DNA of 64,000 nucleotides from positions 2,206 to 66,205 of the forward strand of contig DATKOD010000003.1 of the NCBI GenBank assembly GCA_035524755.1. The letters are read 5' to 3'. Origin of the DNA: Minisyncoccota bacterium (GTDB lineage: Bacteria > Patescibacteriota > Minisyncoccia > 2-02-FULL-40-12 > GWA2-44-9). Shown here one piece after another: positions 1 to 64,000 of the stretch (the first letter of the stretch is position 1; each line of letters begins with the position of its first letter). Under the pieces are notes generated by a model that did no database searches, had not been told where the DNA came from, and saw only the letters and a program-made list of their open reading frames with translations. The position numbers and the translations under genes are program-made.

Positions 1-478
1 CGATGGGGAGCTTCTCCTTCTGGAGTTCCTCGACGGATTCGTAGCCGCGGCCCTTCTTGACCGTGAGTTCCATCTCCAGGGTCGTCTTCTTGTCGGTCAG
101 GGTGCAGATGTGCTGGGTCGGCGTGACGATGTCCACGTCGCTGGACGTGACGATGTCGGCCGCCGTGACCGCGCCCTCGCCCTTGGCCGACAGGGTCATG
201 ATGACCGGGTCGTTGGAGTACGAGCGGCAGCGGATCTTCTTGAGGTTCAGGATGATCTGGATGATGTCCTCCTGCACGCCGGCGATGGCGCCGTACTCGT
301 GGTCCACGCCCTTGATCTTGATGGACACGATGGCCGCCCCTTCCAGGGACGACAACAGGACGCGGCGCAGCGGGTTCGCCACGGTCGCGCCGAAACCCGG
401 CATCAGCGGACTGATGTCGAACACCGCGCGGTTCCCTTCCTTCTTCACTGCCTTGATGGGATCGGGGAGCTGGATCAT
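1..478 (-). CDS. rpoA: DNA-directed RNA polymerase subunit alpha, N-terminal ~159 codons (3' part beyond window start)
   Basis: Reverse-complement translation from ATG at ~478 reads MIQLPDPIKAVKKEGNRAVFDISPLMPGFGATVANPLRR..., a canonical RpoA N-terminus. There is no stop before position 1. It lies downstream of rpsD in the conserved S13-S11-S4-rpoA order. It is absent from the ORF track because it runs off the window edge. Confidence 0.85.
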   Translation of the reverse strand, partial: MIQLPDPIKAVKKEGNRAVFDISPLMPGFGATVANPLRRVLLSSLEGAAIVSIKIKGVDHEYGAIAGVQEDIIQIILNLKKIRCRSYSNDPVIMTLSAKGEGAVTAADIVTSSDVDIVTPTQHICTLTDKKTTLEMELTVKKGRGYESVEELQKEKLPI

Positions 479-567
479 TACGGGTGGAGCTTGTCGCGGT
501 GCGGACGCCAGATGAGGAGGTTACAGGTCGGTGGCTGGCGGCCGACAGCGCGATGAGCGCCGGTTAG

Positions 568-1209
568 TTAACGGGAATAGTATTCGATGATGGCCTGCAC
601 GTCGGCGGTCTGCACGCCCGACTCTTCCGGCACCGGTTCGCTTTTGACGGTGGCGGTCACTGCGGCGTGGTCAACGGACAGCCACGAAGGCGCGACGGTC
701 TTCGGGAACCAACGCGGCATCAGGGTCGAGAAATACGGCAGGGCTTTGGACTTCTCGCGGACACCGATGACGTCACCGATGCGGACGGTGATGGACGGGG
801 TTTTGGCGCGTGTGCCGTTCAGGGTGATGTGCCCGTGGTTGACCAGCTGGCGCGCCTGGTCGCGCGACTGCGCGACGCCCATGCGGAAGACGACGTTGTC
901 CAGGCGCGATTCCAGGGAGCGGATGACCGTGATGAACGGCGACGTCGCTTTGACCTCCAATGCGCGCTTCACCAGGGACTTCAGCGGCTTTTCGGTGAGG
1001 CGGTACATGGCGCGCACCTTCTGCTTGGAGCGCAGCTGCATGCCGAACTCGGACATCTTGCGGGGACGGCGGCTGGGGCCGTGCTGTCCCGGCGGGTACG
1101 GGCGGCGTACGATGGCCGCTTTGGGGCCGGCCGAACGCTCGCCCTTGAGGCCGAGTTTCTCGCCCAGGCGTCGTTCGATCTTCTCTTTTGGACCGGTGTA
1201 GCGTGACAT
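568..1209 (-). CDS. rpsD: 30S ribosomal protein S4
   Basis: 213 aa starting MSRYTGPKEKIERRLGEKL..., a typical S4 N-terminus and length. Confidence 0.95.
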   Translation of the reverse strand: MSRYTGPKEKIERRLGEKLGLKGERSAGPKAAIVRRPYPPGQHGPSRRPRKMSEFGMQLRSKQKVRAMYRLTEKPLKSLVKRALEVKATSPFITVIRSLESRLDNVVFRMGVAQSRDQARQLVNHGHITLNGTRAKTPSITVRIGDVIGVREKSKALPYFSTLMPRWFPKTVAPSWLSVDHAAVTATVKSEPVPEESGVQTADVQAIIEYYSR

Positions 1210-1211
1210 AG

Positions 1212-1640
1212 TTAGACGCGGCGGGGCTTCGGCGCGCGGACGCCGTTGTGCGGCACCGGTGTCGAATCCATGAGCGAAGTGATGTTCAGTCCCGTGCCGG
1301 CGGTGCCGCGGATGGCCGATTCACGCGCCGGACCGACGCCTTTGATGACGATGCGGGCGTTGGTGAGGCCGAAGCGCTTGGCCTTCTCGATGGCGTCCTT
1401 GGCGACGAGGTTCGCGGCGTACGGCGTGGTCTTCTTGGAGCCCTTGAACCCGAGCAGTCCCGCGCTGGAGAACGCGATGACGTTGCCCGTCAGGTCGGTG
1501 ACCGCGATGAGCGTATTGTTGTACGTGATCGTGATGTGCACGATCCCGTTGAGGACCTGCTTCTTGGCCGTCTTCTTGGGCGCCGCTGCGGCGGCTTCGG
1601 TCTGGTCCCCTTCCTTGGTGATGATGCGTTTCTTGCCCAT
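1212..1640 (-). CDS. rpsK: 30S ribosomal protein S11
   Basis: 142 aa. The core (NGIVHITITYNNT..ITD..GN....SAG..GFKGSKK.TPYAA) matches S11. A Lys/Ala-rich N-terminal extension is present. Confidence 0.95.
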   Translation of the reverse strand: MGKKRIITKEGDQTEAAAAAPKKTAKKQVLNGIVHITITYNNTLIAVTDLTGNVIAFSSAGLLGFKGSKKTTPYAANLVAKDAIEKAKRFGLTNARIVIKGVGPARESAIRGTAGTGLNITSLMDSTPVPHNGVRAPKPRRV

Positions 1641-1642
1641 GG

Positions 1643-2029
1643 TTATGTCTTGGCGTCGGACTTGATGCGGCCGGAGCCCATCGTCTTACGGACGTTGCCG
1701 CGGGTCGTGCGGCTGTTGGTGCGCGTGCGGCCGTGGACCGGCAGACGGCGCGCCAGGCGGAGCCCCTTCCAGGTGCCCAGTTCGCGGTTGTGCTTCTGGT
1801 TCGTAGCGACTTCCTTGCGCAGGTCCCCCTCGGTCTTGTAGTTCCGTTCGATGATCTTCTGGATCTTGCCCAGCTCTTCGGCGGTCAGGTCCTTGGCTTT
1901 CTTGTCGGGATCGATGCCGGCTGATTTCAAAATGATGGCCGCGTTCGACGGACCGATCCCGTAGAGGTACGGGAGGGAGAAGAGGATCTTCTTGTCGTCC
2001 GGGATTGTGACTCCGAAAATACGAGGCAT
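1643..2029 (-). CDS. rpsM: 30S ribosomal protein S13
   Basis: 128 aa starting MPRIFGVTIPDDKKILFSLPYLYGIG..., typical of S13. Confidence 0.95.
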   Translation of the reverse strand: MPRIFGVTIPDDKKILFSLPYLYGIGPSNAAIILKSAGIDPDKKAKDLTAEELGKIQKIIERNYKTEGDLRKEVATNQKHNRELGTWKGLRLARRLPVHGRTRTNSRTTRGNVRKTMGSGRIKSDAKT

Positions 2030-2039
2030 GAGCGTGGAA

Positions 2040-2153
2040 TTAGCCCTGACGCTGCTTATGTTTGGCGATGACGCACAGGCAATACAACCGCTTGCCGCGG
2101 CGTACGATCTTGCACTTCTTGCAAATGGGTTTTACGGATGCGCGGACTTTCAA
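2040..2153 (-). CDS. rpmJ: 50S ribosomal protein L36 (TTG start)
   Basis: Hand translation of the minus strand gives (M)[36 protein letters not shown], 37 aa, which is the L36 zinc-ribbon pattern. It is below the ORF-track size cutoff. The TTG start overlaps the infA stop. Confidence 0.8.
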
Positions 2154-2362
2154 TTGCGATATACGATGCGGCCGCGCGCACGGTCGGGAGAGACTTCGAT
2201 GGTGACCTTGTCTCCCACCAGGACCTTGATGTAGCGCAGGCGCATCTTCCCCGCCAAGTAGGCCAGCACTACGGTGCCGTCCTCGAGCTGGACGCGGAAG
2301 GTGGTGTCAGGGAGGGCCTCGATGACCGTCCCGACCGTCTTATCTTTCTTTTGGTCGTTCAA
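2150..2362 (-). CDS. infA: translation initiation factor IF-1
   Basis: 70 aa with an S1-like fold: [60 protein letters not shown]. Confidence 0.95.
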
Positions 2363-2410
2363 TAGGGATGCAACTACCGGAGGATATCCTAGCAGAGTGC
2401 GCGCTCCCTG

Positions 2411-4231
2411 TCAACGCTCCACGAAGTCGACCTGGATACGGGCGGTATCAGCGGGTAAATGGCTCACCCAGAAGGGCCGGAGCGTCAGGGTCGCCTGCTG
2501 GATGTCGTCGCGGCCCCCCACGTACTGCTGGAATGCCGCGGTATCCATGCCTTTGACCGCCGTCGCCAGTCCGGCGGCATCCACCGGGTCATAGCCGTTG
2601 CCGGTCACATCCGCGGTGAACGTGAGCTTCTGCAGGGTATCATCGTACGCGACATTGCTGAGTTTCACGGTCAGTTGGTCTGCCTGAACGTTCAGGCGGT
2701 CCTTGCGCAGGATGGTGTCGGCGATGAGCTTGTCCAGATCCGCCTGACGGAACGCGACGGTTTTGAGCGTCACCGTGGCCGTCACCGATACCGAGGCCGC
2801 CGCGTCATCAGGCTGAGCGTCCGACGTGAAGGTCGGTGTGCTTCCGGGTGCGTCGTCGGCGATGCGCATGCCGCCGGTCTGTGATTTCAGAGCATCGGCG
2901 ATGAGCGCTGCGACATCGGACGTCGCGGCGGTCTTCGCGGCGTCGTAATCCGCTTGGGTCACGACCGCTGACGGACCGTTGGCGCCACCGGACATCGGTG
3001 CCGTCGAGACGCCATAGATCTTGGCCGCACGGTCGGTGTCGCCCTTCTCCACGAATGCGGCGATGGTGAACTTCCCGGCGGCGATGTTGTAATCGGTACC
3101 CGGCTTATCGGCGATGACGCTCACCGTGACACTGCCCGGGACGGCGCTTCCCTTGACGACGGTGGAGCCGGGGACCGTGACCGTGGACAGCGTGCGGAAT
3201 ACCAGCCCGTTCGGTGCGGTGAACCGTGTCGTCGCGATGAGCGTCTGCGGCGTCGAAGAGTATCCGTTGTACACTGTGAGCGTTCCTTTCGCTTTGGACG
3301 CGACATCGCGCGAACCGGTCGCGGCGACGCTGTGCGTAGCGGATTTGGACATCTCCAGGAGCTGCCCCGGAAGGTTTCCGAACGTAGCGTCGACGGAAGC
3401 GATCGAACCGGACACCGAGACGGCGATGTGCTCATCCACGGGCTGGCTGGCAGGGGCGACCGCGATGACCGCGGAGCCTGCGGTCAGGTATACGACGATG
3501 CCCACGATGAGCACCGCGCCGATCAGGAGTGCGATGACGGTCTTTCGCGTCAACCACGCGATAGATGCTCCCGGGAATCGCAGCCGGCGGAGCGGGGATG
3601 ACCGCGGCCGTGGGACGATCGTCCCCTGCTGTGCCGCACGATCGCGCCATACCTTATCGATGTAATCGAAGCTGTCCTCGGTCGGCGATACGGCCGTGGC
3701 CGGTTTTTTGGTCCGGACCATTGCGAGGTCCGCATCCGCTTCCACCTCCTGATTGGTGACCGGTTCTTCTCCCTCGGTCCCTTCCACATGGAATCCCGGA
3801 ACGATATCGCTCTCGGCATCGGCATCATCCGGAGATGTCACCTGCTGCCGTTCATCGGAGGTCAGCGGCACGTCCTCCTCGAACGCATCCTCGCTCGGGT
3901 CCTGGATTTCCGGATCGGACGGCGGTGGATAGGTCGCCGCAGTGACGGCCTTCGGTTTGCGTACCCGCTTGGTCGTTGCGGATACCATGACATTGAACCC
4001 GTGAGCCCGTGCCCGGGCGGCGATGTCCGAGTTCGTGGTCAGGATCGAGATCGTCTTGCCGGCAGATGACGCTTCACCGGCAAAAGCGGCGAAATGGTCG
4101 TCTGAACGGAATATCTTCCCGTTCTTCGGCAGGACGAAAATCACTTCGCCGGCAGGTGCGGACCGGAAAACATCCAGAATATCAGCCAAGGAGTCGTCCT
4201 TCAGGATATTGATTATCTTGATGCCGGCCAT
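2411..4231 (-). CDS. hypothetical membrane-anchored protein (N-terminal ~90-aa cytoplasmic domain, acidic linker, one TM helix, large Ser/Thr/Val-rich extracytoplasmic domain)
   Basis: 606-aa ORF with a single hydrophobic helix (VIALLIGAVLIVGIVVYLTAG). No family recognised. It sits where secY/adk/map usually precede infA. Confidence 0.7.
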   Translation of the reverse strand: MAGIKIINILKDDSLADILDVFRSAPAGEVIFVLPKNGKIFRSDDHFAAFAGEASSAGKTISILTTNSDIAARARAHGFNVMVSATTKRVRKPKAVTAATYPPPSDPEIQDPSEDAFEEDVPLTSDERQQVTSPDDADAESDIVPGFHVEGTEGEEPVTNQEVEADADLAMVRTKKPATAVSPTEDSFDYIDKVWRDRAAQQGTIVPRPRSSPLRRLRFPGASIAWLTRKTVIALLIGAVLIVGIVVYLTAGSAVIAVAPASQPVDEHIAVSVSGSIASVDATFGNLPGQLLEMSKSATHSVAATGSRDVASKAKGTLTVYNGYSSTPQTLIATTRFTAPNGLVFRTLSTVTVPGSTVVKGSAVPGSVTVSVIADKPGTDYNIAAGKFTIAAFVEKGDTDRAAKIYGVSTAPMSGGANGPSAVVTQADYDAAKTAATSDVAALIADALKSQTGGMRIADDAPGSTPTFTSDAQPDDAAASVSVTATVTLKTVAFRQADLDKLIADTILRKDRLNVQADQLTVKLSNVAYDDTLQKLTFTADVTGNGYDPVDAAGLATAVKGMDTAAFQQYVGGRDDIQQATLTLRPFWVSHLPADTARIQVDFVER

Positions 4232-4304
4232 AGCAGTTCCTATTCACTATATATCATTGGTATCGCCATGTATACCCCTACGTCTGTGCACATAGGAAGG
4301 TTTA

Positions 4305-4333
4305 TTGACCTTATCGAAAAACTATGCTACGAT
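4305..4333 (+). promoter_or_regulatory. sigma70-like promoter (TTGACC-17-TACGAT)
   Basis: -35 and -10 hexamers with a 17-nt spacer, followed by GGAGG and the ATG at ~4350. Confidence 0.45.
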
Positions 4334-4349
4334 AGCCATGGAGGCTCAG

Positions 4350-4544
4350 ATGAAACAGCGACTGTTCTTCGTCGGCAAGATTTTCGGTATCATCGCCGTC
4401 GGGGCGACCAGCGTCGCGGCATGCGCGGTTCTGATCCGGAGCGTCGCCGATGCGCAGCAGGTGCGCAGGCGGCTCGCCGGGATCTCCGAGCAGGAGCTGG
4501 CCGACCGCCTCGAGCGTGCCCACCGAGAATTCGAAATCCGCTGA
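4350..4544 (+). CDS. small membrane protein (64 aa), hypothetical
   Basis: MKQRLFFVGKIFGIIAVGATSVAACAVLIRS... A GGAGG sits 5 nt upstream. Promoter and terminator flank it. The track ORF 4305..4544 shares this frame. Confidence 0.45.
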   Translation: MKQRLFFVGKIFGIIAVGATSVAACAVLIRSVADAQQVRRRLAGISEQELADRLERAHREFEIR

Positions 4545-4552
4545 CATCATCC

Positions 4553-4577
4553 GGGGAGGCATCCGCCTCCCCTTTTC
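4553..4577. terminator. intrinsic terminator hairpin (GGGGAGGC-atcc-GCCTCCCC-TTTT), bidirectional between the small ORF and the helicase gene
   Basis: Perfect 8-bp GC stem plus a T-run immediately after the stop at 4544. On the opposite strand it follows the helicase stop at 4576. Confidence 0.6.
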
Positions 4578-7539
4578 ATACCCGCATCAGCCGACGGAGG
4601 CTGCAGTAGCGACACGTACGGTCACCGCAATACCGGTCCCAAAACGCAAGAGAGCGGATCTCGTCCGCGGCATGCATGATGTCCCCTTCCAGGGCGAGCG
4701 CCGATGAAGACGGGATATTGAACACCTCGCGGTGATATTTTCCGCGTACGTCCGGCTCGACGAAGTCGATGACCCCTTCATGCATCCGGTACTTCCCGTT
4801 CTGCCATCGGTCCAGGAGCAACTTGTAGAACGTGAGCTGACGCAGATAGTTGCCATCCCCGTCCTTCACGGCGCCGCTGATCTGGTTGCGCGACTTCGGT
4901 GTGCCGGTCTTGTAATCCACGACGCGTACGAGTCCGGATGCATCCAGGAACTCCACTTTGTCGATCTTGCCGTTGACGAGCGTTCCGTCGGCGAGTTCGA
5001 TCGCAGGGATGCGCAGCTGGTTGATGATGTTCGGGTGCCACTCTTCATGGTACCGGTCGAAATATCCCGCCAATGCTTTCCTGCCGCGCGCTGATGCAAC
5101 ATCCAAGTCGGTCGTCTGCAATGCCTGATGGCGGATGAACCCCTCGAACAAGGCGATGAGATCGTCCCGTGAGCCGGGCGACCCATGTTGCACGAAACGG
5201 TCGAAGTACTCCTGCAGCGCACGATCGACGGCATTGCCGTACATCAGTGCGAAGACGGGTGCTTCCGGAATACGGACGAGGTTCGTATAGAAATACCGCC
5301 ATGGACAGGCACGGTAGTTATTGAGCGCCGTAACGGACAATCCCTGTCGCTCGAACAGTCCGACAAGGAATTCACGGTCAGCGCTCCTGGGGACCGGTGC
5401 AGGTGCGGGGCTGAAACGGATGGAACCGTCCTTCATCCAAGCATGCTCCAGGGGCGCCGTATCGATATGAGCGACCAACGAAGGTTCGATATCCGTCAAA
5501 TACCGAGCCGGCAGCTGTTCGGCGCCGTCGGCGTCACGCTTGCTGTAACTGATGATGACTTCGCGTCTCGCCCGCGTCAGCGCGACGTAGAACAGGTTCC
5601 GTTCCTCATCATCACCGCTCACTTCCATGCCCGGCAGCCGGATGAGCTGCCGCCGCTGTCGTGAACCCCAGTGGCCGTCGACCGCATCAATGATGTACAC
5701 GTAGTCGAATTCGAGGCCTTTGCTCTTATGAGCGGTCATGACCCGCACCCGTCCGGGCATCAGTTGACCGGCACCGGAGTTCAATACGATGCCCCGATCA
5801 CGCAAAAAACGCAGATGATCGGTGAATTGCGCCAGTGTGCAGTCGCGGTCACGGAGGACCCGGGACCTGAGCATGTCGTACAGGACGTGCAGGCGGGCGA
5901 GCGTCTCGGGAGCCTCCGGCGATGCGACGATGGCCGACAGGAGCCCGGATTCCGACACGATGGCTTCCAGTGCGGCACCGGCCGTCGGTTGAGATGCGGA
6001 TCTGGACCATGAGCCCAATAACCCGGCCACGGTGCGCAAGCGGTCAGCATCGTCGATACCGGCCTGATGGAGAAGCGCCGGCGAACGCATGACGTCGTAC
6101 GGGTTACGTCCCGAGCGGCAGAACTCGGTCAACTTGTAGACATCCAACGGGTCCACGCCGAGCACCGGCGCATGGAGCGCTTCCAGAAGCGGCTGAGGGA
6201 GGCCGAAATCACGCACCGCGTCGAGGATGCGGACGAGTTGATGCACGTATGGGTCGGCGGTCAGTTCCTGTTGCGTCGACAACGAGAACGGAAGACCGAG
6301 TTTCGACAAATATACCGAGAACGCCACCGCGTCGGCGTTGTCACGAGACAGGACGGCGATCCGTTCGGGTGCCGTACCTGCGGCGATGCGCCGGGCGATA
6401 TCGGATGCGACCGTCCAGTACTGGACGTCGGGAGTCTGGAGCGTCAACAGTGAGATGGGTCGGTCGTCCAATCCTGCGCGAGCCTGAAGAGCGACGGTAC
6501 CGCTCGGACGGATGTCTTCGGCGGCATCGACGATGAGCTGGCTCGATCGGTAGTTCTGTTCGAGTTCGATGAGCTTCACGTCCGGATAGAGCCGCTTGAA
6601 ATACAGGAAGTTCTCCAGCGATGCTCCCTGGAACCGGTAGATCGCCTGCTTCGCGTCGCCGACGACGAACAGGTTCGGACGTTCCCAGAACGAAGCGAGC
6701 AGTTCGATGACTTTGTTCTGCGCGTTGTTGGTGTCTTGATGCTCGTCCACCAACAGATACTGATACCGTTCCTGCAGGGTCAGACGCAGCTGTTCATCGG
6801 ACTCCAGTGCCCGCGCGACTTCCATGACCATGTCGCTGTAGTCATACAATCCTCGGGTGCGCAGCGCTTCCTGATACCGGGCGTAGAGGCGGACGAGCTC
6901 CCGCAGTTTCGCGTTCTGCTTCAACCGCTCCTGATACGCACCCTTCATCTTCCCCTTGTAGGTGCCCTTCTCATGGTAGAGATCGTCCGCTGCATTGATG
7001 CGTGAATCCTCGGCATCAGCCAAGGACGTCAACTGTCCAGGCGCCATGCCTTCACGCTTCAGGGTATTGATGGCACCGAGGACCGCTTTCAGATACAGGT
7101 CGGGCGCATTCACCGGCCGCAACAGCTCCAGACCGTCGGTGGTATCGATGAGGTGCTGCAACAGGACCGCCTGATCGGCATCGGTCAGTGATGCCGCGCC
7201 GGCCATCGCGCCGAACGATTCGGGATAGTCTTGGATGATGCGGTTACAGTACGAATGGAACGTCGTGATGGCGACGCGGTACGCATCAGGACCGATGATG
7301 TCGCGTAATCGTCCCTTCATCTCAGCGGCACCCGATTCAGTGAACGTGAGCGCCAGGATGGCATCAGGCGGCGTGTCGGTGCGCGCAAGGATATTGGCGA
7401 TACGGAGCGTCAGAATGCTGGTTTTGCCCGTCCCCGGTCCCGCCACGACCATGACCGGACCGTCGATGGCATCGACCGCCTCGCGTTGGCGGTCATTGAG
7501 CTGCCGGTAGAGTTCTTCGAATCGCGGTGTCGTGGGCAC
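4576..7539 (-). CDS. ATP-dependent DNA helicase (UvrD/PcrA/AddA family) fused to a C-terminal PD-(D/E)xK nuclease domain with a Cys cluster
   Basis: 987 aa. It has an N-terminal Walker A (VVAGPGTGKTS), UvrD-type motifs (LVDEHQDTN, QNYRS, VMTAHKSKGLEFDYVYI), a C-terminal nuclease-like region, and a terminal C-x4-C-x2-C (CGDRTCRYC) resembling the AddB/Cas4 Fe-S arrangement. Confidence 0.85.
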   Translation of the reverse strand: MPTTPRFEELYRQLNDRQREAVDAIDGPVMVVAGPGTGKTSILTLRIANILARTDTPPDAILALTFTESGAAEMKGRLRDIIGPDAYRVAITTFHSYCNRIIQDYPESFGAMAGAASLTDADQAVLLQHLIDTTDGLELLRPVNAPDLYLKAVLGAINTLKREGMAPGQLTSLADAEDSRINAADDLYHEKGTYKGKMKGAYQERLKQNAKLRELVRLYARYQEALRTRGLYDYSDMVMEVARALESDEQLRLTLQERYQYLLVDEHQDTNNAQNKVIELLASFWERPNLFVVGDAKQAIYRFQGASLENFLYFKRLYPDVKLIELEQNYRSSQLIVDAAEDIRPSGTVALQARAGLDDRPISLLTLQTPDVQYWTVASDIARRIAAGTAPERIAVLSRDNADAVAFSVYLSKLGLPFSLSTQQELTADPYVHQLVRILDAVRDFGLPQPLLEALHAPVLGVDPLDVYKLTEFCRSGRNPYDVMRSPALLHQAGIDDADRLRTVAGLLGSWSRSASQPTAGAALEAIVSESGLLSAIVASPEAPETLARLHVLYDMLRSRVLRDRDCTLAQFTDHLRFLRDRGIVLNSGAGQLMPGRVRVMTAHKSKGLEFDYVYIIDAVDGHWGSRQRRQLIRLPGMEVSGDDEERNLFYVALTRARREVIISYSKRDADGAEQLPARYLTDIEPSLVAHIDTAPLEHAWMKDGSIRFSPAPAPVPRSADREFLVGLFERQGLSVTALNNYRACPWRYFYTNLVRIPEAPVFALMYGNAVDRALQEYFDRFVQHGSPGSRDDLIALFEGFIRHQALQTTDLDVASARGRKALAGYFDRYHEEWHPNIINQLRIPAIELADGTLVNGKIDKVEFLDASGLVRVVDYKTGTPKSRNQISGAVKDGDGNYLRQLTFYKLLLDRWQNGKYRMHEGVIDFVEPDVRGKYHREVFNIPSSSALALEGDIMHAADEIRSLAFWDRYCGDRTCRYCSLRRLMRV

Positions 7540-7606
7540 CCTTTAGGTATAGCAAAGAAACGGCTCCTGCGTTACCATCGTGGCACGTTCTTTTCGGGGA
7601 GGTCCC

Positions 7607-8098
7607 ATGGAAGAAGTGCGAGTCAAGCTCGTGTTGTTCGCCGGTGAAGAGAATGACCGTATCGCGGTCTTCGACGAAGTCGGCGGATCGCGCCGTTGCA
7701 CGATCCGACTGCGGGAGCAGTTCTTCCAGACGCTCGCGGACATCTTCTTCAACCCGGGGGAACCGTACCTCGGACCGGAGTTCGCGGTACGGATGCTGCA
7801 GCGTGCGGGCGTCGCCGTCGACTCCATCGCGCTCTCCGTCGTCGACCGAGAGACGGGCACGGTGCGGTATGCGGTCTCGCTGCGACAGGGCAGCATGTCG
7901 TGGACGACCGATGCGTTCTCGCTCGATGCGTTCGGGTTCTCGATCGTCAGCGGCGTTCCCGTCAGCATGACCGAGGCCGACTTCGTGTTCCTCATGGAGT
8001 ACAGCTGCATGGTCGACGAGCATCCCGAACCCGAGGAGCTGCGCACCGCGGAGCACCTCGCCCGGGATCTCCCCAAGGACAAGCTCGGTCAGGCGTGA
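7607..8098 (+). CDS. bifunctional-nuclease (BFN/DUF151)-like protein
   Basis: About 163 aa from MEEVRVKLVLFAGEENDRIAVFDEVGG..., with a GGGAGG SD upstream. The pattern resembles the BFN domain; family assignment is by eye only. Confidence 0.5.
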   Translation: MEEVRVKLVLFAGEENDRIAVFDEVGGSRRCTIRLREQFFQTLADIFFNPGEPYLGPEFAVRMLQRAGVAVDSIALSVVDRETGTVRYAVSLRQGSMSWTTDAFSLDAFGFSIVSGVPVSMTEADFVFLMEYSCMVDEHPEPEELRTAEHLARDLPKDKLGQA

Positions 8099-9036
8099 AC
8101 AGCCATCAGAGCGCGGATTTCGTCCGCGCTCTTCTTTTCCATCAACTGCGCGCGCAGTTCTGCCGCGCCGGGCCAGCCGGATATGTACATCTTGAAGAAT
8201 TTCTTCATCAGGGCGAACGACTTGATGCCATCCCACTGCGCCAGCCATAGGTCAATGTGCTCTCGGAGCAGGGCGATGCGTTCTTCCGGCGTATGTTCCC
8301 GCACGTCCGGACTGAACATCCACGGGTCGTGGAATATTCCCCTGCCGACCATGAGACCGTCGACGCCGTGCTCGCGCGCCAGTGACTGTCCCTGGAGTCG
8401 GCTCATGATGTCACCGTTGCCGACGCACAAGACACCGACATCGTGCGCCATCGCCGCCGCGCGACCGATGAGGTCCCAATGCGCGGGAACGGCGCTCATT
8501 TCCTTCATCGTCCGACCGTGCACGACGAGCACGTCGGGCTTTGCCGCCAAAACCGCTGGAATCCACGTATCCATTTCGTCGGTCGCATACAATCCGAGAC
8601 GCGTCTTCACCACGACCGGTAGATCGCCGGCGCCATCCCGCAGTGCGGCGATGAGCTCGCGCGCACGGCCCGGATCCTTGGCCAACGCGATACCGGCGCC
8701 CTGTTTGACGACGGCGCGGTCGGGACATCCCATGTTGATGTCTACGCCGTCGAAGCCGAGGTCGCGCGCGGTCACGGCAGCGGCATGCATGTATTCGGGT
8801 TCTGTACCGAAGAATTGAGCGACGATAGGATGATCGGACGCGGTAAGCGTCAGATCCTGCAGCAGTCGCGCGCGGCCGACGGACGCCAAACCGTGCGCCG
8901 ACACGAATTCGGTGTAGAACACGTCGGGACGTCCGCAGCGGGTGACGATGGCACGGAACGGCGCATCGGTGACATCGGCCATCGGCGCCAGCACGAAGAA
9001 CGGCCGTGGCAATTCGTCCCAGAATCCGTGGACCAT
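8089..9036 (-). CDS. dus: tRNA-dihydrouridine synthase
   Basis: 315 aa with a TIM-barrel FMN enzyme pattern (LAPMADVTDAPFR...GVDINMGCP...VVVKTRLG...), typical of the Dus family. Confidence 0.9.
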   Translation of the reverse strand: MVHGFWDELPRPFFVLAPMADVTDAPFRAIVTRCGRPDVFYTEFVSAHGLASVGRARLLQDLTLTASDHPIVAQFFGTEPEYMHAAAVTARDLGFDGVDINMGCPDRAVVKQGAGIALAKDPGRARELIAALRDGAGDLPVVVKTRLGLYATDEMDTWIPAVLAAKPDVLVVHGRTMKEMSAVPAHWDLIGRAAAMAHDVGVLCVGNGDIMSRLQGQSLAREHGVDGLMVGRGIFHDPWMFSPDVREHTPEERIALLREHIDLWLAQWDGIKSFALMKKFFKMYISGWPGAAELRAQLMEKKSADEIRALMAVHA

Positions 9037-9038
9037 GG

Positions 9039-10649
9039 TCAGGAAATTACGGCGCGGATACGCCGGACGCCGGCGGAGACCGATTCTTCCTTGGTGATGG
9101 TGAAACGGCCGATCTCGCCCGTGTGCGTCACGTGCGGACCGCCGCAGAACTCCTTGGAGAACGCGTTGAGCATGTCCGGACCGACGTAGTATACGTTCAC
9201 CGGGTCAGGGTATTTCTCCTTGAAGAAGAACAGGGCGCCGGTCCCTTCGGCTTCCTGTTTCGGCAGCGTGACCATGTTCACCGCGAGGTCGCGCTTGATG
9301 GCATCGTTGACGATCTCCTCCACCGCGGCTTTCTCTTCATCGGTGAGTTTACGTGGGAACGTGAAATCGAACCGTGTGCGCTCCGGAGTGATGTCCGAGC
9401 CCGCCTGATGCACCTCGGTGCCGAGGACCTCGCGCAGCGCCGCATGCAATAAGTGCGTCGCCGTGTGCAGGCGCGTGACCTTCTGCAGTTCCTCCGGATT
9501 CCCGGCTTTCAACTCTCCGGTGTCCAACAAGAGCCCGTGCCCGCCGAACTTCTTCTCCGCACCCGCACGTGACTTCGCCTGATGTTCTTTGAACTTCTCA
9601 TCGAATGCCCCGCGCGTCAGTGACCCGGCCCTGGCACCCGCGATGTCCTTGATGACTTCGTACGGCAGCCCGTAGCTCTCATAGAGCCTGAATGCCACTG
9701 CGGCATCTACTTCGGCGACGCGGCCGAGTTCCTTGATTCCCGTCCCGAGCGTCTTCAGGAATTTCTGTTTTTCTTGTTCGTACACCGGGCCAAGGTCGAC
9801 ATCCGAGCGTCCCGCCATGTATTCGAGTGTGACGATCCGGCGGATGAGCCGCCTGAGCACGTACCCGCGGTCTTTATTCGACGGTTCGAGCCCTTCGGCG
9901 ATCAATGCGACGATCGCGCGGGAATGATCCGCAATGATACGTCCGGCCCGGTCGGTCGGGTGATTCGGGAACAGGTCAGTCTCATAGATATTCGCCTTGC
10001 CCTGCACGACCATGGCGAGACGTTCCAGACCCATGCCGGTATCTATGCCGGGCGTCTCCAGCAGCCGCAATTCTTTCTCCTTCGTCTGGAAGTACTGATT
10101 GAACACGATGTTCCAGATCTCGATGCCGTTCACATACACTTCGGTCGTCGGACCGCAGGGGCCTTCATCCCCTGTCGGACCCCAGAAGTTATCGGCACGC
10201 CCGGCTTTCCGGACTTCGATGGATGGGTCGAGCGCCTTCCAGATGCGTTCAGAGTCATCGTCGGCGGGAACAGTGTCTTCGCCGCCGAATACTGATACGT
10301 AGTCGATGGTCAAACCCATCTCCCTCGTGATGAAGTCGTACGCCAGCCTGATGGCCTCGTCCTTGAAATAACCGCCGAAGGAGAAATTACCGAGCATTTC
10401 GAAGAACGTCAGGTGGCTTTCGTCGCCGACTTCATCGATGTCGGACGTCCGGACGCACTTCTGGATGGAAGCGACGTTCTTCGCGGGCGCCATCGCAGGG
10501 TTCGTGTAGTACGGCTTGAACTGCTGCATCCCGGCCGTCGTGAACAACACCGACGGGTCGTCGGGCAACAGTGAAGACGAAGCGACCCATGTGTGGCCGT
10601 GGGATTCCATGAAATTCCTGAACTTCTCGCGTATCTCCTGGTGCGTCAT
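9039..10649 (-). CDS. alaS: alanine--tRNA ligase, compact form (~536 aa, start at internal ATG)
   Basis: Catalytic-domain motifs are present (FTTAGMQQFKP, FFEMLGNFSFGGYFK), as are the editing-site motifs HTATHLLH and CGGPH. The C-terminal C-Ala domain is absent. Start chosen at MTHQEIREKF (M16 of the track ORF). Confidence 0.85.
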   Translation of the reverse strand: MTHQEIREKFRNFMESHGHTWVASSSLLPDDPSVLFTTAGMQQFKPYYTNPAMAPAKNVASIQKCVRTSDIDEVGDESHLTFFEMLGNFSFGGYFKDEAIRLAYDFITREMGLTIDYVSVFGGEDTVPADDDSERIWKALDPSIEVRKAGRADNFWGPTGDEGPCGPTTEVYVNGIEIWNIVFNQYFQTKEKELRLLETPGIDTGMGLERLAMVVQGKANIYETDLFPNHPTDRAGRIIADHSRAIVALIAEGLEPSNKDRGYVLRRLIRRIVTLEYMAGRSDVDLGPVYEQEKQKFLKTLGTGIKELGRVAEVDAAVAFRLYESYGLPYEVIKDIAGARAGSLTRGAFDEKFKEHQAKSRAGAEKKFGGHGLLLDTGELKAGNPEELQKVTRLHTATHLLHAALREVLGTEVHQAGSDITPERTRFDFTFPRKLTDEEKAAVEEIVNDAIKRDLAVNMVTLPKQEAEGTGALFFFKEKYPDPVNVYYVGPDMLNAFSKEFCGGPHVTHTGEIGRFTITKEESVSAGVRRIRAVIS

Positions 10650-10685
10650 GGCCACAAAATAGCACATTTCCCATACGACTGAGAA

Positions 10686-10714
10686 TTGACGCAAAATTAT
10701 TCTCGTGTTATATT
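10686..10714 (+). promoter_or_regulatory. sigma70-like promoter (TTGACG-17-TATATT) for the DksA/TraR-like gene
   Basis: Hexamers with a 17-nt spacer, then GGAGG and GTG at 10731. Confidence 0.45.
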
Positions 10715-10730
10715 GTTATCGGAGGTGTCT

Positions 10731-11084
10731 GTGGCCCTGACGTATGCGGACGAGACGGATCTTCGTTCCCGCCTCAGAGCGATGCTGGACGCAGCCGAAC
10801 GGAAGCGCAGGGAACGCCTCGCGATCATCGTGGAATCCACGAGCGAGCGCCGCGACGTCGGCGACGTGTTCGAAGGGGTCCAGCGGGAAACCGACCTGAC
10901 GGTGAGCGCGGCGACTGCGGACGAAGCGAGCGTCACCATCCGCCGCGTCATGCAGGCGCTGGCACGCATGGGCGCCGGCACGTACGGCGTGTGCGTCGAC
11001 TGCGGCAATGACATCGCGGTAAGCCGGCTCTTCGCCTTGCCGTTCGCCAGCCGTTGTATCGCCTGCCAGGAAGCGTTGGAGTAG
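10731..11084 (+). CDS. DksA/TraR-family C4-type zinc-finger protein
   Basis: C-terminal CVDCGNDI...RCIACQ four-Cys finger after a coiled-coil-like region. GTG start after GGAGG; the track ORF starts earlier at 10686. Confidence 0.6.
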   Translation: MALTYADETDLRSRLRAMLDAAERKRRERLAIIVESTSERRDVGDVFEGVQRETDLTVSAATADEASVTIRRVMQALARMGAGTYGVCVDCGNDIAVSRLFALPFASRCIACQEALE

Positions 11085-11090
11085 CGGTCC

Positions 11091-11118
11091 GCCCCGTCAC
11101 ATCGACGGGGCTTTCTAT
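11091..11118. terminator. intrinsic terminator (GCCCCGTC-acat-GACGGGGC-TTTCTAT)
   Basis: 8-bp GC stem plus a T-rich tract 7 nt after the DksA-like stop. Confidence 0.55.
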
Positions 11119-11221
11119 ACGATATGCACCCAAAGCCAGTGGAGAGCGAATGCCCACACGCCGGCCGTCACCGCGAACGCGGAGACCCAAAAAGCGACGA
11201 ATTTCTTCTCGTCATCGGACA

Positions 11222-11815
11222 TCATTTCTGTTTGGCTACGGCCGTCACGAGTTCCCGGACAAGGCCGACGAGACCTTTGACATCGGCTGACTCACCGCCG
11301 ACCTGTACGAGCGACAAGAATGCGGTCAGCGCCCTGGACGGATCCGACTGCTGCGCATCCATCGCCGGAGCAAGTTTATTGACGAACAACTCTTCCTCCG
11401 TCGGATTTTCCGCATCGAACTCGAATGCGATGAAATACCGGATATTCCCCGTCGCATCCAGGATCGGCGCGATATAGATGTACTGCCAGTATTTCTTTCC
11501 GAGCTTGTTGCGGTTGACCAGTTTGTTGACGAATACGCGTTTCTCCGTCTTGATGGTGTGCCACATCCATTCATAGAACTCCTTAGGCATTTGACCGCCC
11601 CACAACGCCGCCGGGTTGCGGCCAAGGGCTTCCTCGCGCGAAAAACCCGTCCGTTCCAGGATGGCACGGTTCGTCCAGATGATGTTCGCGTCGGGGTCCG
11701 TGATGATGGCCGGATTCTTCAGGTCATCGAACCGTTGCGCCAACGCAAGGATGCGCGGCTGCGCTTCGAGGAAGAACTCGGGACCGGGCGTCGTGCGAGT
11801 CGTCATAGGTTCCAC
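11222..11815 (-). CDS. PAS-domain sensor protein (no output domain)
   Basis: 197 aa with a PAS-like core: IITDPDANIIWTNRAILERTGFSREEALGRNPAALWGG... Confidence 0.65.
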   Translation of the reverse strand: MEPMTTRTTPGPEFFLEAQPRILALAQRFDDLKNPAIITDPDANIIWTNRAILERTGFSREEALGRNPAALWGGQMPKEFYEWMWHTIKTEKRVFVNKLVNRNKLGKKYWQYIYIAPILDATGNIRYFIAFEFDAENPTEEELFVNKLAPAMDAQQSDPSRALTAFLSLVQVGGESADVKGLVGLVRELVTAVAKQK

Positions 11816-11831
11816 TCACTGTACCATATCG

Positions 11832-11906
11832 TGGGGGATCTAGAGGGTTTCGATCCCTCGACCGCGCCTCCACAGGGCGCTGTGATACCATTTCACCATA
11901 GATCCC
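11832..11906 (-). tRNA. tRNA-His (anticodon GTG) with encoded G-1 and 3' CCA
   Basis: Hand-folded cloverleaf: G-1 plus acceptor GGATCTA/TAGATCC, D-stem GTGA/TCAC, anticodon stem GCGCC/GGCGC with loop CTGTGGA, T-arm GAGGG-ATCGAAA-CCCTC, discriminator C, CCA. Confidence 0.8.
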
Positions 11907-11939
11907 ATCCGTGCACCGACAGGGCGCATTATACCGAAA

Positions 11940-13034
11940 TCAGACCTCATTGTCCACGCCGACCGCGTCGGCGACCGATGCGAATCCGTCCTTCCGGAGC
12001 AGCGCGGCGAGCCCCCTATTGATCTGACCGACCAGCTGGGGTCCGCGGAAGATCATGCCGGTGATGAGCTGCACCAACGACGCGCCGAGCCGGATCTTCC
12101 GGTATGCGTCCTCGGCGGTGAAGATGCCGCCGACGCCGATGATGGGGTAGTTCCCGTGCGTCCGCGCATACAGGTACCGCACCTGCTCGTCGGCCAGATG
12201 CTGGACGGCGCGGCCGGAAATGCCGCCGACATCGGGCACGATGGGGTCGTGGATACGATGGTTCGTCCTGTTCTTCGTCAGGTTACTGCAGACGAATCCC
12301 GTCACCCGATGACGGGAGCAGATGTCGATGAGCGCGTCCATCTGCTCGTGTTTCAGGTCGACCGCAAGCTTCAAGAACACGGGCTTGTCGGCATGCTCAT
12401 CGACACGGCCCAGGAGGCGGTCCAGGAGCAGCGGGTCGGTGAACGGTTCTCCGCCGAACGCGTTCGGACAACTGATGTTCACGGTAAGGTAATCCCCGAT
12501 GCCGCGGAACGCGTCGATGACATGCACATAGTCGGTGATGGCCGCCTCGGGTTCGGCGGTGGCGGGACTGTTCGTCTTCGCCGCACTAATGCCCACCGGG
12601 AAGCGCAGCGGCACGCCGCGCAGCCGTCCGGCGATGACGTCCGCACCGTCGTTCATCAACCCATAGTAGACGACCAGCGATTCGGATTTCTTCAGACGCC
12701 AGAGCCGCGGCCGTGGGTTTCCGGTGCAGGGCATCCCGGTCACGCTGCCCACTTCGGCGAATCCGAATCCGACGTCGGGAAGGACGTTCAGCAGCCGCGC
12801 GTTCTTGTCGAATCCCGCCGCAAGTCCGACCGGGTTCGGGAAGCGGATGCCGGCGACGGTCGTAACAAGCATCGGATCGTCATATGTGAGCACTGCGCGC
12901 GTCAATGCACGGAGCGGTGCGACCGCGCCCAACATCACGCCCAATCGGGTGACGCGGTCGTGTACGGCTTCAGGATCCATCCTGAAAAAGACCGGTTTTA
13001 CGATAATTCGGTACAGCGTTCCTATGATGTCCAT
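11940..13034 (-). CDS. pyrD: dihydroorotate dehydrogenase (quinone), class 2
   Basis: PyrD motifs are present: GLAAGFDKN, VGSVT, CPN, GGISG. Start set at MDIIGTLYR (M77 of the track ORF), immediately after the upstream gene's stop. Confidence 0.85.
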   Translation of the reverse strand: MDIIGTLYRIIVKPVFFRMDPEAVHDRVTRLGVMLGAVAPLRALTRAVLTYDDPMLVTTVAGIRFPNPVGLAAGFDKNARLLNVLPDVGFGFAEVGSVTGMPCTGNPRPRLWRLKKSESLVVYYGLMNDGADVIAGRLRGVPLRFPVGISAAKTNSPATAEPEAAITDYVHVIDAFRGIGDYLTVNISCPNAFGGEPFTDPLLLDRLLGRVDEHADKPVFLKLAVDLKHEQMDALIDICSRHRVTGFVCSNLTKNRTNHRIHDPIVPDVGGISGRAVQHLADEQVRYLYARTHGNYPIIGVGGIFTAEDAYRKIRLGASLVQLITGMIFRGPQLVGQINRGLAALLRKDGFASVADAVGVDNEV

Positions 13035-13864
13035 CGCGAGAAAATACCGGTGGAGAGCAGGCGGCCGCTCACCTGCTTCAGACAGAGTTGGCCCGCTTCG
13101 ATGACACCGGTGCGGTGCTGTATCGCATCTTCGAGCAGATTCCTGATGGCAAGCTCGGAAGTGTTCGTTGCATAGGCGTTGATGATGAGAAAGCGCGCGG
13201 TCGGCGACAGTAACGTGACACAGTCCGCGAGCAGACGGGGCATATGCTCGTTGAATTTCCACACCTTGCCGGTCGGTCCGTGGCCGAACGACGGCGGATC
13301 CATGAGGATGCCTTCATACTGCGCTCCCCGTTTCACTTCTTTCTTCACGAACGCGACCGCATCCTCCAACATCCACCGCACGGATTCAGGTTCCAAGCCG
13401 TTGAGTTCCTGGTTGTCTTTGGCCCAGCCGATGGCGGGACGGGACGCGTCCACATGCGTGACGAACGCGCCGCGCTTGGTCAGCCACATCGTCGCCGCGC
13501 CCGTGTAGGCGAAGAGGTTCAACACGCGCGGCCGCTCGAGTCCTGCCAGCCGGTCCCCCATCAGGGACCAATTCGCGGCCTGCTCAGGGAACACACCCGT
13601 GTGCTTGAAGTTCATCGGACGGACACGGAGCTTCAGGTCATGGAACTTCATGTCCCAATATTCGGGAAGTTCGCGGCGCATCGTCCACCGGTCATCCTCG
13701 AAGACGGCATCCGCCTTCTCCCATGCATCCGGTGTCGTTCTCTGCCAGATCGTCTGCGGGTCCGGCCGCGCGAGCGTGTAGGTGCCCCACCTTTCCAGCC
13801 GATAGCCGTCACCGGAGTCCAGCAGCGTGAAGTCGTCGAACCCTTCGTTTCCGATGAGATACAT
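13022..13864 (-). CDS. class I SAM-dependent methyltransferase, RlmI/YccW-like (no PUA domain)
   Basis: 280 aa with an MTase fold: NLFAYTGAATMW...HVDASRPAIGWA...ILMDPPSFGHG. Confidence 0.7.
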   Translation of the reverse strand: MYLIGNEGFDDFTLLDSGDGYRLERWGTYTLARPDPQTIWQRTTPDAWEKADAVFEDDRWTMRRELPEYWDMKFHDLKLRVRPMNFKHTGVFPEQAANWSLMGDRLAGLERPRVLNLFAYTGAATMWLTKRGAFVTHVDASRPAIGWAKDNQELNGLEPESVRWMLEDAVAFVKKEVKRGAQYEGILMDPPSFGHGPTGKVWKFNEHMPRLLADCVTLLSPTARFLIINAYATNTSELAIRNLLEDAIQHRTGVIEAGQLCLKQVSGRLLSTGIFSRWTS

Positions 13865-13868
13865 GGCG

Positions 13869-15824
13869 TTATTGTATACCCAATTCTACGAAGAATGCCC
13901 GCTGTGAAGGATCGCGACCGAGGAAATCGTGCACCAATGCTTTTTCGGGCTTGGATGCGCCTGGTGCGAGGACCGTATCCCGGTAGCGTCTGCCGATCGT
14001 CGAATCCAGGGGGTTCGAGAAGAATTTTGTGAACAGGTCCGCGGCATATACCTTGCTCCAGAGGTACCCGTAATATCCGGCATCATAATCCGCTAAATGG
14101 GACCACCCGGCGGCGAAGATCGAGTCATCGGGCAGATCGATGTGCTCATGGACGAGTCGCATATCACGGTACATTTGCGCGAGATGGGATGCCTCGACGG
14201 GCGTATCCGTCGGCCGATCGTGCATATCCAAATCATAGAGTGACCGAACCGCCTGTGCGAGGTAGTAGCTCGGCTGGCGGAACTTCCGTGTTGCGGACAA
14301 TTTCTCGAACAGGTCATGCGGCAACTGCTTGCCCGTCTGGAAATGTCCTGAGAGCCGGGCGAGCGATCGCTCATCCCACGCCCAATATTCGAATATCTGC
14401 GAGAGCGCCTCCACGAAATCCAACGGGACACCGAACCCGTTCTGCCGCCGCCACGGACCGCCGGACACGATCGCATGCATGCAGTGACCGAATTCGTGCA
14501 GGAGTGTCTCGACTTCATCATGGCTCAGGAGGCCAGGATTTGATCGGGTCGGATACGGGAAGTTACAGACCAACGCGACGACCGGCCGGCGGTCCAAGGT
14601 CACCGGAAATGCGGCTGCGTGTCCGTACTTCCCTGCGCGCGGATGGAGATCGAGGAAGAAGTGTCCGAGTTCGGCTCCACTGGCCGCATCGGTGACGCGG
14701 TATGCTGTGACATCAGGATGCCATACCGGAACGTCGGCGGGCGCGAATGTGAGGCCCAGGAGCTCTTGGTACATCGCCAGCATCCCCTCAATGACCCGTG
14801 CGAGAGGAAAATATTCCTTCAACGCCTCAGAATCGAGTCCGAAGAAATCCTTCTTCATCCGGTGGGTCCAGTACGCGATCTCATGATGTCCGACCGGTGC
14901 GGGTTTCTCCGCATTCGATGAATGGAATTTGTACGCGACCATCGCGGCCAGCTCGCGATGCGCGACCGGTTCGAGTGCGGTCATGATGTGTCCGAGGAAT
15001 TCCCGCACGGTACGGGCGTTGCCGGACATCCGCACTTCCTCGGCGAAGTCCGCATGGGTCCGGTAACCGAGCATGCCGGCGATGGTCTGACGCAACCGGA
15101 GCATGTTCACCAGACGCTCCAGATTCTCCTCGCCGCCCTTCCGGAGGTTCTTCGCTGCAAGTTCCTTACGCGCCTCGTCGTCTTCCGCGAGCTCCATGAA
15201 CGGGAACAGCTCCGGATACTGCAGTGAAACGATGTAGAGGCCTGCGGGAGTGCGCCGAAGGCCCTCGATGTACCGCTCGGGAAGGCCGCCGAGCCGTTCC
15301 CGCGGCAGTTCGATGTGATCGTCCCAATCGTTGATCGACTTCTCGAACTCGTTCTCCAGCCGCTTGAGCTCGCTGGTGCGCGCCTTGAGGTCGGCGAATG
15401 AAGCGTCATCCAGTCCGAATCCCATCCGACGCATATCGCGGAGCATGTCGTCGGCGAGTTTCAGATCGGGTCCCGACATTCGTTCATGTTCACCGGTTTT
15501 CAGCCACTCTTGCATCGCGTTCCACAGGTCACGGTCATATTCCATACCGACGAGTTCGGCATTAAGATGATCAACGGTGCTCTGCGCGATATCGCGGATA
15601 TGCCCGTCAGTGTGTACGTTCACGATGACGTCCAGGATCTGAAGGAGATCGGAAACGTCATCGGATGACCGCTCCAGCGCCGCGACGGTGTTCTCGAACG
15701 TCCGCTGGCCCGCAGCGACAGCCTTCACCGCCTCAAGTGCGATGCGTTTGGCGGAAAGAGCCGCTTCTGCAGCGGTTCTGATGTCCTTCTCTTCCCAGGT
15801 GACCCAAGAGAAATCCGATGCCAT
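13869..15824 (-). CDS. M3-family zinc metallopeptidase (oligopeptidase)
   Basis: 651 aa with the HEFGHCMH zinc motif and M3-like length. Confidence 0.85.
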   Translation of the reverse strand: MASDFSWVTWEEKDIRTAAEAALSAKRIALEAVKAVAAGQRTFENTVAALERSSDDVSDLLQILDVIVNVHTDGHIRDIAQSTVDHLNAELVGMEYDRDLWNAMQEWLKTGEHERMSGPDLKLADDMLRDMRRMGFGLDDASFADLKARTSELKRLENEFEKSINDWDDHIELPRERLGGLPERYIEGLRRTPAGLYIVSLQYPELFPFMELAEDDEARKELAAKNLRKGGEENLERLVNMLRLRQTIAGMLGYRTHADFAEEVRMSGNARTVREFLGHIMTALEPVAHRELAAMVAYKFHSSNAEKPAPVGHHEIAYWTHRMKKDFFGLDSEALKEYFPLARVIEGMLAMYQELLGLTFAPADVPVWHPDVTAYRVTDAASGAELGHFFLDLHPRAGKYGHAAAFPVTLDRRPVVALVCNFPYPTRSNPGLLSHDEVETLLHEFGHCMHAIVSGGPWRRQNGFGVPLDFVEALSQIFEYWAWDERSLARLSGHFQTGKQLPHDLFEKLSATRKFRQPSYYLAQAVRSLYDLDMHDRPTDTPVEASHLAQMYRDMRLVHEHIDLPDDSIFAAGWSHLADYDAGYYGYLWSKVYAADLFTKFFSNPLDSTIGRRYRDTVLAPGASKPEKALVHDFLGRDPSQRAFFVELGIQ

Positions 15825-15876
15825 CGCACTATGCTAACATTTTGCCCAGACGTTGAAAATATGCTAAAATATGGCC

Positions 15877-15948
15877 GCCCCTGTAGTTCAATGGATAGAA
15901 CTCCAGACTTCTAAGCTGGGTATCGAGGTCCGATTCCTCGCGGGGGCA
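15877..15948 (+). tRNA. tRNA-Arg (anticodon TCT)
   Basis: Hand fold: acceptor GCCCCTG/CGGGGGC (one G-U pair), D-stem GTTC/GAAC, anticodon loop CTTCTAA, T-arm CGAGG-TCCGATT-CCTCG, discriminator A. CCA is not encoded. Confidence 0.75.
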
Positions 15949-15965
15949 CCGATTGAGAATTCAGG

Positions 15966-16036
15966 CGGGCCGTCGTATACCGGTAGTACACGTGCTTTGG
16001 GTGCACGGTGACTGGGTTCGATTCCCAGCGGCCCGA
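15966..16036 (+). tRNA. tRNA-Pro (anticodon TGG)
   Basis: Hand fold: C1-G72 acceptor CGGGCCG/CGGCCCG, anticodon stem CGTGC/GCACG with loop TTTGGGT, T-arm CTGGG-TTCGATT-CCCAG, discriminator A. Confidence 0.75.
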
Positions 16037-16047
16037 CAGTCGAAAAC

Positions 16048-16118
16048 GCGGGATTGGTATAACGGTATTACGTCACCCTTCCAAGGTGAAGACAGGGGTT
16101 CAATTCCCCTATCCCGCT
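16048..16118 (+). tRNA. tRNA-Gly (anticodon TCC)
   Basis: Hand fold: acceptor GCGGGAT/ATCCCGC, anticodon stem TCACC/GGTGA with loop CTTCCAA, T-arm AGGGG-TTCAATT-CCCCT, discriminator T. Confidence 0.8.
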
Positions 16119-16180
16119 CCGACGACAGAAAACCCCGCAATATTGCGGGGTTTTCTGTTTGGCTCTAGAACCAATACGGA

Positions 16181-16465
16181 CTACTTGTTCATCACGGCTT
16201 CCTTCATCACCTTCGAGGGCGTGAAGCGAAGCTTCTTGGATGCCGGGATCTGGATCGTTTCTCCGGTGCGGGGGTTGCGGCCTTCCCGCGCTTTGCGGTC
16301 GGCGACCTTGAAAATCCCCATTCCGGTGATGTTGATCTTCTCGCCCTTCTTGAGCAAGCCGGTCATCATCTCCACGAAAGACTCCAGCCACATGGCGGCG
16401 TCCTTCTTCGATGCGCCGGTCTTATCGGCGAGCATCTGGATCAGCTGAGTTTTCTTTACGGTCAT
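16181..16465 (-). CDS. hup: HU-family DNA-binding protein
   Basis: 94 aa: MTVKKTQLIQMLADKTGASKKDAAMWLESFVEMMTGLLKKGEKINITGMGIFKVADRKAREGRNPRTGETIQIPASKKLRFTPSKVMKEAV. Confidence 0.9.
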   Translation of the reverse strand: MTVKKTQLIQMLADKTGASKKDAAMWLESFVEMMTGLLKKGEKINITGMGIFKVADRKAREGRNPRTGETIQIPASKKLRFTPSKVMKEAVMNK

Positions 16466-16585
16466 TGGTTCATCGCACCCCCTTTCCTATGATATCCGCA
16501 TGAATCCTAGGGTTCATGACGGGCTATGCGCAAGTATCCGCATAATCTGCGGGTTTTGCAATAGGGGTGTGGAAAACTCTAGGAA

Positions 16586-18103
16586 TTACCTAGCGTATTC
16601 GACAGCGCGGGTCTCGCGGATGACGTTGACCCTGATTTCTCCGGGATATTGCATCTCAACCTCGATCTTCTTGGCGATATCGCGCGCAAGCTGCAATGCG
16701 GCCAGGTCATCGATGCGATTGGGTGTCACAAAAACCCTTACTTCACGCCCCGCCTGGAGGGCGTATGACTTCTCGACGCCGTCGAACGAGTTCGCGACCC
16801 GTTCCAGGTCTTCCAGACGCTTCAGGTAGATCTCGACACTGTCTCGGCGGGCACCCGGCCGGGCGCCGGAGATTGCGTCTGCGGCCTGTACGATACGGGA
16901 TTCCAGCGAGGCGTACGGATACTCCTCGTGGTGGGCCTCCATCGCCTTGATGACCTTGTCGTCCATGCCGAATTTGGCCAATATCTTGCGGCCGATCTCC
17001 ACATGGGTCCCCTGGACCTCGTGGTCCACCGCCTTGCCGATGTCATGGAACAGGGCACCCTTCTTGGCGACCATGACGTCCGCACCCAGTTCGGCGGCGA
17101 GCATGCCGGCGACATGCGCCATTTCGACGGAGTGCACAAGCACGTTCTGGCCGAAGCTGGTGCGGAACGCGAGCCGGCCGAGCAGGTAGACCAACTTCGG
17201 GTCCACCATGCCGGCACCGCACTCGATGAGCGCCGCCTCCCCGGCCTGACGGATCTTGTCGTTGATCTCCAGGCGTGCCTTCTCTACCGTTTCCTCGATC
17301 TTGGTCGGGTGGATGCGGCCGTCGGCGATAAGCTTGTCCAGCGCGATTTTGGCGATTTGCCGACGCACAGGGTCGAATCCGGATACCACCATGGTGTTCG
17401 GCGTGTCGTCGATGATGATGTCCACACCGGTGAGCCGCTCCAGTGTTTTGATGTTGCGGCCCTCTTTACCGATGATCTTTCCCTTCAGTTCATCGGATGG
17501 CAGGGTGATGACCGTCGTCGTGGCATCGGCGATATGCGAACCCGCATAGCGCTGGATCGCCAGGGTGAGGATTTCGCGTGCTTTGTTCTCCAATTTTTCC
17601 CGGTTGTCGCCGTCCAGGCGCTGAAGTTGGTGGTACAAGTCCTCGGCATATTCTTCCTGCACCTTCTTCATCATGTGATCCTTGGCGACATCGCGGGACA
17701 GTCCGGAGACACGCTCCAGCTCTGTCAGTTCCTTCTTGCGAACCTCTTCGAGGTCGGTTTTCAGAACCGCGGCCTCTTCCATTTTCTTCCTCAGGGTATC
17801 TTTCTCGTGGACGAGCTCACGGCTCCGCTCCTCGAGATCGGACTCCTTCTTCGTCAGAAGGATTTCGATGCGGTCCTGCTGTTTCCGGCGATCGGCTTCT
17901 TCACGTTTTGCGTCATCGAGGACCTTCAGCGCCTTGTTATTCGCCTCCAAGAGGACCTCCTGGGCTTTAGCCTTCGAATCATTGAGCACTTCCTCCGCCC
18001 GTCGTTCTGCCTGGGCGACTTTACGGCCTGCGAGATACTTGCGAACGAAGAATCCGACGATGAATCCCAACACGACTGCCGGGATGGACAGTGTCAGCGA
18101 CAT
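16586..18103 (-). CDS. rny: ribonuclease Y
   Basis: 505 aa with an N-terminal TM, a coiled-coil, a KH domain (GKIIGKEGRNIK) and an HD domain (LFHDIGKAVDHE). Confidence 0.9.
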   Translation of the reverse strand: MSLTLSIPAVVLGFIVGFFVRKYLAGRKVAQAERRAEEVLNDSKAKAQEVLLEANNKALKVLDDAKREEADRRKQQDRIEILLTKKESDLEERSRELVHEKDTLRKKMEEAAVLKTDLEEVRKKELTELERVSGLSRDVAKDHMMKKVQEEYAEDLYHQLQRLDGDNREKLENKAREILTLAIQRYAGSHIADATTTVITLPSDELKGKIIGKEGRNIKTLERLTGVDIIIDDTPNTMVVSGFDPVRRQIAKIALDKLIADGRIHPTKIEETVEKARLEINDKIRQAGEAALIECGAGMVDPKLVYLLGRLAFRTSFGQNVLVHSVEMAHVAGMLAAELGADVMVAKKGALFHDIGKAVDHEVQGTHVEIGRKILAKFGMDDKVIKAMEAHHEEYPYASLESRIVQAADAISGARPGARRDSVEIYLKRLEDLERVANSFDGVEKSYALQAGREVRVFVTPNRIDDLAALQLARDIAKKIEVEMQYPGEIRVNVIRETRAVEYAR

Positions 18104-18154
18104 GAATAGTTGTAGGCATCAGGATGATGCACATGGTTACGGAAATATGGTGCA

Positions 18155-19183
18155 TCATACCACGATACCACCGCCGATGCAACGACTGCCGCGGTAGACG
18201 ACCGCGGACTGACCGGGCGTCAGCGCCCGCACCGGTTTAGTGAACCTGATGACGGATCCACGGACGGTCGCCGGCACCAGAGGTGCACGGTACCGCGCAC
18301 GGACGTGGACGCGGTCCGTCGCATTCGGCCGCGGACCGAACCAATGCGCGTCACGGATGACCGCTCGCGTCCCGTACAAATCGCGCTCTGTACCGACGAC
18401 GATGATGTTGCGCTTCACGTCCCGTGAGACGACGAAGTACGGACCCCCGCCGTCCCGTATATTGAGACCGTGCCGCTGGCCGATGGTGTAGTATGCCGCC
18501 CCGTCATGCGTGCCGAGGATGCGTCCGTCGCGGTGCAGGATGGTGCCCTGACGCGGAGGGATGCGGCTCGTCAGGAACGCCTTCACATCCATATCACCGA
18601 CGAAGCATACGCCCTGGGAATCGGGTTTCTCAGCGACGGAGAGGCCGGCATGCCGGGCCATGGCGCGCACCTGTGGCTTGGTGAGATCACCGATGGGGAA
18701 CAGTGTCCGCCTGAGGACATCCGTCGGAACCGCCCACAAGAAGTACGTCTGGTCCTTGTTCGTATCCTTCGCGATTGCGAGACCGCCGCCACGGATGCGT
18801 GCGTAGTGTCCGGTCGCGATGAGGTCGGCACCCTCCTTGAATGCACGCGCGGCGAACAGACCGAACTTGATATGCCGGTTGCATTCCACATCGGGATTGG
18901 GCGTCAGCCCCGCACGATACCCGGCCACCATCGGCCGTGCGACGAGCGTACCGTACTGACGCGAGAAATCCCACGTCTTCAGGGGGATGCCGATTCGTGC
19001 AGCGACACGGAGCGCATCTTCGCGGTCCCGTTGCCACAGGCATCCCATGCCGGGCGGCTGCCACGGCTTCATGAACACGCCGGTGACATCGTAGCCCCGT
19101 CCGACGAGGAGGTGCGCCGCGACCGCGGAGTCCACCCCTCCGCTCATCGCGACGAATACCTTCTTAGAGACTTGACGCTTCAT
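18155..19183 (-). CDS. mnmA: tRNA 2-thiouridine(34) synthase
   Basis: 342 aa with the PP-loop SGGVDSAV and matching MnmA architecture. Confidence 0.9.
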   Translation of the reverse strand: MKRQVSKKVFVAMSGGVDSAVAAHLLVGRGYDVTGVFMKPWQPPGMGCLWQRDREDALRVAARIGIPLKTWDFSRQYGTLVARPMVAGYRAGLTPNPDVECNRHIKFGLFAARAFKEGADLIATGHYARIRGGGLAIAKDTNKDQTYFLWAVPTDVLRRTLFPIGDLTKPQVRAMARHAGLSVAEKPDSQGVCFVGDMDVKAFLTSRIPPRQGTILHRDGRILGTHDGAAYYTIGQRHGLNIRDGGGPYFVVSRDVKRNIIVVGTERDLYGTRAVIRDAHWFGPRPNATDRVHVRARYRAPLVPATVRGSVIRFTKPVRALTPGQSAVVYRGSRCIGGGIVV

Positions 19184-19216
19184 AGGAAGAAGATACTATG
19201 CCATACACCGACTGAA

Positions 19217-19996
19217 ATGGCAAAACGCGTCCGCCTTGCGATATTCGACATCGACGGGACCATCTTCCGGTCTTCGCTCATCATCGAACTCTTCAATGAG
19301 TTGGTCCGCCGTGGGGTGTTCCCGGAACGCGCCCGGCGAGAAGTCGAGCGTGACTATGTCAACTGGCTCAACCGCAAGGGCCACTACAATGACTACATCA
19401 TGCGGGTCGTACGCGTGTTCTACCGCGAGATCGCGGGATGTTCGGTCCGACGCGTCGCTCCCGCTGTGCGGGCGGTCGTCGCATGGCAAAAAGACCGCGT
19501 GCACCGCTACCCGAGATTCCTCATCACCGACCTGAAACGCCGCGGGTACTTCATCCTGGTCATCTCGAACTCGCCGGAACCGATGGTCAGACAATTCGCG
19601 CGCGCGATGGGCTTCCACGATGCCATCGGCTACGCGCTCGAAACCGACCACGGCATCTATACCGGCAGGAGCATCCTCGGCGGACGGACGGTCCCGGGAG
19701 CATCGTGGATGGATAAGGTCACCGAATTGCGCCGCTACATCGAACTGAACGCGATGGATGTCGACCTGCACAATTCCGTCATGATCGGCGACTCCGAGGG
19801 AGACCTGCCGCTGTTGTCGTTCGTCGGACACCCCATCGCCTTCAATCCGTCATTGCCGTTGGCACGCATCGCCCGGCGGCGCGGTTGGCGGATCATCGTG
19901 GAGCGCAAAGATGCCATCTACGACATCAGGGACGCACGGTTCATTCCCGTCCCCGGCCGAAAGCCGCGTGTTCCCTACGGCAACAAGAGACGGTAG
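19217..19996 (+). CDS. HAD-superfamily hydrolase (HAD-IB, phosphoserine-phosphatase-like)
   Basis: Starts MAKRVRLAIFDIDGTIF (DxDGT motif I) and continues with later HAD motifs. It is the 3' 259 codons of the track ORF 18470..19996, whose 5' part overlaps mnmA antisense. Confidence 0.8.
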   Translation: MAKRVRLAIFDIDGTIFRSSLIIELFNELVRRGVFPERARREVERDYVNWLNRKGHYNDYIMRVVRVFYREIAGCSVRRVAPAVRAVVAWQKDRVHRYPRFLITDLKRRGYFILVISNSPEPMVRQFARAMGFHDAIGYALETDHGIYTGRSILGGRTVPGASWMDKVTELRRYIELNAMDVDLHNSVMIGDSEGDLPLLSFVGHPIAFNPSLPLARIARRRGWRIIVERKDAIYDIRDARFIPVPGRKPRVPYGNKRR

Positions 19997-20004
19997 AATA
20001 CGGC

Positions 20005-20610
20005 ATGGCGCATCTGAGCGTATTCTTCAATCCGACCGCGCTCATCCAAACGGTTGGGTACGTCGGCATCGCGGCCGTCATCTTCACCGAATCCGGCCTC
20101 CTCATCGGTATCGTGCTTCCGGGAGATTCCGTCCTGTTCACGGCGGGTTTTCTGGCGTCGCAAGGATTGCTCAGCATCATCCCGCTCCTCATCATCTCGT
20201 TCACGATGGCCGCGCTGGGCGACAACGTCGGATACTGGCTCGGCAAGCGATTCGGCCCTTCGGTCTTCAAGCGGAAGGATTCGATTTTCCTGAATCCCGG
20301 GAACATCACACGGGCCGAAGCGTTCTATGAAGAGCACGGCACGAAAACCATCGTCCTCGCGCGGTTCATCCCGGTCATCCGTACATTGGCACCGCTCCTT
20401 GCGGGCGTCGGTTCCATGCATTGGCGCACGTTCATGACCTATAACCTGCTCGGGGCGTTCATCTGGGGCATCGGCGTCACGTTCACCGGCTACTGGCTCG
20501 GTGCGGTGATACCCGGCATCGACCGGTATATCATTCCCATCGTCCTGCTGATCATCTTCTCATCGGTCATTCCGCCGGCGTACAACTACTACCGTCAGCA
20601 CCGCCGATGA
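20005..20610 (+). CDS. DedA-family membrane protein
   Basis: Multi-TM protein with the DedA pattern: GLLIGIVLPGDSVLFTAGFLA...ARFIPVIRTLAPLLAGVGSM. Start at MAHLSVFF (internal to the track ORF 19885..20610). Confidence 0.85.
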   Translation: MAHLSVFFNPTALIQTVGYVGIAAVIFTESGLLIGIVLPGDSVLFTAGFLASQGLLSIIPLLIISFTMAALGDNVGYWLGKRFGPSVFKRKDSIFLNPGNITRAEAFYEEHGTKTIVLARFIPVIRTLAPLLAGVGSMHWRTFMTYNLLGAFIWGIGVTFTGYWLGAVIPGIDRYIIPIVLLIIFSSVIPPAYNYYRQHRR

Positions 20611-20828
20611 AGCGTGTCACTGTGCGTGTCCATCCCGGCGCACGGCATGCGTCCGTCGAACGGACCTCGCCTGACGAGTTCGCGATCGCCGTGCGTGAAC
20701 CGGCGGAACGCGGCCGCGCGACGGACGCGGCGCGTCGTGCACTCGCAGAGCATCTCGGCATCGCGCCGTCGCGCCTTTCGCTCATCATGGGGCACGCGTC
20801 GCGCGTGAAAGTTTTTTTGGTCCGATGA
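20607..20828 (+). CDS. DUF167 (YggU-like) protein
   Basis: 73 aa, MKRVTVRVHPGARHASVER..., a small conserved DUF167-type pattern. Confidence 0.65.
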   Translation: MKRVTVRVHPGARHASVERTSPDEFAIAVREPAERGRATDAARRALAEHLGIAPSRLSLIMGHASRVKVFLVR

Positions 20829-20854
20829 TTTCGTGAGTTATCCACTGTTTTTTC

Positions 20855-20883
20855 TTGGTATCGACCTCCGCGGTCTCTATAAT
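20855..20883 (+). promoter_or_regulatory. near-consensus sigma70 promoter (TTGGTA-17-TATAAT) driving the micro-ORF transcription unit
   Basis: Perfect -10 with a 17-nt spacer in the otherwise gene-free 20829-21176 interval. Confidence 0.5.
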
Positions 20884-20990
20884 GGATGTAGTTAGTTATT
20901 TCCACGGTATCTGTGACGGCAGTGAATGGTCCGGCCGCAAGGCCCACCCATTGGTCGGCCGTCATTGAAACAACCATAAGGAGGGATGCG

Positions 20991-21044
20991 ATGCACGCTG
21001 TATGCGCCGCGGCGCCTGCAAGGTGGATCGCTACCAACCCGTAA
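20991..21044 (+). CDS. 17-codon leader micro-ORF (MHAVCAAAPARWIATNP)
   Basis: A perfect AGGAGG lies 6 nt upstream. The stop TAA overlaps the next ATG (TAATG). Confidence 0.3.
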   Translation: MHAVCAAAPARWIATNP

Positions 21045-21097
21045 TGGCAAAGAAGAGAAAGGCCAAGAAGGCCGCCGCAAAGAAGAAGAAGAGGTAA
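21044..21097 (+). CDS. 17-codon lysine-rich micro-ORF (MAKKRKAKKAAAKKKKR), translationally coupled
   Basis: The ATG overlaps the upstream stop. An intrinsic terminator follows 16 nt later. Confidence 0.3.
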   Translation: MAKKRKAKKAAAKKKKR

Positions 21098-21112
21098 TCT
21101 CGTCTTCACTCG

Positions 21113-21140
21113 CAAACACCCCGTACGGGGTGTTTGCCTT
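21113..21140 (+). terminator. intrinsic terminator (CAAACACCCCG-ta-CGGGGTGTTTG + CCTTTCAT)
   Basis: Perfect 11-bp palindrome directly after the micro-ORF stop. Confidence 0.55.
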
Positions 21141-21152
21141 TCATGTGAAAAG

Positions 21153-21176
21153 AATCCCGCCTCCGGTGAGGCGGGA
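21153..21176 (-). terminator. intrinsic terminator for the convergent minus-strand gene (ATCCCGCCTC-cggt-GAGGCGGGAT, then CTTTTCAC on the minus strand)
   Basis: 10-bp stem overlapping the last codons of the 21177..22541 gene. Confidence 0.5.
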
Positions 21177-22541
21177 TCATGGTCTGACCGCGACAGGCGC
21201 CGATGCCGTGTACTCGTCGCGCAGGTATCGGAACTTATCCTGGACGTAGCCTTTCGTCTCGCTCAGGAGACACTGCCGGTACGTTGGCTTGCGACAGTCC
21301 GTACCACGGGCATCAACCCAGTCGGGCGAGTTCTTCTTGAGCGCGATGCGATAGACCGCGGTCACCCGCTTGGTGCCGGTATTGTATCCGGCGAACTGGA
21401 GCTCATCGATATGGGGATCGCTCATGATGGCCGTCCCGAACGCCTTCACGTAGTCGGCAAGCTGGAGATCCAGGAGCAGGATCGCCGCTTTCATGCTGTT
21501 GAGCGCCTGCCGCCGGCCGGTATTGGTGTCGGTCACGAGGCCTGCGGCCGGATATGCCTTCCGAACCATCGTATATGAACTCGCGATGAACTGCTGCGGA
21601 CCGCATGCGCCCGCCGGACTGCACGTGAACGATGCGAACATGTCGCCGTTGGCGCCGATGGTGGCGTAGACGCGGTTGGTCGTCCATTGCGGGTCCAAGA
21701 TGAACTCGGTCAGGTCCATGTGCTCGATGGGCATGATCTTGTCGATGGGGAACGCCTTCGGATATTTCGCGATGACGTCAGCGATGAGCATGCCGGGCAA
21801 CGCCCGCGAGACGACACCCCGCGCGCGTAGATCATCCGTCGCCTTCGCGATGGTATCCGCCACGTACCGTTGTCCTTCTGCGATCACGTCAGCCACCGCG
21901 ATCGGTTCGCTGTACGGTACGTTGATGAATTCGGTGACCCGCGGCTGTCCCTTCTTCGGTGCATCATTGACGATGGGATATTTCACCCCGACGACGATTG
22001 AATCGGACGGCGAAGCGATGGCGAACTGCGTGTTCCAGTTGTTCCACTCGATGCCGTTGGCACGGCGCACGACGCTCATCGCCCACCCCGCCGGCGCCTG
22101 GAGCACCGCGACCGGTTCATTCTTGATGGTCCACTTCGTGCCGGTGCGTGTCGCGACCGGGACGTTCATCTGCGCCATCCCGTACGTTTTCTTGACGGTG
22201 ATGACCGATGTCGTGCACGTCGTGGTGTTGAGCACCCGCACGGCGATGTCCTTGATGTAGTCCTTGTAGACCTTCAGGACGCCCAGACGCACTTCCACGT
22301 ATGAGTGGAGTTTCTGGTCGTACGACAACGATGCAGACGCCAACTGGACATCAGAAGGGGTCCCGGCGATGACTGAGGCGATGTCGCATGCGGGTTTCGG
22401 CGGCAGCACCGGAGACACATCCTCCGGCGCATAGAACCCGACCCGTACCGATGTCGGATCGGGTGCTTGTGCGTGCACCGATAGGACCCCGAAACCGACC
22501 GCGGCAATGACCGACGTTGTGGTGATCAGCAGTCTACGCAT
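21177..22541 (-). CDS. secreted hypothetical protein (signal peptide, several Cys pairs)
   Basis: Start at MRRLLITTTSVIAAVGFGVLSVHAQA (M18 of the track ORF); this signal peptide is cleavable. About 454 aa with no recognised domain. Confidence 0.7.
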   Translation of the reverse strand: MRRLLITTTSVIAAVGFGVLSVHAQAPDPTSVRVGFYAPEDVSPVLPPKPACDIASVIAGTPSDVQLASASLSYDQKLHSYVEVRLGVLKVYKDYIKDIAVRVLNTTTCTTSVITVKKTYGMAQMNVPVATRTGTKWTIKNEPVAVLQAPAGWAMSVVRRANGIEWNNWNTQFAIASPSDSIVVGVKYPIVNDAPKKGQPRVTEFINVPYSEPIAVADVIAEGQRYVADTIAKATDDLRARGVVSRALPGMLIADVIAKYPKAFPIDKIMPIEHMDLTEFILDPQWTTNRVYATIGANGDMFASFTCSPAGACGPQQFIASSYTMVRKAYPAAGLVTDTNTGRRQALNSMKAAILLLDLQLADYVKAFGTAIMSDPHIDELQFAGYNTGTKRVTAVYRIALKKNSPDWVDARGTDCRKPTYRQCLLSETKGYVQDKFRYLRDEYTASAPVAVRP

Positions 22542-22604
22542 ATGCTCCTTTTGTACTGAGGGTTGGGAACGAACCCGGGAACGATACCACACTGTCGGCC
22601 GTCC

Positions 22605-23903
22605 TCACAGGTCGCTCTTGATGTTCGCCGCAAGCAGCTGGACGGAATTCGCATAGTTGACGCAGCTGGCGTTCGTGCTCGCAGCATTGCCGCAATAATA
22701 TTTCTTCGATGCCGCGATCTCTCCCGCACGGGTCTGGCTGCTGGCGCCGTCATTCGAAAGCTTCGCTGCGGCCGCGACGAACGCGTCTTCGATGTTCCAG
22801 GGATCGGGCAGCGCATGGCCGGATATCGCGGCGATCTGATCTCGATACCCCATCCACGTTGACGGCAAGAACTGCGCCGCACCCATGGCGCCTCCCCATT
22901 TGGAACCGCATGAGATCGGGGTCTGGAAAGGATCGCGGTTCAATTGCGCGGTGATACTGAGGAAATACGGGAGGTCTCTCGTGGGATTGATGCCGTAGGT
23001 ATAGATCTGGCCGTTCGTGATCCTCCGCGTCTCCCCGCTGGTCGAATCCACGATGTAGCACTTCCCGACGTTTGCCCCGAGCGCACTCTCTTGCTCGAGC
23101 TCCGCGATGAGGAACTCCGGCCGGATACCGGCTCCGATGGCGGCAAGCTGCCCATATTTGATCGCATCCTCTGCCGAGACGCCGTTCTGTTGCAGGTAGT
23201 AGATCTGTTCCTGCAGGCGTTGCAGATTCGTCTTGGTGGTCGCTACCAACTGTTGGTATTTGCTCTCTTGGCCCTGCGTCACCTTCAATAACTGGTTTTT
23301 GTCGGTTTTCGTCGTCGCAAGTTGACGCTGTTGCGCTTCTTGGAGCGCTTGAGCCTGCTCCAGACTCGTCTGTTGGTCCTGGAGCTGGGACTGTTGCTGG
23401 TCCAGTTGATCGCGCAAATCGCTGATGGACTGGATGGCCGTGCTCAGCGAGTCCTGCGTGCGCTGGATATCATGCACGCGGTCGAAGAAGTCCGACAGTG
23501 TGCCGCTCTGGAGCAGGATCATCGAGAGCGGTTGCAGATCGTTCTGCGCCGTTTCACGGAGCGCTGAGGCAAGCGCCTGCTGGTGCACCGAAATCTGCTG
23601 TTCCGCATTCTCGATGGCGGTCTGAGTCTGACCGATTTCAAGTCCGGTCTCATCGATGGACGCCTGGAGAGATTGGATCTGCGTGCTCAATACGCTGATC
23701 TGTGCGTTGAGCTTCGAGATTTCCGTCTGCAACGATTGCTTCTGTGTGCTCGCCTGGGTCAACTGCTCTTGCGCAGCGTCCAGCTGCGCCTGCAACTGCG
23801 TCTGCTTCTGTTGCAGGGCGGCAATCTCGTCCTGAACGGCCGCATGCGCCGTCAACGGAACGACGAGCGCACAAAGAGCGACGATTGCGACCAACCGCCT
23901 CAC
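22605..23903 (-). CDS. coiled-coil protein with C-terminal lytic murein transglycosylase (MltB/Slt35-like) domain
   Basis: A long Q/L-rich coiled coil follows the signal-like segment RRLVAIVALCALVVPLTAHA. The C-terminal region has GAMGAAQFLPSTW, the family-3 LT signature. A GTG start at ~23903 forms a GTGA overlap with the upstream stop; the track ORF extends to 23966. Confidence 0.8.
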   Translation of the reverse strand: MRRLVAIVALCALVVPLTAHAAVQDEIAALQQKQTQLQAQLDAAQEQLTQASTQKQSLQTEISKLNAQISVLSTQIQSLQASIDETGLEIGQTQTAIENAEQQISVHQQALASALRETAQNDLQPLSMILLQSGTLSDFFDRVHDIQRTQDSLSTAIQSISDLRDQLDQQQSQLQDQQTSLEQAQALQEAQQRQLATTKTDKNQLLKVTQGQESKYQQLVATTKTNLQRLQEQIYYLQQNGVSAEDAIKYGQLAAIGAGIRPEFLIAELEQESALGANVGKCYIVDSTSGETRRITNGQIYTYGINPTRDLPYFLSITAQLNRDPFQTPISCGSKWGGAMGAAQFLPSTWMGYRDQIAAISGHALPDPWNIEDAFVAAAAKLSNDGASSQTRAGEIAASKKYYCGNAASTNASCVNYANSVQLLAANIKSDL

Positions 23904-24346
23904 TGGACGATGATCGTACCGGTCTGCGACGCGTTCGATTCGTCCGCGTGGTTCAGGTAGTGGCACGTCTGTGAATCATTGAACGCCAATGAGTATGTCT
24001 CGCCGCGGTACAAGGAGCGGGTGGCGTCAAGTCCCGGGCAGCCGCCGGTGCCGCTGACGGTCATGGGCCAGAAGGCGATATCGGTGTCGTTGCGGAACGT
24101 GATGGCGTCACCGACCCGGATGGTGATGGTGGCCGGGGTCACGCCGGAAGCGGTCAGATGGACGATGTACCGCTGAGGTGTCGGGGTCGGCGTGGGGTAG
24201 TATCCGATGGGTGTGGGCGTCGGGGTCGGCGTCGTGGAATCGCTGGTCGAATCCGACCTCGTCGCCAGATACGTGATACCGACCGCCAGAAGCGCCACTA
24301 CGATGACCGAGATGATGAGTGTTCGTGAGGAGTACATAATCCCCAT
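23900..24346 (-). CDS. membrane-anchored hypothetical protein (TM, PT-rich linker, ~90-aa beta-rich domain, possibly cupredoxin/Ig-like)
   Basis: 148 aa with N-terminal TM LIISVIVVALLAVGITYL and a TPTPTPTP linker. The fold assignment is speculative. Confidence 0.6.
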   Translation of the reverse strand: MGIMYSSRTLIISVIVVALLAVGITYLATRSDSTSDSTTPTPTPTPIGYYPTPTPTPQRYIVHLTASGVTPATITIRVGDAITFRNDTDIAFWPMTVSGTGGCPGLDATRSLYRGETYSLAFNDSQTCHYLNHADESNASQTGTIIVQ

Positions 24347-24355
24347 GCTAACAGA

Positions 24356-24384
24356 TTGGCTGGCGGCTTCCAGAGGTATACAAT
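24356..24384 (+). promoter_or_regulatory. sigma70-like promoter (TTGGCT-17-TACAAT) placed to give a leaderless or near-leaderless mRNA for the pilin-like gene
   Basis: The -10 ends about 7 nt before the ATG at 24391. There is no SD. Confidence 0.4.
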
Positions 24385-24390
24385 GGGGCT

Positions 24391-24891
24391 ATGCACACAC
24401 GTCGGGTGCTCACTATTGGTGCCGTTCTCCTTATGGCAGTGCTTCCGGTCGTCGCGATTGCCGCTGATCAGCCGCTCCAATCAGGTTCTGATTCCCTCGG
24501 CGCAGCAGTAGCCTCGCTCTACCGATACGGCCTGAGCATCGTGGGTCTCGCAGTATTCGTTATGTTTTTGTATGCAGGACTCCTTAAGATGTTTTCGGAG
24601 ACTTTTATCAGCAAATGGGTACCGTCAGGTTGGGAAAAGAACTCTACCGTTGTCATTCAAGATGCGGTCATCGGGCTCATCCTCTTGTTCGCCTCATATC
24701 TCATCCTCAACACGATCAATCCTGATCTGGTGACGCCGCAGAAAGCGTCCCCGACGTCAACGACGACCTCGACCAGTTCTTCGGCGGGAACGGTGGGTCT
24801 TCCCACGAGCAGCAGCGTGCCGACGCCCGTACCGACATTCCAGGGCGGCGGAGGTTCATTCGGCGGCGGCGGTGCCTCAGGAACTTTTTGA
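24391..24891 (+). CDS. VirB2/TrbC-type (T4SS) pilin-like protein
   Basis: 166 aa with signal peptide MHTRRVLTIGAVLLMAVLPVVAIA. The mature part has two hydrophobic helices (LSIVGLAVFVMFLYAGLL; AVIGLILLFASYLILNTI) separated by a short loop, then an S/T-rich tail ending GGGGSFGGGGASGTF. The family call is by architecture only. Confidence 0.55.
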   Translation: MHTRRVLTIGAVLLMAVLPVVAIAADQPLQSGSDSLGAAVASLYRYGLSIVGLAVFVMFLYAGLLKMFSETFISKWVPSGWEKNSTVVIQDAVIGLILLFASYLILNTINPDLVTPQKASPTSTTTSTSSSAGTVGLPTSSSVPTPVPTFQGGGGSFGGGGASGTF

Positions 24892-24892
24892 T

Positions 24893-25090
24893 ATGGCATA
24901 CGTACTCGTCCTCCTTGCAGCACTCGGGATATTCGTTTACAGCACGCCTGCCCGCCAGGCGGTCAAGAATTCATTGGCAGCTATCGCGCAAAGCGCCGAA
25001 GTCAGACAGGCGGAAACCTACCTACGCGACAAAGTCACGGGATTCATCCGGACCGAGCTCCACCACGCGGTCGATGATGCGGTGAAATAG
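24893..25090 (+). CDS. small membrane protein (65 aa), hypothetical
   Basis: MAYVLVLLAALGIFVYSTPARQ... Its ATG sits 1 nt after the pilin-like stop (TGATATG). Confidence 0.4.
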   Translation: MAYVLVLLAALGIFVYSTPARQAVKNSLAAIAQSAEVRQAETYLRDKVTGFIRTELHHAVDDAVK

Positions 25091-25101
25091 TCCCCCATTG
25101 C

Positions 25102-25130
25102 TTGACTTTATGCACGTAATGTGCTATACT
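25102..25130 (+). promoter_or_regulatory. near-consensus sigma70 promoter (TTGACT-17-TATACT)
   Basis: Followed by GGAGG and the ATG at ~25148. Confidence 0.5.
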
Positions 25131-25147
25131 TCACCTTGGAGGCTGAT

Positions 25148-25288
25148 ATGAAGAAGCACACGCGCCTGGTGCTGTTCCTGATCGCACTGACGCTCGTGGT
25201 CACGGGCTCCCTGGGCTCGACCAAGCAGAACGCGTTCGTTCCCGGGGGCGGCCACTTCCGCGGACACGGCGCCAGCTCCAGCTGGTGA
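25148..25288 (+). CDS. small secreted Gly/His-rich peptide (46 aa)
   Basis: MKKHTRLVLFLIALTLVVTGSLGSTKQNAFVPGGGHFRGHGASSSW, with a signal peptide, a GGAGG SD, a strong promoter and a terminator. It is below the ORF-track cutoff. Confidence 0.5.
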   Translation: MKKHTRLVLFLIALTLVVTGSLGSTKQNAFVPGGGHFRGHGASSSW

Positions 25289-25299
25289 TGACACCCGAA

Positions 25300-25327
25300 G
25301 GGAGATCCATGACGGACCTCCCTTTTT
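25300..25327. terminator. intrinsic terminator (GGGAGATCC-atgac-GGACCTCCC-TTTTT), bidirectional (also follows the dsbA-like stop at 25336)
   Basis: 9-bp stem with one mismatch plus a T5 tract. Confidence 0.5.
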
Positions 25328-25335
25328 CATTGCGG

Positions 25336-26097
25336 TCATTTCGCCAGTGCCGCGTCGATGACCTGCTGGAATGCGGCGAACGGCTGTGCACCGACCAGGG
25401 AGACGCCGTTGATGAAGAAACTCGGCGTTCCATCGACTCCCAATGCGGTACCGTCGGCTTGGTCCTTATCGACTTCGCTCGCGTATTTCTGTGAGTCCAG
25501 ACACTGATTGAATTTCGTCATATCCAGACCGATGTTCGAGACCCACGTCTTGATGTCGCTGACACTGAACGATACCGTCCCGCCGCTGGGGTCTTTGGCA
25601 TCCTGCCCCGCGAAGATCGCATCGTGGAACTGCCAGAACTTCCCCTGCTCCGCCGCACAGGCACCTGCCAGCGCGGCAGGGCGTGCAGAGGGATGCAGGC
25701 TGGTCAGCGGGAAATCACGGAAGACGAGGCGGACCTTGCCGGTATCGATATAGGTCTTCTTCAGCAGCGCGAAGGTGTCGTTGTAGAACGATCGGCAGTA
25801 CGGACACTGGAAATCACTGAACTCCACGATGGTCACCTTGGCGTCCGCATTCCCCAGGACCGGATCTTCACCGTCCTCAAGCTTGCTGGTATCGATCGGT
25901 GCGGCGGTTCCGTCCGCCTGCTGGGCAGGAGCAACGGACGGGCCGTGGAACAGCGATGCGGTACCGCCCGAACCGACGAACAGGACACTGGCTGCGATCA
26001 ACAGACCTGCGACGATGATGGCGCCCGGAACGGACATGAACGGTTGCTTCGGCTCCACCGGCTTCGGCTGCTCGCTGACCATCGGTTGTTCATCCAT
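25336..26097 (-). CDS. DsbA-family thiol:disulfide oxidoreductase (membrane-anchored)
   Basis: 253 aa with an N-terminal TM, the thioredoxin motif FSDFQCPYC, and a DsbA-like remainder. Confidence 0.85.
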   Translation of the reverse strand: MDEQPMVSEQPKPVEPKQPFMSVPGAIIVAGLLIAASVLFVGSGGTASLFHGPSVAPAQQADGTAAPIDTSKLEDGEDPVLGNADAKVTIVEFSDFQCPYCRSFYNDTFALLKKTYIDTGKVRLVFRDFPLTSLHPSARPAALAGACAAEQGKFWQFHDAIFAGQDAKDPSGGTVSFSVSDIKTWVSNIGLDMTKFNQCLDSQKYASEVDKDQADGTALGVDGTPSFFINGVSLVGAQPFAAFQQVIDAALAK

Positions 26098-26107
26098 GAA
26101 TGGAAAA

Positions 26108-26494
26108 TTAGGGTGTTACTGACGGCTTCGCTCCCAACGACAATGGGGCGACTTCCACGAGGATGTTCGCCACCGGGTCGTAGAGGATCCCGATCTGCGC
26201 CGTATTGTAGATGAGGACCTTGTCGCCGACTTTCGCATTCTTGAAGAATGGCTGGCCGGCGAGCTTTGACATGTCGGTGACCGTCGCGACCACGGGTGTC
26301 TCGCCGGTCGGCAGTGCGTACAACTTCCCGACGGCGGCCACCAGCCGTGAAACTTCATCGAGCGCCGCCTGTTGTGCATCAACCGGTTTCCGGCCCGACA
26401 CATACACGTACGATGCGGTGCCGACCGCAACGACGATCAGGACACCGGCACCGATGACGACGGGAAGTTTCATGGATGGCTTCCAGGATATCAT
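26108..26494 (-). CDS. membrane-anchored hypothetical protein (128 aa)
   Basis: Starts at MISWKPSMKLPVVIGAGVLIVVAVG; the ATG overlaps the VKOR stop (TGATG). The track ORF 26108..26806 extends 5' antisense into VKOR. Confidence 0.5.
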   Translation of the reverse strand: MISWKPSMKLPVVIGAGVLIVVAVGTASYVYVSGRKPVDAQQAALDEVSRLVAAVGKLYALPTGETPVVATVTDMSKLAGQPFFKNAKVGDKVLIYNTAQIGILYDPVANILVEVAPLSLGAKPSVTP

Positions 26495-26913
26495 CAGTCG
26501 CGTTTCATGACTACGATACCGAGTATCAACAGCGTGGTCGATGTGAGCGCCGAAAGCATGCAGTACTGGCAAAACGCGTGGAGGATGAATGCTTGGACGG
26601 CGACGAAATACAGCGTACCCAGGAAGCCCGCCACCGATAGCCATGCCGCACGGTGCAGGAACCGCCGGTCCCATGAATCGAAGTACATGACCAACAGAAC
26701 GATCATCGCACCGTAGAACAACAAGCCGGTGGCCGAAACCGGTACTGGACCGATGGATGAGAATCCGCTGGCAAGCACCGCCTCGCATCCCTTCAGGATG
26801 GTACACGGAGGAAGTATTCCGCGCACATGCTCGGCGGTCAGGTACGCGGAATCCGCGAACCCGATGAGGGCCGTGATGAACATCCCGATGACGATCGCTT
26901 TACTGATGCGCAT
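26494..26913 (-). CDS. vitamin K epoxide reductase (VKOR) family protein, a DsbB-equivalent
   Basis: 139 aa with 4 TM and the active-site CTILKGC (CxxC) loop, plus conserved Cys pairs. VKOR fills the DsbB role in several bacterial lineages (established knowledge). Confidence 0.8.
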   Translation of the reverse strand: MRISKAIVIGMFITALIGFADSAYLTAEHVRGILPPCTILKGCEAVLASGFSSIGPVPVSATGLLFYGAMIVLLVMYFDSWDRRFLHRAAWLSVAGFLGTLYFVAVQAFILHAFCQYCMLSALTSTTLLILGIVVMKRD

Positions 26914-27652
26914 TGAGCGGTTGCAAAACCTTCGCCTTGAAATCGTCGAAACTGGACGGTTGTGCCATCTGCGAACCGTTCACGAAGAACGTCGGCGTTC
27001 CGTTCACACCAGAAGACACCGCGCTGTCATAATCCGCATTGACCGCGGCGATGACCGGTGCGGAATCGATATCAGCGGTGAATTTCGTCACGTCCAAGCC
27101 GAGGCTTCCCGCGTATGAAATGAATTGCGCACGCGCCGCCGAAGCCGACAGATTCTCCCAGGTGGTTTGGGTATCGAACAGCTTGTCATGCATCTGCCAA
27201 AACTTCCCCTGTAACGACGCGGCCTGCGCCGCCTGGGCCGATTCCTGCGCGTTGGGATGGATATCCCGCAACGGGAAGTAGCGGTACACGAGACGGACCT
27301 TGCCCGCGACCTGCGGATCGGCAAGCAGTTGGTTCACGACCGGGTAATACGCGGCGCATGCCGGGCATTCGAAATCGCTGTACTCCAGAAGCGTGACCGA
27401 TGCACTGGCAGGACCGATACTGATATCGGACGCCGATACCGGCACCGAAAGCGTGCCGTTCGTGGTGGTCGTGGGAACGCTGCCCGCTGCGCGATACATC
27501 AACCAGCCGATGCCGACGAGCACCACCGCAACGATCGCCCACATGATGGAGCTTCGCACGATACGGCGACGCCGGTCTTGCTGCGACTGCATCTGACGCT
27601 CCTCGCGCCGCGCTTGCCGGCGCTCTTCTTTGCTCGATATCCGTCCGTCCAT
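26900..27652 (-). CDS. DsbA-family thiol:disulfide oxidoreductase, second paralog
   Basis: 250 aa with a TM anchor and the motif YSDFECPAC. Confidence 0.85.
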   Translation of the reverse strand: MDGRISSKEERRQARREERQMQSQQDRRRRIVRSSIMWAIVAVVLVGIGWLMYRAAGSVPTTTTNGTLSVPVSASDISIGPASASVTLLEYSDFECPACAAYYPVVNQLLADPQVAGKVRLVYRYFPLRDIHPNAQESAQAAQAASLQGKFWQMHDKLFDTQTTWENLSASAARAQFISYAGSLGLDVTKFTADIDSAPVIAAVNADYDSAVSSGVNGTPTFFVNGSQMAQPSSFDDFKAKVLQPLNAHQ

Positions 27653-27708
27653 CCGGGTATCGTAGCAAACTGGCGCCGCGGCGGAAAGAGCCCTATACTG
27701 GAAGCACC

Positions 27709-28719
27709 ATGAAGATCATCTTCTTTGAAACGATGCCCGGTGAGGAGGAGTACTTCCGCGGGTCGGCGGCGTTGCCGCCCGGTAGTGAGCTGGAATTCCT
27801 CATCGAGCCGCTGAATGCGGACACTGCCGCACAAGCAGCAGGTGCGGACGTGGTATGCGTATTCGTGAAATCGGCGGTCGACCGCGGCGTCATCGATACC
27901 GTTCCGGGATTGCGGCTCATCGTGACGCGTTCCACCGGGTATGACCATGTCGACTGGCAGTACGCAAAGTCAAAGGGAATCCCGACCGCGAACGTACCGT
28001 CGTACGGCGCACATACGGTCGCGGAGTTCGCGTTCGGTCTCATGCTGATGCTTTCGCGTAAACTCTACCAGGCGAGCCATCAACTGCGCGAAGGGATGGA
28101 TTTCACCCAACGCTCACTGCAGGGCTTCGATCTGAACGGCAAGACGCTCGGTGTCCTGGGGACCGGCCGCATCGGCAAGAACGTCATCGGTATCGCTCAC
28201 GGATTCGGCATGGAGGTACTGGCGTTCGACGCATACCCCGACCAGGCATTCGCACAGACCGCGAAGTTTTCCTATGTCCCCTTGGAACAGTTGCTCGCCA
28301 AGAGCGACATCGTCACCATCCACGTCCCTTACACGCCCGAGACCCATCACCTGATGAACGCCGGACGGTTCAGGCAGCTCAAGAAAGGCGCATTCCTCAT
28401 CAACACGGCACGTGGGGACATCATCGATACGCCCGCTCTCATCACGGCGCTCAAGGACGGTACCGTCGCCGGCGCGGGCCTCGACGTCCTGGAAGGCGAA
28501 CGGGAGCTGGTGTCCGAGATGGAACTCCTGTCCGGCGACAGCACGCATCCCGCGGACTTCCGACAGCTCGCCACCGATGCGCTCCTCATCGACCTGCCCA
28601 ACGTCATCGTCACGCCGCATGTCGCGTTCAACACGCGTGAAGCGATGCACGAGATCATGCGCGTCGTCAGCGAGACCATCGGTGGATGGGCATCGGGAAA
28701 AGAACAGAAATTCCTCTGA
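27709..28719 (+). CDS. D-isomer-specific 2-hydroxyacid dehydrogenase (D-lactate dehydrogenase-like)
   Basis: 336 aa with the NAD-binding motif GVLGTGRIGK and catalytic R/E/H positions. Confidence 0.85.
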   Translation: MKIIFFETMPGEEEYFRGSAALPPGSELEFLIEPLNADTAAQAAGADVVCVFVKSAVDRGVIDTVPGLRLIVTRSTGYDHVDWQYAKSKGIPTANVPSYGAHTVAEFAFGLMLMLSRKLYQASHQLREGMDFTQRSLQGFDLNGKTLGVLGTGRIGKNVIGIAHGFGMEVLAFDAYPDQAFAQTAKFSYVPLEQLLAKSDIVTIHVPYTPETHHLMNAGRFRQLKKGAFLINTARGDIIDTPALITALKDGTVAGAGLDVLEGERELVSEMELLSGDSTHPADFRQLATDALLIDLPNVIVTPHVAFNTREAMHEIMRVVSETIGGWASGKEQKFL

Positions 28720-28721
28720 TC

Positions 28722-29945
28722 GTGACCGCACGCCAGGATGCACGTGAAATCATCGATGCCGGGATCGGCGCCGTCCTTACGGACGCCGTGGTACGGCGCT
28801 TGGTACGCCTCGAGGGGAACACGTTGCGCATCGCCGGAAGTTCGTTCGACCTGGCGTCGTACCGTCACGTACATGTCATCGGGTTCGGTAAGGCATCGTG
28901 CGAAGCGTCCGCGGCGTTGGAATCGGTTCTCGGCAGACGCGTCACGAAAGGCATCGCCATCGGCACCGAAGCACGGACGTGCGAGATGATCGACCTGTGC
29001 GAAGCGACGCATCCCCTGCCGTCAGCGCAGAATCTCCGGCTCACCGAGCGGTTGGTCAAACAGTGCGAGTCCGTGACCAAGGACGACTTGGTACTGGTGG
29101 TCGTATCCGGCGGCGGGTCCGCGATGCTGTGCTGGCCGGCCAGCGAATGCGAACAAGGGATCCGGCTCTACGAGGCGTCCAACCGCGCGGGACTTTCCAT
29201 CCATGAACTCAACACGGTGCGCAAGCACATCTCGTCGCTCAAGGGCGGCGGGTTGGCGAAGCTGCTCTACCCCGCGACCGTCGTCGGGCTCATTTTCTCC
29301 GACGTGCCGGGCGGACACGACGACCTCGTCGCATCCGGTCCGACATATCCTGACGCGACGACCGTTGCCGATGCGCGCGCGGTCATCTCGAAATATGACC
29401 TCGGCGACTATGAGCTCATGGAGACTCCCAAGGATGCCCGCTACTTCGGGAACGTCACCAATATCGTGCTGGTATCCAACCGCGACGCCCTTGCGGCCAT
29501 GGCGGTCAAAGCCGGAGAGTTGGGCTATGACGCGACGGTCATCGGTGCGGATTTCTACGATGCACCCGAGAAGCTCGTATCACGGATGCAGAACGCCGCG
29601 GCGCCGAAGCACGCCGTCATCGCCGGAGGTGAATCTTCCTATCCCGTCCCGGCGGAACACGGCACCGGCGGGCGGAATCAGCATGTCGCGCTGACGGCGG
29701 CGCTCGTGCTCCGCGCCGGGCAGACGTTCGCGGCGGCGGCGTCCGACGGACGCGATAATGGCTCGCACGGCGGTGCCATCGTCGATGCGACAACCGTGGC
29801 CCGCGCGCGCGATGCCGGATTCGATGCTGACACGGCGCTCCGCACCTGCGATGAAACAGTCCTCCTTGAACGCACCGGCGACCTCATCGAGATGCCGCCG
29901 ACCGGCGCGAACGTATCGGATCTGTATTTGCTGCTGTCAGAGTAA
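28722..29945 (+). CDS. glycerate kinase (MOFRL/GckA family)
   Basis: Has the GGESS...GGRNQH motif. GTG start just after the upstream stop; the track ORF starts at 28686. Confidence 0.75.
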   Translation: MTARQDAREIIDAGIGAVLTDAVVRRLVRLEGNTLRIAGSSFDLASYRHVHVIGFGKASCEASAALESVLGRRVTKGIAIGTEARTCEMIDLCEATHPLPSAQNLRLTERLVKQCESVTKDDLVLVVVSGGGSAMLCWPASECEQGIRLYEASNRAGLSIHELNTVRKHISSLKGGGLAKLLYPATVVGLIFSDVPGGHDDLVASGPTYPDATTVADARAVISKYDLGDYELMETPKDARYFGNVTNIVLVSNRDALAAMAVKAGELGYDATVIGADFYDAPEKLVSRMQNAAAPKHAVIAGGESSYPVPAEHGTGGRNQHVALTAALVLRAGQTFAAAASDGRDNGSHGGAIVDATTVARARDAGFDADTALRTCDETVLLERTGDLIEMPPTGANVSDLYLLLSE

Positions 29946-29997
29946 GAAAACGGCCCCGGGGCGGTGAAGCCCCGAGGCCGGGAAGGAACGGAAGGAA

Positions 29998-32232
29998 CTA
30001 GCGGGCGCTGCAGGCGCAGCTGACGGTCAGCGACGCGTCATGCAACCAGGCCGCTTGGACGCCGCATGCCGTGCTGGTGGCGCTGTCGGTGAAGTCGTAC
30101 TCGTAGGTGGTCACGCCCGGGATGGAGCTCTGGTAGGTGGCATCGTCGCTGCCGTAGTAGTTGCTCCACTTGTAGTTGTTGTTGGAGTTGCCGTGGCGAT
30201 GCGGCGTGTCGCATTCGTGGTTGGGGCCGTCCTGCCAGGTTCCGCCGTCGGCCGTGCAGGCGTCTCGCGCATGGCTCGAGCTGTCGTGCATGTAGTACAC
30301 GTACTGCGTCGGTCCCGTCTGCGGGAGCTTGTAGAACGCGTAGAGCGTCTGGCTGTTGAAGCCCGTGAACGTGGCGCTCGCGCCGGGGCCCAGGTTGAAC
30401 GTGCCGTTCGGGATGATGCTGTCCGCGGGGTCGTCCTTGTTCGTGGCCACCACGATGGCGTACGTGACCTGGTCGCTCCGGTTGTTCTTCAGGGTCCAGG
30501 TGTTGACCTTCGGGCAGTCCTGCGGCGGGATCGCGATGCTGTAGGTGTGGTCGTAGCTCTTCGTGCACTGCAGCTCCGACGGGCCATAGCTGACCACCTC
30601 GGTGTAGACGTCCGAGAAGGTGAAGGTCGAGCCGTAGGCCGGGCGGTTCACCACCTTGGGCAACGGATCGGACCACGTGCCGCCCGACGGGCGAACCGTA
30701 CCGCTGGTCACCTTCTCGGTGGTCGCGGTCTTGTCGGTGAGGTCGAGGTCACCACGGAAGTCCGGCGGGGTCGGCGTGTAGTCGGCACAGGTCTTGGTGC
30801 GCGGCGGGATGACCACGGGCGTCGTCACCGGACAGGTCAGCGAACCGCGAACGACCGTCAGAGTCGCGGTGAGGGTCTGCTGGCTGTCGGTCTGAGCGTA
30901 GCCGTGCGTCACGTTGAACGGATTGTTCTCGTTGTCGGACGCTCCGTCGCCGTATGCCAGCGACCCGGTGCCGGGGTTCACCCAGCTGCCATGGAGGCCG
31001 ACGTTGTACGTGCTCGCGATGCTGGCACGCACCGACTTGGCGTGCACCGAGTCCGCCCCCACCGTGTAGGTGCTCAGCTGCGGGTTCACGTCTCCGCATG
31101 TCGGGTCCTTCGCGGGCACCGTCTTGGTGAAGGGCTTGGAGACCGTGCACTTGAGGTTGTCCGGGCCGTAGCTCTTCGTGTAGGTGTCGCTGAAGGAGGC
31201 GTCCGGCTGTCCGAAGTTCGGACGATTGACCGTCGCCGGAAGCGCGGTGGACCACGTGCCGCCCGTCGGAGCGACCGTGCCGGCGTCGAACGTGTAGCTC
31301 GACGGTCCGGGGGTCACGCCCAGGTCACCCGTGATGGTCGGCGGGGTGTAGTCCTTGCAGGTGGGGTTCGTGCCGACCGTGACGGTGATGGACGGGTCGC
31401 ACTCCACACCGCCGCCGGTGAGCTTCAGCTTGATGGTGAACTTCTGCTGCGGCTCGGCGGGGTACGTGTGGCTCACGGGGACACCGTTGGTCGCCGATGA
31501 GGTCGTGTTGTCGCCCCAGTCGAGGACGCCATTGATCTTGGTGTCGCCGACCTTGTGGTTGAACTTCGGCGTGACCGTGATCGTGGTGCCGTCCTGCGTG
31601 TACGTGAGCGATCCGTTGATGGTCTCGCAGGTCACGCAGGGCTCGGGGTAGTTGAACACCACCCCGAACGGCCACCTCACCTCGTCGGTCGCATTCTTGA
31701 AGAGGCCGTCGTGCTGGTCCATGCCGCAGGAGTTGACGCTCACGTCCCACTGCGTCGTGAGCTTGACGCCCACGGTGGACGCCTTGAACGTCAGGTGGTC
31801 GTTCTGGTCGGCCCCGTTGCCGGAGCCGGCCGAACCGCAGCTGTTCTCGGGGGCGTGGAACGCGCCTGAGCGCAGCCATCCGTCCGAGGCGCTGATGATG
31901 CCCCAGGTGACGGTGTACTTCTTCGACGCGGTCACGACCTGGCAGCGGTTGTCGAGCAGATCGAGGTTCGTATCGAGCACGCAGAACGTCAGGGTCTTGT
32001 CGCGAGAGCTGACCGTCTCCTTGCCCTCGCAGATGCCGGAGCCGGTGACCGTCTGGCCCGTGCCGGATGCCGGAGGCGCCGGGACGGACGCGTTGGAACC
32101 GCTCGTGGCGGGGGCCTCGGAGACGACACTCGGGGAGGTGGACGTGTCGCCGCCCTTGTTGCAGGCGACGGGAACGAGGCAGACCGCCGTCACGACGGCG
32201 GCGATGCCCAGGAACGTCATCAATCGACGCAT
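29998..32232 (-). CDS. large Cys-rich lipoprotein with two internal ~100-aa repeats, hypothetical
   Basis: 744 aa. Signal peptide plus lipobox (LVPVAC). Two paralogous modules (TCKDYTPPTITGDLG... and TCADYTPTPPDFRGDLD...). More than 30 Cys. The segment has extreme GC with open frames on all strands. Confidence 0.75.
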   Translation of the reverse strand: MRRLMTFLGIAAVVTAVCLVPVACNKGGDTSTSPSVVSEAPATSGSNASVPAPPASGTGQTVTGSGICEGKETVSSRDKTLTFCVLDTNLDLLDNRCQVVTASKKYTVTWGIISASDGWLRSGAFHAPENSCGSAGSGNGADQNDHLTFKASTVGVKLTTQWDVSVNSCGMDQHDGLFKNATDEVRWPFGVVFNYPEPCVTCETINGSLTYTQDGTTITVTPKFNHKVGDTKINGVLDWGDNTTSSATNGVPVSHTYPAEPQQKFTIKLKLTGGGVECDPSITVTVGTNPTCKDYTPPTITGDLGVTPGPSSYTFDAGTVAPTGGTWSTALPATVNRPNFGQPDASFSDTYTKSYGPDNLKCTVSKPFTKTVPAKDPTCGDVNPQLSTYTVGADSVHAKSVRASIASTYNVGLHGSWVNPGTGSLAYGDGASDNENNPFNVTHGYAQTDSQQTLTATLTVVRGSLTCPVTTPVVIPPRTKTCADYTPTPPDFRGDLDLTDKTATTEKVTSGTVRPSGGTWSDPLPKVVNRPAYGSTFTFSDVYTEVVSYGPSELQCTKSYDHTYSIAIPPQDCPKVNTWTLKNNRSDQVTYAIVVATNKDDPADSIIPNGTFNLGPGASATFTGFNSQTLYAFYKLPQTGPTQYVYYMHDSSSHARDACTADGGTWQDGPNHECDTPHRHGNSNNNYKWSNYYGSDDATYQSSIPGVTTYEYDFTDSATSTACGVQAAWLHDASLTVSCACSAR

Positions 32233-32307
32233 GCGTCCTCCAAACGGCGAACAAACGTCATTCGCCTTGATTTACCTATGTTTTACGGATTGTCAAAAAA
32301 CACCTCG

Positions 32308-32361
32308 GGCCAACGATTGGCCGGCGAATATAATACAGGTGTTGACACAAAAAGTCAACAC
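32308..32361. promoter_or_regulatory. two perfect inverted repeats in the divergent promoter region (GGCCAACGATTGGCC; GTGTTGAC-n7-GTCAACAC overlapping a TTGACA -35), candidate operator sites
   Basis: Palindromes lie between the lipoprotein start (32232, minus) and the AI-2E transporter start (32379, plus). TATACT follows 19 nt after TTGACA. Confidence 0.4.
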
Positions 32362-32378
32362 TGTGGTATACTTCCCGT

Positions 32379-33458
32379 ATGGGAGGAACCGGTCTCGGCT
32401 ATTGGTCGTTCTTCGCCGTTCTGGCGATTGCCGCGTTCGTCGTCGGCTCAATGCTGGTGCCGTTCTTGAGCATCCTCGCGTTCGGCGCGGTGCTCGCGTT
32501 CATATTCTCCCCGGTATACCGTCTGGTCCGTGCCGGCATCCGCAGTCCGTCACTTTCGGCGTTCGTCGTGACGCTCCTCATGCTCGTCGTGGTGTTGGTT
32601 CCGCTATCGTTCGCCGGATACCAGGCTATCCGCGAAGGCGCCACGGTCTACGGGTTGCTCCGCTCCGGCACCGTTCCTGCGGTGTTCGTCTCGGTCGCAT
32701 CCTATGGTCAGCGTGTCTTGAACCAGTTCTCGGTCGGTGCGAAATTGGACCCCGCCTCACTGGTCACGGCCGCACAGAGTGCGCTGGCATGGATCGTCGC
32801 ACGTACCGGTCAGATATTCTTGAGCGTCAGTGAACTGGTGCTGTCGTTCGTCCTGCTGCTGTTCATCTTCTTCTATTTCGTCCGCGACGGTCATGCGATC
32901 CTGGAGGGATTCATAGGATTGTCACCGCTCTCGGCTCGCGAAGGCCGCTCGGTGTTGCAGCGCATCGGCACGTCGGTCTGGGCAGCGGTCATCGGTTCCG
33001 TGCTCATGGCGTTGGTCCAGGGATTGACCGCATGGCTCGGCTTCTGGATCCTCCGCGTTCCGGACGCCGCACTGCTCGGAGGGTTCACCATGCTGGCATC
33101 GTTCATCCCGTCCTTCGGCACCGCGCTGATCCAGATCCCGGTCATCATCTACCTCTACACCACCGGAGCGCACGGTGCGGCGTTGGCGTTGACGATATGG
33201 TCAGTGGTCGTGGTCGGCCTGTTGGACAACTTCCTTCGCGCGTTGCTTCTGTCAGGAACGCGCATGCATCCGTTGCTCGCACTCGTGTCCGTGCTCGGCG
33301 GCATCACGTTCTTCGGACCCCTGGGCATCGTGCTTGGGCCGGCAACCGTCGCCGTGTTCACGGCGCTCCTGGAAGTCTCCCCCGTCGTCATCAGCCGCGC
33401 GTACGGCAAGAAGCCTACGCGGACTTCTTCTCCGGGCCCAACGGGAGCAGCACGCTGA
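32379..33458 (+). CDS. AI-2E family transporter (PerM/YdiK-like)
   Basis: 359 aa, multi-TM, with the family pattern. Confidence 0.85.
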   Translation: MGGTGLGYWSFFAVLAIAAFVVGSMLVPFLSILAFGAVLAFIFSPVYRLVRAGIRSPSLSAFVVTLLMLVVVLVPLSFAGYQAIREGATVYGLLRSGTVPAVFVSVASYGQRVLNQFSVGAKLDPASLVTAAQSALAWIVARTGQIFLSVSELVLSFVLLLFIFFYFVRDGHAILEGFIGLSPLSAREGRSVLQRIGTSVWAAVIGSVLMALVQGLTAWLGFWILRVPDAALLGGFTMLASFIPSFGTALIQIPVIIYLYTTGAHGAALALTIWSVVVVGLLDNFLRALLLSGTRMHPLLALVSVLGGITFFGPLGIVLGPATVAVFTALLEVSPVVISRAYGKKPTRTSSPGPTGAAR

Positions 33459-34587
33459 ACGTGCTTCCCTTGCCCTCGACTGAAATAAACGTGATCGTGC
33501 CACCCGCCTGCGTCACGATGGTCTTGACGATGTAGAGTCCCAAGCCGGTGCCCTCCGGCTCCATGGTCTGTGCATTGTCTCCACGGAACAATTTCTGGAA
33601 TACCCGGGGTTGTTCATTTCCGGAAATACCGATGCCCGTGTCGGTGACCGTGAGACCCAAATGGCCGTCGATACTCCCTACATGTACCGACACCGTCCCG
33701 CCGCTGGGAGTATATTTCACGGCATTGGAAAGGAGATTCTGCACGATGAGCGCGAAGAGCCGCGCATCGATGTTCACCGTGCTGATCGCCGGGTCGTACG
33801 TATCCTGGACGGTCAGTTGCCGGGAACGGATCTGTTCATCGAATTCGTCGAGCACGCTTTTCACGAGCGGCACGATCGGCACTTCTTCGGGGCGGTTCGG
33901 GAACACGCCCATCTCCAGACGCGAGACGTTCAGGAACGCATCGATGAGCTCCGTCATGCGCTTGTTGGTCTTGCGGATCTCGCCGATATACTCGCGCTGT
34001 TTCACCGACAGCGGATGTTCGGTATCCGTGAGCAGTAATTCCGTGTACCAATTCAGGGCGTTCAAGGGCGCCCGGAGCTGGTGCGAAGCCAATGTGACGA
34101 ATTCCGTCTTTGCACGGTCCAGCTGGCGCTCCATCGTCACATCGCGGAACACCTGCACGACTCCGCGGAGAAAACCATCCATCACGGGGGACACTCGGAT
34201 GGATGCGGCGAACACCGTCCCGTCAGGACGCTGGTATAGGTGCGTGTCATCGACGATGGTCTCACCCTTCAGGGCACGGAGGAAATCCCGGTTTTCGCGC
34301 GGTACCGGTGTCCCGGCCTCATCCACCATGTGCGCCACCTCGTGCATGTCCCTGCCGATGGCATCATCAGCGGAAATTCCGAGCAGACGCTGCGCCGCCA
34401 CATTGATGCGCGTGACCCGGCCGGACGTATCCAGGGCGATGACTCCGTCCGCGATTCCGGAAAGCAGTGCTTCGTCGTAGGCTTCCGCAGCTTCAAGTTG
34501 TTCCTTTGCGGCGGTCAGATCCTCGAGCACATTCAACAATGCGGCCCGCGATTCATCCGCCGTGTTCGTGATCGGTTCATCAGCCAT
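33415..34587 (-). CDS. PAS-domain sensor histidine kinase (cytoplasmic)
   Basis: 390 aa with a PAS region, H-box (LASHQLRAPLNAL) and HATPase motifs (NLLSNAVKYT, DTGIGI, GTGLGLYIV). Confidence 0.85.
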   Translation of the reverse strand: MADEPITNTADESRAALLNVLEDLTAAKEQLEAAEAYDEALLSGIADGVIALDTSGRVTRINVAAQRLLGISADDAIGRDMHEVAHMVDEAGTPVPRENRDFLRALKGETIVDDTHLYQRPDGTVFAASIRVSPVMDGFLRGVVQVFRDVTMERQLDRAKTEFVTLASHQLRAPLNALNWYTELLLTDTEHPLSVKQREYIGEIRKTNKRMTELIDAFLNVSRLEMGVFPNRPEEVPIVPLVKSVLDEFDEQIRSRQLTVQDTYDPAISTVNIDARLFALIVQNLLSNAVKYTPSGGTVSVHVGSIDGHLGLTVTDTGIGISGNEQPRVFQKLFRGDNAQTMEPEGTGLGLYIVKTIVTQAGGTITFISVEGKGSTFSVLLPLGPEKKSA

Positions 34588-34621
34588 AGTTCAAGTATAC
34601 AACATGCGGTACAATGGTGGC

Positions 34622-35494
34622 ATGGGTCCCGTGCAATCGGAGAAATGGTTCAGAGCGATCGCGGAGGCCACGTTGGACATCGTGTTCATCGTGGAGGCCG
34701 ACGGGAGCGTCGCGTACGTGAATCCGGTCGCCGCCGCCTGGATCGGAAAATCCCCCGAACAGATCATCGGCTCCCGGCAGGGCGATCTGTTCATGCCCTC
34801 GACCGTCACCCGGCAGATGGCGGCAATCAGGCAGGTATTCGAAACCGGCCAGTCGAGTTCGACGCAGGACATCTCGGAAGTCGGCGGGCTCCGTCGTTTC
34901 CTGGACACGCGATTGATCCCCCTCCGTGATGAGAACGGCACCGTGAACGCCGTATTGGGATTCGCGCGCGACGTGACGCAGGAGCGCGCCATCAGCGAGA
35001 ACCTCCGGAAATCGGAAGAACGTTTCCGGGCGCTCATCGAGCATTCTGACGAGGTCATCGTCATCAATGACGCCACGAACAAGCGTCTCTTCGTTTCCCC
35101 GTCGGTGGAACGCATTCTGGGCTATTCTGTCCAAGAATACCTGGCGCAGACGGTGACCGATATCATCCACCCCGATGACGTAGCGGCACTACAGGAGGTG
35201 AATACGCGTTCCGATGCCAATCCCCGCACTCCGTTCAGGATCACGTTCCGTATCCGGCATAAGAACGGCGAGTGGCGGTGGATAGACGCGACCCTGACGA
35301 ACCTGTTCGAATTGCCCGCCATCAGGGGACGGGTCATCAACCTGCACGACATCACCGATCTGCGGCGCGCACAGGAAGCTGAGGCGCGCGCCGCGGAGCT
35401 GGAACGCATCGCGAACATCATGACCGGTCGCGAACTCAAAATGGCCGAGCTGAAAGAAGAGATCGAGCGTCTGAAAACTGAAAAGGGCGCCTGA
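34622..35494 (+). CDS. tandem PAS-domain protein (no output domain)
   Basis: Two PAS repeats followed by a C-terminal coiled coil. Start at MGPVQSEKWF, with GGTGG 4 nt upstream; the track ORF starts at 34562. Confidence 0.7.
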   Translation: MGPVQSEKWFRAIAEATLDIVFIVEADGSVAYVNPVAAAWIGKSPEQIIGSRQGDLFMPSTVTRQMAAIRQVFETGQSSSTQDISEVGGLRRFLDTRLIPLRDENGTVNAVLGFARDVTQERAISENLRKSEERFRALIEHSDEVIVINDATNKRLFVSPSVERILGYSVQEYLAQTVTDIIHPDDVAALQEVNTRSDANPRTPFRITFRIRHKNGEWRWIDATLTNLFELPAIRGRVINLHDITDLRRAQEAEARAAELERIANIMTGRELKMAELKEEIERLKTEKGA

Positions 35495-35506
35495 GGCGCC
35501 CTTTTC
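35485..35506. terminator. intrinsic terminator (GGGCGCC-tga-GGCGCCC-TTTTCAG) overlapping the PAS gene stop; bidirectional
   Basis: Perfect 7-bp GC stem plus a T-run. Confidence 0.55.
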
Positions 35507-35513
35507 AGTCAGA

Positions 35514-35627
35514 TTACATCTGCGGCTGTCCCGGCTGCATCGGCATACCGCCGCTCTTCTTGCCGCGCTTCGCGAGCCACCACACGATCAGAATCACGAC
35601 CACCGCACCGATGATGTACCACCACAT
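35514..35627 (-). CDS. candidate small membrane protein (37 aa)
   Basis: MWWYIIGAVVVILIVWWLAKRGKKSGGMPMQPGQPQM, 40 nt downstream of the MFS gene on the same strand. Below the ORF-track cutoff. Confidence 0.3.
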   Translation of the reverse strand: MWWYIIGAVVVILIVWWLAKRGKKSGGMPMQPGQPQM

Positions 35628-35666
35628 AGGGGTATGAAGTTAGAGACAATACGATGAACGTTTCAA

Positions 35667-36833
35667 TTATCTCTCGCTGAAACGTCTCGTCAAGAGCAAG
35701 AGTACGACCGCAGTACCGGCAAGCCCTGCTCCCACGAAGAACGGCGTCTGCGGTCCGTAGCGGTCCCACAGGTACCCGGCCAGAATGCTCGCCGGTAGCG
35801 TTGTCAGCCCGACCGTCATTCCATAAATGCCGAACGCGCGTCCTCGGTGGCCGAATTCGACCATATCGGCAAGGAACGCACGCGCGACACCTTCGCTGGT
35901 CGCGTAATAAATACCGTACAGGACGTATAACGGCCACACGACCGCGGCACCGCCTGCGAGTCCGAACCCCACATACGTCAGTGCGTACGCGGCCCATCCC
36001 ATTGCAAGCGTAGGGATCCGCCCGATGCGGTCGGACAATGAACCGAACGGGACCGCAAGGAGCGCGTATATCAGATTGAAGAGGGCGATGACGATTGGAA
36101 TCTCGATGAGCGTGACACCGAGGTTGCGCGCGCGAAGGATGAGGAACGCGTCCGATGAGTTCCCGAGCGTGAACACGACGACGACGGCCATGAACAGGAA
36201 GAACGACGTTGGCAGCGGTTTCGTGGACCCCGGCACGGACTGCGCCCGGGCGGCCGCACGCGGGATTTCATGCACCCGCCGTGTCAGGATGGTGAGCGTC
36301 GCCAACAGCGGCACCGCGGAGACGATGATGATGATGTGATACACCGACGCGCTGGCACGGAAGAGATAGAGCAGCAGTGCCAACACGAGGGGCCCCGCGA
36401 CCGACCCGAGCGTATCCAACATGCGCGATATTCCGAAGCTGCGTCCACGGGTCACCTCCGGCGATGTTCCTGCGATGAGCACGTCCTTGGGAGGATCCTT
36501 AACGCCCTTGCCGATGCCGTCCATGAGCCGGAGACCGAACACCGGTGCGACGCCGCTGACCAAGGCCAAGAGCGGTCGGCTCACCATCGATAGGAAGTAG
36601 CCGATGAAGATGAGCGGTTTCTGCCGCTTGAAACGGTCAGAAAGGTATCCCGCAACGACGCGGAACACGTTCCAACTCGCGGTCACGATGCCTTCAGCGA
36701 TACCGACCAGGGTCTTGTCGAACCCCAGAATAGTCGTCAGGTAGATGGGCAGGACCGGCGCGAACATGTCCTGGCTGATGCCTCCGAAGAAGCTCAGCAG
36801 GCCGATGTACCATATGTCGCGGTCCTTCTTCAC
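35667..36833 (-). CDS. MFS transporter
   Basis: 388 aa with 12 predicted TM and an MFS pattern. Confidence 0.85.
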   Translation of the reverse strand: MKKDRDIWYIGLLSFFGGISQDMFAPVLPIYLTTILGFDKTLVGIAEGIVTASWNVFRVVAGYLSDRFKRQKPLIFIGYFLSMVSRPLLALVSGVAPVFGLRLMDGIGKGVKDPPKDVLIAGTSPEVTRGRSFGISRMLDTLGSVAGPLVLALLLYLFRASASVYHIIIIVSAVPLLATLTILTRRVHEIPRAAARAQSVPGSTKPLPTSFFLFMAVVVVFTLGNSSDAFLILRARNLGVTLIEIPIVIALFNLIYALLAVPFGSLSDRIGRIPTLAMGWAAYALTYVGFGLAGGAAVVWPLYVLYGIYYATSEGVARAFLADMVEFGHRGRAFGIYGMTVGLTTLPASILAGYLWDRYGPQTPFFVGAGLAGTAVVLLLLTRRFSER

Positions 36834-36855
36834 CGCTTCAGTATATCAAAGACGG

Positions 36856-37818
36856 CTACTTTGTTGCCTTGATGCCGTTGAGAATGGCGCGGACGCGATC
36901 CAGGGAGTCCGAGTCGTGTATCGAGATAGGAAGTACGTTCGGGTTCAGACGCTTCAATGACTCGAGCTTCACGGCGATTTCCTCGGGTGGGATCGTGTCC
37001 GATTTGGTCAGGAACAGATATTCATCCTTATCCGCCAGCGTTCCACTGTGCATTGCGAGTTCTTTCCGAATGGTGGCATAGTCACGCACGACATCGTCGG
37101 ATTCTGCGGAGATGAGGTGAAAGATGATCTTCGTCCGCTCGATGTGCCGCAGGAATTTCGTGCCCAACCCCTTGCCCGACGAGGCTCCTTCGATGAGCCC
37201 CGGAATATCGGCGATGACGAGTTCGTAATAGACGCCCAGATGCGGCTCCAGGGTCGTGAACGGATAGTTCGCGACGCGGCTCTGTGCACGGGTCAATTCA
37301 TTGATGAGGCTGGACTTTCCGGCGTTCGGCAGTCCGACAAGGCCGACATCGGCGATGAGTTTGAGTTCCAGCCTGATCCGGAACGATTCACCGGCAGTCC
37401 CCGGCGTGAACTCCTTCGGACTCGTGTTCGTCGAGGAGCGGAATTTGAAATTCCCGGTCCCGCCTTTACCGCCCCGTGCCACTAATACGCGCTGGCCGCT
37501 GGTGATGATCTCTGCGGTCGTACCGGTATCGAGATTGTGGATGACCGTGCCGACCGGCACCTTCGTGACAAGGTCGTCGCCGCCACGGCCATCGTTGAGC
37601 TGGCCCTTCCCACGCTCACCGTCGCCGGCCACCAGTTTCTTCGTGTTACGGAACTGCGAGAGCGCGTTCAAATCCGTCGTGCCTTCGAGGTAGACGTTTC
37701 CGCCCTGGCCGCCATCCCCTCCGGTCGGACCGAGGGCCATCATGTTCTTCTGGAAGGACGCGATCCCGTCGCCGCCACGGCCGGCCTTCACGCGTATCGT
37801 GACGTCATCGATGAGCAT
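36856..37818 (-). CDS. obg: GTPase Obg
   Basis: 320 aa with an Obg fold (Gly-rich N-terminal, IRVKAGRGGDGIASF) and GTPase motifs G1 (GLPNAGKSS), G3 (DIPG) and G4 (TKSD). Confidence 0.9.
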   Translation of the reverse strand: MLIDDVTIRVKAGRGGDGIASFQKNMMALGPTGGDGGQGGNVYLEGTTDLNALSQFRNTKKLVAGDGERGKGQLNDGRGGDDLVTKVPVGTVIHNLDTGTTAEIITSGQRVLVARGGKGGTGNFKFRSSTNTSPKEFTPGTAGESFRIRLELKLIADVGLVGLPNAGKSSLINELTRAQSRVANYPFTTLEPHLGVYYELVIADIPGLIEGASSGKGLGTKFLRHIERTKIIFHLISAESDDVVRDYATIRKELAMHSGTLADKDEYLFLTKSDTIPPEEIAVKLESLKRLNPNVLPISIHDSDSLDRVRAILNGIKATK

Positions 37819-38098
37819 GGCCGGCTATTATGGCTGATTTCTGCGTCCGAGTCAACCGCTTCAATGCCGCTTCGCGCCTGAGCGCCGCACTCCGGCTCGC
37901 CGCGCGCTCGGTGTACACGATGTCGCGCGCACCATGCGTCCGCGTATAAGCACCTCCGGTGCCCGATTTATGTTGAGTGAGTCGTCTGGCGATATCCGTC
38001 GTGATGCCCGTATAGAGCGTGCCGTCATCGCACCGGAGTATGTAGACGAAGAATCGTCTAGTTCGCCGTGAGATAGAAGAAATCCTTGTTGTAGCCAT
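37805..38098 (-). CDS. GIY-YIG nuclease-family small protein
   Basis: FFVYILRCDDGTLYTGITTDIARRLTQHKSG is a GIY-YIG core. The only ATG in frame (M46 of the track ORF) gives ~97 aa and overlaps the upstream gene's 3' end by ~40 nt. Confidence 0.55.
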   Translation of the reverse strand: MATTRISSISRRTRRFFVYILRCDDGTLYTGITTDIARRLTQHKSGTGGAYTRTHGARDIVYTERAASRSAALRREAALKRLTRTQKSAIIAGHAHR

Positions 38099-39194
38099 GG
38101 AGGTAGCTCTGGGAGCCGTCGCGGATGCCCTGCATGATGGGCGCGGACGAATAGCCGGCGCTTGAGTAGTGATCGAAGACGTTGAACCGCACCCAGTTGG
38201 GGTTGATGTCCAACTGCATCGCGTCCACCGCACCGGCGGCCTTCAATGCGGTGGCGAGCGTCGAAGGCACAAGCGCATTGCCGACCGCGAACAGCAGGTT
38301 GCCCTTCGCCGTGATACCGATGCCCGAGCGCCAGGTGTAGATGTCCGAGGTGATGGTACGGCCCCAGAGCGCACGGTTCACGTCGTCCTTGCTCTCCACG
38401 ACACCGTGTTCCACGAGCATCGGACAGTTCTGCCGCACGAAGATGACATCGTTGCCCAGGGATTGGCCAGTGTAGTCCACGATTTCGATACGTCCGTCCG
38501 CGTGACCCACGAGGGTCGCTAAATCGTTCTTCAACGGCAGATACGTGGTATCACCGACGATCATGCCGTACTGGCCGTCACGGTATTGGAATCCGCCGTC
38601 GAACGCGGCGACGAGCCTTCCTGCGCGCTGGATGTCCGGCGGAATGATTCCGGGGCCCGGCTTGCCGACCTGACCGCCGGGTTCCTTGGTACCGGCAACG
38701 CTCCAGAGACGCAATTTTGACATGTCCATCTGGACAAGGGTGACGAACGCGTACGAGCGCGCCGGGTCCGGCCGTATGAACGTGTCAGCGACGACGACCT
38801 TGCCCGGGAACAGGTCGAGCGGGATGTCGTTCCATTCGCCTTCGCCCATGATCGGCATGAGCGCCGCCGTCTGCACTACCGACAGGTCCAGGTTCGACGA
38901 ATTCGCGGCCGATGCGGGTATCGGCGTACCCGACGGATGCAGGAACGGGTCCTGTGGGGTGGATACTTTGTACTTGAGCCGATTGATGGTGTCGGTCGTA
39001 TTGAAAAACAACTTCTCCAGTGCGATGACCCGTGCATCGCCGATCAATGGCCGTAGTATCTCATCGGTAAAGGTCGCCGCCGCGGAGGTGTTGAGCTCGA
39101 TGAACAGTACCCCGCCGATGATGACCAGTACGAGCACGGTCAGGATCGTGAAAATGGTCCGTCGGCTTCGCAGATGTTGCATCAGGCTTTTCAT
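38058..39194 (-). CDS. phosphodiester glycosidase (NAGPA-like, DUF2233) family protein, membrane-anchored
   Basis: 378 aa with an N-terminal TM. Family assignment is by eye. Confidence 0.55.
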   Translation of the reverse strand: MKSLMQHLRSRRTIFTILTVLVLVIIGGVLFIELNTSAAATFTDEILRPLIGDARVIALEKLFFNTTDTINRLKYKVSTPQDPFLHPSGTPIPASAANSSNLDLSVVQTAALMPIMGEGEWNDIPLDLFPGKVVVADTFIRPDPARSYAFVTLVQMDMSKLRLWSVAGTKEPGGQVGKPGPGIIPPDIQRAGRLVAAFDGGFQYRDGQYGMIVGDTTYLPLKNDLATLVGHADGRIEIVDYTGQSLGNDVIFVRQNCPMLVEHGVVESKDDVNRALWGRTITSDIYTWRSGIGITAKGNLLFAVGNALVPSTLATALKAAGAVDAMQLDINPNWVRFNVFDHYSSAGYSSAPIMQGIRDGSQSYLHGYNKDFFYLTAN

Positions 39195-39262
39195 TATTGC
39201 GGTACTTTATCATACGACCGCCCCGCTTTCTACCCGTGTCGCGATGTGCTATTCTGTCCCCC

Positions 39263-39814
39263 GTGTTGCCTCCAGGACATGTCGCCGGCGGATACCTGCT
39301 CACGCAGGCGCTTTTGAGCGGTTTCCGGCCGCCGTTCACACACTCCCAACAGCAGACACTGCTCTGGCTGGGGACGTTCTTCGCATTCGCGCCGGATTTG
39401 GACTATTTCGTCCTCTTCGCGAAGACGCACAGCATGACACCGCACGATTTGGGTCCGCATCGGGCCTTCTGGTCCCATCGTCCCTTCGTGTGGCTCGTCC
39501 TCGCGGCATTGGTCGTGCTGATCGCTCCATCGCCGTTCATGCTATGGGTCGCGCTCCTCGTGTGGCTCGGCTCCTGGTCGCATTTCGTGCTTGATACCAT
39601 CCAGGAGCCCGGCATCATGTGGCTCTGGCCGTTTTCACGGAAGCTCTTCACGCTCAGGAAAAGACCCACCGCCGAATGGAATCAGCCGGAAGGGCACTTC
39701 CTCCGCTATTGGGCGCGATTGGTCGCGTGGTATGCGCGCGCGGAAGCGCTCAGTTTCTGGTCAGAGTTCGCGCTCGTGTGCGCGGCACTTGTCGTGCTTT
39801 TGCGGCACCTCTGA
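39263..39814 (+). CDS. membrane-bound metal-dependent hydrolase (YdjM/DUF457-like)
   Basis: His-rich TM protein. GTG start at VLPPGHVAGGYLL...; the track ORF starts at 39197. Confidence 0.5.
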   Translation: MLPPGHVAGGYLLTQALLSGFRPPFTHSQQQTLLWLGTFFAFAPDLDYFVLFAKTHSMTPHDLGPHRAFWSHRPFVWLVLAALVVLIAPSPFMLWVALLVWLGSWSHFVLDTIQEPGIMWLWPFSRKLFTLRKRPTAEWNQPEGHFLRYWARLVAWYARAEALSFWSEFALVCAALVVLLRHL

Positions 39815-39836
39815 TTTCACGTACCTTTTCACCGGA

Positions 39837-40973
39837 TCAGGTTTTGCCTGTATTCGCGTGCTGATGTACCGTTTCGATTGCTGAACTCTGAAAAATCCGG
39901 TCTTTCAGCATCGCAACGGCGATTGCGGTCGTGATGGGAACGGCGATGACCAGACCGATGCTTCCGATCAATATCCGCACGATTTCCGTTGCGAACACCT
40001 CCTGATTCATCGACTGCCAGATGTCGGCGTGCTCGGTATAGAAGACGAGGAGCAGCGGCAGCGAGACACCGACATATGCGATGGCGAGCGTGTTCACCAG
40101 GGCGCCGATGTGTTCCCGTCCGATCCGGAGCGCCCGCTGGAACAGCCGCCGCGGATGCATGTCGTGAGACGCGCGACGGAGCTCTTCCACTGCAATGGCC
40201 TGGCCGATGGCGATGTCGTACAACACGCCAAGAAGACCGATGAGCATGCCTCCCAACAGCAGACCAACCAGATCGATCTGTCCGCTGGTGTCGGAGGTCA
40301 GATAGAGGGAATCCTCGCTCGCATTGCCCGAAAGATGGGCGGCGTGCACGACGTACAGCGCAAGAAATCCGACCACGACGACGGTCGCGATCATCCCGAT
40401 GACCGCAGCGGTGGTCGTTCGGTTGAAGCCGTGCGTGATATACGAGCCGACGATGATGATGAGCGCGGAAACACCGATGCTCAGCCCGATGGGAGACTGT
40501 CCATGCAACAGTCCGGGCAGCAACACGAACAGGATGAGGGCCAGACCACCGACCAGGCTGGTGAGTCCGCGGATGCCCTGCCAGCCACCGAAGACGAGCA
40601 CGAGCAGGACGAAGAGTGCCGCCAGCCAGCCAAGCGTCGGCAACCGGTATGCACCCGCGAAGCCGATGCCGTTGATGACCGGATTGCCTTGCTCGTCTTT
40701 CGAGAGCGCGAGATTCACCCGGTCGCCGACCTTCAGAGGCGTTATGTCATTTTCCACCTGCACTATCTGGTCCTTGAACGACCCTTCCAGGATTTTGACA
40801 GCGAGCTGTTGAACGGTTTCCTGCACGTCCGTTCCTTCGACATCTTGGACCTTCTGACTGACGATATTGGTTATCTGTCCAAGCGTGATGACAACGCCCT
40901 CATCCGCCTTGAGAGTGGCGGGGATAGCGATCAATAGTCCGCTCACCAGTACTACCCAGAGTATCTTCTTCAT
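39837..40973 (-). CDS. YibE/F-family membrane protein
   Basis: Start at MKKILWVVLVSGLL (M28 of the track ORF). The 5' extension in the track overlaps tRNA-Gln and is rejected. Confidence 0.8.
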   Translation of the reverse strand: MKKILWVVLVSGLLIAIPATLKADEGVVITLGQITNIVSQKVQDVEGTDVQETVQQLAVKILEGSFKDQIVQVENDITPLKVGDRVNLALSKDEQGNPVINGIGFAGAYRLPTLGWLAALFVLLVLVFGGWQGIRGLTSLVGGLALILFVLLPGLLHGQSPIGLSIGVSALIIIVGSYITHGFNRTTTAAVIGMIATVVVVGFLALYVVHAAHLSGNASEDSLYLTSDTSGQIDLVGLLLGGMLIGLLGVLYDIAIGQAIAVEELRRASHDMHPRRLFQRALRIGREHIGALVNTLAIAYVGVSLPLLLVFYTEHADIWQSMNQEVFATEIVRILIGSIGLVIAVPITTAIAVAMLKDRIFQSSAIETVHQHANTGKT

Positions 40974-40982
40974 ATTGTCTTG

Positions 40983-41053
40983 CTGGGGGGATTGGATTCG
41001 AACCAATATTCGCGGCTCCAAAGGCCGATGTCCTACCATTAGACGACCCCCCA
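40983..41053 (-). tRNA. tRNA-Gln (anticodon TTG)
   Basis: Hand fold: U1-A72 acceptor TGGGGGG/CCCCCCA, D-stem GTCT/GGAC, anticodon loop CTTTGGA, T-arm ATTGG-TTCGAAT-CCAAT, discriminator G. These match bacterial tRNA-Gln identity elements. Confidence 0.8.
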
Positions 41054-41063
41054 AGATGCCCCA

Positions 41064-42089
41064 CTATACCAGTTCTATGATGGCCAACTCCAGCGGCAAT
41101 GTCGGAATCGTGCTTGAACGGAGCTGACCGCGCGCGTTGGTGAATGCCGTGATAGCACGCACCAGCCACGCACCGTCTAACCCGGCGGCCAGCGCCTTGA
41201 CCGCCGCTTCGCGCACGTCGGCGAGCCCGGCCGACGCCAGGATGCCCGGGTCTATCTTCGTGAGCATCACCTGCCGCAGGAACTCCACTAGGCCACGGGC
41301 GACATGGTCCATGTCGGCGCCATTCTGTGCGACATCGGCAAGTTCACGTAGTGCCGTGACGCGATCATGCGCGGCCACCAGACGGACCAGGCGGTCGTAC
41401 CAACCCTGCGGCACCAGCCCGAGAACTGACTGTACCGTAGCCGTCGTGATACGCGCACCGTCGGCATGGCTCACCAGCTTGGTGAGCATGACCTCGGCGT
41501 CACGCACCGCGCCGTCTGCGGCCGCTGCCATGGTCGCCAATGCGTCCGGCTCGACGTCGAGTTTCTCCTTCTTCACGATGTAGGCGAGCTTCGTCGTGAT
41601 CTGCGCCTGGGTCAGCTTGCGGAAATCGAACCGCTGGACGCGCGACAGCACCGTCGGAATGATTTTATGCGGTTCCGTGGTCGCGAGGATGAACAGCGCA
41701 TGGGCCGGCGGCTCCTCCAGAAGCTTCAGGAGCGCGTTGAACGCGTCTTTGGACAACATGTGCACCTCGTCCACGATGAAGACTTTGTAGGGCATCAGCG
41801 CGGGCGATGATGCGGCCGTCTCTTTGAGCTGCCTGACGTCGTCGATGCCGCGGTTGGACGCCGCATCGATCTCCACGAGGTCCATGCCCGGATCCCCGTC
41901 GGGCTTCAGGCCCATCGCGGCTTTCGCGAAGATGCGGGCTACGGTGGTCTTCCCGGTGCCCCGCGGTCCCGCGAACAGGTATGCATGTCCGATGCGGCCG
42001 CTGGAAAGCGCGCCCTGCAGCGTGCGGACGACGTGCTCCTGACCGACCACCTCGGACCAGGTGGCGGGGCGGTACGTACGGTACAACAT
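41064..42089 (-). CDS. dnaX: DNA polymerase III subunit gamma/tau, short form (341 aa)
   Basis: Walker A (AGPRGTGKTT), DEVH box and clamp-loader motifs. It lacks the tau C-terminal domains. Confidence 0.85.
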   Translation of the reverse strand: MLYRTYRPATWSEVVGQEHVVRTLQGALSSGRIGHAYLFAGPRGTGKTTVARIFAKAAMGLKPDGDPGMDLVEIDAASNRGIDDVRQLKETAASSPALMPYKVFIVDEVHMLSKDAFNALLKLLEEPPAHALFILATTEPHKIIPTVLSRVQRFDFRKLTQAQITTKLAYIVKKEKLDVEPDALATMAAAADGAVRDAEVMLTKLVSHADGARITTATVQSVLGLVPQGWYDRLVRLVAAHDRVTALRELADVAQNGADMDHVARGLVEFLRQVMLTKIDPGILASAGLADVREAAVKALAAGLDGAWLVRAITAFTNARGQLRSSTIPTLPLELAIIELV

Positions 42090-42104
42090 AGCCCTGACGG
42101 TATA

Positions 42105-42716
42105 CTACTTTTTCCGGAAAACGAACACCCGGAATCCCGTGAACGAGAAGATGAGCGCGACCGCGGAACCGACGACTGCACCGACGCCGGCCCATGCGGC
42201 CGTCGTGAATCCGGCCGGGCGGAGCGCGATGGTGATTGATGCTGCCGCGACGTTCACCAACACTGACGCGAGCGCGACCACGAGGAACCGCCCGATCTCA
42301 CCTGAGCCGCCCCGCGCTGAATCTTGGAATGCCCAGATCTTGTTCCAGAAATAGCTGTGAACGGTCGCAACACTGAATGAAAGGGTCTTGAACAGCGCGT
42401 ACGCGATGCCCGTGCTCAGACCGGTCAGCGCGATGAGCAGATACAGCACCCCGAAGTCCACGAGGGCATTGGCGAATCCGATGGCGGCGAACCGGCCGAA
42501 CTGCACGAACGGCTTGAACCACACCCCGAGGATATATCCCAGCTGCACGCCCAGGATCCAAAGGATGGGCACGAGCCAGATGAGTACCGAGGTGTTGATG
42601 CCCAACGGCAGCGACTTCCCCAAATACCGCAGGATGGCATCTGCGATGATCCCGGTGGTCAGACCGGTGATGAGTCCGTAGACGACATCTCTTCCTGATA
42701 CGATACGCATTGACAT
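42105..42716 (-). CDS. GtrA-family membrane protein
   Basis: 203 aa with 4-6 TM and a GtrA-like pattern. Confidence 0.6.
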   Translation of the reverse strand: MSMRIVSGRDVVYGLITGLTTGIIADAILRYLGKSLPLGINTSVLIWLVPILWILGVQLGYILGVWFKPFVQFGRFAAIGFANALVDFGVLYLLIALTGLSTGIAYALFKTLSFSVATVHSYFWNKIWAFQDSARGGSGEIGRFLVVALASVLVNVAAASITIALRPAGFTTAAWAGVGAVVGSAVALIFSFTGFRVFVFRKK

Positions 42717-42719
42717 ACG

Positions 42720-45149
42720 TTAGGTGGTACGTTCGAAGCGCTGCCGGATTTCTGATTCCACTTCTTCCCGCGGACGACCGAATTTCGCATGGCTGGATTC
42801 GATGATGGCATCGCGAACGGCCGGATCGCCTTTCGCCAGTCCGATCTCCGCGAGACCGCGCATGCTCGTAGGCCGCGCAACCTGACTGTTCACCAGCATG
42901 GATACATACGCATGGAAATTATCGATGTTGGAAACATCGTACGGAGAGAACACCGGTTCGAACTTCGTCTTCAGGAGCGGCATCTCGGCATCCTCCGGAC
43001 TGACACGGTACACCACCATGGTGCCGACGTTGCCGAAGACCGAATCGCGGATGGCGTCGTCAAGCTGCTTGATGAACTGATGCGCCATGATGAGACATAG
43101 GCGATACTTCCGGGCTTCCGCGAGGATGACCGAAATGGAATCCGTCGTGAAGTTCTGGAATTCATCCATATACAGATAGTGATCGGGCAGGTCAGCGCGT
43201 TTCGTATCGCGCGCCAATGCCGCACGGCGTAGTTTGCCGGTGATGACCATGCCCAACAGGTTCGCGTTCATATCACCGATCTTCCCTTTCGACAGGTTAC
43301 AGATAAGTATCTTCCGGTTCTCGATGACATCCCTGAAATCGATGACGCTCGTCTGTTGGTTCACGATGGGCCGCAGAAAATCATTGGACGTGAACGTATC
43401 GATCTTGCTGGTGACATATCCGGCGAAATTCGCCAGCGACTGGTCGCCGGTCATCTTCGTGGCTTCCAATTCCCAGAACTGCTTCACGACCGTGTTGGAC
43501 TCGTGCGCCAATAGGTCATTGCGGAATGCCTCGTCGACGAACACCCGTGACATGTCGGCCAGCGTCGGTACCCGCCGCTCGTAGTTATCGAGCAACAGGT
43601 ATGTCGCATTCTTGAAATACCGCTCGAACATCGGTCCGCCGGTCTCCTTGAGGTCGTACAGCTTCGACATGATCTCGAATAATTCGTCGATGATGAGCGT
43701 TTTATCCTGCGGATTGGACGGGTCGAACTCGAGCATGTTCAATCCCAGCGGGAACGACGTATCGCCGGGGTTGAAATAGATGACGTCGTCGATCCGTTCC
43801 TTCGGGACGTTCGCTAACACCCACTCCGCGAACGAGCCGTGCGGATCCAGTACCGTAATGCCGTCCCCCGACTCCAAATCCTGGGGTATCATCGACTGCA
43901 TCGTGACCGTTTTTCCGGTTCCGGTCTGTCCGATGATGTACATATGACGCCGACGGTCTTCGCGCGCGATGCGAAGCAGCGTCGACTGGCCCCGGTATTC
44001 GTTCATGCCGAACGCGATGCCATGCTCGGGAAGACCCGGTGGCGGCTCGGCCGTCTTGAAATTCACGAACTTGACCTTCGGCATGACCGCCATGCCGGTG
44101 GGAAAGTGGTACACGCTGGTAAGTTCCTCCGCCGACAGCGTGACCGTCTGAGCGTCATCGAACAGGCGAAAGGCGAATTCGAATTCCAACCGCTCCAACG
44201 CCTTGCCGGACAGTTTCTTCACGTTGAATCCGTTCCGGTCAGCCGTCGTATATTGCGAGAACGCGCCGGCGACATCGTTCATGATGGCATCCGCACGTTC
44301 CGGTGAGGACGATGAGGCGAGGATGCGAATGTTGCAGTCGAACAGCGGGCGTGATGCCTTGGACTGCAACGCGGTGATGAGTTTCTGTTCGAATTCGGTG
44401 GCGACCTTCGGCGGTTCTTTGAGCGCGGCGTCCGAGTCTCTCTTTTCATCCTTCTTCGGCGGATGCTGGGCGAGTTTGAGCGCTTTATGGAAATCATTGC
44501 CCGCCTGCATCTGACGTGCGGTATCGGACGCGAGTTTCCGGATCCCGGCATGCGACGACGGCCGGACCGCGATCTGGATGGCGACACCTTCGCCCTCCTT
44601 CTCGATCCTGCCCATCGCGCTCACCAGCGGACCGAGCGGATCGCTGGGCAGCTCGGTATAGGTCAGTACCGGCAGGATGGGATCCTCACGCTGGGTCAGG
44701 TAGGCGCCCGCCGAGCCGCCCTGCGGATTGAAAATGTTGTAATCCGGGCTCCGTTGAACGGTGGCGGTCGGAAACACGCCGACCATCTGCTTCTCGAACT
44801 GATCAGCGAACTTCGACGGCACCGCGGCGTAGAAATGGATCTGCTCGCCGATATGGTGCACCGCCATTTCCAGCACCAGGTACGGATCGCCGAACAGGAA
44901 CTTGTTCCACCCTTTGATCTTCAGGTTTGCCACCGACGCATACAACTGCTCCATGACCGCGATGAGTTTGCGTTCGTCCTTCTCCCCTCCCTCGGCGGCG
45001 AACCGCGGCAGAAGGAACAGCAGCAGCTGCATGTCCAGAGAACGCGACAACGACGTACGCGAACGGAGACCGTTGACGACGATCAACGCGGCGACGGCCA
45101 GAATGACCGCGACCAACGCCAAGAGTACAAGCGTGATGACGGGCGACAT
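42720..45149 (-). CDS. membrane-anchored AAA-like ATPase of the VirB4/TraC/HerA (DUF87) superfamily
   Basis: 809 aa with an N-terminal TM. Walker A (IIGQTGTGKT) at ~residue 405, Walker B (LYMDEFQNF), and a HerA/VirB4-like AEARKYRLCLIMAHQFIKQL motif. It has a ~380-aa non-ATPase N-terminal region. Confidence 0.7.
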   Translation of the reverse strand: MSPVITLVLLALVAVILAVAALIVVNGLRSRTSLSRSLDMQLLLFLLPRFAAEGGEKDERKLIAVMEQLYASVANLKIKGWNKFLFGDPYLVLEMAVHHIGEQIHFYAAVPSKFADQFEKQMVGVFPTATVQRSPDYNIFNPQGGSAGAYLTQREDPILPVLTYTELPSDPLGPLVSAMGRIEKEGEGVAIQIAVRPSSHAGIRKLASDTARQMQAGNDFHKALKLAQHPPKKDEKRDSDAALKEPPKVATEFEQKLITALQSKASRPLFDCNIRILASSSSPERADAIMNDVAGAFSQYTTADRNGFNVKKLSGKALERLEFEFAFRLFDDAQTVTLSAEELTSVYHFPTGMAVMPKVKFVNFKTAEPPPGLPEHGIAFGMNEYRGQSTLLRIAREDRRRHMYIIGQTGTGKTVTMQSMIPQDLESGDGITVLDPHGSFAEWVLANVPKERIDDVIYFNPGDTSFPLGLNMLEFDPSNPQDKTLIIDELFEIMSKLYDLKETGGPMFERYFKNATYLLLDNYERRVPTLADMSRVFVDEAFRNDLLAHESNTVVKQFWELEATKMTGDQSLANFAGYVTSKIDTFTSNDFLRPIVNQQTSVIDFRDVIENRKILICNLSKGKIGDMNANLLGMVITGKLRRAALARDTKRADLPDHYLYMDEFQNFTTDSISVILAEARKYRLCLIMAHQFIKQLDDAIRDSVFGNVGTMVVYRVSPEDAEMPLLKTKFEPVFSPYDVSNIDNFHAYVSMLVNSQVARPTSMRGLAEIGLAKGDPAVRDAIIESSHAKFGRPREEVESEIRQRFERTT

Positions 45150-45550
45150 CAGGGAGCGGGCTCAACCTTCCGGCGTTCCAGCAGTTGCGAGTGGAATTCA
45201 TCGGCGAGCACGTCGTGCAGTGCATCGATGAGCGCGGGATTGCCGGAAGCGACAGCCTGGTCGATGGCGGCCTGCAGGCTCTGCGTGAACACCACGTTCA
45301 CCAGTTGCTGCACCGGGCCGGCCAACGCCGGGTCCTGCCAGCTCGGCGTGCCTGCCACGGGTTGCGATGCCGCTGGCGCCGGTTGGTAGTTCGGCACTGA
45401 CTGTTGGATGCGTTCGCCGACCGCCTCATGCACTTCTGCCCGTTCATACGGCGTCGATGCGTCAGCGCCCAGCTCCGCGCGTTTCTCCTGGAGCCTGCGT
45501 TCCAGGTCTGCGATCTCCGTCTCGATCGGACCGGTGGTGTTCTCAGCCAT
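45149..45550 (-). CDS. hypothetical protein (~133 aa)
   Basis: Its stop overlaps the ATPase start (ATGA). No recognised domain. Confidence 0.45.
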   Translation of the reverse strand: MAENTTGPIETEIADLERRLQEKRAELGADASTPYERAEVHEAVGERIQQSVPNYQPAPAASQPVAGTPSWQDPALAGPVQQLVNVVFTQSLQAAIDQAVASGNPALIDALHDVLADEFHSQLLERRKVEPAP

Positions 45551-45581
45551 GCACATCCATTGTAGCACACCCCGTGCTACA

Positions 45582-47144
45582 ATGAAGCCAATGAAGCGTA
45601 ACGAATTGCTGGTCTTGCTGTTGATCCTTGCGATCGCAAGTTGGTTCCGGCTCGCCGGTCTTCACGACACGCCGCCCGGGCTCTACCCGGACGAAGCCAT
45701 GGTCGGCAACGAGGCTATCAATGCGTGGAACACGAAGACGTTCTCCGTCTTCTACCCGTACAACAACGGAGAAGAAGGCCTGTACGCCGATATCGCATCG
45801 ATCCCAATCCACTTTCTCGGCAATACGGCCTTTTCGCTCCGGCTCGTGTCAGCCATCGCAGGCATCCTGACGGTCCTTGGCGTCTATCTTCTGGCGCGGC
45901 GGATGTTCGACTCGTGGGAGCTCGCCGCGATGGCCGCATTTTTCTTGGCGACCGGTTTTTGGCATGTGAATTTCTCACGTATCGGGTTCCGCGCCATTCT
46001 GGCACCGATGTTCGCCGTATGGGGATTCTATGAACTCTATAAGGGCCTGGAGACCAACCGGATATGGCATTGGGTGTTGGCGGGTGTCTCGTTCGGTTTG
46101 GGCATGTACACCTACATCGCGTTCCGCGTGATGCCGTTGGCCATCCTCTTGGTGTTGGGGGCATACTGGCTTGCCCTCAGTGCGGCGTTCTCGCACGGAA
46201 AGTTCGCCTTCGTCCGACATCAGCTTGCCGGCGGTGTGGCGGCGATGATCGGTGTCGGGATCCTGGTCTGTCTGCCGATCGCCGCATATTTCGTCGGTCA
46301 TCCGGCTGACTTCGTCGGACGCACATCGCAGATTTCCGTATTCAGCACGTCCAATCCCGTGATGACCGTCGCCGTCAATACGGTGAAGACGCTCGGCATG
46401 TTCTTCCTGGCTGGTGATTCCAACTGGCGTCATAACATCTCTGGCGCGCCTATCCTGTTCTGGCCGGTCGCCGCGCTCTTCGCCGCGGGTCTCGTGCACA
46501 CGCTTTGGCGGTTCTATGATTCGTGGCGTAAGCGGGGACATCCTGGCGTGGTACAGACACTTCTCCTGTCGTGGTTCCTCATCGGCCTTATCCCTGAAAT
46601 CTTCTCCAATGAGGGGATCCCCCATGCGTTGCGTTCCATCATTGACGCTCCCGTGGTCGCCATCATTTCTGCCGTCGGGCTGCACTGGCTGACCGTGTGG
46701 CTACGGAAATGGTATGCCATGCGTGACACGCACAAGATTTGTCTGCCCGGCCCCCGCGGCCACCGCTGGTGTGTCGGTGAGGGTTCGTTGGTCGTCGGCA
46801 TCTCCGTCATCTCGCTGTTGTTCGCAATCGGTGTCGCCGAAGCGAACCGCTATTTCGTGACGTGGGCGCAGGATCCGAACGTGCCGGGTGCATTCAACGA
46901 GAACTACGCGGACATCGCACGCCACATCAACAGTCTGCCCCCCGCAACACTGAAATACGTCATCGTCAATGCCGGTGGAGTGCTCGTCAATGGCATCCCG
47001 ATGCCCGCACAGACCGTCATGTACCTGACGGATACGTGGACTCCCGCGGATCAGGCGGCACATCACGTGGTCTATCTCCTGCCCGAACAGGTCGCGTCCA
47101 CACGCATCCCCCGTGGCGCTGCCGTGTTTTCCATCGATCCATAG
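45582..47144 (+). CDS. GT39-family glycosyltransferase (PMT/ArnT-like, polyprenyl-phosphate-sugar dependent)
   Basis: Start at MKPMKRNELLVLLLILAIASWFRLAG. Multi-TM, with the DE-like motif YPDEAM in the first loop. Confidence 0.8.
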   Translation: MKPMKRNELLVLLLILAIASWFRLAGLHDTPPGLYPDEAMVGNEAINAWNTKTFSVFYPYNNGEEGLYADIASIPIHFLGNTAFSLRLVSAIAGILTVLGVYLLARRMFDSWELAAMAAFFLATGFWHVNFSRIGFRAILAPMFAVWGFYELYKGLETNRIWHWVLAGVSFGLGMYTYIAFRVMPLAILLVLGAYWLALSAAFSHGKFAFVRHQLAGGVAAMIGVGILVCLPIAAYFVGHPADFVGRTSQISVFSTSNPVMTVAVNTVKTLGMFFLAGDSNWRHNISGAPILFWPVAALFAAGLVHTLWRFYDSWRKRGHPGVVQTLLLSWFLIGLIPEIFSNEGIPHALRSIIDAPVVAIISAVGLHWLTVWLRKWYAMRDTHKICLPGPRGHRWCVGEGSLVVGISVISLLFAIGVAEANRYFVTWAQDPNVPGAFNENYADIARHINSLPPATLKYVIVNAGGVLVNGIPMPAQTVMYLTDTWTPADQAAHHVVYLLPEQVASTRIPRGAAVFSIDP

Positions 47145-47147
47145 CCC

Positions 47148-48932
47148 ATGCGAAAATTCCTGACGCCTGCCGCAGCTGCGCTCTGTATCGTCATCGTCGC
47201 CACCGTACTGGCGATCCTGTCATCACGGGATGATGCACCCATCGTCGACGAGGTCCCGCACATCGGCGCCGGATATTCGTACGTGAGTCAGTTGGACTAC
47301 CGGCTCAATCCTGAACACCCGCCGTTGGTCAAGGACATCGCCGGATTTTCGGTCTCATTGTTGCACGTACCCGCATCAGTGTTCATGACGACGATGTGGA
47401 TGAACGATGTGAACGGGCAGTGGGAATTCGGCCGCAATCTCATTTTCCATTCCGGTTTGAATGCCGACGCCGTCAAGACGTTCGCGCGCACACCGGAAAT
47501 GATCTTCTTCCTGGTCGCATGCTGGATCGTGTGGCGGTGGATGTCGGAACGTTACAGCAAGGGTACGGCACTCCTGGCGGTCACGTTGTTGGCGTTCTCG
47601 CCGACCGTGTTGGCACATGCGCGCCTGGTGACCACCGATATGGCTGCGGCGACCGGTGCGGTCCTGGCGACGTATTTCTTCGTGCGGTTCCTCCGTCGTC
47701 CCGGCGCCTGGCCGTTCGTCTGGTCCACATTGACATTAGGCATCGCGCTGGTATGTAAATTCAACGATGCGCTTTTGGGACCGTTTTTCCTGCTTGTCGC
47801 GTTCCTCTGGGGACTGGACGGTCACATCGGTTCCTCACGCGCGTGGAAGAACGCAGCGCGTATGGTCGGGTATGCTGTCGCGATCGGCGCCGCATCGTTC
47901 ATTCTCTTCGTCTGGCCGCTGTACATCGTCCAGACGCTCCATGAGCCGATCGCGAAACAGCACGCCGATACCATCGCCATCCTCGGCGCGCATCCGACCG
48001 GCATCCTGCAGAAAGCCGTCGTCTGGGCGTCCGATAAACCCATCATCCGTGCCGCGGGCCACTGGGGTCTAGGACTATCGATGGTCGCTCAGCGCGAATC
48101 GGGCGGCAACACCATCTATTGGATGGGTCGAGTGGTCACCAGCGGCGGAGTCTGGTACTTCCCCATCATCTATCTCCTCAAAGAGCCGATCGCCTGGTGG
48201 ATTTTGATGGCATTTGCCGTCACTGCGTTTGCCTTCCATAGACGCCGCCACGCCGGCGAACCGAAGAACGGCACCTGGTGGGCACGGAATGCCGACGAAT
48301 GGGTGTGGGTTCTGTGGCTCATCATCTATTGGGCGGTATCCATGCAGAGCACGCTGAACATCGGCATCCGGCATCTATTGCCGGTCTATCCGTTCACCAT
48401 CATGCTGGTCGCCGGGCGCATCGGTGTCATGAATGACTGGCTGCGCCGTCACAACCCGGACATGGTCAAGCTGTTCACCGTCACTATCGGGCTGTTGGTC
48501 GGCTGGTATGTCTTCGAATCCGTGAGTGTGTATCCGTTCTACCTGACGTATTTCAACCAGATCGCCGGCGGACCGTCGGGTGGCTACCGGTATGTGACGG
48601 ATTCGAACCTGGACTGGGGGCAAGACATCAAACGCCTTGGTATCTACGTGGACGATAACCGTATCCGCGCAGTATCGCTGGACTATTTCGGATGGTCGGA
48701 CCCCTCCTACTATCTGGGATCTAAGTATGTTTGGACGACCGGTTCGGATTGGAAAGATGCGAAGGATTTCATCCGGCGGAACCGCTCCGACGGTTGGATC
48801 GCCGTGTCCGCGACATTCTTCCAGGAATCCGTCTTCCGTGCCGACGGCCAGGGCGCGTACCGATGGCTTTTGGATTACACGCCCGTCACCGTCATCGGCC
48901 ATTCCATCTTCGTCTGGCATATCACGAAGTAA
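47148..48932 (+). CDS. GT39-family glycosyltransferase, second paralog
   Basis: 594 aa, multi-TM, with an early DE motif (VDEVPH). Adjacent to the first paralog. Confidence 0.8.
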   Translation: MRKFLTPAAAALCIVIVATVLAILSSRDDAPIVDEVPHIGAGYSYVSQLDYRLNPEHPPLVKDIAGFSVSLLHVPASVFMTTMWMNDVNGQWEFGRNLIFHSGLNADAVKTFARTPEMIFFLVACWIVWRWMSERYSKGTALLAVTLLAFSPTVLAHARLVTTDMAAATGAVLATYFFVRFLRRPGAWPFVWSTLTLGIALVCKFNDALLGPFFLLVAFLWGLDGHIGSSRAWKNAARMVGYAVAIGAASFILFVWPLYIVQTLHEPIAKQHADTIAILGAHPTGILQKAVVWASDKPIIRAAGHWGLGLSMVAQRESGGNTIYWMGRVVTSGGVWYFPIIYLLKEPIAWWILMAFAVTAFAFHRRRHAGEPKNGTWWARNADEWVWVLWLIIYWAVSMQSTLNIGIRHLLPVYPFTIMLVAGRIGVMNDWLRRHNPDMVKLFTVTIGLLVGWYVFESVSVYPFYLTYFNQIAGGPSGGYRYVTDSNLDWGQDIKRLGIYVDDNRIRAVSLDYFGWSDPSYYLGSKYVWTTGSDWKDAKDFIRRNRSDGWIAVSATFFQESVFRADGQGAYRWLLDYTPVTVIGHSIFVWHITK

Positions 48933-48942
48933 CCACGCAAAA

Positions 48943-48967
48943 GCGCCCCGCGAGGGGCGCTTTTGTT
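48943..48967. terminator. intrinsic terminator (GCGCCCC-gcga-GGGGCGC-TTTTGTT)
   Basis: Perfect stem plus a T-run about 10 nt after the GT39 stop. Confidence 0.6.
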
Positions 48968-49186
48968 CTGAGTTCCGGGAAAAGCCAACCATCACTGCAA
49001 ACTGTCTCGAGAGGGTCAATCTGCTGAGCTGCGAACGGCCGATAAGTGTTATTTTATGCCTGCAAACTGCGGATGAACTTGGCTTTTCCCGAACCTCGGA
49101 GGTGATGAGGTCCGGTGTTGGAATGAACATAGGGACGAACCCTATGGTGTAAGTATATCAAATTGCCTCTAAAAAGTCAATACCCC

Positions 49187-49948
49187 CTACTTGTAGTACA
49201 CCCTGCCGGGGGTGCGGAGATCGATATATGCCGGCTTGAACGAAGGATCATGGGCGTGGTCTCCCAAGAATACCGCGAGCGTTGAAAGCTGATCAGGAAC
49301 GTCACCGAGCGCGTCCATATAGACGTCGAAGCTCGCGGTCGTCGTTACCCGTAGACCGCCCGGTTCGGCGTCGGGCAACGTCACGATACGCGCTTCCATG
49401 CCGTCAGCCGCTAGGCCGTCGATCGCCGCCATCAGTCCGGACATGAACTCAGGACTCACCGAATCATCACTACGCTGATCGTTCACCTCCACCAAAAGCG
49501 CCCCGACCGACGGAATGGTTTCGCCCCAGCGGATACCGTCACGATCCCATAATTGACACGCATCGCCACGGCACCAGATACCGATCGGCGTGCGCTCCAC
49601 CGCTGAGACGGTGATCCCGCGAGGATATCGCTTCACGACGCTCACATCGCGAAGCGACGGAAATGCATGCGTCACCGCCGCTGTGAGTGCCGCGATATGC
49701 ACCAGAAGAATGTTGCGGCCAATCTGGTCCGCCAACATCACACGGACCGCGTCAGACTCCGACCCCGCATTGACCGAAATATCACGGACTTTCAATAACG
49801 ACGACCACATGAGCACCCAAGCGAGCGCCCCTATAGGCACCACAAACACGAAGAATCGAAGGAGAATGCGCCACCGTGAATGACGTTGCCGCGGATGACC
49901 GACGACATCATTGAACCGCCCGCTCCGGATACGCGAGGCTCCGTTCAC
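49187..49948 (-). CDS. FtsQ/DivIB-like POTRA-domain cell-division protein
   Basis: 253 aa with an N-terminal TM then a POTRA-like region. Assignment is tentative. Confidence 0.5.
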   Translation of the reverse strand: MNGASRIRSGRFNDVVGHPRQRHSRWRILLRFFVFVVPIGALAWVLMWSSLLKVRDISVNAGSESDAVRVMLADQIGRNILLVHIAALTAAVTHAFPSLRDVSVVKRYPRGITVSAVERTPIGIWCRGDACQLWDRDGIRWGETIPSVGALLVEVNDQRSDDSVSPEFMSGLMAAIDGLAADGMEARIVTLPDAEPGGLRVTTTASFDVYMDALGDVPDQLSTLAVFLGDHAHDPSFKPAYIDLRTPGRVYYK

Positions 49949-51264
49949 TCGATGACGTCCCGCCCGCCACAGTACGAGCGGAGCGCCTCGGGCACGCGGA
50001 CGCTGCCGTCCTCATTCTGGAACTGTTCGAGTATCGCGATGATGGGCCGCTGGCTGAACGCGGTCCCGTTGAGCATATGGACCAGTTCGGGCTTGCCTTC
50101 GCCCGTCCGGAACCGGGTCTTGAGGGCGCGCGATTGATAGTCCGTGGTGTTGCTCGATGAATGCGTCTCACGATATTCGTTCTGACCGGGCATCCATGTC
50201 TCAATGTCGTACGTGGAGGCGGACGCCTGGCCCATGTCACCGGTCGACAGGCGCACGACCCGGTAGTGCAGCCCCAATCCCTGCATCAGCGCTTCCTCGA
50301 CGGCGAGGATGAGACGATGCTCGTCGCGCGACGCGCCCGGCTCGCAGACCGTGAACATTTCGAGTTTATCGAACTGATGCACCCGCAGGATGCCGCGCGT
50401 GTCTTTGCCGGCGGCGCCGGACTCGCGACGGAAACAGGTGGAGAACGAGATGTAGCGCAATGGCAGGTCCGCCGCATCGTAGATGTGGTCGTAATGCATC
50501 GGCCCGATGGATTGTTCCGACGTGCCCACCAGGTACAAGTCATCCTTGGGCAGGTAGTACATCTCGTCGTTGCCGGGTTCGATGCCCGCGCGCTCGGCGA
50601 ATCCCATCGCACGCATCATCTCGGGCCGGATGAGCACCGGCGGGATGACCGGCATGAACGTCTTGGCCGTCAATGGGAGCCCATGCTGATGGATGAGCCC
50701 GTCGATGAACGATTCGTCCGTCACCTTGCTGACCGCGTACTGCACTAGCGCGAATTCAAGGAGTGCGGCACCGCCCTTCAGATAACCGAACCGGGTCCCC
50801 GATACGGTCGCGGCGGATTCGGTGTCGATGATGCCCAGCGCCGTCGCGATATCCATGTAGTGCTTCGGAGTGAACGGGAACTCGGGCTTGGTCCCCCACT
50901 CGTGGTCGACGACGTTCGCGGTCGCATCGGCACCCACCGGCACATCGTCCAGCGGGATGTTGGGCAGAGTCTTGATGACGCCTTCGAACAAGCGCTCGCG
51001 AAGCGTCTCCTCGGACTTCTCCAGCTCGGCCACCCTCTCCTTGAGCTCCTTCAGTGACGCGAGCAACGCGGCATCGGGCTTTCCCTCGATCTTCCCGGCG
51101 GCGTTCTGCTCTGCGCGCGCCTGTTCGAGCTGAGTGAGCGCGGTGCGGTACTCTTGGTCGCACGCAAGGATGAAATCGATGTCGCCGTCCACCGAGAGGC
51201 CGCGGGCCTTCATTGCCTTCTTCACCCGATCGGGTTCGGTCCTGATGAGATTGATGTCGAGCAT
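49945..51264 (-). CDS. serS: serine--tRNA ligase
   Basis: 439 aa with an N-terminal coiled-coil arm and class II motifs. Confidence 0.9.
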   Translation of the reverse strand: MLDINLIRTEPDRVKKAMKARGLSVDGDIDFILACDQEYRTALTQLEQARAEQNAAGKIEGKPDAALLASLKELKERVAELEKSEETLRERLFEGVIKTLPNIPLDDVPVGADATANVVDHEWGTKPEFPFTPKHYMDIATALGIIDTESAATVSGTRFGYLKGGAALLEFALVQYAVSKVTDESFIDGLIHQHGLPLTAKTFMPVIPPVLIRPEMMRAMGFAERAGIEPGNDEMYYLPKDDLYLVGTSEQSIGPMHYDHIYDAADLPLRYISFSTCFRRESGAAGKDTRGILRVHQFDKLEMFTVCEPGASRDEHRLILAVEEALMQGLGLHYRVVRLSTGDMGQASASTYDIETWMPGQNEYRETHSSSNTTDYQSRALKTRFRTGEGKPELVHMLNGTAFSQRPIIAILEQFQNEDGSVRVPEALRSYCGGRDVIE

Positions 51265-51265
51265 G

Positions 51266-52729
51266 TCAGGTGCGCGGTTTCATGAGCGGGAACAGCAGGA
51301 TGTCGCGCAGCGAATGTGAGTCGGTGAACAGCGCGCAGAGACGGTCCATGCCGATGCCGAGGCCGGCCGCGGGCGGCATGCCGTACTCCATCGTTTCGAT
51401 GTAGTCGGCATCGACGCGATGCGCTTCCTCGTCGCCCTTCTCCCGTTGTTTGGATTGCTCATTGAACCGTTCAGCCTGATCCAGCGGGTCATTGAGCTCG
51501 GCGAACGCGTTGATCAGTTCGAAACCGCCTATGATGAGCTGGAACCGCGCGACGGTCTGCGAACCGGGCGACACGCGTTTGGACAGCGGCGAAAGCTCCA
51601 GTGGATGTCCGACGACGAACACCGGTTCCATCATCTTCGCACGGAGCGTCTTCTTGTATATCTCGTCAGCGAGGTTCGCTTTCGTCATCGCCTTGTCGAC
51701 GACGATGTTCAGCTCCTTGGCTTTGGCGGCGAACTCCTTGACGCTCGCAGCATCGTAGTCCAATCCCGATGACTTCTCTACTAATTCTCCGAAGGTCATC
51801 CGCTTGAACGGTTTCGACAGTGTGATGTTCGTACCCTGGTAGGTGAACGACGGCTTCCCGAACACCTCGGTCGCCATCCAGATGAGAAAGTCTTCAGTGA
51901 ACGCCATGAGCCACTCATGGTCCTGGTAGGCCGCGTATGCCTCGAGCATCGTGAACTCCGGGTTGTGCTCCCGGTCCATGCCCTCGTTGCGGAAATTCTT
52001 CCCAAGCTCAAAAACCCGCTCCATGCCGCCGACCAAGAGACGCTTCAGGTACAGTTCCGGGGCGACGCGCAAAAAGAGTTCCAGGTCCAACGTGTTCAGA
52101 TGCGTCGCGAACGGGTGTGCCGTGGCACCGCCGGGGATCAGCTGCAAAATCGGTGTTTCCACCTCCAGATATCCGTGCTCACTGAAGAACCGACGGGCAA
52201 GGTCCAGGATCCTGAATCGCGTCACGAACGCCTTTTTCACCTCGGCATTGAATAACAGGTCCAGTGGCCGGGATCGGTAACGTTCCTCGACATCCACCAG
52301 TCCGTGCCATTTCTCCGGCAGCGGCCGGATGGCCTTGGCAAGCATGCGCCACCCGGTGACCTCGACGGTCTTTTCGCCGCGCTTGGTCGTGAACAGGGCG
52401 CCGTCGAGTTCGATGAAATCACCGATGTCAGCGGCATCGACGAACAACCGGTACTGGTCGTTCTTCAGCGCGTCTTCCTTTAGGAGCGCCTGGATGACGC
52501 CGGAACCGTCGTCGATGTCCAAAAACGTGATGCCGCCGTGCGTACGCATCGCCATGACGCGGCCGGCGATGACCACCGGCGCGTGGGATTGTGCGAGCGC
52601 ATCGAACTGCTCCAACGCCTCGGTGACGCGGTGCGTCCGCCGACTGGTCGTCGGATACGGGTCGATCCCGGCATCGCGGAGCCGTTTGAGCTTCTCGATG
52701 CGGACATTGCGAAAATCATCCAGCGGCAT
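51266..52729 (-). CDS. lysS: lysine--tRNA ligase (class II)
   Basis: 487 aa with an OB-fold N-terminus and the motif GGMERVFELGKNFRNEG. Confidence 0.9.
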   Translation of the reverse strand: MPLDDFRNVRIEKLKRLRDAGIDPYPTTSRRTHRVTEALEQFDALAQSHAPVVIAGRVMAMRTHGGITFLDIDDGSGVIQALLKEDALKNDQYRLFVDAADIGDFIELDGALFTTKRGEKTVEVTGWRMLAKAIRPLPEKWHGLVDVEERYRSRPLDLLFNAEVKKAFVTRFRILDLARRFFSEHGYLEVETPILQLIPGGATAHPFATHLNTLDLELFLRVAPELYLKRLLVGGMERVFELGKNFRNEGMDREHNPEFTMLEAYAAYQDHEWLMAFTEDFLIWMATEVFGKPSFTYQGTNITLSKPFKRMTFGELVEKSSGLDYDAASVKEFAAKAKELNIVVDKAMTKANLADEIYKKTLRAKMMEPVFVVGHPLELSPLSKRVSPGSQTVARFQLIIGGFELINAFAELNDPLDQAERFNEQSKQREKGDEEAHRVDADYIETMEYGMPPAAGLGIGMDRLCALFTDSHSLRDILLFPLMKPRT

Positions 52730-52752
52730 ATCCCGCTCAGTATACCGCTTTT

Positions 52753-53214
52753 CTACTTGACTTCCAGTATCTTATAATCCACCGGGCCTTTGGGCGTCGC
52801 GACGGAGACCTTGTCGCCCTTTTTGCGTCCCAAAAAGGCAGCACCGAGCGGAGATTCGTTGGAGATGCGGCCGTTGGACGGGTCAGCCTCAGCGGCGCCG
52901 ACGATGACGAAATCGCGGCTGTCGCCGTTCGCGGCGACCCGGATGACCGAACCGACGGTCACGGTGCCGCCCCGGGCGCTGGAACTCTCGATGACGATCG
53001 CATTGTCGAGCATCGACTTGAGCTCTTCGATGCGACCCTCGTTCATCGACTGCGCTTCCTTGGCATCCATGTACTCCTGGTTTTCCGACAGGTCACCCTG
53101 GTCCTTGGCTTCTTTGATGCGCGCGGCGATATCCCCGCGCGTGGTGTTCGTGCGAAGTTCGTACTCCTCCCGAAGCTTTTCCAGTCCTTCTTTGCTGAGG
53201 TATTGGCTCGTCAT
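52753..53214 (-). CDS. greA: transcription elongation factor GreA
   Basis: 153 aa in a GreA pattern. Confidence 0.9.
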   Translation of the reverse strand: MTSQYLSKEGLEKLREEYELRTNTTRGDIAARIKEAKDQGDLSENQEYMDAKEAQSMNEGRIEELKSMLDNAIVIESSSARGGTVTVGSVIRVAANGDSRDFVIVGAAEADPSNGRISNESPLGAAFLGRKKGDKVSVATPKGPVDYKILEVK

Positions 53215-55139
53215 ATATGACTATTGGCGGGTAGTGTAGCACGGGTGAAATACCACTGCAAGAAGGTATTGGTCGCTCGGAGCGCATAGCCCTGGTTGGA
53301 GGCGGACCCCTCAATGAGCACGGTAATGGCGATCTGCGGGTTGTCTGACGGCGCGAAGGCGGTGACCAGAGAGTTGATGCGGGCACCCTTGATGACTTCG
53401 GCGGTACCCGTCTTTGCGGAGACCGGGACCGGGACATCCTTGAACAGTGACGCGGTGCCGCTGGTGACGGTCCCCCGCATCGCATCCTGCATCGTGCTGA
53501 TGACCGAGGCAGAGAACGGCAGGGTTCCCAGTGATATGGCGGGGTAGACGGTGATCGGCTGCCGGGCATCATCGACCGTCCGCGCGGCAACGTGCGGCTT
53601 CCAAATGGTGCCGCCGTTCGCGATGGCCGATACGTACGTGTTGATCCATAACGGCGTCACGGAAAGGTCTCCCTGACCGATGGAGATATTATACGTGTCG
53701 CCCTGGTACCATGCCTCTTGCTTGGTCTGCCACTTCCAGTCCGGCGTCGGCACGAAGCCCGGTTCTTCGCCGGGCAGATCGATACCCAGGCGTTGGTCTG
53801 CGAACCCGGCTTTGAGCGCCGCCGCGATCCGGTCGACTCCCAATCCCGTGAATGATCCGTGTCCCCCGCCGACCGTCATGAAATAGACGTTGCACGAGTT
53901 CGCGATGGCACGGAACAGGTCGAACGGTCCCGTGTCGGCGCGCCAATTATCGTACACGTACGGGTGCGCGGGATCCTGCGGGTTGGGAACCGAGAGACTG
54001 ATGCAATCATTGACGACCGTTTGGTGCGGGGTTATCAGTCCGTCTTGCAGTGCGGTCATGCCGATGTAGGGCTTGATCGTCGACCCGGGGTTGTACAATC
54101 CGGAGATGGCACGGTCAAAGAGCGGACGCGACCTGTCATTGAACAATGCGTCAACCTGTGTCTGTGACAACGTCCCCGAGAACGCGTTATCGTCGTATGT
54201 CGGGAAGCTCACCATCCCCAGCACGGCGCCCGAGCGCACATCCTGTACGATCGCAGCCCCCTGCGTCAGACCTGTCTCATGGAGGATTGACGACAGTGAT
54301 GCGAACAGCTGCTTCTGGATGTCAGCATCGACGGTCAGCACGAGATTCTGCCCCGCCGTCGCCGGTTGCTGATCGGGTGTGTCCCCCGACATGAATGAGA
54401 CCTGGCCATGGGTCCCGCGGAGAACGGTTTCATATGATGCTTCGACACCCAGACGTCCGATGGTATCGGATGGTACGTAATACTGATCGGCAGCCATGTC
54501 GTTCTTGTTCACCTTGCCGACGTACCCGAGGATCTGCGAGAATTGCTCACTGTCCGTATAGTCACGCTTCGTCGACGTGATGATGGAAAATCCCGGAGGC
54601 AGATTGTTGGTCAGTGCCAGCACCTCGTCGCGGGGAAGGTCGGTCGCAACGAAGAACACCGCACTGGAACGAAGCTGATCATTGATCTGGAGCGTGAGCT
54701 CCTCCGGATCACGGCCCAGCGCATGAGCAAGCGGCACGATATCCGGCAAAGTACCGTCAGGGGCGCGGCGGAGCTGCCGACCGACCACGAGCAGGTCGAA
54801 GCTTGGCACGTTCGTTACGAGCGGGGTCCCGTTCCGGTCCATGATGATGCCGCGCGGCGGCGGGACTGATATGTCCACCGTACGGTTCCGCCAAGCGATG
54901 CCCGCGAACGTATCGTGTTGCAGGACCGCCAGCCAGACGGCGGCACCGACAAGAATCAGACTGCCAAGCGACAGGAGGATGGTCCCGAACCGCCAGATGG
55001 AGTCATCCACCGGTAACTCAAGGTCGGCGAAATGGCTGGCAGCATCGACCAGCGTCTCTTCCGGCGCGACCCATTCATCTCCCCGTTCAGGGTCTACACC
55101 GTAGGTAGGTTTTCTGTTCCACGCCATGAATGCATGCAT
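53211..55139 (-). CDS. mrdA: penicillin-binding protein 2 (peptidoglycan D,D-transpeptidase)
   Basis: SxxK (STIKP), SxN and KTG motifs with a TM anchor. Start chosen at M15 of the track ORF; every candidate start overlaps mreD. Confidence 0.8.
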   Translation of the reverse strand: MHAFMAWNRKPTYGVDPERGDEWVAPEETLVDAASHFADLELPVDDSIWRFGTILLSLGSLILVGAAVWLAVLQHDTFAGIAWRNRTVDISVPPPRGIIMDRNGTPLVTNVPSFDLLVVGRQLRRAPDGTLPDIVPLAHALGRDPEELTLQINDQLRSSAVFFVATDLPRDEVLALTNNLPPGFSIITSTKRDYTDSEQFSQILGYVGKVNKNDMAADQYYVPSDTIGRLGVEASYETVLRGTHGQVSFMSGDTPDQQPATAGQNLVLTVDADIQKQLFASLSSILHETGLTQGAAIVQDVRSGAVLGMVSFPTYDDNAFSGTLSQTQVDALFNDRSRPLFDRAISGLYNPGSTIKPYIGMTALQDGLITPHQTVVNDCISLSVPNPQDPAHPYVYDNWRADTGPFDLFRAIANSCNVYFMTVGGGHGSFTGLGVDRIAAALKAGFADQRLGIDLPGEEPGFVPTPDWKWQTKQEAWYQGDTYNISIGQGDLSVTPLWINTYVSAIANGGTIWKPHVAARTVDDARQPITVYPAISLGTLPFSASVISTMQDAMRGTVTSGTASLFKDVPVPVSAKTGTAEVIKGARINSLVTAFAPSDNPQIAITVLIEGSASNQGYALRATNTFLQWYFTRATLPANSHI

Positions 55140-55570
55140 ACGGCCAATGTCGCTGCGCACACCGACGGTACGAGCCACCACGAAACGGCGGGCAGCGCGA
55201 GCGACAATCGTGTCAGGAACATCCCGCGCCCATACAGCCCCGACATGAGCGCAACGGATATGCCGATCATCATAAACGACATCACAGAGGCTGCAATCGC
55301 CGACCGGACGAGCCCCTGCGAGATACTGACGAACCGGTCAGCGAACAGCATCAGTCCTGCAACGAGCGCGAACGAGAATGACAGGACACCGAACATCCGG
55401 CCGGTTACCAGTTCCAGAACGACCAGCGTGACGGTGATACCGATGCCGGTCGCCGTGTCACGCGGACGCTCGATGAAGAGCGCGCATGCGATCGCAGGAA
55501 CACAGAATGCCGGCAACAACGGGACGACGAGCGAGAGGATGCCGATGAGCGCGACGAGGAACCGGTTCAT
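55094..55570 (-). CDS. mreD: rod shape-determining protein MreD
   Basis: 158-aa polytopic membrane protein located between mreC and PBP2. Confidence 0.7.
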   Translation of the reverse strand: MNRFLVALIGILSLVVPLLPAFCVPAIACALFIERPRDTATGIGITVTLVVLELVTGRMFGVLSFSFALVAGLMLFADRFVSISQGLVRSAIAASVMSFMMIGISVALMSGLYGRGMFLTRLSLALPAVSWWLVPSVCAATLAVCMHSWRGTENLPTV

Positions 55571-56349
55571 GGTCGCAGGACGATGACGCTCCCGATGGAT
55601 TGCACATCAACTGCGGCCGACAGCCGTACGAGAGCGAACAAGGAAGCCGCCGGCAGTTCGACCGACCGGATCGTCCCGATCACGAGGCCGGCCGGCATAC
55701 CATCACTGCCGCTCGTAACGGCCGTCTGCCCTTCCTGCAACGCCTCGCCCTTGCGGACGAGATCCAGGATCAACCCCTCTTGTCCGTCGAACCGGACCAG
55801 CCCCGTCACGGACGAACCCATGACACCTGCAGCGATTTGAAGCGACGGATCGCCCACCCCGGTGACCGTTGCACGGCGCGGTGTGACATCACGCACGACA
55901 CCGACCAGTGCGCCATCGACGGATGTCGCCACATCACCGTCCGCGACCCCATCCGCGGTCCCACGGTCGATGGTGAGCTCCCGTACGCCTCCGTCCTGCG
56001 GCCAGGCGATGATACCCGCCTCGATCATCTGCCCTGCCCCACGTTCGGTCAGACCGGCGGCTGCGCGTGCCAATGCGAGTTCCCGGGTGAGCGCTTCGGT
56101 ATCGGCCTGCTGGTGCTCCAGCTCCGTGACACGGACCTGCAACGAGAGATTCTCGCGTGCGAGATCGATCCGTGTCGCGAAAATACCGATGAAGGCGTGG
56201 GCTTTGGCGGCGATACCGCTCACCGGCGCAAAGATGCGGCCGCCGTCACCGATCCACCCGGTGAGCCTTCCGGAGAACAACAGAGCGTTCCCCGCGACGA
56301 TGATCGCCAGAATGACAACGACCGCGATGAGGCGCCTGGATCTGCGCAT
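55567..56349 (-). CDS. mreC: rod shape-determining protein MreC
   Basis: 260 aa with an N-terminal TM and a coiled coil, followed by a beta-rich domain. Confidence 0.8.
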   Translation of the reverse strand: MRRSRRLIAVVVILAIIVAGNALLFSGRLTGWIGDGGRIFAPVSGIAAKAHAFIGIFATRIDLARENLSLQVRVTELEHQQADTEALTRELALARAAAGLTERGAGQMIEAGIIAWPQDGGVRELTIDRGTADGVADGDVATSVDGALVGVVRDVTPRRATVTGVGDPSLQIAAGVMGSSVTGLVRFDGQEGLILDLVRKGEALQEGQTAVTSGSDGMPAGLVIGTIRSVELPAASLFALVRLSAAVDVQSIGSVIVLRP

Positions 56350-56354
56350 AGGTA

Positions 56355-57404
56355 TCAGCGGTATTCATCGTCCGTACGGGCATGCAGGATAGGCTTCAGG
56401 CGTTCGAGGTCTTCCAGCACCAAGCCGCATCCACGCACGACCGCGGTCAGCGGATCGTCGACCGCCTGCACGAGCAACCGCGTCTCCTTGGCGATGAGCG
56501 TCGCCATGCCGCGGATGAGTGCCCCTCCGCCGGCCAGCGCGAGCGGCCGGTTGATCAGGTCGGCGGTCAGTTCCGGCGGCGTCTCTTCGATGGTCGCTTT
56601 CACCGCACGGACGATGCTACGGACGGAGCGGCTCATCGCCGACCGGATCTCTTCGGACGACACGGTCAGTTCACGGGGCAATCCGGAGACGATATCACGT
56701 CCCCGGACCGGAAGTTCGATCTCCTCGTCCAACGGCCATGCCGAACCGAGCGAGATCTTGACGTGTTCTCCCGTCGCTTCCCCGATGAGCAGGTTCTTCT
56801 CGTCCCGCAGGTAGCGGACGATGTCCTCGGTCAGTTTGTCGCCGGCGATGCGCAGCGACCGCGATGCGATGACGCCTCCCATCGAAATGACCGCGACCTC
56901 CGTGGTTCCGCCGCCGATGTCCACGATGACGTTCGGAACGGCATCCTGGATGGGCAGTCGTGCACCGACGGCGGCCGCCATCGGCTCCTCGATCAGATAT
57001 ACCTCGCGCGCACCGGCATTGTACGTCGCGTCCTGCACCGCACGTCGTTCGACTTCGGTGACGCCCGAAGGTATGCCGATGACGACGCGGGGCCGCGGCA
57101 TGATGGAAAACGTCCCGGCATGGACCGAATCGATGAAATATTTGAGCATCTGCTCGGTCACTTCGAAATCGGAGACGACGCCGTTGGACAACGGCCGCGT
57201 GACGTCGATGTATCCGGGCGTGCGCCCGATCATCCGGCGCGCGTCGGAACCGATGGCGAGGATGCGTCCGGTCTTTTTGTTGACCGCGACGATGGATGGT
57301 TCATTGATGACGATGCCGCGTCCGCGGACATATACCAGGGTATTGGCGGTACCCAGGTCGATGCCGATGTCTTTTGACCAGAAACCGAAGATGCGGTTGA
57401 GCAT
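56355..57404 (-). CDS. mreB: rod shape-determining protein MreB
   Basis: Actin-fold motifs are present: IGIDLGTANTLVYV, DIGGGTTEVAV. Confidence 0.9.
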   Translation of the reverse strand: MLNRIFGFWSKDIGIDLGTANTLVYVRGRGIVINEPSIVAVNKKTGRILAIGSDARRMIGRTPGYIDVTRPLSNGVVSDFEVTEQMLKYFIDSVHAGTFSIMPRPRVVIGIPSGVTEVERRAVQDATYNAGAREVYLIEEPMAAAVGARLPIQDAVPNVIVDIGGGTTEVAVISMGGVIASRSLRIAGDKLTEDIVRYLRDEKNLLIGEATGEHVKISLGSAWPLDEEIELPVRGRDIVSGLPRELTVSSEEIRSAMSRSVRSIVRAVKATIEETPPELTADLINRPLALAGGGALIRGMATLIAKETRLLVQAVDDPLTAVVRGCGLVLEDLERLKPILHARTDDEYR

Positions 57405-57444
57405 GACACCCAACCCTAGCAGAACACCCTGCGAGAATCAAAAG

Positions 57445-58686
57445 CTATGACAGCTCTTCCACGATTGCCGCCTCTTGGACGATGCGAGGTTTGTCTTCAG
57501 TGCGACCCTTGAGCTCCACACCGCCGGCGGCGAGCGACTTCGTACTCACCACCAAACGGACAGGGCAACCGATGAGATCGGCGTCCGCGAACTTCTCTCC
57601 CGCTGACTTATCGGAACGGTCATCGTACAGCACTTCGATGCCGGCTGCCGTCAATGCATCGTAGAGTCTGTCCGCCTCTTCTGATGCCCCTTCCAGGGCG
57701 ACCAGATGACATTTGAACGGTGCGATCGTCTCCGGCCAGACCATCCCCTTGTCGTCGGACAAGACCTCCACCACCGCTCCCATCAGCCTGCTCAACCCGA
57801 TGCCATAACTGCCCATAACGACCGGCTTCATCTCGTCACCGTCGCTCTGGTACTGAAGATCGAAGGGCTGTGAGAATTTCGTGCCGAGCGAGAAGATGTT
57901 CCCGACCTCGATCGCCTTTTTCTCCACGAGAGCCTCCTTGCTGAGCTTCAGATCCGCGATGACCTCATCGCGGTAGACCTCCTTATTGATCCCGATGCCC
58001 GCCTTCTCATCCACGTAGATGGTGTCTTCGCCCGACGGCGTGATCGTCTGGAATTCGTGCGAGAACTTGGAAAAACTTCCCCCCGAGGCGAACGTCATGA
58101 ATGTCAGATGCCCGATACCGACCCGGTCGAAGACGTTCCGGTACGCGGTCTTCATCGCCTCATAGAACACGGCGTGTTCTTCTTCCGTCCGCGAGAAGGA
58201 GTAGAGCGCCTTCCAGTAGAATTCCCGTCCCCGGAGCATGCCTGATTTGCTCCGCGCTTCGTTGCGGAAGATGTTCTTGAAGTCGTACGGATAGATCGGC
58301 AGATCTTTGTACGAGCTGACGTACTGCTTCAGGATGTTCGAATATGCCTCTTCGTTCGTGAACGACAGACCGATCTCCCCGCCGGTCTTGAGCTTGGTCT
58401 TGAACCACGTATCAACGACTTTATCGTCCCAACGGCCGGACTTCTCCCACACGTCTTTGCTCTGCAGGACGGATGTGCGCATTTCCATGCCGCCGACCCG
58501 GTTCATCTCGTCTCGGATGATGGCTTCAATCTTATTCAGGACACGCAATCCGAGCGGCAAAAACGAATACACGCCCGCCATCTCCTTGAATACGAACCCG
58601 CCGCGTATCAGAAGTTCGGCATTCCGTGAAGGCTCGTCGGCGGGCGCCTCTTTCCTTGTCTTCGTGAACAGGCGTGTGAATCGCAT
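57445..58686 (-). CDS. proS: proline--tRNA ligase, minimal form lacking the INS editing domain (413 aa)
   Basis: N-terminus AELLIRGGFVFKEMAGVYSFLPLGLRVLNKIEAIIRDEM is ProRS-like. Class II motif 2 (FRNEARSKSGMLRGREF). C-terminal class IIa anticodon-binding domain. Confidence 0.85.
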   Translation of the reverse strand: MRFTRLFTKTRKEAPADEPSRNAELLIRGGFVFKEMAGVYSFLPLGLRVLNKIEAIIRDEMNRVGGMEMRTSVLQSKDVWEKSGRWDDKVVDTWFKTKLKTGGEIGLSFTNEEAYSNILKQYVSSYKDLPIYPYDFKNIFRNEARSKSGMLRGREFYWKALYSFSRTEEEHAVFYEAMKTAYRNVFDRVGIGHLTFMTFASGGSFSKFSHEFQTITPSGEDTIYVDEKAGIGINKEVYRDEVIADLKLSKEALVEKKAIEVGNIFSLGTKFSQPFDLQYQSDGDEMKPVVMGSYGIGLSRLMGAVVEVLSDDKGMVWPETIAPFKCHLVALEGASEEADRLYDALTAAGIEVLYDDRSDKSAGEKFADADLIGCPVRLVVSTKSLAAGGVELKGRTEDKPRIVQEAAIVEELS

Positions 58687-58687
58687 A

Positions 58688-59770
58688 TCAGAAGAACTTT
58701 ACGATATCTTTGATGGTTACTGCAACCATGAGCAGGATGAGAATGACGAACCCGATGGCATTGATCGCTTCTTCGATGCGCCCGGACAGCGCCCGGCCGC
58801 GAAGTTTCTCCGCGGCGACGAGGACCAGCCGTCCGCCGTCCAGTGCCGGGAACGGGAGTATATTGAGCACCGCGAGATTGACACTGATCATCGCCACGAA
58901 CTGCATCAGATAATTGAACCCGATGCGCGCAGCTTGCCCGGTCAGCGTCGCGATGCCGACAGGGCCTGATACATCCGCACCCGTATGACCGCTGACGATG
59001 AGCGACTTCAGGATGGTCCAGTAGCCGACAAGGATGCCCCAGAACAAGATGGCGGCGGCGATGATACCGCGCCAGATCGATTCGTACCATGAGTAACGCA
59101 CGATGCCGGTCAGTGCCAACGAAATCCCGATGGGCCCCTCCGTCGGTCCCTGCGGTTGCCGCAGGTGAAGCGGCAGTTCCTCCGGACTTCCTCCGCGCAC
59201 GATATCGATGGTCGTTTCGCTCCCGGCGTGGTCATACGCATAATGCTGCACGTCTTCGGGACTGTCCGTACCGACGAACGTGGCGCCGTCACGGAACCCG
59301 GTGATGACGTCCAGGGGCTGAAGACCCGCAACGGAAGCCGGGCTGTCCGGTGCGACTTCCAGGATCTGCACTTCCTTCTGCGCCGCACGGGCCTCGGTTG
59401 CCGCATCGAAGATACCGACACGCAACCCGAGGAAATTCCCCAGCATCAACAACAGTACCGCGAACAGGAAGTTCATGAGGACCCCCGACACGACCACCGC
59501 GACCTTGGCGAAGAACGATCCGGCGCCGAAACTTCCCGGAGCGGTGCGGTGTTCGCCGTTCTCACCGAAGATACGCACGAAGCCGCCGAACGGGATGAGG
59601 TTGATGGAATAGAGCGTGCCGCCGCGCTTCCATCCGGTCAACCGCGGCGGAAATCCGAGACCGAATTCCTCCACTTTCATCCCTGCCCGCTTTGCGGCGA
59701 AAAAGTGCCCCGCCTCATGCACGAGTACGAGGATCGAGATGACGACGATGAAAATGATGACGGTCAGCAT
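58688..59770 (-). CDS. rseP: RIP metalloprotease RseP (site-2 protease, M50)
   Basis: Has HEAGHFFAAK (HExxH), a PDZ-like region and a C-terminal LDGG motif. Confidence 0.85.
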   Translation of the reverse strand: MLTVIIFIVVISILVLVHEAGHFFAAKRAGMKVEEFGLGFPPRLTGWKRGGTLYSINLIPFGGFVRIFGENGEHRTAPGSFGAGSFFAKVAVVVSGVLMNFLFAVLLLMLGNFLGLRVGIFDAATEARAAQKEVQILEVAPDSPASVAGLQPLDVITGFRDGATFVGTDSPEDVQHYAYDHAGSETTIDIVRGGSPEELPLHLRQPQGPTEGPIGISLALTGIVRYSWYESIWRGIIAAAILFWGILVGYWTILKSLIVSGHTGADVSGPVGIATLTGQAARIGFNYLMQFVAMISVNLAVLNILPFPALDGGRLVLVAAEKLRGRALSGRIEEAINAIGFVILILLMVAVTIKDIVKFF

Positions 59771-59773
59771 GCG

Positions 59774-60337
59774 CTAGGCGCTCATCAACTCGGCTTCCTT
59801 GCGCTTCTGGAGCTCGTCGAGCTTGCCGTTGTACTCATCCATGACCTTCTGGAGCGCGTCCTTTGCCTGACGGACTTCGTCTTCCCGTGCTTCCCCTTCC
59901 TTGACGGCATGCTGCACCTTCTTGAGGATCTCCTCACGCGAATGCCGCATGCGGATACGCGCCTCTTCGATCTTGGTTCCCAGCAGCTTGGTGAACTCCC
60001 TGCGGCGTTCCTCGGTCAATGATGGTACCGTCAGGCGTACGGACGTACCATCGACGACCGGTGCCAGTCCCAGCGATGAATCACGGATGGCTTTCTCGAT
60101 GGCGGCGAGCGCCTGCTTGTCCCACGGTTGGATGAGGATTTCGCGCGGGGTCGGCGTGGACACGGCGGCGACCTCCTTGATCTTCAACGATGTGCCGAGA
60201 TAATCGACGACCAGGTCGATGACCATGTCCGGGCTGGCGCGGCCGGTTCGGATCCCCGCGGCCTCGCTTTTCGCCCACTCCAGCGTCGCATCGAATTCCT
60301 TGCGCCGTTCCTTGATGAGTTCCTGGTACATCGGCAT
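59774..60337 (-). CDS. frr: ribosome recycling factor
   Basis: Start at MPMYQELIKERRKEFDATLEWAKSEAAGIRTGRASP; 187 aa in an RRF pattern. The track ORF is extended 5'. Confidence 0.85.
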   Translation of the reverse strand: MPMYQELIKERRKEFDATLEWAKSEAAGIRTGRASPDMVIDLVVDYLGTSLKIKEVAAVSTPTPREILIQPWDKQALAAIEKAIRDSSLGLAPVVDGTSVRLTVPSLTEERRREFTKLLGTKIEEARIRMRHSREEILKKVQHAVKEGEAREDEVRQAKDALQKVMDEYNGKLDELQKRKEAELMSA

Positions 60338-60344
60338 CAGTTTA

Positions 60345-61190
60345 TCATATATCCAGCAGGAAGGCTTCCAGTGCCAGACGACGGTTGAACTGCGGCTCAC
60401 GGAGGATACTGATGAGTTGTGCCAGTCCGCGCGCCACCGGCGCCAATGCGGGACGCTGTGCCAGGTGTGCATGGACCCATGTCAACCACCATTGGGCGAT
60501 GTCCGGCGCGTCCTCGTCGTCAGCGACCTTCTTGGCATACAGGAGACGCTCGGTGACACCGCCCTTCAGTGTCGCTTCCAGCGACGCGATGTGCCGGGCG
60601 ACCTTCGGAAGCTTACCCGCTTCAACGAGATTGACGGCGTATCCCGGACGGCCGGCGGCCACGACCGCCAACAGTTCGCGGTCATCCGCATCGAGCTTCA
60701 GACGGGCAAGGATCGGTTTCATACGGTCCGCCTCCAACGGCATGAAGTCCATCCGCTCACACCGGGAGCTGATGGTCGGCATGACCGCACCGGGGCGATC
60801 GGTGATGAGCAGGAATTTCGCGTATGTCGGCGGTTCTTCCAGTACCTTCAGAAGCGTATTCGCGGCCTCAGCGCCCAAACGGTCCGCATCGTCGATGACG
60901 ACCGTCTTGTACGTTCCGGCAGGACGGAAGACGACCCAGTGCTTCATGTCACGGACAGCCTCGATGGGAATGTCGTGCACGACGCCGTCCTTGTCGCGGT
61001 CCGGTGTCAGGACCATCGCGTCCGGTTCATACCCGGTCGCGATGAGGGCACGGACGACATCATCGGCGAACATCCGTTTGCCCACGCCCCCGGGTCCGGT
61101 CAACAGATATGCATGCGCCAACCGGCCCGTCGCGATGAGCCGTTCGATGAGCTCTTTCTGCCGTTCATGTCCGACGCATGACCAATCCAT
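60345..61190 (-). CDS. holB: DNA polymerase III subunit delta'
   Basis: 281 aa in a clamp-loader AAA+ pattern: AHAYLLTGPGGVGK, TISSRC. Confidence 0.8.
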   Translation of the reverse strand: MDWSCVGHERQKELIERLIATGRLAHAYLLTGPGGVGKRMFADDVVRALIATGYEPDAMVLTPDRDKDGVVHDIPIEAVRDMKHWVVFRPAGTYKTVVIDDADRLGAEAANTLLKVLEEPPTYAKFLLITDRPGAVMPTISSRCERMDFMPLEADRMKPILARLKLDADDRELLAVVAAGRPGYAVNLVEAGKLPKVARHIASLEATLKGGVTERLLYAKKVADDEDAPDIAQWWLTWVHAHLAQRPALAPVARGLAQLISILREPQFNRRLALEAFLLDI

Positions 61191-61206
61191 TCGCGAAAAC
61201 TATCAC

Positions 61207-64000
61207 TTACGGCGTCGGGAGAACAGATGCGTCAGGGGTCGGGGTGTCGCTCGGTGAAACAGCCGGGGTATCCGTCGACGTCGGTGTCGGCATCGGCGTC
61301 TCGGTGTCGGTGGGCGCCGGCGCCGGACTTTCGGTCACAATCGGCGAATCAGTCGGAGTGGGGCTTGGCGTTGGTGTCGATGAAGGAGTCGGCAGAGGCG
61401 TAGCAGTATCGACGCGCGACCGTTGCAACAGATCATTGAGCTGGTCACGGTCAATGCACACGTCTTTCACGCAGAGCTGATCGGTCTGCACGGAGCCGAA
61501 CACGCCACGCACGGTTTGGATGAGTCCGTTGTCGATCGTGATGTTCCAGAGCGACGCGAAGAGCTGTTTGATGCCGTTCATCATGGTCCCCCAGAACGAA
61601 TCGGGAGCCGGCTGGTCGTGCGCCGCGGCAAGCTGTGATTGAATGGATGTCAGGTCGAGGTACTGCTCCTGGACCGGCGCCCAGTACGACGTGTTCACGA
61701 AGGTGAGAACGGTGGCCGACGTCGATCGTTCCAGCGAGATGCCGATCGACATGCCGGGTCCGGTCTGTTTCATCGCATAGCCGGGCTTGGTCGCAGAGAC
61801 CGTGAGGTGGTCACCGGGAGAAACCGAGCCGTTCTCATCGGAAAACTTCACGGGGACACGGCCGGCCATGGCGATGGGAACGGTACCCAGGATATGCTGG
61901 ACTGCCGCTCCGGTCCGGACTTCGGAGCCGGTGATGAGCACGGCGGGATTGGTGGACACGACGCCCAGAGGTGTCCCGGACGTCATTGCACGGACGACGA
62001 ACGAAGTCTCGGCAGGATCAGGCATGACGACATCGCCGGCAGAAAGAGAGCCGTCCGATGTCGGGTATGACTCAGCATAGTCGATACAACCGGATGACGG
62101 CGTATTGACCCCGGTGCACGTAGAGAGGGCACCATGAGAAAGGATGTTGCCGCGTAATGACAAGGTGCCGCCCATGGACCAGGAGGCGACCACGACACCG
62201 CTGGTGTTCGTGACGAGCATGATGCCATGAGCGTTATTGGCGGATGAGGACGCGGGAACGGTTATGCTGAAAATACTGCCGCCGGCCAACGAGGTGGCGG
62301 AGATGCTGGCGATACTGGTCGTGGTCAGAGTGTTCGCGGCGATTTCGAGTTTTGCATCCACGTTCGCCGTTCCGATGCCGACATAACCGGAAGAAGCGAT
62401 ACGCATGACTTCGGTGAGCGAGGTCGTCGGTGCGGTTTTGAATATGATGTTGCCGCCGCCTGCCGATGAACCGCCGGAAACGCCTCCATTGATGATGATG
62501 CTCCCGCCGGAACCCACTCCACTCGAACCGGCGCCGCCCGTACCGCCTTGGATCGTGAATGCCCCGCCCGCGCCGCCGAACTTGTTGGTACCCAAGGATG
62601 AACCGCCGCCCGTGCCGGCCGTCAGCGTGAATGCCCCGCCCGCGCCGCCGGTGACGGTCGTGCTGTTGCCCGAGGTAGAGCCACCGGTGCCTGCCGTGAT
62701 GTTGACCGCACCGCCGGTACCACCCTGGATGGCCGATATACCGCTTTCGTTCGCCAGACCACCGGGACCGGCATTGAGTGTGAACGTGCCGCCATTGCCG
62801 CTGATCGCGGTAGTCCCCGCAACTGTGGTCGTACCGCCCGTACCGAGCGTGATGGTCATCGCTCCACCGTTCCCGGCGGTCACGGTCGCCGAATTTGACG
62901 CGACATTGCCACCGTTGCCTGTCGTCAGTAGAAGGGAGCCGCCCACGCGGCCAATCTTTGAACTCGTGCCGCCATTGCCCGCAGTCAATGTGAGCGTGCC
63001 ACCGACACCGCCGGTGCCGGTGCCGGAACCGTTCGTGCCCAGGATGCTGACGCCGCCGCCGTCCGATGCCGAAGCAGCCGCTGAGCTGCCGCCCGTCAGC
63101 GTGAGCAGGCCACCGTCGCCATTATCGAAATTACCGATTCCCGTGCCGATACCGGCATTGCCTGCAGCGACCGTGAATGCGCCGCCTGCGCCGCCGATAT
63201 TGGTTCCGCCCAGAGATGCACCGCCACCCGCACCTGCGCGGATCGTGATGGCGCCGCCGTTGCCTCCCGTGTTCGTGCCGGACGTGGCGGCAGCAGACGC
63301 GCCGCCGGTGCCCGCTGTCCAGGCGAACAAACTTCCGTTGCCGCTCGTGTTATTCCCCGTACCCGCAATGGCGGCATTGCCGCCCGTGCCGCCACTGATC
63401 GTGAAGTCACCACCTTTACCGCCGTTCGCGACTGCGGTCGCATTGGCACCTGGAATTCCGCCATTACCCATCGTGAACGTGATGACGCCGCCGATGCCGC
63501 CGGTCTTGGTCGTCCCAGGGCCGTTGGAACCGGTGCCGCCCAGACCGGTGGTCACGGTCAATGCACCGCCTGATGCCGATGCGATGGAGTTACCGGCGGT
63601 GAGCACGATGTTGCCGCCAGCGCGATTGAGCAGGTTCGTACCGCTATTCGCAGTTCCAGCAGTGATGGAGACCTGGCCGCCGATGCCGCCGGTGCCGGTG
63701 CTGGAGCCGTTCCGCGCGGTTATAGCAACTGCACCGCCGGCGGAACCAGATGCGGCAGCCGAGGCGCCACCTTGGAGTGTCAAGAGTCCCCCGTTCCCCC
63801 CGATGCCGTTTGCACCGATTCCGGTTCCGACGCCGCCGGTGCCTGCAGAAATCACGAAATCACCGCCTGCGCCACCGGTATTCACGCCCGTGGCGTTCGC
63901 TGCCGAGCCGCCGGTACCGGCCACCCAGTTGTAAGCGGAGCCGACACCACCGGTGTTCGAGGCGGCACCGACGCCGTTCGCCACGCCGCCGGTGCCGCCC
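61207..64000 (-). CDS. giant glycine-rich repeat surface/fibre protein, partial (N-terminus beyond window end)
   Basis: More than 925 aa in the window, and the frame stays open to position 64000. It has hundreds of GGxGGx repeats (TGGAGGAFT, GNGGAITI and similar). After the repeats comes a ~300-aa non-repetitive beta-rich domain starting ...MRIASSGYVGIGTANVDAKLEI, then a Pro/Thr-rich C-terminal tail. Confidence 0.75.
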   Translation of the reverse strand, partial: GGTGGVANGVGAASNTGGVGSAYNWVAGTGGSAANATGVNTGGAGGDFVISAGTGGVGTGIGANGIGGNGGLLTLQGGASAAASGSAGGAVAITARNGSSTGTGGIGGQVSITAGTANSGTNLLNRAGGNIVLTAGNSIASASGGALTVTTGLGGTGSNGPGTTKTGGIGGVITFTMGNGGIPGANATAVANGGKGGDFTISGGTGGNAAIAGTGNNTSGNGSLFAWTAGTGGASAAATSGTNTGGNGGAITIRAGAGGGASLGGTNIGGAGGAFTVAAGNAGIGTGIGNFDNGDGGLLTLTGGSSAAASASDGGGVSILGTNGSGTGTGGVGGTLTLTAGNGGTSSKIGRVGGSLLLTTGNGGNVASNSATVTAGNGGAMTITLGTGGTTTVAGTTAISGNGGTFTLNAGPGGLANESGISAIQGGTGGAVNITAGTGGSTSGNSTTVTGGAGGAFTLTAGTGGGSSLGTNKFGGAGGAFTIQGGTGGAGSSGVGSGGSIIINGGVSGGSSAGGGNIIFKTAPTTSLTEVMRIASSGYVGIGTANVDAKLEIAANTLTTTSIASISATSLAGGSIFSITVPASSSANNAHGIMLVTNTSGVVVASWSMGGTLSLRGNILSHGALSTCTGVNTPSSGCIDYAESYPTSDGSLSAGDVVMPDPAETSFVVRAMTSGTPLGVVSTNPAVLITGSEVRTGAAVQHILGTVPIAMAGRVPVKFSDENGSVSPGDHLTVSATKPGYAMKQTGPGMSIGISLERSTSATVLTFVNTSYWAPVQEQYLDLTSIQSQLAAAHDQPAPDSFWGTMMNGIKQLFASLWNITIDNGLIQTVRGVFGSVQTDQLCVKDVCIDRDQLNDLLQRSRVDTATPLPTPSSTPTPSPTPTDSPIVTESPAPAPTDTETPMPTPTSTDTPAVSPSDTPTPDASVLPTP

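Follow-up and report, generated by a model that had tools for sequence, protein, structure and literature searches.

A small conserved gene beside a VirB2-like pilin gene in a Paceibacterota clade is predicted to encode an exported peptide related to the pilin tail

A small gene of 46 codons with its own transcription signals lies in the genome of an uncultured soil Paceibacterota (CPR) bacterium, within the 64-kb stretch of DNA analysed here as a whole (hereafter the window). The gene is present in GenBank as a hypothetical protein (HUO75397.1 / VMU12_00555). The gene order is a pilin-like gene, a gene for a 65-aa protein, the peptide gene and then a convergent DsbA-121aa-VKOR-DsbA cassette, which agrees with the location given in the initial annotation, between the pilin-like locus and the DsbA/VKOR cassette, and adds the 65-aa gene to the interval. 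A T4SS ATPase gene lies in the same window as the pilin gene. The features of the locus are as follows.

24391..24891, + strand: gene for a VirB2-like T4SS pilin (166 aa), two genes upstream of the peptide gene and its putative parent
24893..25090, + strand: gene for a 65-aa single-TM protein, between the pilin and peptide genes
25102..25130, + strand: sigma-70-type promoter, with the -35 element TTGACT at 25102-25107, a 17-nt spacer and the extended -10 element TGcTATACT at 25122-25130
25138..25142, + strand: Shine-Dalgarno sequence GGAGG, 5 nt ahead of the ATG, with a predicted 5' UTR of just ~11 nt
25148..25288, + strand: small gene, 46 codons plus TGA (ATG 25148-25150, TGA 25286-25288)
25148..25216, + strand: predicted Sec signal peptide, residues 1-23, from the n/h/c heuristic and the -3/-1 rule, with a predicted cleavage site
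25217..25285, + strand: predicted mature peptide of 23 aa, STKQNAFVPGGGHFRGHGASSSW, with homology to the C-terminal tail of the pilin
25256..25285, + strand: conserved C-terminal decapeptide FRGHGASSSW, directly before the stop; family consensus [FY]RGHGA[ST]S[SD]W
25297..25327, + strand: intrinsic terminator, hairpin 25297-25325 and T-run 25323-25327

Reading of the sequence placed the promoter, the GGAGG, the ATG, the 46-aa open reading frame (MKKHTRLVLFLIALTLVVTGSLGSTKQNAFVPGGGHFRGHGASSSW) and the terminator exactly where the initial annotation had put them. The promoter, with TG at 25122-25123 and TATACT at 25125-25130, scored 10/12 in a promoter scan with the extended -10 element. Two promoter-like matches were observed in 2.5 kb against 0.8 expected, and a lone match is thus not significant. 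The terminator hairpin (GGGAGAUCC/GGACCUCCC followed by UUUUU) folds with -15.8 kcal/mol (z = -3.6), and it is absent from a simple terminator scan because its stem contains one A.C mismatch. The RNA fold of the whole transcript is unremarkable (z = -1.2). Its own strong promoter, Shine-Dalgarno sequence and intrinsic terminator make it a monocistronic transcription unit; the strength of its expression is likewise predicted from these signals.

The peptide gene occupies the same position in seven lineages that have diverged within a single Paceibacterota clade, namely that of the window and six more, across which the identity of the neighbouring DsbA drops to 56%. The promoter hexamers, the TG, the GGAGG, the ATG, the frame, the Trp-stop end and the terminator hairpin are kept in all seven. 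TTGACT-17-TGnTATACT/TATAAT is found in each lineage, and GGAGG lies 5-8 nt upstream of each ATG; both TATA.T and GGAGG are invariant in alignment A1. Hairpin-plus-T-run sequences are visible in 7/7 lineages. The equivalent hairpins of the three relatives that were folded have energies of -16.8 to -18.5 kcal/mol, and in the consensus terminator fold one stem pair is changed on both sides, from GC to AU. Since the promoter, Shine-Dalgarno sequence, frame, stop and terminator are conserved in all seven lineages, the arrangement is more than chance, which bears out the earlier description of a genuine, independently signalled small gene. The reading frame, whose loss among homologues the initial annotation had named as the ground for dismissing the gene, was examined and is conserved: the orthologues are 39-47 aa long and all indels are multiples of three.

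The pattern of substitution differs along the peptide. The signal-peptide-like N-terminus diverges freely across the lineages and retains its n/h/c character. Six lineages, represented by seven sequence variants in alignment A3, share RGHGASSSW at the C-terminus without any change; the seventh, L084, has GATSDW. Across the six, the R, G, A and middle S codons of the end motif differ synonymously, with the residues unchanged. Since the last ten residues are nearly fixed despite these synonymous codon changes, the gene is real and selected as a protein, and the alignments demonstrate its conservation at the protein level.

The n/h/c heuristic parsed seven of the variants, with L084 read by eye, into an N-terminus with two or three K/R residues, an uncharged stretch of 14-21 residues and small residues at the candidate cleavage sites. 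In the window copy, the parts are the n-region MKKHTR, the h-region LVLFLIALTLVV and the c-region TGSLG. Candidate sites are SLG|S and GGA|V from the heuristic, and AQA|S (L013) and AVA|SS (L084) by eye. The charged n-region, the h-region and the small -3/-1 residues expected of a Sec/signal peptidase I precursor are thus present as judged by the heuristic, and the signal peptide claimed earlier is borne out by this three-part build. The hydrophobic cores of ~12-18 residues are the least conserved part of the peptide, which as a whole consists of a single hydrophobic segment and a polar tail of 16-25 residues. The peptide is probably exported as a 16-25-residue form, with a cleavage site placed by prediction. 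The C-terminal part of the peptide is taken to be functional; the mature string quoted earlier as '~22 aa' has 23 residues. A lipoprotein was rejected, as Cys occurs only in the h-region of one variant and is missing from its close relative L014. A substrate of DsbA/VKOR was ruled out by the lack of a conserved Cys in the peptide.

The pilin encoded two genes upstream carries an S/T/P-rich linker and a Gly-rich tail, ...VPTFQGGGGSFGGGGASGTF, in codons ~24730-24888, of which the last 20 span 24829-24888. Among its homologues, 21 of 26 match PF18895 (T4SS_pilin) and 6 of 26 match PF04956 (TrbC/VirB2) in Pfam. In the AF2 model of the pilin, residues 33-68 and 85-109 form helices, and a coil with a pLDDT of ~50 extends over residues 115-166. 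A Foldseek search of this model against the PDB returned generic helical hairpins only.

The predicted mature peptide resembles this pilin tail. When anchored at the C-terminus, the window peptide and the window pilin tail are identical at 9 of 20 positions, which 23 of 100,000 composition-preserving shuffles reach, in a comparison that was picked after the data had been seen and that lies in Gly-rich, low-complexity sequence. The corresponding comparison of the L010 pilin (...APFVPGGGSFGGGGASGTF) with the L007 peptide (...SSFVPGGGQFRGHGASSSW) gives 11/20 identical residues, reached by none of 100,000 shuffles. For the L081 pair, 41 shuffles reach the observed anchored identity, and in L011 and L013 the anchored identity of peptide and tail is not above that of the shuffles. 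BLASTP of the peptide against the pilin with composition correction was not significant, and anchored shuffles and HMMs were used instead. An HMM built on the pilin tails of other lineages and run on the six-frame translation of the window (1731 fragments), ranks the pilin first (E = 5.7e-7) and the peptide ORF second (E = 3.2e-4), with the third-best match at E = 2. Across 27 loci (4979 fragments), the pilin-tail and peptide HMMs retrieve each other's families only, although the peptide HMM recovers the pilin tails weakly (E = 0.059-0.59). The pattern common to peptide and tail is F-x-x-G-G-G-x-F-x-G-x-G-A-S-x-x-aromatic-COOH. The idea that the signal peptide, too, was copied from that of the pilin was examined at the DNA level: between the N-terminal DNA of pilin and peptide there is one match of 15/18 nt in the window, reached by 26 of 2000 shuffles, and nothing in L081, so that this similarity is weak and lineage-specific. 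Taken together, the anchored comparisons and profile searches show the predicted mature part to be homologous to the predicted-disordered, Gly-rich, aromatic-ended tail of the VirB2-like pilin. The homology covers this lineage-specific extension of the pilin and not the core domain of the T4SS pilin family, and the peptide looks like a tail-only paralogue of the pilin with a single origin. A polymerising T4SS pilin subunit was rejected, as the peptide has neither the two-helix core nor a match to PF18895 or PF04956. Of the four roles proposed in the initial annotation, 'pilin-associated minor subunit' therefore came closest: the link to the pilin stands through the tail homology, and the 'minor subunit' falls with the missing two-helix core and the missing match to a pilin model.

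The peptide was sought in larger collections. A word-indexed protein search of 5.8 billion clusters found the peptide itself only, and an exhaustive phmmer search of 1.84 billion representatives found one relative (P0152). The shorter orthologues were found via synteny, and peptides under 46 aa are seemingly absent from the large protein database searched. A DNA scan for the strict motif gave 28 matches in GTDB genomes, 32 in JGI metagenomes and none in IMG/VR, of which one genome match (L023) and two metagenome matches (L050 and L063) proved real after in-frame translation, all from the same clade; this distribution is a lower bound, since the pattern demanded W-S-N at the three Ser codons and leaves the L084 type (T-S-D) uncovered. 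Four peptide variants gave no match in Pfam at E <= 10, and NCBIfam gave none for the peptide. Profile searches of Pfam, NCBIfam, Rfam and the PDB returned nothing or noise (Anophelin, YoaJ, Ref66, tau PGGG repeats). With the Rfam 15 covariance models, nothing in 24300-26200 came near its gathering score, the only antisense match having 21 bits against 92 (E = 0.32). These searches show a single narrow distribution and no match to a known family. Every peptide-bearing lineage has a tailed pilin; L046, L043 and L044 have neither pilin tail nor peptide, and L082 has the tail only. Two pilin homologues of ~60% identity (P0127, P0129) are without the Gly-rich tail as recorded. The peptide-bearing lineages cluster in neighbour-joining trees of DsbA and of DsbA+VKOR, which carry no support values.

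We consider, with a probability of roughly 0.55 for the reading as a whole, that this is a genuine monocistronic gene for a Sec precursor whose mature part is a paralogue of the extracytoplasmic pilin tail, arisen once, acting as a mimic of that tail and held under strong purifying selection on its last ten residues, [FY]RGHGA[ST]S[SD]W-COOH. The ancestor of a small Paceibacterota clade would have gained the ~240-bp cassette in a single event, at a site flanked by two convergent genes. The 46-aa precursor, with its ~23-aa signal peptide and 23-aa mature peptide, would be exported via Sec, after which signal peptidase I may free a peptide of 16-25 residues, or the uncleaved N-terminus may anchor it in the membrane. 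Judging from its sequence, the most likely role of the peptide is to present a free copy of the pilin-tail end motif on the cell surface or to release it there. Its function as a tail mimic we purely infer. Outside the cell, the free, aromatic-ended C-terminus would engage the same partner as the end of the pilin tail, and the peptide, in solution or anchored, would serve as a free tail module that competes with or supplements the pilin-borne tails, its fixed Arg, His and Trp giving it an affinity of its own. The further step, that the episymbiotic CPR bacteria of this clade secrete the free end motif and so tune the contact of the pilus or T4SS with host or kin, for example by competition for the receptor of the tail or for a tail-processing enzyme, is tentative and we regard it as unlikely.

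Other readings were weighed against the tail mimic. In Firmicutes, Phr, PapR and NprX are made as precursors of ~40-57 aa, in which a Sec signal peptide and a spacer that varies precede the functional oligopeptide conserved at the extreme C-terminus. The present peptide shares their layout of a signal peptide and a conserved C-terminal oligopeptide (alignment A3), and a Phr/RRNPP-style diffusible signal, exported via Sec, trimmed and sensed through its invariant C-terminal oligopeptide by a receptor encoded elsewhere, would account for the linker of variable length, the invariant extreme C-terminus with its free carboxylate and the strongly signalled, monocistronic gene. PAS/HisKA kinases and an AI-2E-family transporter are encoded 7-10 kb from the peptide gene; however, these kinases belong to a wider conserved synteny that peptide-less lineages also have, and none of the seven lineages has an adjacent TPR/HTH (RRNPP) receptor, Opp importer or membrane sensor kinase. 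The peptide also belongs to another phylum and has no sequence relationship to the Firmicutes peptides. Its homology to a structural pilin tail points to an origin in surface interaction, and we consider such a signal quite unlikely. An uncleaved bitopic micro-protein (N-in, C-out) that modulates the T4SS, DsbA/VKOR or a sensor kinase would resemble MgrB, which is of similar size and comparable layout, and would fit a peptide of 39-47 aa whose N-terminus is rich in K/R and whose single hydrophobic segment is followed by a conserved external C-terminus with Trp as its last residue. We think it very unlikely, as the short cores and the small residues at -3/-1 (among them the canonical AQA|S of L013 and AVA|S of L084) suit cleavable signal peptides better, and a hydrophobic segment that is the least conserved part would be unusual for docking into a complex.

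The earlier suggestion that the peptide is antimicrobial (bacteriocin-like) or metal-binding has in its favour the small size, the signal peptide and the His and Gly of the window copy, and a neighbouring 148-aa protein has a faint cupredoxin-like (amicyanin-type) match (E = 0.007). The 'Gly/His-rich' composition is not a defining trait of the family: the GGG(H/Q) segment is deleted in L011 and L013, and only one His, within the fixed RGHGA[ST]S[SD]W end, is conserved, which leaves no conserved His cluster to bind metal. The peptide has no Cys in its mature region, which is neither amphipathic nor hydrophobic, and no GG-leader; no locus has immunity, ABC-transporter or modification genes within ~10 kb, and no bacteriocin family matched in Pfam or NCBIfam. 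Both proposed roles are thus highly improbable. The same holds for the readings without a functional protein, in which the ORF encodes a regulatory leader or arrest peptide or a type I toxin, or is a by-product of a small RNA or DNA element. SecM, MifM and VemP lie upstream of a gene on the same mRNA and control it. The peptide ORF shares with them a short frame with an N-terminal signal or TM segment and a conserved C-terminal motif directly before the stop, but it is followed by the terminator and the convergent DsbA gene, with no same-strand gene downstream. Moreover, the hairpin begins between 11 and at least 17 nt after the stop, depending on the lineage, so that masking of the terminator by a stalled ribosome could not be consistent. 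Type I toxins conserve their hydrophobic part, whereas in this peptide it is the part that varies most. An RNA or DNA element would explain why the outer Ser codons are AGC in all six lineages (ACC and GAC in L084) and lie in an inverted repeat, CCAGC-UNNA-GCUGG, given that in the neighbouring genes an invariant Ser keeps one codon across lineages in only 1 of 12 cases. The Rfam search and the whole-transcript fold do not favour such an element, however, and the synonymous changes within the motif indicate selection on amino acids.

The tail-mimic reading can be set beside other pilin systems. Geobacter type IV pili have a pilin split in two, PilA-N and PilA-C, whose C-terminal part is a separate secreted polypeptide encoded beside the pilin gene. 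The likeness is that part of a pilin C-terminal region is encoded separately beside the pilin gene; the pilus system is a different one, and here the pilin keeps its tail while the peptide is an extra, diverged copy of ~20 residues. RP4 TrbC and Ti VirB2 lose C-terminal residues and are then cyclised. The C-terminus of a propilin can thus be a recognition element for a maturation enzyme, and a free copy of the tail might be a second substrate or a competitor; in the present locus, however, no TraF-like peptidase was seen, an S/T/P linker of 45-60 residues precedes the end motif of the pilin, and nothing indicates cyclisation. VirB2-like pilins and pilin arrays are widespread and often duplicated in Patescibacteria, and are essential in the one system tested (PMC12102498). 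The array members are full-length pilins of ~25% identity (PMC12102498); the peptide likewise adjoins a pilin with one non-pilin gene in between and has a signal-type N-terminal sequence, but it is a tail-only fragment without the two hydrophobic helices. The intervening 65-aa gene is probably dispensable for the peptide, since in L084, which keeps the peptide, it is missing from the interval between the pilin and peptide genes.

Patescibacteria (CPR) depend on surface machinery for their life on other microbes, and this locus offers two handles on it: a pilin whose tail is specific to the lineage, predicted to be disordered and closed by a short aromatic motif, and a separate mini-gene, apparently strongly expressed to judge from its signals, that supplies the same motif alone with Arg, His and Trp fixed. 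Together they suggest a short linear motif that has a specific partner, which a synthesisable 10-25-mer could help to find. If the tail-mimic reading is true, this would be the first described 'pilin-tail mimic' peptide and among the first functional secreted micro-peptides in Patescibacteria. The gene also appears to be a clear example of how a piece of a neighbouring gene can give rise to a new small gene, and it illustrates how such genes escape notice.

On the opposite strand, a 71-aa antisense ORF of the window, which is annotated as a gene of 96 aa in L079 and L080, was rejected, as every antisense frame has a stop in at least one lineage. In one relative the gene callers passed over the peptide gene, and in a second they reported a spurious antisense ORF.

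The small gene between the pilin locus and the convergent DsbA/VKOR cassette is strongly signalled and monocistronic, and protein-level purifying selection is concentrated on the free C-terminus of its product.

Signals of the small gene in the window
25102-25107, forward strand (+): -35 element TTGACT, read from the window sequence
17 nt, +: spacer from -35 to -10, read from the window sequence
25122-25123 and 25125-25130, +: TG and -10 TATACT, an extended -10 (promoter scan score 10/12)
25138-25142, +: GGAGG, read from the window sequence
25148, +: ATG start, read from the window sequence
25148-25288, +: 46-codon ORF with stop TGA at 25286-25288 (ORF scan)
25297-25327, +: terminator hairpin and UUUUU (fold -15.8 kcal/mol, z = -3.6)

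As a lone match the promoter is not significant (2 promoter-like sites found in 2.5 kb vs 0.8 expected), and a single A.C stem mismatch caused a consensus terminator scan to overlook the hairpin. GenBank already lists the ORF as a hypothetical protein, HUO75397.1 (VMU12_00555). The source is a soil MAG named Candidatus Paceibacterota, and six metagenome contigs encode an identical peptide with identical synteny.

Since a peptide search of protein databases found almost no relatives, we sought diverged ones via the adjacent genes. Homologues of DsbA (85-56% identity) and of the pilin (65-60%) led to six further lineages, each with a small ORF that matches in position and orientation.

Peptides of the window and related loci (L-numbers)
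Window: MKKHTRLVLFLIALTLVVTGSLGSTKQNAFVPGGGHFRGHGASSSW
L081: MRKHTRLLMFLVTLILLVASSGGSTASNNTFVPGGGHFRGHGASSSW
L007: MKARIVMIVVALVLVLSSALEPNQRSSFVPGGGQFRGHGASSSW
L079: MKARIGMLLVALVLLVAGSLEPTTRSFIPAGGHFRGHGASSSW
L011: MNRTVRLALLLVALALVIGGAVQSTANNHRTFRGHGASSSW
L012/L013: MLKKAAKIAVFLVLMCACVGAQASAPNFGYRGHGASSSW
L084: MSKKLQLAIVLAILAIGAAAVASSLSSHGFVPGGGHFRGHGATSDW

The promoter (TTGACT-17-TGnTATAcT), GGAGG 5-8 nt upstream of ATG, a stop codon immediately after Trp, and a GC-rich hairpin with a T-run are kept in 7/7 lineages. In the consensus fold, one pair of the terminator stem is altered on both sides, from GC to AU, and the hairpins of three relatives fold at -16.8 to -18.5 kcal/mol. The peptides are 39-47 aa long and differ by whole codons only. 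Synonymous variation in the C-terminal ten codons affects R (CGC/CGG), G (GGA/GGC/GGT/GGG), A (GCC/GCA), and the middle S (TCC/TCG/TCA), leaving the amino acids unchanged in six lineages, and no antisense frame is free of stops in all lineages. The promoter, GGAGG, ATG, 46-aa ORF, and terminator of the initial annotation all proved accurate by sequence reading, scans, and folding, and the reading frame, whose loss in homologues it had named as grounds for refutation, is kept in seven lineages. Judged from these sequences, selection is acting on the protein, and the small ORF is very probably a real protein-coding gene.

Gene callers missed it in relatives: a spurious 96-aa antisense ORF is called over it at L079:5653-5943(-) and L080:1132-1422(-), and nothing is called at ~3049-3168(-) of L013 in NCBI record GCA_035499235.1. 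Orthologues shorter than 46 aa were not retrieved from a 5.8-billion-cluster protein database. Window positions 25269-25285 read GCC AGC TCC AGC TGG, in which CCAGC and GCTGG form an inverted repeat with a 4-nt loop. Both outer Ser codons, which make up this repeat together with flanking bases, are AGC in six lineages; the L084 codons at these positions are ACC and GAC. Among invariant Ser residues of the neighbouring genes, only 1 of 12 is encoded by the same codon in every lineage. The AGC fixation may reflect chance, codon bias, or extra nucleotide-level constraint.

Heuristic analysis places 2-3 Lys/Arg at the peptide N-terminus, followed by a 14-21-residue uncharged stretch with a strongly hydrophobic core and small residues at candidate -3/-1 positions. 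Candidate cleavage sites include, by heuristic, SLG|S (window) and GGA|V (L011) and, by eye, AQA|S (L013) and AVA|S (L084); the predicted mature peptides have 16-25 residues. In the alignment, the N-terminal sequence is almost free to vary while its character is retained, which is the mode of evolution of signal peptides. The fixed part is [FY]RGHGA[ST]S[SD]W-COOH.

This C-terminus is homologous to the predicted-disordered extracytoplasmic tail of the VirB2-like pilin encoded two genes upstream (24391-24891, +). The 166-aa pilin has no direct Pfam match; among its homologues, 21/26 match PF18895 (T4SS_pilin) and 6/26 PF04956 (TrbC/VirB2). Its AlphaFold model shows a signal helix and long helices 33-68 and 85-109, with the remainder, from about residue 115 on, a low-confidence coil. 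In the clade, the pilin has an S/T/P-rich linker ending in F-x-x-G-G-G-x-F-G-G-G-G-A-S-G-T-F-COOH, which aligns with the peptide ungapped when anchored at the C-terminus. Anchored identity over 20 residues was compared with 100,000 composition-preserving shuffles.

C-terminus-anchored alignment and shuffle test
L010 pilin: NAPFVPGGGSFGGGGASGTF
L007 peptide: RSSFVPGGGQFRGHGASSSW
L010 pilin / L007 peptide: 11/20 identical, reached by 0 of 100,000 shuffles
Window pilin / peptide: 9/20 identical, reached by 23 of 100,000
L081 pilin / peptide: 9/20 identical, reached by 41 of 100,000
L079 pilin / peptide: 7/20 identical, reached by 352 of 100,000

By the same test, identity was not significant in L011 and L013. 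A pilin-tail HMM built only from other lineages was run on all six frames of the window (1731 translated fragments). Its best match is the window pilin (E = 5.7e-7), followed by the small ORF (E = 3.2e-4) and then by a match with E = 2. In 4979 fragments from 27 CPR loci, the HMMs of pilin tail and peptide match only each other's families. In the earliest-branching L084, both ends are S-D-aromatic (pilin GASSDF, peptide GATSDW). BLASTP of peptide against pilin with composition correction was not significant, as expected for a stretch of 20 Gly-rich residues. At their N-terminal ends, peptide and pilin genes show a weak, lineage-specific DNA similarity. We put the probability that the peptide is a pilin-tail paralogue at about 0.75. 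It is related to the VirB2-like pilin family yet not a member, because it has neither the HMM match nor the core helices, and it shares no other known family. No account of tail-only pilin paralogues was found in the Patescibacteria T4SS survey (PMC12102498).

In the window, the pilin tail occupies 24829-24888; linker and Gly-rich aromatic-ended tail are lineage-specific and predicted coil (homologues P0124-P0131). Other pilin homologues end directly after LNTINPDLV, and P0136 and P0148-P0151 carry large extra C-terminal domains. Given these variable ends, the C-terminal extension of VirB2-like pilins looks like a variable display module.

The peptide would work most like a secreted short-linear-motif peptide. 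The precursor would be exported by Sec and cleaved by signal peptidase I or, failing that, anchored in the membrane. Outside the cell, its aromatic-ended C-terminus may act on whatever recognises the pilin tail end, the peptide being a free copy of that module that would serve as a competitor, an adaptor, or a second substrate. The replacement of FGGGGASGTF by FRGHGASSSW, fixed from then on, argues for a putative specific partner of this C-terminus; the mimicry of the tail itself is the leading proposal for its function, but a tentative and rather doubtful one. T4SS pilins are prominent in Patescibacteria (PMC12102498), and a T4SS ATPase gene lies in the same window (42720-45149).

A Phr-like signal would fit the architecture of the peptide, but a receptor gene is adjacent in 0 lineages. 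An uncleaved MgrB-like micro-protein is possible, but the hydrophobic segment is short and variable and is followed by good candidate cleavage sites. The bacteriocin or metal-binding roles suggested in the initial annotation fare poorly, as the conserved part has one His and no Cys and accessory genes are absent; L011 and L013 lack the GGG(H/Q) stretch behind its "Gly/His-rich" label. An arrest or leader peptide was rejected, there being no downstream gene and a stop-to-terminator spacing that is not constant (11 to 17 nt or more). The conservation pattern is the reverse of that expected for a type I toxin or sRNA; an Rfam search gave no support, and the transcript fold is unremarkable. Since for each a defining feature was looked for and is absent, the peptide is not a member of the Phr, arrest-peptide, bacteriocin/RiPP, or type I toxin families.

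Quick NJ trees of DsbA and of DsbA+VKOR, which carry no support values, cluster the peptide-bearing lineages with L084 basal; the L084 DsbA is 56% identical to that of the window, and peptide-less outgroups are equally distant (52-58%). L082/L083 have a tailed pilin (...GGGGASGDSGESW) but not the peptide. The tail-less-pilin relatives L046, L043, and L044 have no small ORF, and convergent genes leave no room for one in L046 and L043. In L044, the equivalent gap between DsbA and a 79-aa gene (6733-7018, 286 nt) holds two terminator-like hairpins and no signal-peptide ORF. A strict-motif DNA scan, which would miss L084-type variants and thus gives a lower bound, found the gene in a single genome among those of 185,579 GTDB species and on two contigs of JGI metagenomes, which all belong to the same clade as the window, and on no viral contig. 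The simplest history is a single origin of the ~240-bp cassette between two convergent genes, with retention ever since; it may have been made from the pilin gene 3' end placed behind a signal sequence and promoter.

The convergent cassette (25336-27592, -) encodes a 248-aa DsbA, a 121-aa protein, a 139-aa VKOR, and a second, 230-aa DsbA, and is kept together with the pilin locus across much of this Paceibacterota group. Its 121-aa gene is absent in L043, L082, and L084 and replaced by an 87-aa thioredoxin-like gene in L046. Divergent from the pilin, a 148-aa membrane-anchored protein (23900-24346, -) is conserved in all related loci and has a faint amicyanin/cupredoxin-like match (E = 0.007); in its L084 homologue, the His that usually serves as type-1 copper ligand beside Cys is not evident by eye. 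The 809-aa T4SS ATPase/coupling-protein-like gene (minus strand; TrwB_AAD_bind, T4SS-DNA_transf, DUF87), ~17 kb from the pilin locus, adjoins the DNA polymerase III gamma/tau gene (41064-42089, -), an arrangement reminiscent of the Patescibacteria T4SS genes reported to lie close to replication genes (PMC12102498). Two tandem PMT_2-family glycosyltransferases (45408-47144 and 47148-48932, +; GT-C, protein O-mannosyltransferase-like) could attach sugars to Ser/Thr-rich linkers at the surface, that of the pilin for example. A 744-aa protein without Pfam match (29998-32232, -) is conserved in relatives (L012 1880-4114), and the stretch around its gene has unusual strand composition (GC skew +0.11, AT skew -0.23). 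Three tRNA genes, Arg(TCT), Pro(TGG), and Gly(TCC), are tightly clustered at 15877-16120 (+). The whole window has ~60% G+C, which seemed high for a Paceibacterota genome.

Follow-up and report, generated by a model that had tools for sequence, protein, structure and literature searches.

A probable DsbA-VKOR oxidative-folding cluster with two DsbA paralogues and a small Cys-free envelope gene in a Candidatus Paceibacterota genome

The closest described systems are those of actinobacteria (M. tuberculosis Rv2969c-Rv2968c, Actinomyces oris and Corynebacterium MdbA), in which the gene of an anchored DsbA-fold oxidase lies directly upstream of that of a stand-alone VKOR, as it does in the locus presented here. 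The active site of the M. tuberculosis DsbA is CPAC; the protein also contains a second disulfide (C140-C192) and is encoded in an operon with VKOR (PMC3792642, PMC3853704). In CPR genomes, an MdbA-like family with a conserved CxxC (fam000318) is enriched and is adjacent to a VKOR family (fam000898) in 88 of 750 genomes; a role in the folding of pilins and surface proteins was proposed for it (Meheust et al. 2019, PMC6744442). This survey concerns the same organisms and the same DsbA-VKOR pairing as the present analysis. However it does not split the VKOR-coupled CPAC type of DsbA from the widespread CP[YF]C type, nor does it describe the D-V-D and D-V-x-D arrangements reported below (D for dsbA, V for vkor, x for another gene between them).

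Other known systems share part of this organization. The Synechococcus VKOR-thioredoxin fusion (3kp9, 4nv5, 4nv6) has the same VKOR core, but its thioredoxin-like partner is attached through a fifth helix and an additional domain, while in our locus the upstream gene, which overlaps vkor, encodes the partner as a protein of its own. E. coli DsbA-DsbB follows the same logic: a four-helix membrane protein, linked to quinone and carrying two Cys pairs, recycles a CxxC oxidase that works outside the cytoplasm. However DsbB and VKOR belong to different families, no DsbB was seen here, and E. coli DsbA is soluble while the DsbAs of this locus are anchored. Bacteria with multiple DsbAs (Neisseria, Salmonella; PMC6067686) also possess several paralogues per membrane oxidase, with presumed substrate specialisation, but these systems use DsbB or DsbI whereas here the paralogues lie on either side of a single VKOR.

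The cluster is part of a 64,000-nucleotide stretch of a Candidatus Paceibacterota (CPR) genome, referred to below as the window. It is composed of four co-oriented, tightly packed minus-strand ORFs, which had been proposed in the earlier note and are all confirmed. They are listed here in the order of transcription, followed by a downstream hairpin:

26900..27652, minus strand: DsbA-like thiol oxidase type 1, 250 aa (Pfam, CPAC, anchor)
26494..26913, minus strand: minimal 4-helix VKOR, 139 aa (Pfam, Cys pairs, AF2 model)
26108..26494, minus strand: small Cys-free membrane-anchored protein, 128 aa, or 121 aa from ATG 26473
25336..26097, minus strand: DsbA-like thiol oxidase type 2, 253 aa (Pfam, CPYC, anchor)
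25290..25315, minus strand: GC-rich 10-bp hairpin (in a fold of 25345-25240, minus strand)

The first description of this cluster, as an oxidative-folding cassette of DsbA and VKOR with the latter in place of DsbB, agrees with the families and catalytic residues of the proteins, with their predicted topology and with the conservation of gene order. We consider it likely that the cluster represents an extracytoplasmic disulfide-forming pathway of the Gram-positive/actinobacterial MdbA(DsbA)-VKOR type, with the small gene as a passenger. In such a pathway, oxidised DsbA would hand its disulfide to exported proteins and, once reduced, would be re-oxidised by the loop pair C37/C43 of VKOR, which would pass the electrons to C115/C118 and from there to a membrane quinone. 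The CPYC DsbA is probably another oxidase, acting on a distinct range of substrates. It may also be recycled by VKOR, recycling of both DsbAs being an assumption of this scheme. The small gene would have landed between vkor and the second dsbA in a narrow clade and would most likely be co-expressed while remaining outside electron transfer.

The locus departs from the actinobacterial systems in several respects: its VKOR is of a minimal four-helix form (139 aa), there are two deep DsbA paralogues, one on each side of it, the cluster includes a small envelope gene unrelated to the others, and quinone biosynthesis is reportedly missing from the host lineage.

The upstream DsbA stop and the VKOR start share positions 26913-26900, the 14-nt overlap described previously. 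A second overlap (TGATG) had been placed between vkor and the small ORF. The string itself is found at 26496-26492, but it is not certain where the small ORF starts: the start called by NCBI and in most relatives is ATG 26473 (121 aa), which has GGAAG 6 nt upstream and leaves a 20-nt gap in place of the overlap. One relative (P0004) has an extended N-terminus similar to that of the 128-aa version. The hairpin, with a GGGAGGUCC...GGAUCUCCC stem, lies about 20 nt past the last stop codon and has a weak z-score (-1.6). It may mark the end of the transcription unit, if a non-canonical one since no U-tract follows it, and it is missing from the output of the terminator scan. Promoter and terminator scans gave matches no more numerous than in shuffled sequence. 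A convergent ORF ends at 25090.

The VKOR assignment is supported at several levels. The protein matches the Pfam VKOR profile (PF07884) over residues 11-131 with 82 bits (cut-off 27.5, E 5.6e-23). Its AF2 model (pLDDT 88.4, pTM 0.81) contains helices at residues 5-31, 59-80, 83-111 and 116-138 plus a short loop helix, and its best 14 Foldseek matches in the PDB are all VKORs with probability 1.00 (TM 0.69-0.80 for 13 of them and 0.63 for the other); superposition on the Synechococcus structures gives TM values of 0.70-0.80. The profile match, a CxxC at the start of the last core helix, a loop pair and conserved Ser between helices 1 and 2, and the four-helix-bundle fold with a cap region are all those of the VKOR family. 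The segment CTILKGC, previously called a CxxC loop, is in fact the Cx5C loop pair C37/C43 (26805-26785); helix 4 carries the CxxC of the redox centre, C115-Q-Y-C118 (26571-26560), at its outer end. C37, C43, C115 and C118 align with C50, C56, C130 and C133 of the Synechococcus VKOR (4nv6), the Cx5C and CxYC motifs corresponding residue for residue and CQYC (115-118) facing C130-M-Y-C133. These four Cys and S49 are invariant among 31 homologues. The second Cys pair, whose loss from the alignment would have spoken against the assignment according to the earlier note, is therefore present. The charged short loops fit an orientation with both Cys pairs outside the membrane.

The upstream DsbA (type 1) matches the Pfam profiles of DsbA-like oxidases (PF01323 / PF13462, MdbA-BdbD group), with Thioredoxin_4 at 9e-27 (94.7 bits, cut-off 23.2) and DSBA at 7e-16 (59 bits, cut-off 25.6). 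It carries a CPAC active site at residues 96-99 (codons 27367-27356), a Thr-cisPro loop GTPTFF and a single N-terminal hydrophobic segment, the putative anchor, preceded by an Arg-rich tail. CPAC and the Thr-cisPro loop are features shared with the M. tuberculosis DsbA. Both DsbAs of the cluster have Corynebacterium MdbA as their nearest solved structure (4pwp/7unn for the upstream protein); for the upstream protein it is followed by a "27kDa outer membrane protein" (3gyk), a protein disulfide isomerase (4n30) and BdbD. Its orthologues form one clade, with CPAC in 61 of the 67 whose motif is readable. Of 80 related VKOR loci, 75 have a co-oriented DsbA-like ORF immediately 5' of vkor, a frequency that argues against chance adjacency. 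The CPAC DsbA is likely the dedicated partner of VKOR, since its gene overlaps the vkor start and is found directly upstream in nearly all relatives.

The downstream DsbA (type 2) gives higher scores with the same profiles (Thioredoxin_4, 8e-37, 127.4 bits, cut-off 23.2; DSBA, 7e-20, 72 bits, cut-off 25.6). Its active site is CPYC (residues 98-101, 25806-25795), its Thr-cisPro loop is GTPSFF, and a single N-terminal hydrophobic segment is the putative anchor; CxxC, T224 and P225 are invariant in this type. The helical insert bears a second conserved Cys pair, C147/C199, which is probably structural, and all four Cys (C98, C101, C147, C199) are invariant among 33 homologues. The pair lies 49 and 101 residues from the CxxC, compared with 51 and 103 for C140/C192 of the M. 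tuberculosis protein. However it is the CPYC and not the CPAC paralogue that carries it here. For both proteins, Pfam, motifs and hydrophobic anchors agree with the initial description of two membrane-anchored DsbA paralogues around VKOR, and the anchors suggest an extracytoplasmic location of both DsbA domains.

The two proteins share 36% identity and, in the DsbA tree, fall into two deep clades distinguished by their motifs (CPAC versus CP[YF]C). This topology rules out a recent tandem duplication. The downstream type is an old and very widespread paralogue, with more than 7,550 homologues at E <= 1e-10. It adjoins VKOR only in closer relatives: it is found immediately 3' of vkor in at least ten loci of the clade. 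D-V-D without the small gene was observed in seven of these closer relatives (L091, L093, L094, L095, L097, L099 and L100), with a gap of about 1.4 kb in L091. Specialisation of the two DsbAs, suggested in the earlier note, appears plausible because they are deep paralogues, each with its own conserved motif, and because the downstream one has an additional invariant Cys pair.

The distribution of the downstream type also bears on a different division of labour, in which VKOR works with the CPAC DsbA alone. The CPYC paralogue would then be an isomerase or reductase, or would regain its disulfide from small-molecule oxidants or from the first DsbA. Its separate deep clade and wide distribution are compatible with such a role, as are its presence in a locus (L018) without VKOR in the region examined and the finding that DsbA-like genes of CPR adjoin VKOR in only 88 of 750 genomes (PMC6744442). 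However the retention of the CPYC gene immediately 3' of vkor throughout the loci mentioned above speaks against it. Moreover its closest solved relatives, MdbA (6e-27) and then BdbD (3e-20), are oxidases, and it does not include a dimerisation domain of the DsbC/DsbG kind. We regard this alternative as rather doubtful and retain the CPYC protein as a probable second oxidase.

The small protein is devoid of Cys. It is composed of one TM helix and a conserved alpha+beta domain of about 75 aa, predicted to be extracytoplasmic, with the motif LPTGExPxVATV...FFxNAKxGDKVLIY. Neither Pfam nor NCBIfam searches gave a match, and comparison of structures identified no similarity to any known redox accessory. 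A genome scan, using as query a 26-sequence subset of a 58-sequence alignment, showed that its family is CPR-wide. The family has 6,876 clusters and carries no annotation. The ORF is therefore conserved, while the earlier note had considered that it might not be. Long members of the family are fused to an additional C-terminal LytR_C domain (PF13399). The small protein itself is not a LytR_C domain, given the absence of a Pfam match and the restriction of LytR_C to this extra C-terminal part of longer members.

Genes of this family are typically located close to those of giant surface proteins and of dockerin and cohesin proteins: a surface protein of about 1,100 aa is a neighbour in 52 of 86 loci and a fn3/Big_6/dockerin protein in 38 of 86. 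VKOR is not a consistent neighbour. Among the 80 best species-level loci of the small-protein family, only one (L011) has VKOR or DsbA beside the homologue and, conversely, the small gene is found inside only 2 of 80 related VKOR loci, these being L089 (identical to the window) and L090. Loci retrieved with the small protein added L001/L002 and L011. Membership of the VKOR operon being confined to this narrow clade, the small gene is regarded as a probable passenger, encoding a co-transcribed or co-expressed envelope protein and not a component of the redox machinery, in which the earlier note had implicitly included it. The lack of Cys, the usual surface-protein neighbours, the single VKOR-adjacent case and the D-V-D relatives devoid of the gene all weigh against such inclusion.

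The same arrangement can also be read as a clade-specific Dsb accessory, either an anchored adaptor or chaperone presenting envelope proteins to the second DsbA, or a stabiliser of the VKOR-DsbA complex. In the window, L001, L090 and L011, vkor and dsbA2 enclose the gene in the same orientation and with minimal spacing (0-20 nt from vkor, 10 nt from dsbA2). Its product is predicted to be on the same side of the membrane as the DsbA domains. Furthermore the cassette copies are mutual nearest relatives for the window clade, consistent with a single capture that was then retained. The window and L011 copies share about 54% identity. This retention in diverged lineages counts against the passenger view: instead of hitch-hiking, a functional link could account for it. 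However synteny in those lineages extends over the entire neighbourhood, and gene order by itself does not discriminate between the two. L094 and L097, the sisters of L011 in the DsbA tree, do not have the gene, and only 51-58 bp separate vkor from dsbA2 in them. Together with the Cys-free sequence, the family's usual partners and the lack of structural likeness to known redox accessories, this makes an accessory role quite improbable, and a passenger remains our preferred interpretation of the small gene.

To our knowledge, vitamin-K-dependent carboxylation is absent from CPR genomes. That the VKOR homologue serves quinone or quinone-epoxide metabolism with the dsbA genes merely adjacent, a role recalling the reduction of quinones and epoxides by animal VKOR family enzymes and the lipid redox modules to which viral VKORs have been linked (PMC13486548), is extremely improbable given the conserved dsbA-vkor order with overlapping ORFs (75/80 loci) and the complementation of dsbB by bacterial VKORs of the same Cys pattern (PMC12453122, PMC3853704).

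The nearby proteins proposed as clients of the DsbA-VKOR pathway do not form a linked set. The pilin-like protein (166 aa) has no Cys, and the secreted protein at 21177, described as Cys-rich, has 6 (1.3%) and hardly deserves the name. The 744-aa lipoprotein (29998) contains 22 Cys and not more than 30. Its gene is strain-specific: it is absent from L001, which is otherwise syntenic. Its codon composition is atypical, and for these reasons the protein was not retained as a conserved client linked to the cluster. In exported proteins encoded nearby, the mature Cys counts are even, at 6, 4, 2 and 20 (the last omitting the presumed lipid-modified Cys24), and this was taken as favouring possible clients.

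This kind of cluster is already known, MdbA/DsbA-VKOR adjacency in CPR having been published in 2019 (PMC6744442), and it holds nothing surprising for specialists of disulfide formation. It is nevertheless a clean and well-resolved example of the pathway in CPR, organisms believed to attach to their hosts through surface proteins and pili. Beyond the 2019 survey, the VKOR-coupled DsbA emerges as a distinct orthologous group with the CPAC motif of the M. tuberculosis enzyme in most readable copies, and the more widespread type with four invariant Cys as recruited beside VKOR only in a sub-clade. The small anchored envelope proteins form a CPR-specific family of about 6,900 clusters, at present unannotated, that would merit a description of its own.

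The electron acceptor of VKOR in organisms said to lack quinone synthesis is a question of real biological weight. Parcubacteria are reported to be without quinone biosynthesis (PMC4508563). A class-2-type dihydroorotate dehydrogenase is encoded 13 kb from the cassette. A more far-reaching reading holds that oxidative folding here depends on a quinone that the organism cannot make and, in addition, that the small protein is a new clade-specific adaptor connecting the Dsb machinery to surface-protein assembly; we consider this combination unlikely. If true, the conserved dsbA-vkor pair and the dihydroorotate dehydrogenase, in a lineage lacking quinone biosynthesis, would imply uptake of host or community quinone into the membrane, and quinone scavenging would tie the maturation of envelope proteins to the symbiotic partner.

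The cassette consists of four co-oriented minus-strand ORFs spanning positions 25336-27652, in a window with a G+C content of about 60%. In order of transcription they are:

27652..26900, minus strand: upstream DsbA (CPAC), 250 aa
26913..26494, minus strand: VKOR, 139 aa
26494..26108, minus strand: small protein, 128 aa (121 aa from the ATG at 26473)
26097..25336, minus strand: downstream DsbA (CPYC), 253 aa

These positions bear out the arrangement described in an earlier note, with a 14-nt overlap between the upstream DsbA and VKOR ORFs and a TGATG string at 26496-26492. The small-protein gene is separated from the downstream dsbA by 10 nt. The cassette is bordered upstream by a divergent 2-hydroxyacid dehydrogenase gene, whose start lies 56 bp away, and downstream by a convergent ORF ending at 25090. 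Beyond the final stop codon lies a 10-bp hairpin that lacks a U-tract.

The 139-aa protein matches the Pfam VKOR profile far above its curated cut-off. Residues C37/C43 align with the loop pair C50/C56 of the solved Synechococcus enzyme and C115/C118 with its redox centre C130/C133: the second cysteine pair, whose absence the earlier note would have held against a VKOR, is present. These four cysteines and S49 are invariant among 31 homologues (32-78% identity). The AlphaFold model (pLDDT 88, pTM 0.81) has four long helices plus a short one in the loop, and the 14 top-ranking PDB entries matched to it by Foldseek are VKORs throughout (probability 1.00; TM 0.69-0.80 with one exception). Given the alignment, the invariant cysteines and the VKOR fold of the model, the sequence CTILKGC, previously called a CxxC loop, is in reality a Cx5C loop pair, while the true CxxC is CQYC.

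Scanning metagenome contigs with the VKOR alignment yielded 80 loci (36-100% identity). A DsbA-like ORF lies immediately upstream of VKOR on the same strand in 75 of them, and the ORFs mostly overlap. Of the five exceptions, four have VKOR at a contig end and the fifth is L135. The M. tuberculosis DsbA gene is likewise located just upstream of its VKOR and encodes the same unusual CPAC motif as the upstream DsbA of the cassette (PMC3792642, PMC3853704). A second DsbA immediately downstream of VKOR is restricted to closer relatives (loci L089-L091, L093-L095, L097, L099 and L100). In the related locus L002 (1774-3250), frameshifts break up both the VKOR and the downstream DsbA ORFs (107-aa fragment; 115 + 129 aa), as a result of either cassette decay or assembly error.

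Both proteins at the ends of the cassette belong to Thioredoxin_4/DSBA, far above the curated Pfam cut-offs. A single hydrophobic segment lies at the N-terminus of each, and each has a CxxC motif, CPAC or CPYC, as well as a Thr-cisPro loop. Corynebacterium MdbA is the closest solved structure for both; B. subtilis BdbD comes next for the downstream DsbA and further down the list for the upstream one. The two paralogues share only 36% identity. The upstream DsbAs of the VKOR loci form one orthologous group, with CPAC in 61 of the 67 members whose motif is readable. Those downstream of VKOR, with CPYC or CPFC, fall into a deep clade of their own in the tree. With more than 7,550 homologues at E <=1e-10, the downstream type is very widespread; its four invariant cysteines are the CxxC pair, C147 and C199. 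The latter two, 49 and 101 residues from the CxxC, probably form a structural disulfide since their spacing is close to that of C140-C192, a structural disulfide in MtbDsbA (51 and 103 residues; PMC3792642, PMC3853704).

Family membership, catalytic residues, fold and conserved gene order of the cassette are established by these data. In the proposed mechanism, DsbA would oxidise exported proteins, and reduced DsbA would be recycled through VKOR C37/C43, then C115/C118, to a quinone. The CPAC DsbA would be the dedicated VKOR partner and the CPYC DsbA a second oxidase with a different substrate range. The weak point in this mechanism is the electron acceptor. Quinone biosynthesis is reported to be absent in Parcubacteria (PMC4508563), and scavenged quinones have been proposed for Clostridia that carry VKOR without quinone synthesis (PMC12453122). 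The window includes one relevant gene:

11940-13031, minus strand: dihydroorotate dehydrogenase, NCBIfam quinone-dependent class

Its product scores 359 bits against that class (cut-off 267) and 290 against TIGR01036 (cut-off 200), and is far nearer class 2 than class 1 structures (E 4e-61 vs 1e-13). Where the aligned rat class-2 enzyme has NVSSPN, with the corresponding serine as catalytic base, this protein has a cysteine (NISCPN). The enzyme hints at a quinone pool in this CPR cell but does not prove it.

The small protein lacks cysteines and matches no Pfam or NCBIfam profile. It is nevertheless conserved, a point on which the earlier note had made its reading depend: a word-based search found 62 homologues and a profile search 6,876 clusters (50% identity). 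Members carry a membrane anchor followed by a domain of about 75 residues with the motifs LPTGExPxVATV and FFxNAKxGDKVLIY, modelled (pLDDT 85.6) as one helix packed against a four-stranded sheet; a structure search with this model returned no significant neighbour. Nine of ten longer members tested have an additional C-terminal LytR_C domain, which points to a role in the cell envelope. NCBI and most relatives use the 121-aa start, with GGAAG 6 nt ahead of the ATG at 26473, and one relative, P0004, has a longer N-terminus resembling the 128-aa form.

A genome scan identified 380 relatives across Patescibacteria. VKOR and DsbA genes surround the small-protein gene in just one of the best 80 loci, L011. 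A surface protein of about 1,100 aa is encoded directly upstream in 52 of 86 loci, a fn3/Big_6/dockerin protein of about 436 aa directly downstream in 38 and a protein of about 321 aa further downstream in 29. Conversely, the small gene occurs in only two of the 80 VKOR loci, L089 (identical to the window) and L090, while seven show the dsbA-vkor-dsbA layout without it. In the DsbA tree L011 groups with L094 and L097, where only 51-58 bp separate vkor from the second dsbA. Within the window clade, the small-protein copies of the cassette have that of L011 as nearest outgroup, a placement that fits a single capture followed by losses, although the short domain resolves the tree poorly. Retention in L001 and L011 may simply reflect shared ancestry, since the whole neighbourhood is syntenic in both loci. 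A dedicated redox accessory therefore seems rather improbable; most likely, the small protein is an envelope protein whose gene is co-transcribed with the cassette.

In loci L003-L088 (e.g. L044 3549-4856, L061 2-3349), the gene usually lies between the repeat-rich surface protein and the fn3/Big_6/dockerin protein, and eight of these loci contain tandem paralogues. These surroundings are a conserved CPR surface-protein gene neighbourhood, apparently undescribed. In the window itself, a 925-aa ORF without Pfam match (61207-63984, minus strand) includes a 161-residue segment (37% identity) common to the giant surface proteins flanking small-protein homologues in other CPR genomes.

Proteins considered as DsbA clients are encoded near the cassette:

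29998-32232, minus strand: 744-aa putative lipoprotein, 22 Cys, no Pfam match
23900-24346, minus strand: 148-aa anchored protein, two Cys, both conserved in the L011 orthologue
24391-24891, plus strand: 166-aa protein, three hydrophobic segments, no Cys, divergent from the 148-aa gene

Cysteine contents had been overestimated: the lipoprotein was credited with more than 30, the 471-aa secreted protein at 21177, described as Cys-rich, has six, and the 166-aa protein, which the note called pilin-like, has none. The lipoprotein gene looks like a strain-specific insertion: L001, syntenic in other respects, lacks it and has the glycerate kinase and AI-2E transporter genes side by side, and the GC3 of the lipoprotein gene is atypical (0.93 vs about 0.75 in neighbours). 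The 148-aa protein is a plausible client given its conserved cysteines. Mature cysteine counts in nearby exported proteins are even (6, 4, 2 and 20, the last excluding the presumed lipid-modified Cys24); together with this conserved pair they fit active disulfide formation, although anecdotally. L001 encodes equivalents of the 148-aa and 166-aa proteins, judged by size and position, and L011 encodes sequences similar to both. The adjoining gene at 22605-23966 encodes a coiled-coil protein with an SLT domain.

Elsewhere, the window encodes an 809-aa ATPase that resembles HerA or a coupling protein of type IV secretion (42720-45149, minus strand), followed by a tandem pair of PMT_2 glycosyltransferases rich in membrane segments (45408-48932, plus strand). 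Three tRNA genes (Arg-TCT, Pro-TGG, Gly-TCC) are tightly clustered at 15877-16120 on the plus strand, and single tRNA-His and tRNA-Gln genes are found in other parts of the window.

Meheust et al. 2019 described a family of MdbA-like oxidoreductases that is enriched in CPR and has VKOR as its neighbour in 88 of 750 genomes; they suggested a role in pilin folding (PMC6744442). The DsbA-VKOR cassette is therefore of an already known type in CPR. Our modest additions are the division of DsbA into two types, CPAC coupled to VKOR and CP[YF]C with four cysteines and a wide distribution, the dsbA-vkor-dsbA layout with or without a small gene before the second dsbA, and an account of a large CPR family of envelope proteins that lacks annotation.

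Follow-up and report, generated by a model that had tools for sequence, protein, structure and literature searches.

We consider it reasonably probable that the gene described here is native to Paceibacterota, was inherited vertically, is expressed at a very high level, and encodes a major cell-surface lipoprotein. The gene lies in a 64-kb stretch of DNA (64,000 nucleotides, referred to here as the window) from an uncultivated soil Candidatus Paceibacterota (CPR) bacterium. Its product would be a major surface coat or adhesion lipoprotein and is probably among the most abundant surface proteins of the cell.

Codon usage, expression signals, and genomic setting

The ORF proposed in the earlier note is real, and the following features were assigned to it and to its flanks.

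29998..32232, minus strand: complete CDS of 744 aa plus stop codon; GC 0.66, GC3 0.926, 57% C at third positions
32237..32241, minus strand: Shine-Dalgarno sequence GGAGG, 4 nt upstream of the ATG at 32232
32330..32358, minus strand: σ70-type promoter-like site, TTGACT-17-TATTAT, 10 of 12 matches (1 site compared with 0.2 expected from shuffles)
32339-32361: conserved inverted repeat GTGTTGAC-N7-GTCAACAC, overlapping the promoter-like site
29951..29980, minus strand: intrinsic terminator, 12-bp stem (11 G–C pairs) followed by TTTTCTT, 18 nt past the stop codon

The promoter-like site, the GGAGG sequence, and the terminator with its GC-rich stem point to transcription as a monocistronic unit. 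Both the TTGAC...GTCAA repeat and the −10 region are kept in the homologous loci L009 and L002/L003. The 5′ UTR is predicted to measure about 90 nt and is 100% identical in the closely related strain L008; its predicted fold was no better than that of shuffled sequences (z = −0.23), and an Rfam scan of the UTR gave no match.

The segment had been described as extreme in GC content, with GC3 far above the window average. Overall, GC is only 66% compared with about 60% for the window, so the first part of this description was too strong, whereas the excess at third codon positions holds: GC3 is 0.926, compared with 0.61 to 0.85 in the other confirmed genes of the window. GC1 (0.52) and GC2 (0.53) are not raised, the anomaly being almost wholly confined to third positions, and with amino acid composition controlled for, GC3s is 0.924 compared with an expected value of 0.746 (z = 11.5). 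The claim of long ORFs in five other frames was overstated: three other frames hold ORFs of 100 aa or more, and only two of the alternative frames come close to lacking stops (2 and 3 stops).

Similarly high GC3 values are found in the infA, rpsM, rpsK, and rpsD genes and the rpoA fragment of the window (0.82–0.94), with a lower value for rpmJ (0.71). A comparison with ribosomal genes, which the earlier note had named as a check, showed that the gene tracks the codon usage of the resident ribosomal/RNAP genes: the codon shifts of the two correlate with r = 0.71 (p = 4e-10), using a small reference of approximately 750 codons. A CAI-type index of 0.708 places the gene first among 40 genes (next value, 0.579; mean, 0.482 ± 0.054). 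The unusual GC3 is thus probably native high-expression codon choice, with the same signature as that of the ribosomal/RNAP genes, rather than a mark of foreign origin, and codon usage and flanking signals alike point to very high expression.

Homologs were found in six other Paceibacterota genomes or strains (L001, L002–L005, L006, L007, L009 = L011, and L010), and all named relatives are from Paceibacterota. Synteny with the target locus, where the gene is single-copy and the conserved neighbors are AI-2E, MOFRL, 2-Hacid_dh, and DsbA/VKOR, is kept in L001, L002–L005, L006, L009/L011, and L010 and differs in L007; the L008 contig is short and has no complete neighbor for comparison. Every homolog whose contig offers neighbors shows the GC3 excess, which persists at identities of 31 to 42% and in genomes of 55 to 64% GC. 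The values for homolog versus neighbors are 0.76 versus 0.49 to 0.68 (L001), 0.90 versus 0.71 to 0.79 (L002), 0.91 versus 0.78 to 0.81 (L006), 0.89 versus 0.63 to 0.72 (L007), and 0.93 versus 0.75 to 0.84 (L009), and approximately 0.84 versus mostly 0.6 to 0.8 in L010, where one neighbor reaches 0.82.

The family is rare. An exhaustive representative search yielded about 60 representatives among 1.84 billion proteins, and a word-indexed homolog search started from an alignment of 29 family sequences brought up no proteins beyond the six found previously. A locus scan with a tighter alignment of one of its domains (the B domain, described later) found two Paceibacterota MAGs, and a metagenome pattern scan found one further contig, from the same species as L009 and with no new N-domain allele. 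The earlier statement that no family was recognized still stands, as the full protein gave no Pfam or NCBIfam match at E ≤ 1. The idea that a small gene downstream of the homologs had been fused into the C-terminal domain of the target was rejected, since BLASTP gave no significant similarity.

Two readings of the GC3 excess had been offered originally, namely, horizontal acquisition and strong codon bias for high expression. Under the former, the gene would be a recent gain from a higher-GC donor and its GC3 an un-ameliorated foreign signature; the contrast with the neighbors (about 0.75), the raised overall GC, and the lack of an annotated family agree with this. However, the gene occupies the same syntenic slot, between housekeeping-type genes, at all the loci listed above as syntenic, and a GC3 excess that persists in homologs with 31 to 42% identity is incompatible with a transient signature. 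The unraised GC1 and GC2, the preference for codons favored by resident ribosomal/RNAP genes, the restriction of named relatives to Paceibacterota, and annotated neighbors that include no mobile-element genes or tRNA-type insertion signatures also speak against it. Judged as an island gene, it is atypical in composition, yet it keeps its location in five other genomes or strains, and its codon usage resembles that of the resident ribosomal/RNAP genes. These sequence comparisons largely refute horizontal acquisition, which we regard as very improbable, and favor a native, vertically inherited gene and the second of the two original readings.

GC-biased gene conversion at a hotspot of recombination could also account for most of the excess, in which case high expression would not be required. 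The locus does recombine, as shown by replacement of the N-domain and by another small patch at the 3′ end (see later), and the gene overshoots the ribosomal set, both for GAG, AAG, and AGC and in GC3, which exceeds that of several ribosomal genes. Depletion of CGG, used to discriminate selection from gene conversion, held for the window gene but failed to recur in four of six loci (pooled across homologs, 0.216 vs 0.289; p = 0.15); given this and the overshoot, selection is not cleanly separable from recombination-associated GC enrichment. Nevertheless, ribosomal/RNAP genes, which are unlikely hotspots, share both the magnitude and the direction of the bias (GC3 up to 0.94), and within GC-ending codons alone, the shifts still follow the ribosomal set (r = 0.53, p = 0.003). 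Moreover, GGG, although GC-ending, is depleted across the pooled homologs (0.107 vs 0.177; p = 0.0013), the bias is even over the full length of the gene, stretches with 100% identity between strains included, and the strong promoter-like site, Shine-Dalgarno sequence, and terminator independently suggest high expression. Hence, gene conversion seems an unlikely main cause, and native codon choice for high expression is preferred.

Predicted architecture of the lipoprotein

The chain was divided into the following segments.

32161..32232, minus strand: signal peptide (aa 1–23) with a lipobox-like PVAC; lipidation predicted at Cys24
32032..32160, minus strand: linker (aa 25–67), rich in Ser, Gly, Thr, Pro, and Ala, of low complexity, and predicted to be disordered (composition; pLDDT 25–30)
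31636..32031, minus strand: N-domain (aa 68–199), predicted β-sandwich with 6 Cys, pLDDT about 80
31360..31635, minus strand: module A1 (aa 200–291), divergent PKD domain with the motif LDWGDNT...VSHTY
31096..31359, minus strand: module B1 (aa 292–379), undescribed domain of about 88 aa, C-x5-P...RP...YGP..L.C...C, predicted β-sandwich, pLDDT 80–90
30790..31095, minus strand: module A2 (aa 380–481), weak paralog of A1 (PKD-like), with the motif WVNPGTGSLAYGDG...THGY
30514..30789, minus strand: module B2 (aa 482–573), second copy of B
30001..30513, minus strand: C-terminal domain (aa 574–744), predicted β-sandwich core with a C-x-C end

The N terminus, MRRLMTFLGIAAVVTAVCLVPVAC, contains positive charges, a hydrophobic stretch, and Cys24, followed by the Ser/Thr/Pro/Gly/Ala linker. 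The residues before Cys24, MRRLMTFLGIAAVVTAVCLVPVA, form a positive n-region and a hydrophobic h-region, as in the relatives, and are predicted to be a signal peptide. The lipobox reported earlier, VPVAC, is borne out insofar as Cys24 follows a signal peptide, but it is noncanonical: compared with the pattern [LVI][ASTVI][GAS]C, P-V-A-C fits at positions −1, −2, and +1 and not at −3 (Pro), where it would presumably fail PROSITE PS51257. The equivalent Cys is kept in 40 of 47 relatives, the others being mostly truncated N-terminally; among the 40, position −1 is Ala (35) or Gly (5), position −2 is V/W/A/T/I/G, and position −3 is V/F/A/L/T/I. The motif thus appears to be a relaxed lipobox, and the protein is a putative lipid-anchored protein. 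Among the Pfam-scanned ORFs of the window, which covers only part of the genome, there is no Lgt or LspA. A paper on Saccharibacteria and TLR2 was considered as evidence for CPR lipoproteins and set aside, because its lipoprotein data concern the actinobacterial host.

The protein might instead not be a lipoprotein at all, with SPase I cutting at V-x-A before Cys24 and the product being released or noncovalently retained. The Pro at −3 and the Trp found at −2 in eight relatives, also noncanonical, would suit this reading, as would the fit of VPVA, cut before the Cys, to an A-x-A-type site and the lack of lgt and lspA among the scanned ORFs of the window. It is, however, at odds with retention of the Cys across very divergent relatives, where A or G always precedes it and G, N, S, or T and a low-complexity linker follow; such a pattern is characteristic of lipoprotein precursors and would serve no purpose in a substrate of SPase I. 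In addition, 28 of 34 relatives have an even number of other Cys residues (p = 2e-4), which indicates that the lipobox Cys is not used for a disulfide, and a PDB sequence-profile search with the family alignment matched only the lipoprotein signal region of the Gram-positive PstS 4gd5 (E = 0.21). Cleavage by SPase I therefore seems improbable, and lipidation of Cys24 remains the favored prediction.

Past the linker, six β-sandwich modules follow in the order variable N-domain, PKD, B, PKD-like, B, and C-terminal sandwich. In keeping with the β-rich fold suggested previously, the structure models are all-β, with pLDDT values of 70 to 90 (aa 62–380 and 481–572) and of 80 for the C-terminal domain; A2 was poorly modeled, only its last three strands being predicted. 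The richness in Asn, Thr, and Gly is likewise confirmed (Thr 14%, Ser 9.3%, Gly 8.9%, and Asn 5.4%). The N-domain has a conserved framework, CG..PG / CG..Q.D / C..C, and 24 homologous N-domains were found. The C-terminal domain carries an insertion of about 70 aa (roughly aa 640–710) rich in His, Tyr, Trp, and Cys. Across the family, there are at least five alternative types of C-terminal domain, and the numbers of A and B modules vary.

The internal duplication noted earlier is real. B1 (about aa 291–379) and B2 (about aa 481–573) are 45% identical (E = 1e-23), and A1 and A2 are weak paralogs (24% identity; E = 4e-6), so that the duplicated unit is a two-domain module of approximately 190 aa, rather than one of about 100 aa. 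The DNA copies are alike only in short patches (35 nt at 89%), which shows that the duplication is not a product of assembly, and L008 and L009 have the same layout. The B domain is present in 81 copies in 52 proteins, and a Pfam scan of 32 copies gave no match; neither do Pfam models match the N- and C-terminal domains.

PKD domains are known from bacterial proteases, from S-layer proteins of archaea, and from Bacteroides SGBPs. The modeled target has the PKD β-sandwich fold and lacks a match to PF00801 or PF18911 at E ≤ 1; for its relatives P0013 and P0018, the scores are 21.1 and 22.9 bits, respectively, compared with a cutoff of 27. The target also differs from the PKD domain in having a predicted extra disulfide, and only two of its six modules are of this type. 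Foldseek searches of the PDB with the full-length model retrieved only generic multi-Ig/MG/FN3 strings (TM about 0.1), a PDB profile search with an alignment of the C-terminal domain gave only noise, and none of the fold matches to the target models points to a specific ligand.

The protein is indeed Cys-rich, with 22 Cys (3.0%), 20 of which are in the mature chain (2.8%), rather than the dozens originally stated. Cys residues occur at the borders between modules, those of the B domain are invariant, and the mature chain may contain up to ten disulfides. Genes for extracytoplasmic disulfide formation lie nearby, within the conserved neighborhood of the target.

25336..27652, minus strand: cluster of DsbA (25336-26097), VKOR (26494-26913), and DsbA (26900-27652), assigned by Pfam and, for VKOR, as an ORF

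This cluster is also found near the homolog in L001, L002, and L010 and is absent in L007. It may act on the target, although the adjacency could be mere synteny within the lineage.

Exchange of the N-domain between strains

Between near-identical strains, the N-domain is swapped as a cassette by recombination. Compared with L008, the replaced region spans about 31650-32030: DNA identity is 48 to 61% in the N-domain and 98 to 100% elsewhere, protein identity is 35% in the N-domain and about 100% elsewhere, and dS is 0.77 in the N-domain and 0.015 elsewhere. A second, small recombinant patch lies at the 3′ end of the target. Indels separate the N-domain alleles, about 50% of their DNA positions differ, and dS is saturated; the N-domains of P0002 and P0005 are 68% identical, which is incongruent with their B-domain identities.

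The swapped N-domain is the membrane-proximal module, which would be unexpected if only the distal tip were exposed.

A DGR target was considered and rejected, as there is no RT among the annotated ORFs of the window and no second copy of the region in the window, and the variation is of a different type from the changes at adenine-templated positions that a DGR would make.

Possible role at the cell surface

In the proposed mechanism, the precursor would be exported by Sec, the signal peptide would be removed, and Cys24 would be lipid-modified, anchoring the protein in the cytoplasmic membrane. The flexible Ser/Thr/Pro linker of about 43 residues would span the wall. On its far side, six β-sandwich modules would form a rod of about 76 kDa, held together by up to ten disulfides that the DsbA/VKOR system encoded nearby would introduce. 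Dense display of the protein would yield a surface coat and/or an attachment structure, and the extreme GC3, with its C- and G-ending codons, would be the genome's signature of translational optimality. Surface exposure would bring diversifying pressure and, with it, recombinational replacement of whole domains; strains would come to differ in the N-domain, and species in their terminal domains and number of modules.

Leptospira LigA/LigB have a lipobox, tandem bacterial Ig-like domains, and a unique C-terminal domain. The target resembles them in its N-terminal lipoprotein signal, duplicated tandem β-sandwich (Ig-like) rod, distinct C-terminal domain, and putative surface adhesion. It differs in having no match to Big_2 or another Pfam Ig family, in its Cys-stapled PKD-like and B modules, in its monoderm-type CPR host, in its ribosomal-like codon bias, and in N-domain cassette exchange. 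In Mollicutes and Borrelia, lipoproteins such as Vsp/Vlp, VlsE, and OspC form a surface coat in which the exposed domain is variable. The likeness to these lies in a presumed abundant coat on a reduced-genome, host-dependent bacterium and in a conserved signal, lipobox, and 5′ region combined with an exposed domain that is variable and exchanged by recombination. In contrast to these systems, the window contains no multigene family or phase-variation repeats, and no silent cassettes or paralogs of the target; variation is between strains and not within the genome, and the predicted fold is all-β, modular, and disulfide-rich.

The S-layer cassettes of Clostridioides difficile are switched by recombination. 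If the target were a strict S-layer protein, it would be an N-terminally lipid-anchored, disulfide-stabilized lattice subunit of the paracrystalline coat that has been described on CPR cells. Consistent with this are its single-copy gene at a conserved locus, inferred very high expression, and a size (76 kDa) and pI (5.06) within the usual ranges, S-layer proteins being weakly acidic (pI 4–6), 40 to 170 kDa in size, and with few or no sulfur-containing residues (PMC4232325). The replacement of a putatively exposed part between strains resembles the C. difficile cassette types mentioned in PMC6254364. Some archaeal S-layers contain PKD modules, the S-layer glycoprotein of Haloferax has a lipid anchor (PMC4232325), and the composition of the CPR envelope is stated to be unclear, as are in large part the molecules by which these bacteria contact hosts (PMC5220378). 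The 20 Cys of the mature chain, however, depart from the typical composition, the predicted lipid anchor is N-terminal, Pfam and NCBIfam detect no SLH, CWB2, or other known wall-binding or lattice domain, and a string of β-sandwiches fits a fibrillar adhesin equally well. We therefore regard a strict S-layer protein as doubtful. Equally tentative is the broader proposal that the family is the major envelope coat (S-layer-type) of soil Paceibacterota, with an N-terminal lipid tether in place of a wall-binding domain, about ten rigidifying disulfides made by the neighboring DsbA/VKOR system, a cassette-diversified N-domain, and a swapped C-terminal head, under pressure from phage or from episymbiotic host recognition; this would make it a novel type of bacterial surface-layer subunit. 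Less likely still is a nutrient- or glycan-capturing surface lipoprotein, similar to Bacteroidota SusE/SGBP or abundant substrate-binding lipoproteins. The layout, with a lipid anchor, Ig/PKD spacers, and a distal β-sandwich, is SGBP-like, the aromatic- and His-rich insertion of the C-terminal domain could be a carbohydrate-binding surface, and CPR bacteria are said to rely on scavenging (PMC5220378). Yet the fold matches are generic PKD/Ig spacers and not binding sites, and no CBM was detected. Unlike SusE/F and SGBP-B, the target belongs to another envelope type and has no polysaccharide-utilization locus or SusC/D-type neighbors, nor does an ABC transporter partner adjoin it, the genes beside it being those for AI-2E, MOFRL, and a dehydrogenase. 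Exchange of entire N- and C-terminal domains among close relatives would be expected of antigenic or receptor variation more than of a conserved role in nutrient binding.

Read as a major surface lipoprotein, the target would be a concrete candidate for the dominant surface protein in a soil Paceibacterota lineage, and its N, B, and C domains represent three families for which Pfam has no model. The results suggest that an ultra-small CPR genome can bear strong expression-linked codon bias, so that a GC3 outlier in such genomes should be compared with ribosomal genes before it is read as horizontal transfer. Cassette replacement of a putative surface domain at the strain level may be a signature of arms races with hosts or phages.

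Codon usage and expression signals

ORF analysis confirmed that the gene for the Cys-rich predicted lipoprotein is real (744 aa; window 29998..32232, minus strand). The earlier note called its GC extreme, which applies to the third codon positions but hardly to the gene as a whole: overall GC is 0.66 versus ~0.60 for the window, GC1, GC2, and GC3 are 0.52, 0.53, and 0.926, respectively, and the anomaly is confined almost wholly to third positions (428 C, 261 G, 37 T, and 18 A). That GC3 lies far above the window average was borne out, the remaining confirmed genes having values of 0.61–0.85. The amino acid composition is unusual (Thr 14%, Ser 9.3%, Gly 8.9%, Val 8.3%); when it was controlled for, GC3 at synonymous sites was 0.924 versus an expected 0.746 (z = 11.5), the next-largest deviations being those of SerRS (z = 4.8) and ribosomal protein S4 (z = 3.4). 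Because a GC3 of 0.93 removes stop codons, spurious long ORFs lie over the gene. Two alternative frames are indeed nearly stop-free (2 and 3 stops), but ORFs of at least 100 aa occur in three other frames, not in five as previously claimed. These spurious ORFs reach 486 aa, occur on both strands (e.g., 30040–31500, plus; 31325–32254, minus), and could mislead gene callers.

The window includes a cluster of ribosomal and RNAP genes:

1–2362, minus strand: infA-rpmJ-rpsM-rpsK-rpsD-rpoA, at the left end of the window, with rpoA running off the left edge

GC3 in this cluster is 0.82 for infA, 0.71 for rpmJ, 0.845 for rpsM, 0.895 for rpsK, 0.846 for rpsD, and 0.943 for rpoA; hence, GC-ending codons are preferred in the highly expressed genes of this genome. 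The values represent a strong expression-linked codon bias in a genome of the Candidate Phyla Radiation (CPR). Two listed plus-strand ORFs, 57–515 and 1248–1841, are antisense artefacts of the cluster genes. Per-codon shifts from background in the lipoprotein gene correlate with those of this ribosomal/RNAP reference set (r = 0.71, p = 4e-10; r = 0.53 for GC-ending codons alone). On a CAI-type index built from that reference, the gene ranks first among 40 genes with a score of 0.708, which is even along its whole length (runner-up, 0.579; mean, 0.482 ± 0.054).

The gene is preceded by a promoter-like site, TTGACT-17-TATTAT (10 of 12 consensus matches), and by a GGAGG motif 4 nt upstream of the start codon (ATG). 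It is followed by a terminator whose 12-bp stem has 11 G-C pairs and leads into a T-tract. One further element is conserved upstream:

32339–32361, minus strand: inverted repeat TTGAC-N7-9-GTCAA, also found on homologue-bearing contigs L009 (~6500–6540) and L002 (~20–60)

This repeat, which could be an operator, overlaps the −35 element and lies between the lipoprotein gene and a divergent AI-2E transporter gene, in an intergenic region of 146 bp. A short GC hairpin occurs at the predicted mRNA 5′ end in the window, L009, and L002, with a sequence that differs per locus; the fold of the whole 5′ UTR was not significant.

Conservation of the locus and replacement of the N-domain

We compared the locus with its counterparts in six other genomes or strains (Table); an eighth contig, L008, is from a near-identical strain and carries no complete neighboring gene.

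Table. GC3 of the homologue and of its neighbors in six contexts
L001: homologue 0.76; neighbors 0.49–0.68
L002 (grouped with L003–L005): homologue 0.90; neighbors 0.71–0.79
L006: homologue 0.91; neighbors 0.78–0.81
L007: homologue 0.89; neighbors 0.63–0.72
L009 (= L011, sister species): homologue 0.93; neighbors 0.75–0.84
L010: homologue ~0.84; neighbors mostly 0.6–0.8, one at 0.82

The homologue occupies the same slot in five of the six contexts, L007 having different neighbors. Upstream lies the divergent AI-2E gene, and downstream, as far as contigs reach, lie a MOFRL glycerate-kinase-like gene, a 2-hydroxyacid dehydrogenase gene, and a DsbA-VKOR-DsbA cluster. In three contexts, the gene immediately after the homologue, and co-oriented with it, encodes a membrane protein of ~200 aa with an HExxH motif (L001 3688–4284, L002 1895–2482, L006 2135–2752). 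Its sole Pfam signal is a subthreshold Peptidase_M48 match of 17 bits, and it is not homologous to the C-terminal domain of the lipoprotein. Neither the window nor L009 encodes it; there, only 52–62 bp lie before the MOFRL gene.

Horizontal acquisition and codon bias for high expression had been offered as alternative explanations of the high GC3. The homologue exceeds its own neighbors in GC3 in all six contexts, in genomes spanning 55–64% GC and with distant homologues only 31–42% identical in protein sequence. An excess that persists over such divergence at a stable site is no foreign signature awaiting amelioration. We therefore reject horizontal transfer on the basis of the conserved slot, the GC3 excess across homologues, and the ribosomal-like codon usage; the codon statistics support the second alternative, predicted high expression. 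GC-biased gene conversion could add to this bias, as the locus demonstrably recombines, the gene overshoots the ribosomal set in its use of GAG, AAG, and AGC, and the depletion of CGG that the window gene shows does not hold generally across homologues. However, GGG, also a GC-ending codon, is depleted across homologues (0.107 versus 0.177, p = 0.0013). The gene is a cautionary case against taking GC3 outliers for horizontal transfer.

Recombination is visible in the comparison with L008, which, including the 5′ UTR and 3′ flank, shows 98–100% DNA identity outside two patches: a small one at the extreme 3′ end and a main one at ~31650–32030 (aa 68–195), with 48–61% identity and indels. Protein identity is 35% in the N-domain and 100% in modules A1 and B1, and dS is 0.77 in the N-domain versus 0.015 elsewhere, which indicates import of a divergent allele by recombination rather than faster evolution in place. 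For the N-domain, L008 and the distant relative P0005 share 68% identity; for the B domain, P0005 shares only 40%. With a third allele in the sister species (L009 6621–8855), the close clade contains three. The imported cassette and the remainder of the gene have the same codon bias, so the cassette came from a homologous gene with a similar bias. Silent cassettes or paralogues were not found in the 64-kb window. A diversity-generating retroelement is a poor match to the pattern, the window having neither a reverse transcriptase among its annotated ORFs nor a template repeat, and the alleles being 50% divergent with indels.

Domain architecture and predicted lipidation and disulfides

The protein was divided as follows:

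N-terminus: signal peptide and a relaxed lipobox (P-V-A-C) that contains Cys24
next 43 residues (aa 25–67): predicted disordered Ser/Gly/Thr/Pro/Ala linker
aa 68–199: N-domain
aa 200–291: A1 (divergent PKD)
aa 292–379: B1
aa 380–481: A2
aa 482–573: B2
aa 574–744: C-terminal domain

The internal duplication proposed earlier is real. B1 (aa 291–379) and B2 (481–573) are 45% identical (E = 1e-23), and the segments preceding them, A1 and A2, are 24% identical (E = 4e-6), so the duplicated unit is a two-domain module of ~190 aa. An assembly artefact is excluded by the DNA divergence of the copies, which retain similarity in no more than short stretches (35 nt at 89%), and by the same layout in orthologues. 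The expected β-rich fold agrees with an AF2 model from a six-sequence alignment, which is all-β with pLDDT of 70–90 for aa 62–380 and 481–572. Module B (~88 aa, with invariant Cys residues and the motif RP...YGP..L.C) occurs in 81 copies in 52 proteins and matched no Pfam model. Among distant family members, the number of A/B modules varies, at least five unrelated C-terminal domains are in use, and some members contain DUF11.

The lipobox is noncanonical, with Pro at −3 in this protein and Trp at −2 in eight relatives, and neither lgt nor lspA was found among the window ORFs scanned. The strongest argument for the predicted lipid modification is conservation: in 40 of 47 relatives, a Cys directly follows the hydrophobic region; the residue before it is Ala (35) or Gly (5), and after it come G/N/S/T and a low-complexity linker. 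The protein contains 22 Cys (3.0%) rather than the "dozens" previously noted, and Cys residues lie at module boundaries. Excluding the lipobox Cys, the count in the mature chain is even in 28 of 34 members (p = 2e-4). Nearby lies the following cluster:

25336–27652: DsbA-VKOR-DsbA cluster, also near the homologue in L001, L002, and L010

In many bacteria without DsbB, DsbA-VKOR-DsbA is an extracytoplasmic disulfide-forming system. The even counts and the nearby cluster are compatible with a secreted, fully disulfide-bonded protein, and the cluster is a candidate dedicated oxidative-folding system.

Relatives and putative role

As stated earlier, no family was recognized: Pfam and NCBIfam gave no match to the full protein at E ≤ 1. 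The identical NCBI protein is hypothetical protein VMU12_00590 from a "Candidatus Paceibacterota bacterium" MAG. A word-indexed search of 5.8 billion clusters returned only five relatives, and six proteins even from a 29-sequence family alignment; the index appears to saturate on low-complexity, Thr/Ser-rich proteins. A profile run exhaustively against 1.84 billion representatives matched 130 proteins with E ≤ 1e-3, of which 59 reached ≤ 1e-10 and 24 reached ≤ 1e-30; there were ~60 clear relatives, the weaker matches being giant, genuine PKD-repeat proteins that match the module A region only. GTDB species representatives gave two matches, each a Paceibacterota MAG from a catalogue of soil MAGs. 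On these results, the family is small and, among named records, restricted to the Paceibacterota CPR lineage.

We infer expression, lipidation, and function alike. Our favored reading, held with moderate confidence, is that the protein is abundant, carries a lipid anchor at its N-terminus, and consists of a disulfide-stapled rod of β-sandwich modules that forms a surface coat and/or attachment structure under diversifying pressure. A strict S-layer protein seems unlikely: the protein is like S-layer proteins in its size, its acidity, the switching of a cassette between strains, and its inferred abundance, but a known wall-binding module is lacking, and S-layer proteins typically have few or no sulfur-containing residues (PMC4232325), a rule that this protein breaks. 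Capture of a glycan or nutrient in the style of SusE/SGBP is possible, although no transporter context lends it support.

Two other parts of the window are of note:

42105–48932: a GtrA-like gene, TrwB/DUF87 (type IV secretion coupling protein-like), and two PMT_2 genes (protein O-mannosyltransferase/ArnT-like)
61207–63984, minus strand: 925-aa ORF, 21.5% Gly, also Thr/Ala/Ser-rich, with GGxGxG-like repeats

The 925-aa ORF has an unusual GC1/2/3 pattern (0.56/0.65/0.71) and no Pfam match, and may encode a further large surface or fiber protein. That the glycosyltransferases O-glycosylate Ser/Thr-rich linkers such as aa 25–67 of the lipoprotein is pure speculation.

The closest known architecture is that of the Leptospira Lig adhesins, which combine a lipobox with tandem Ig-like domains but share no defining Pfam family with this protein. 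The modular Ig/PKD surface lipoprotein is a kind already known; what is undescribed is this particular family, along with its behavior and its N, B, and C domains. The cell envelope of this lineage has been stated to be poorly understood (PMC5220378), and the protein offers good experimental access to CPR surfaces.
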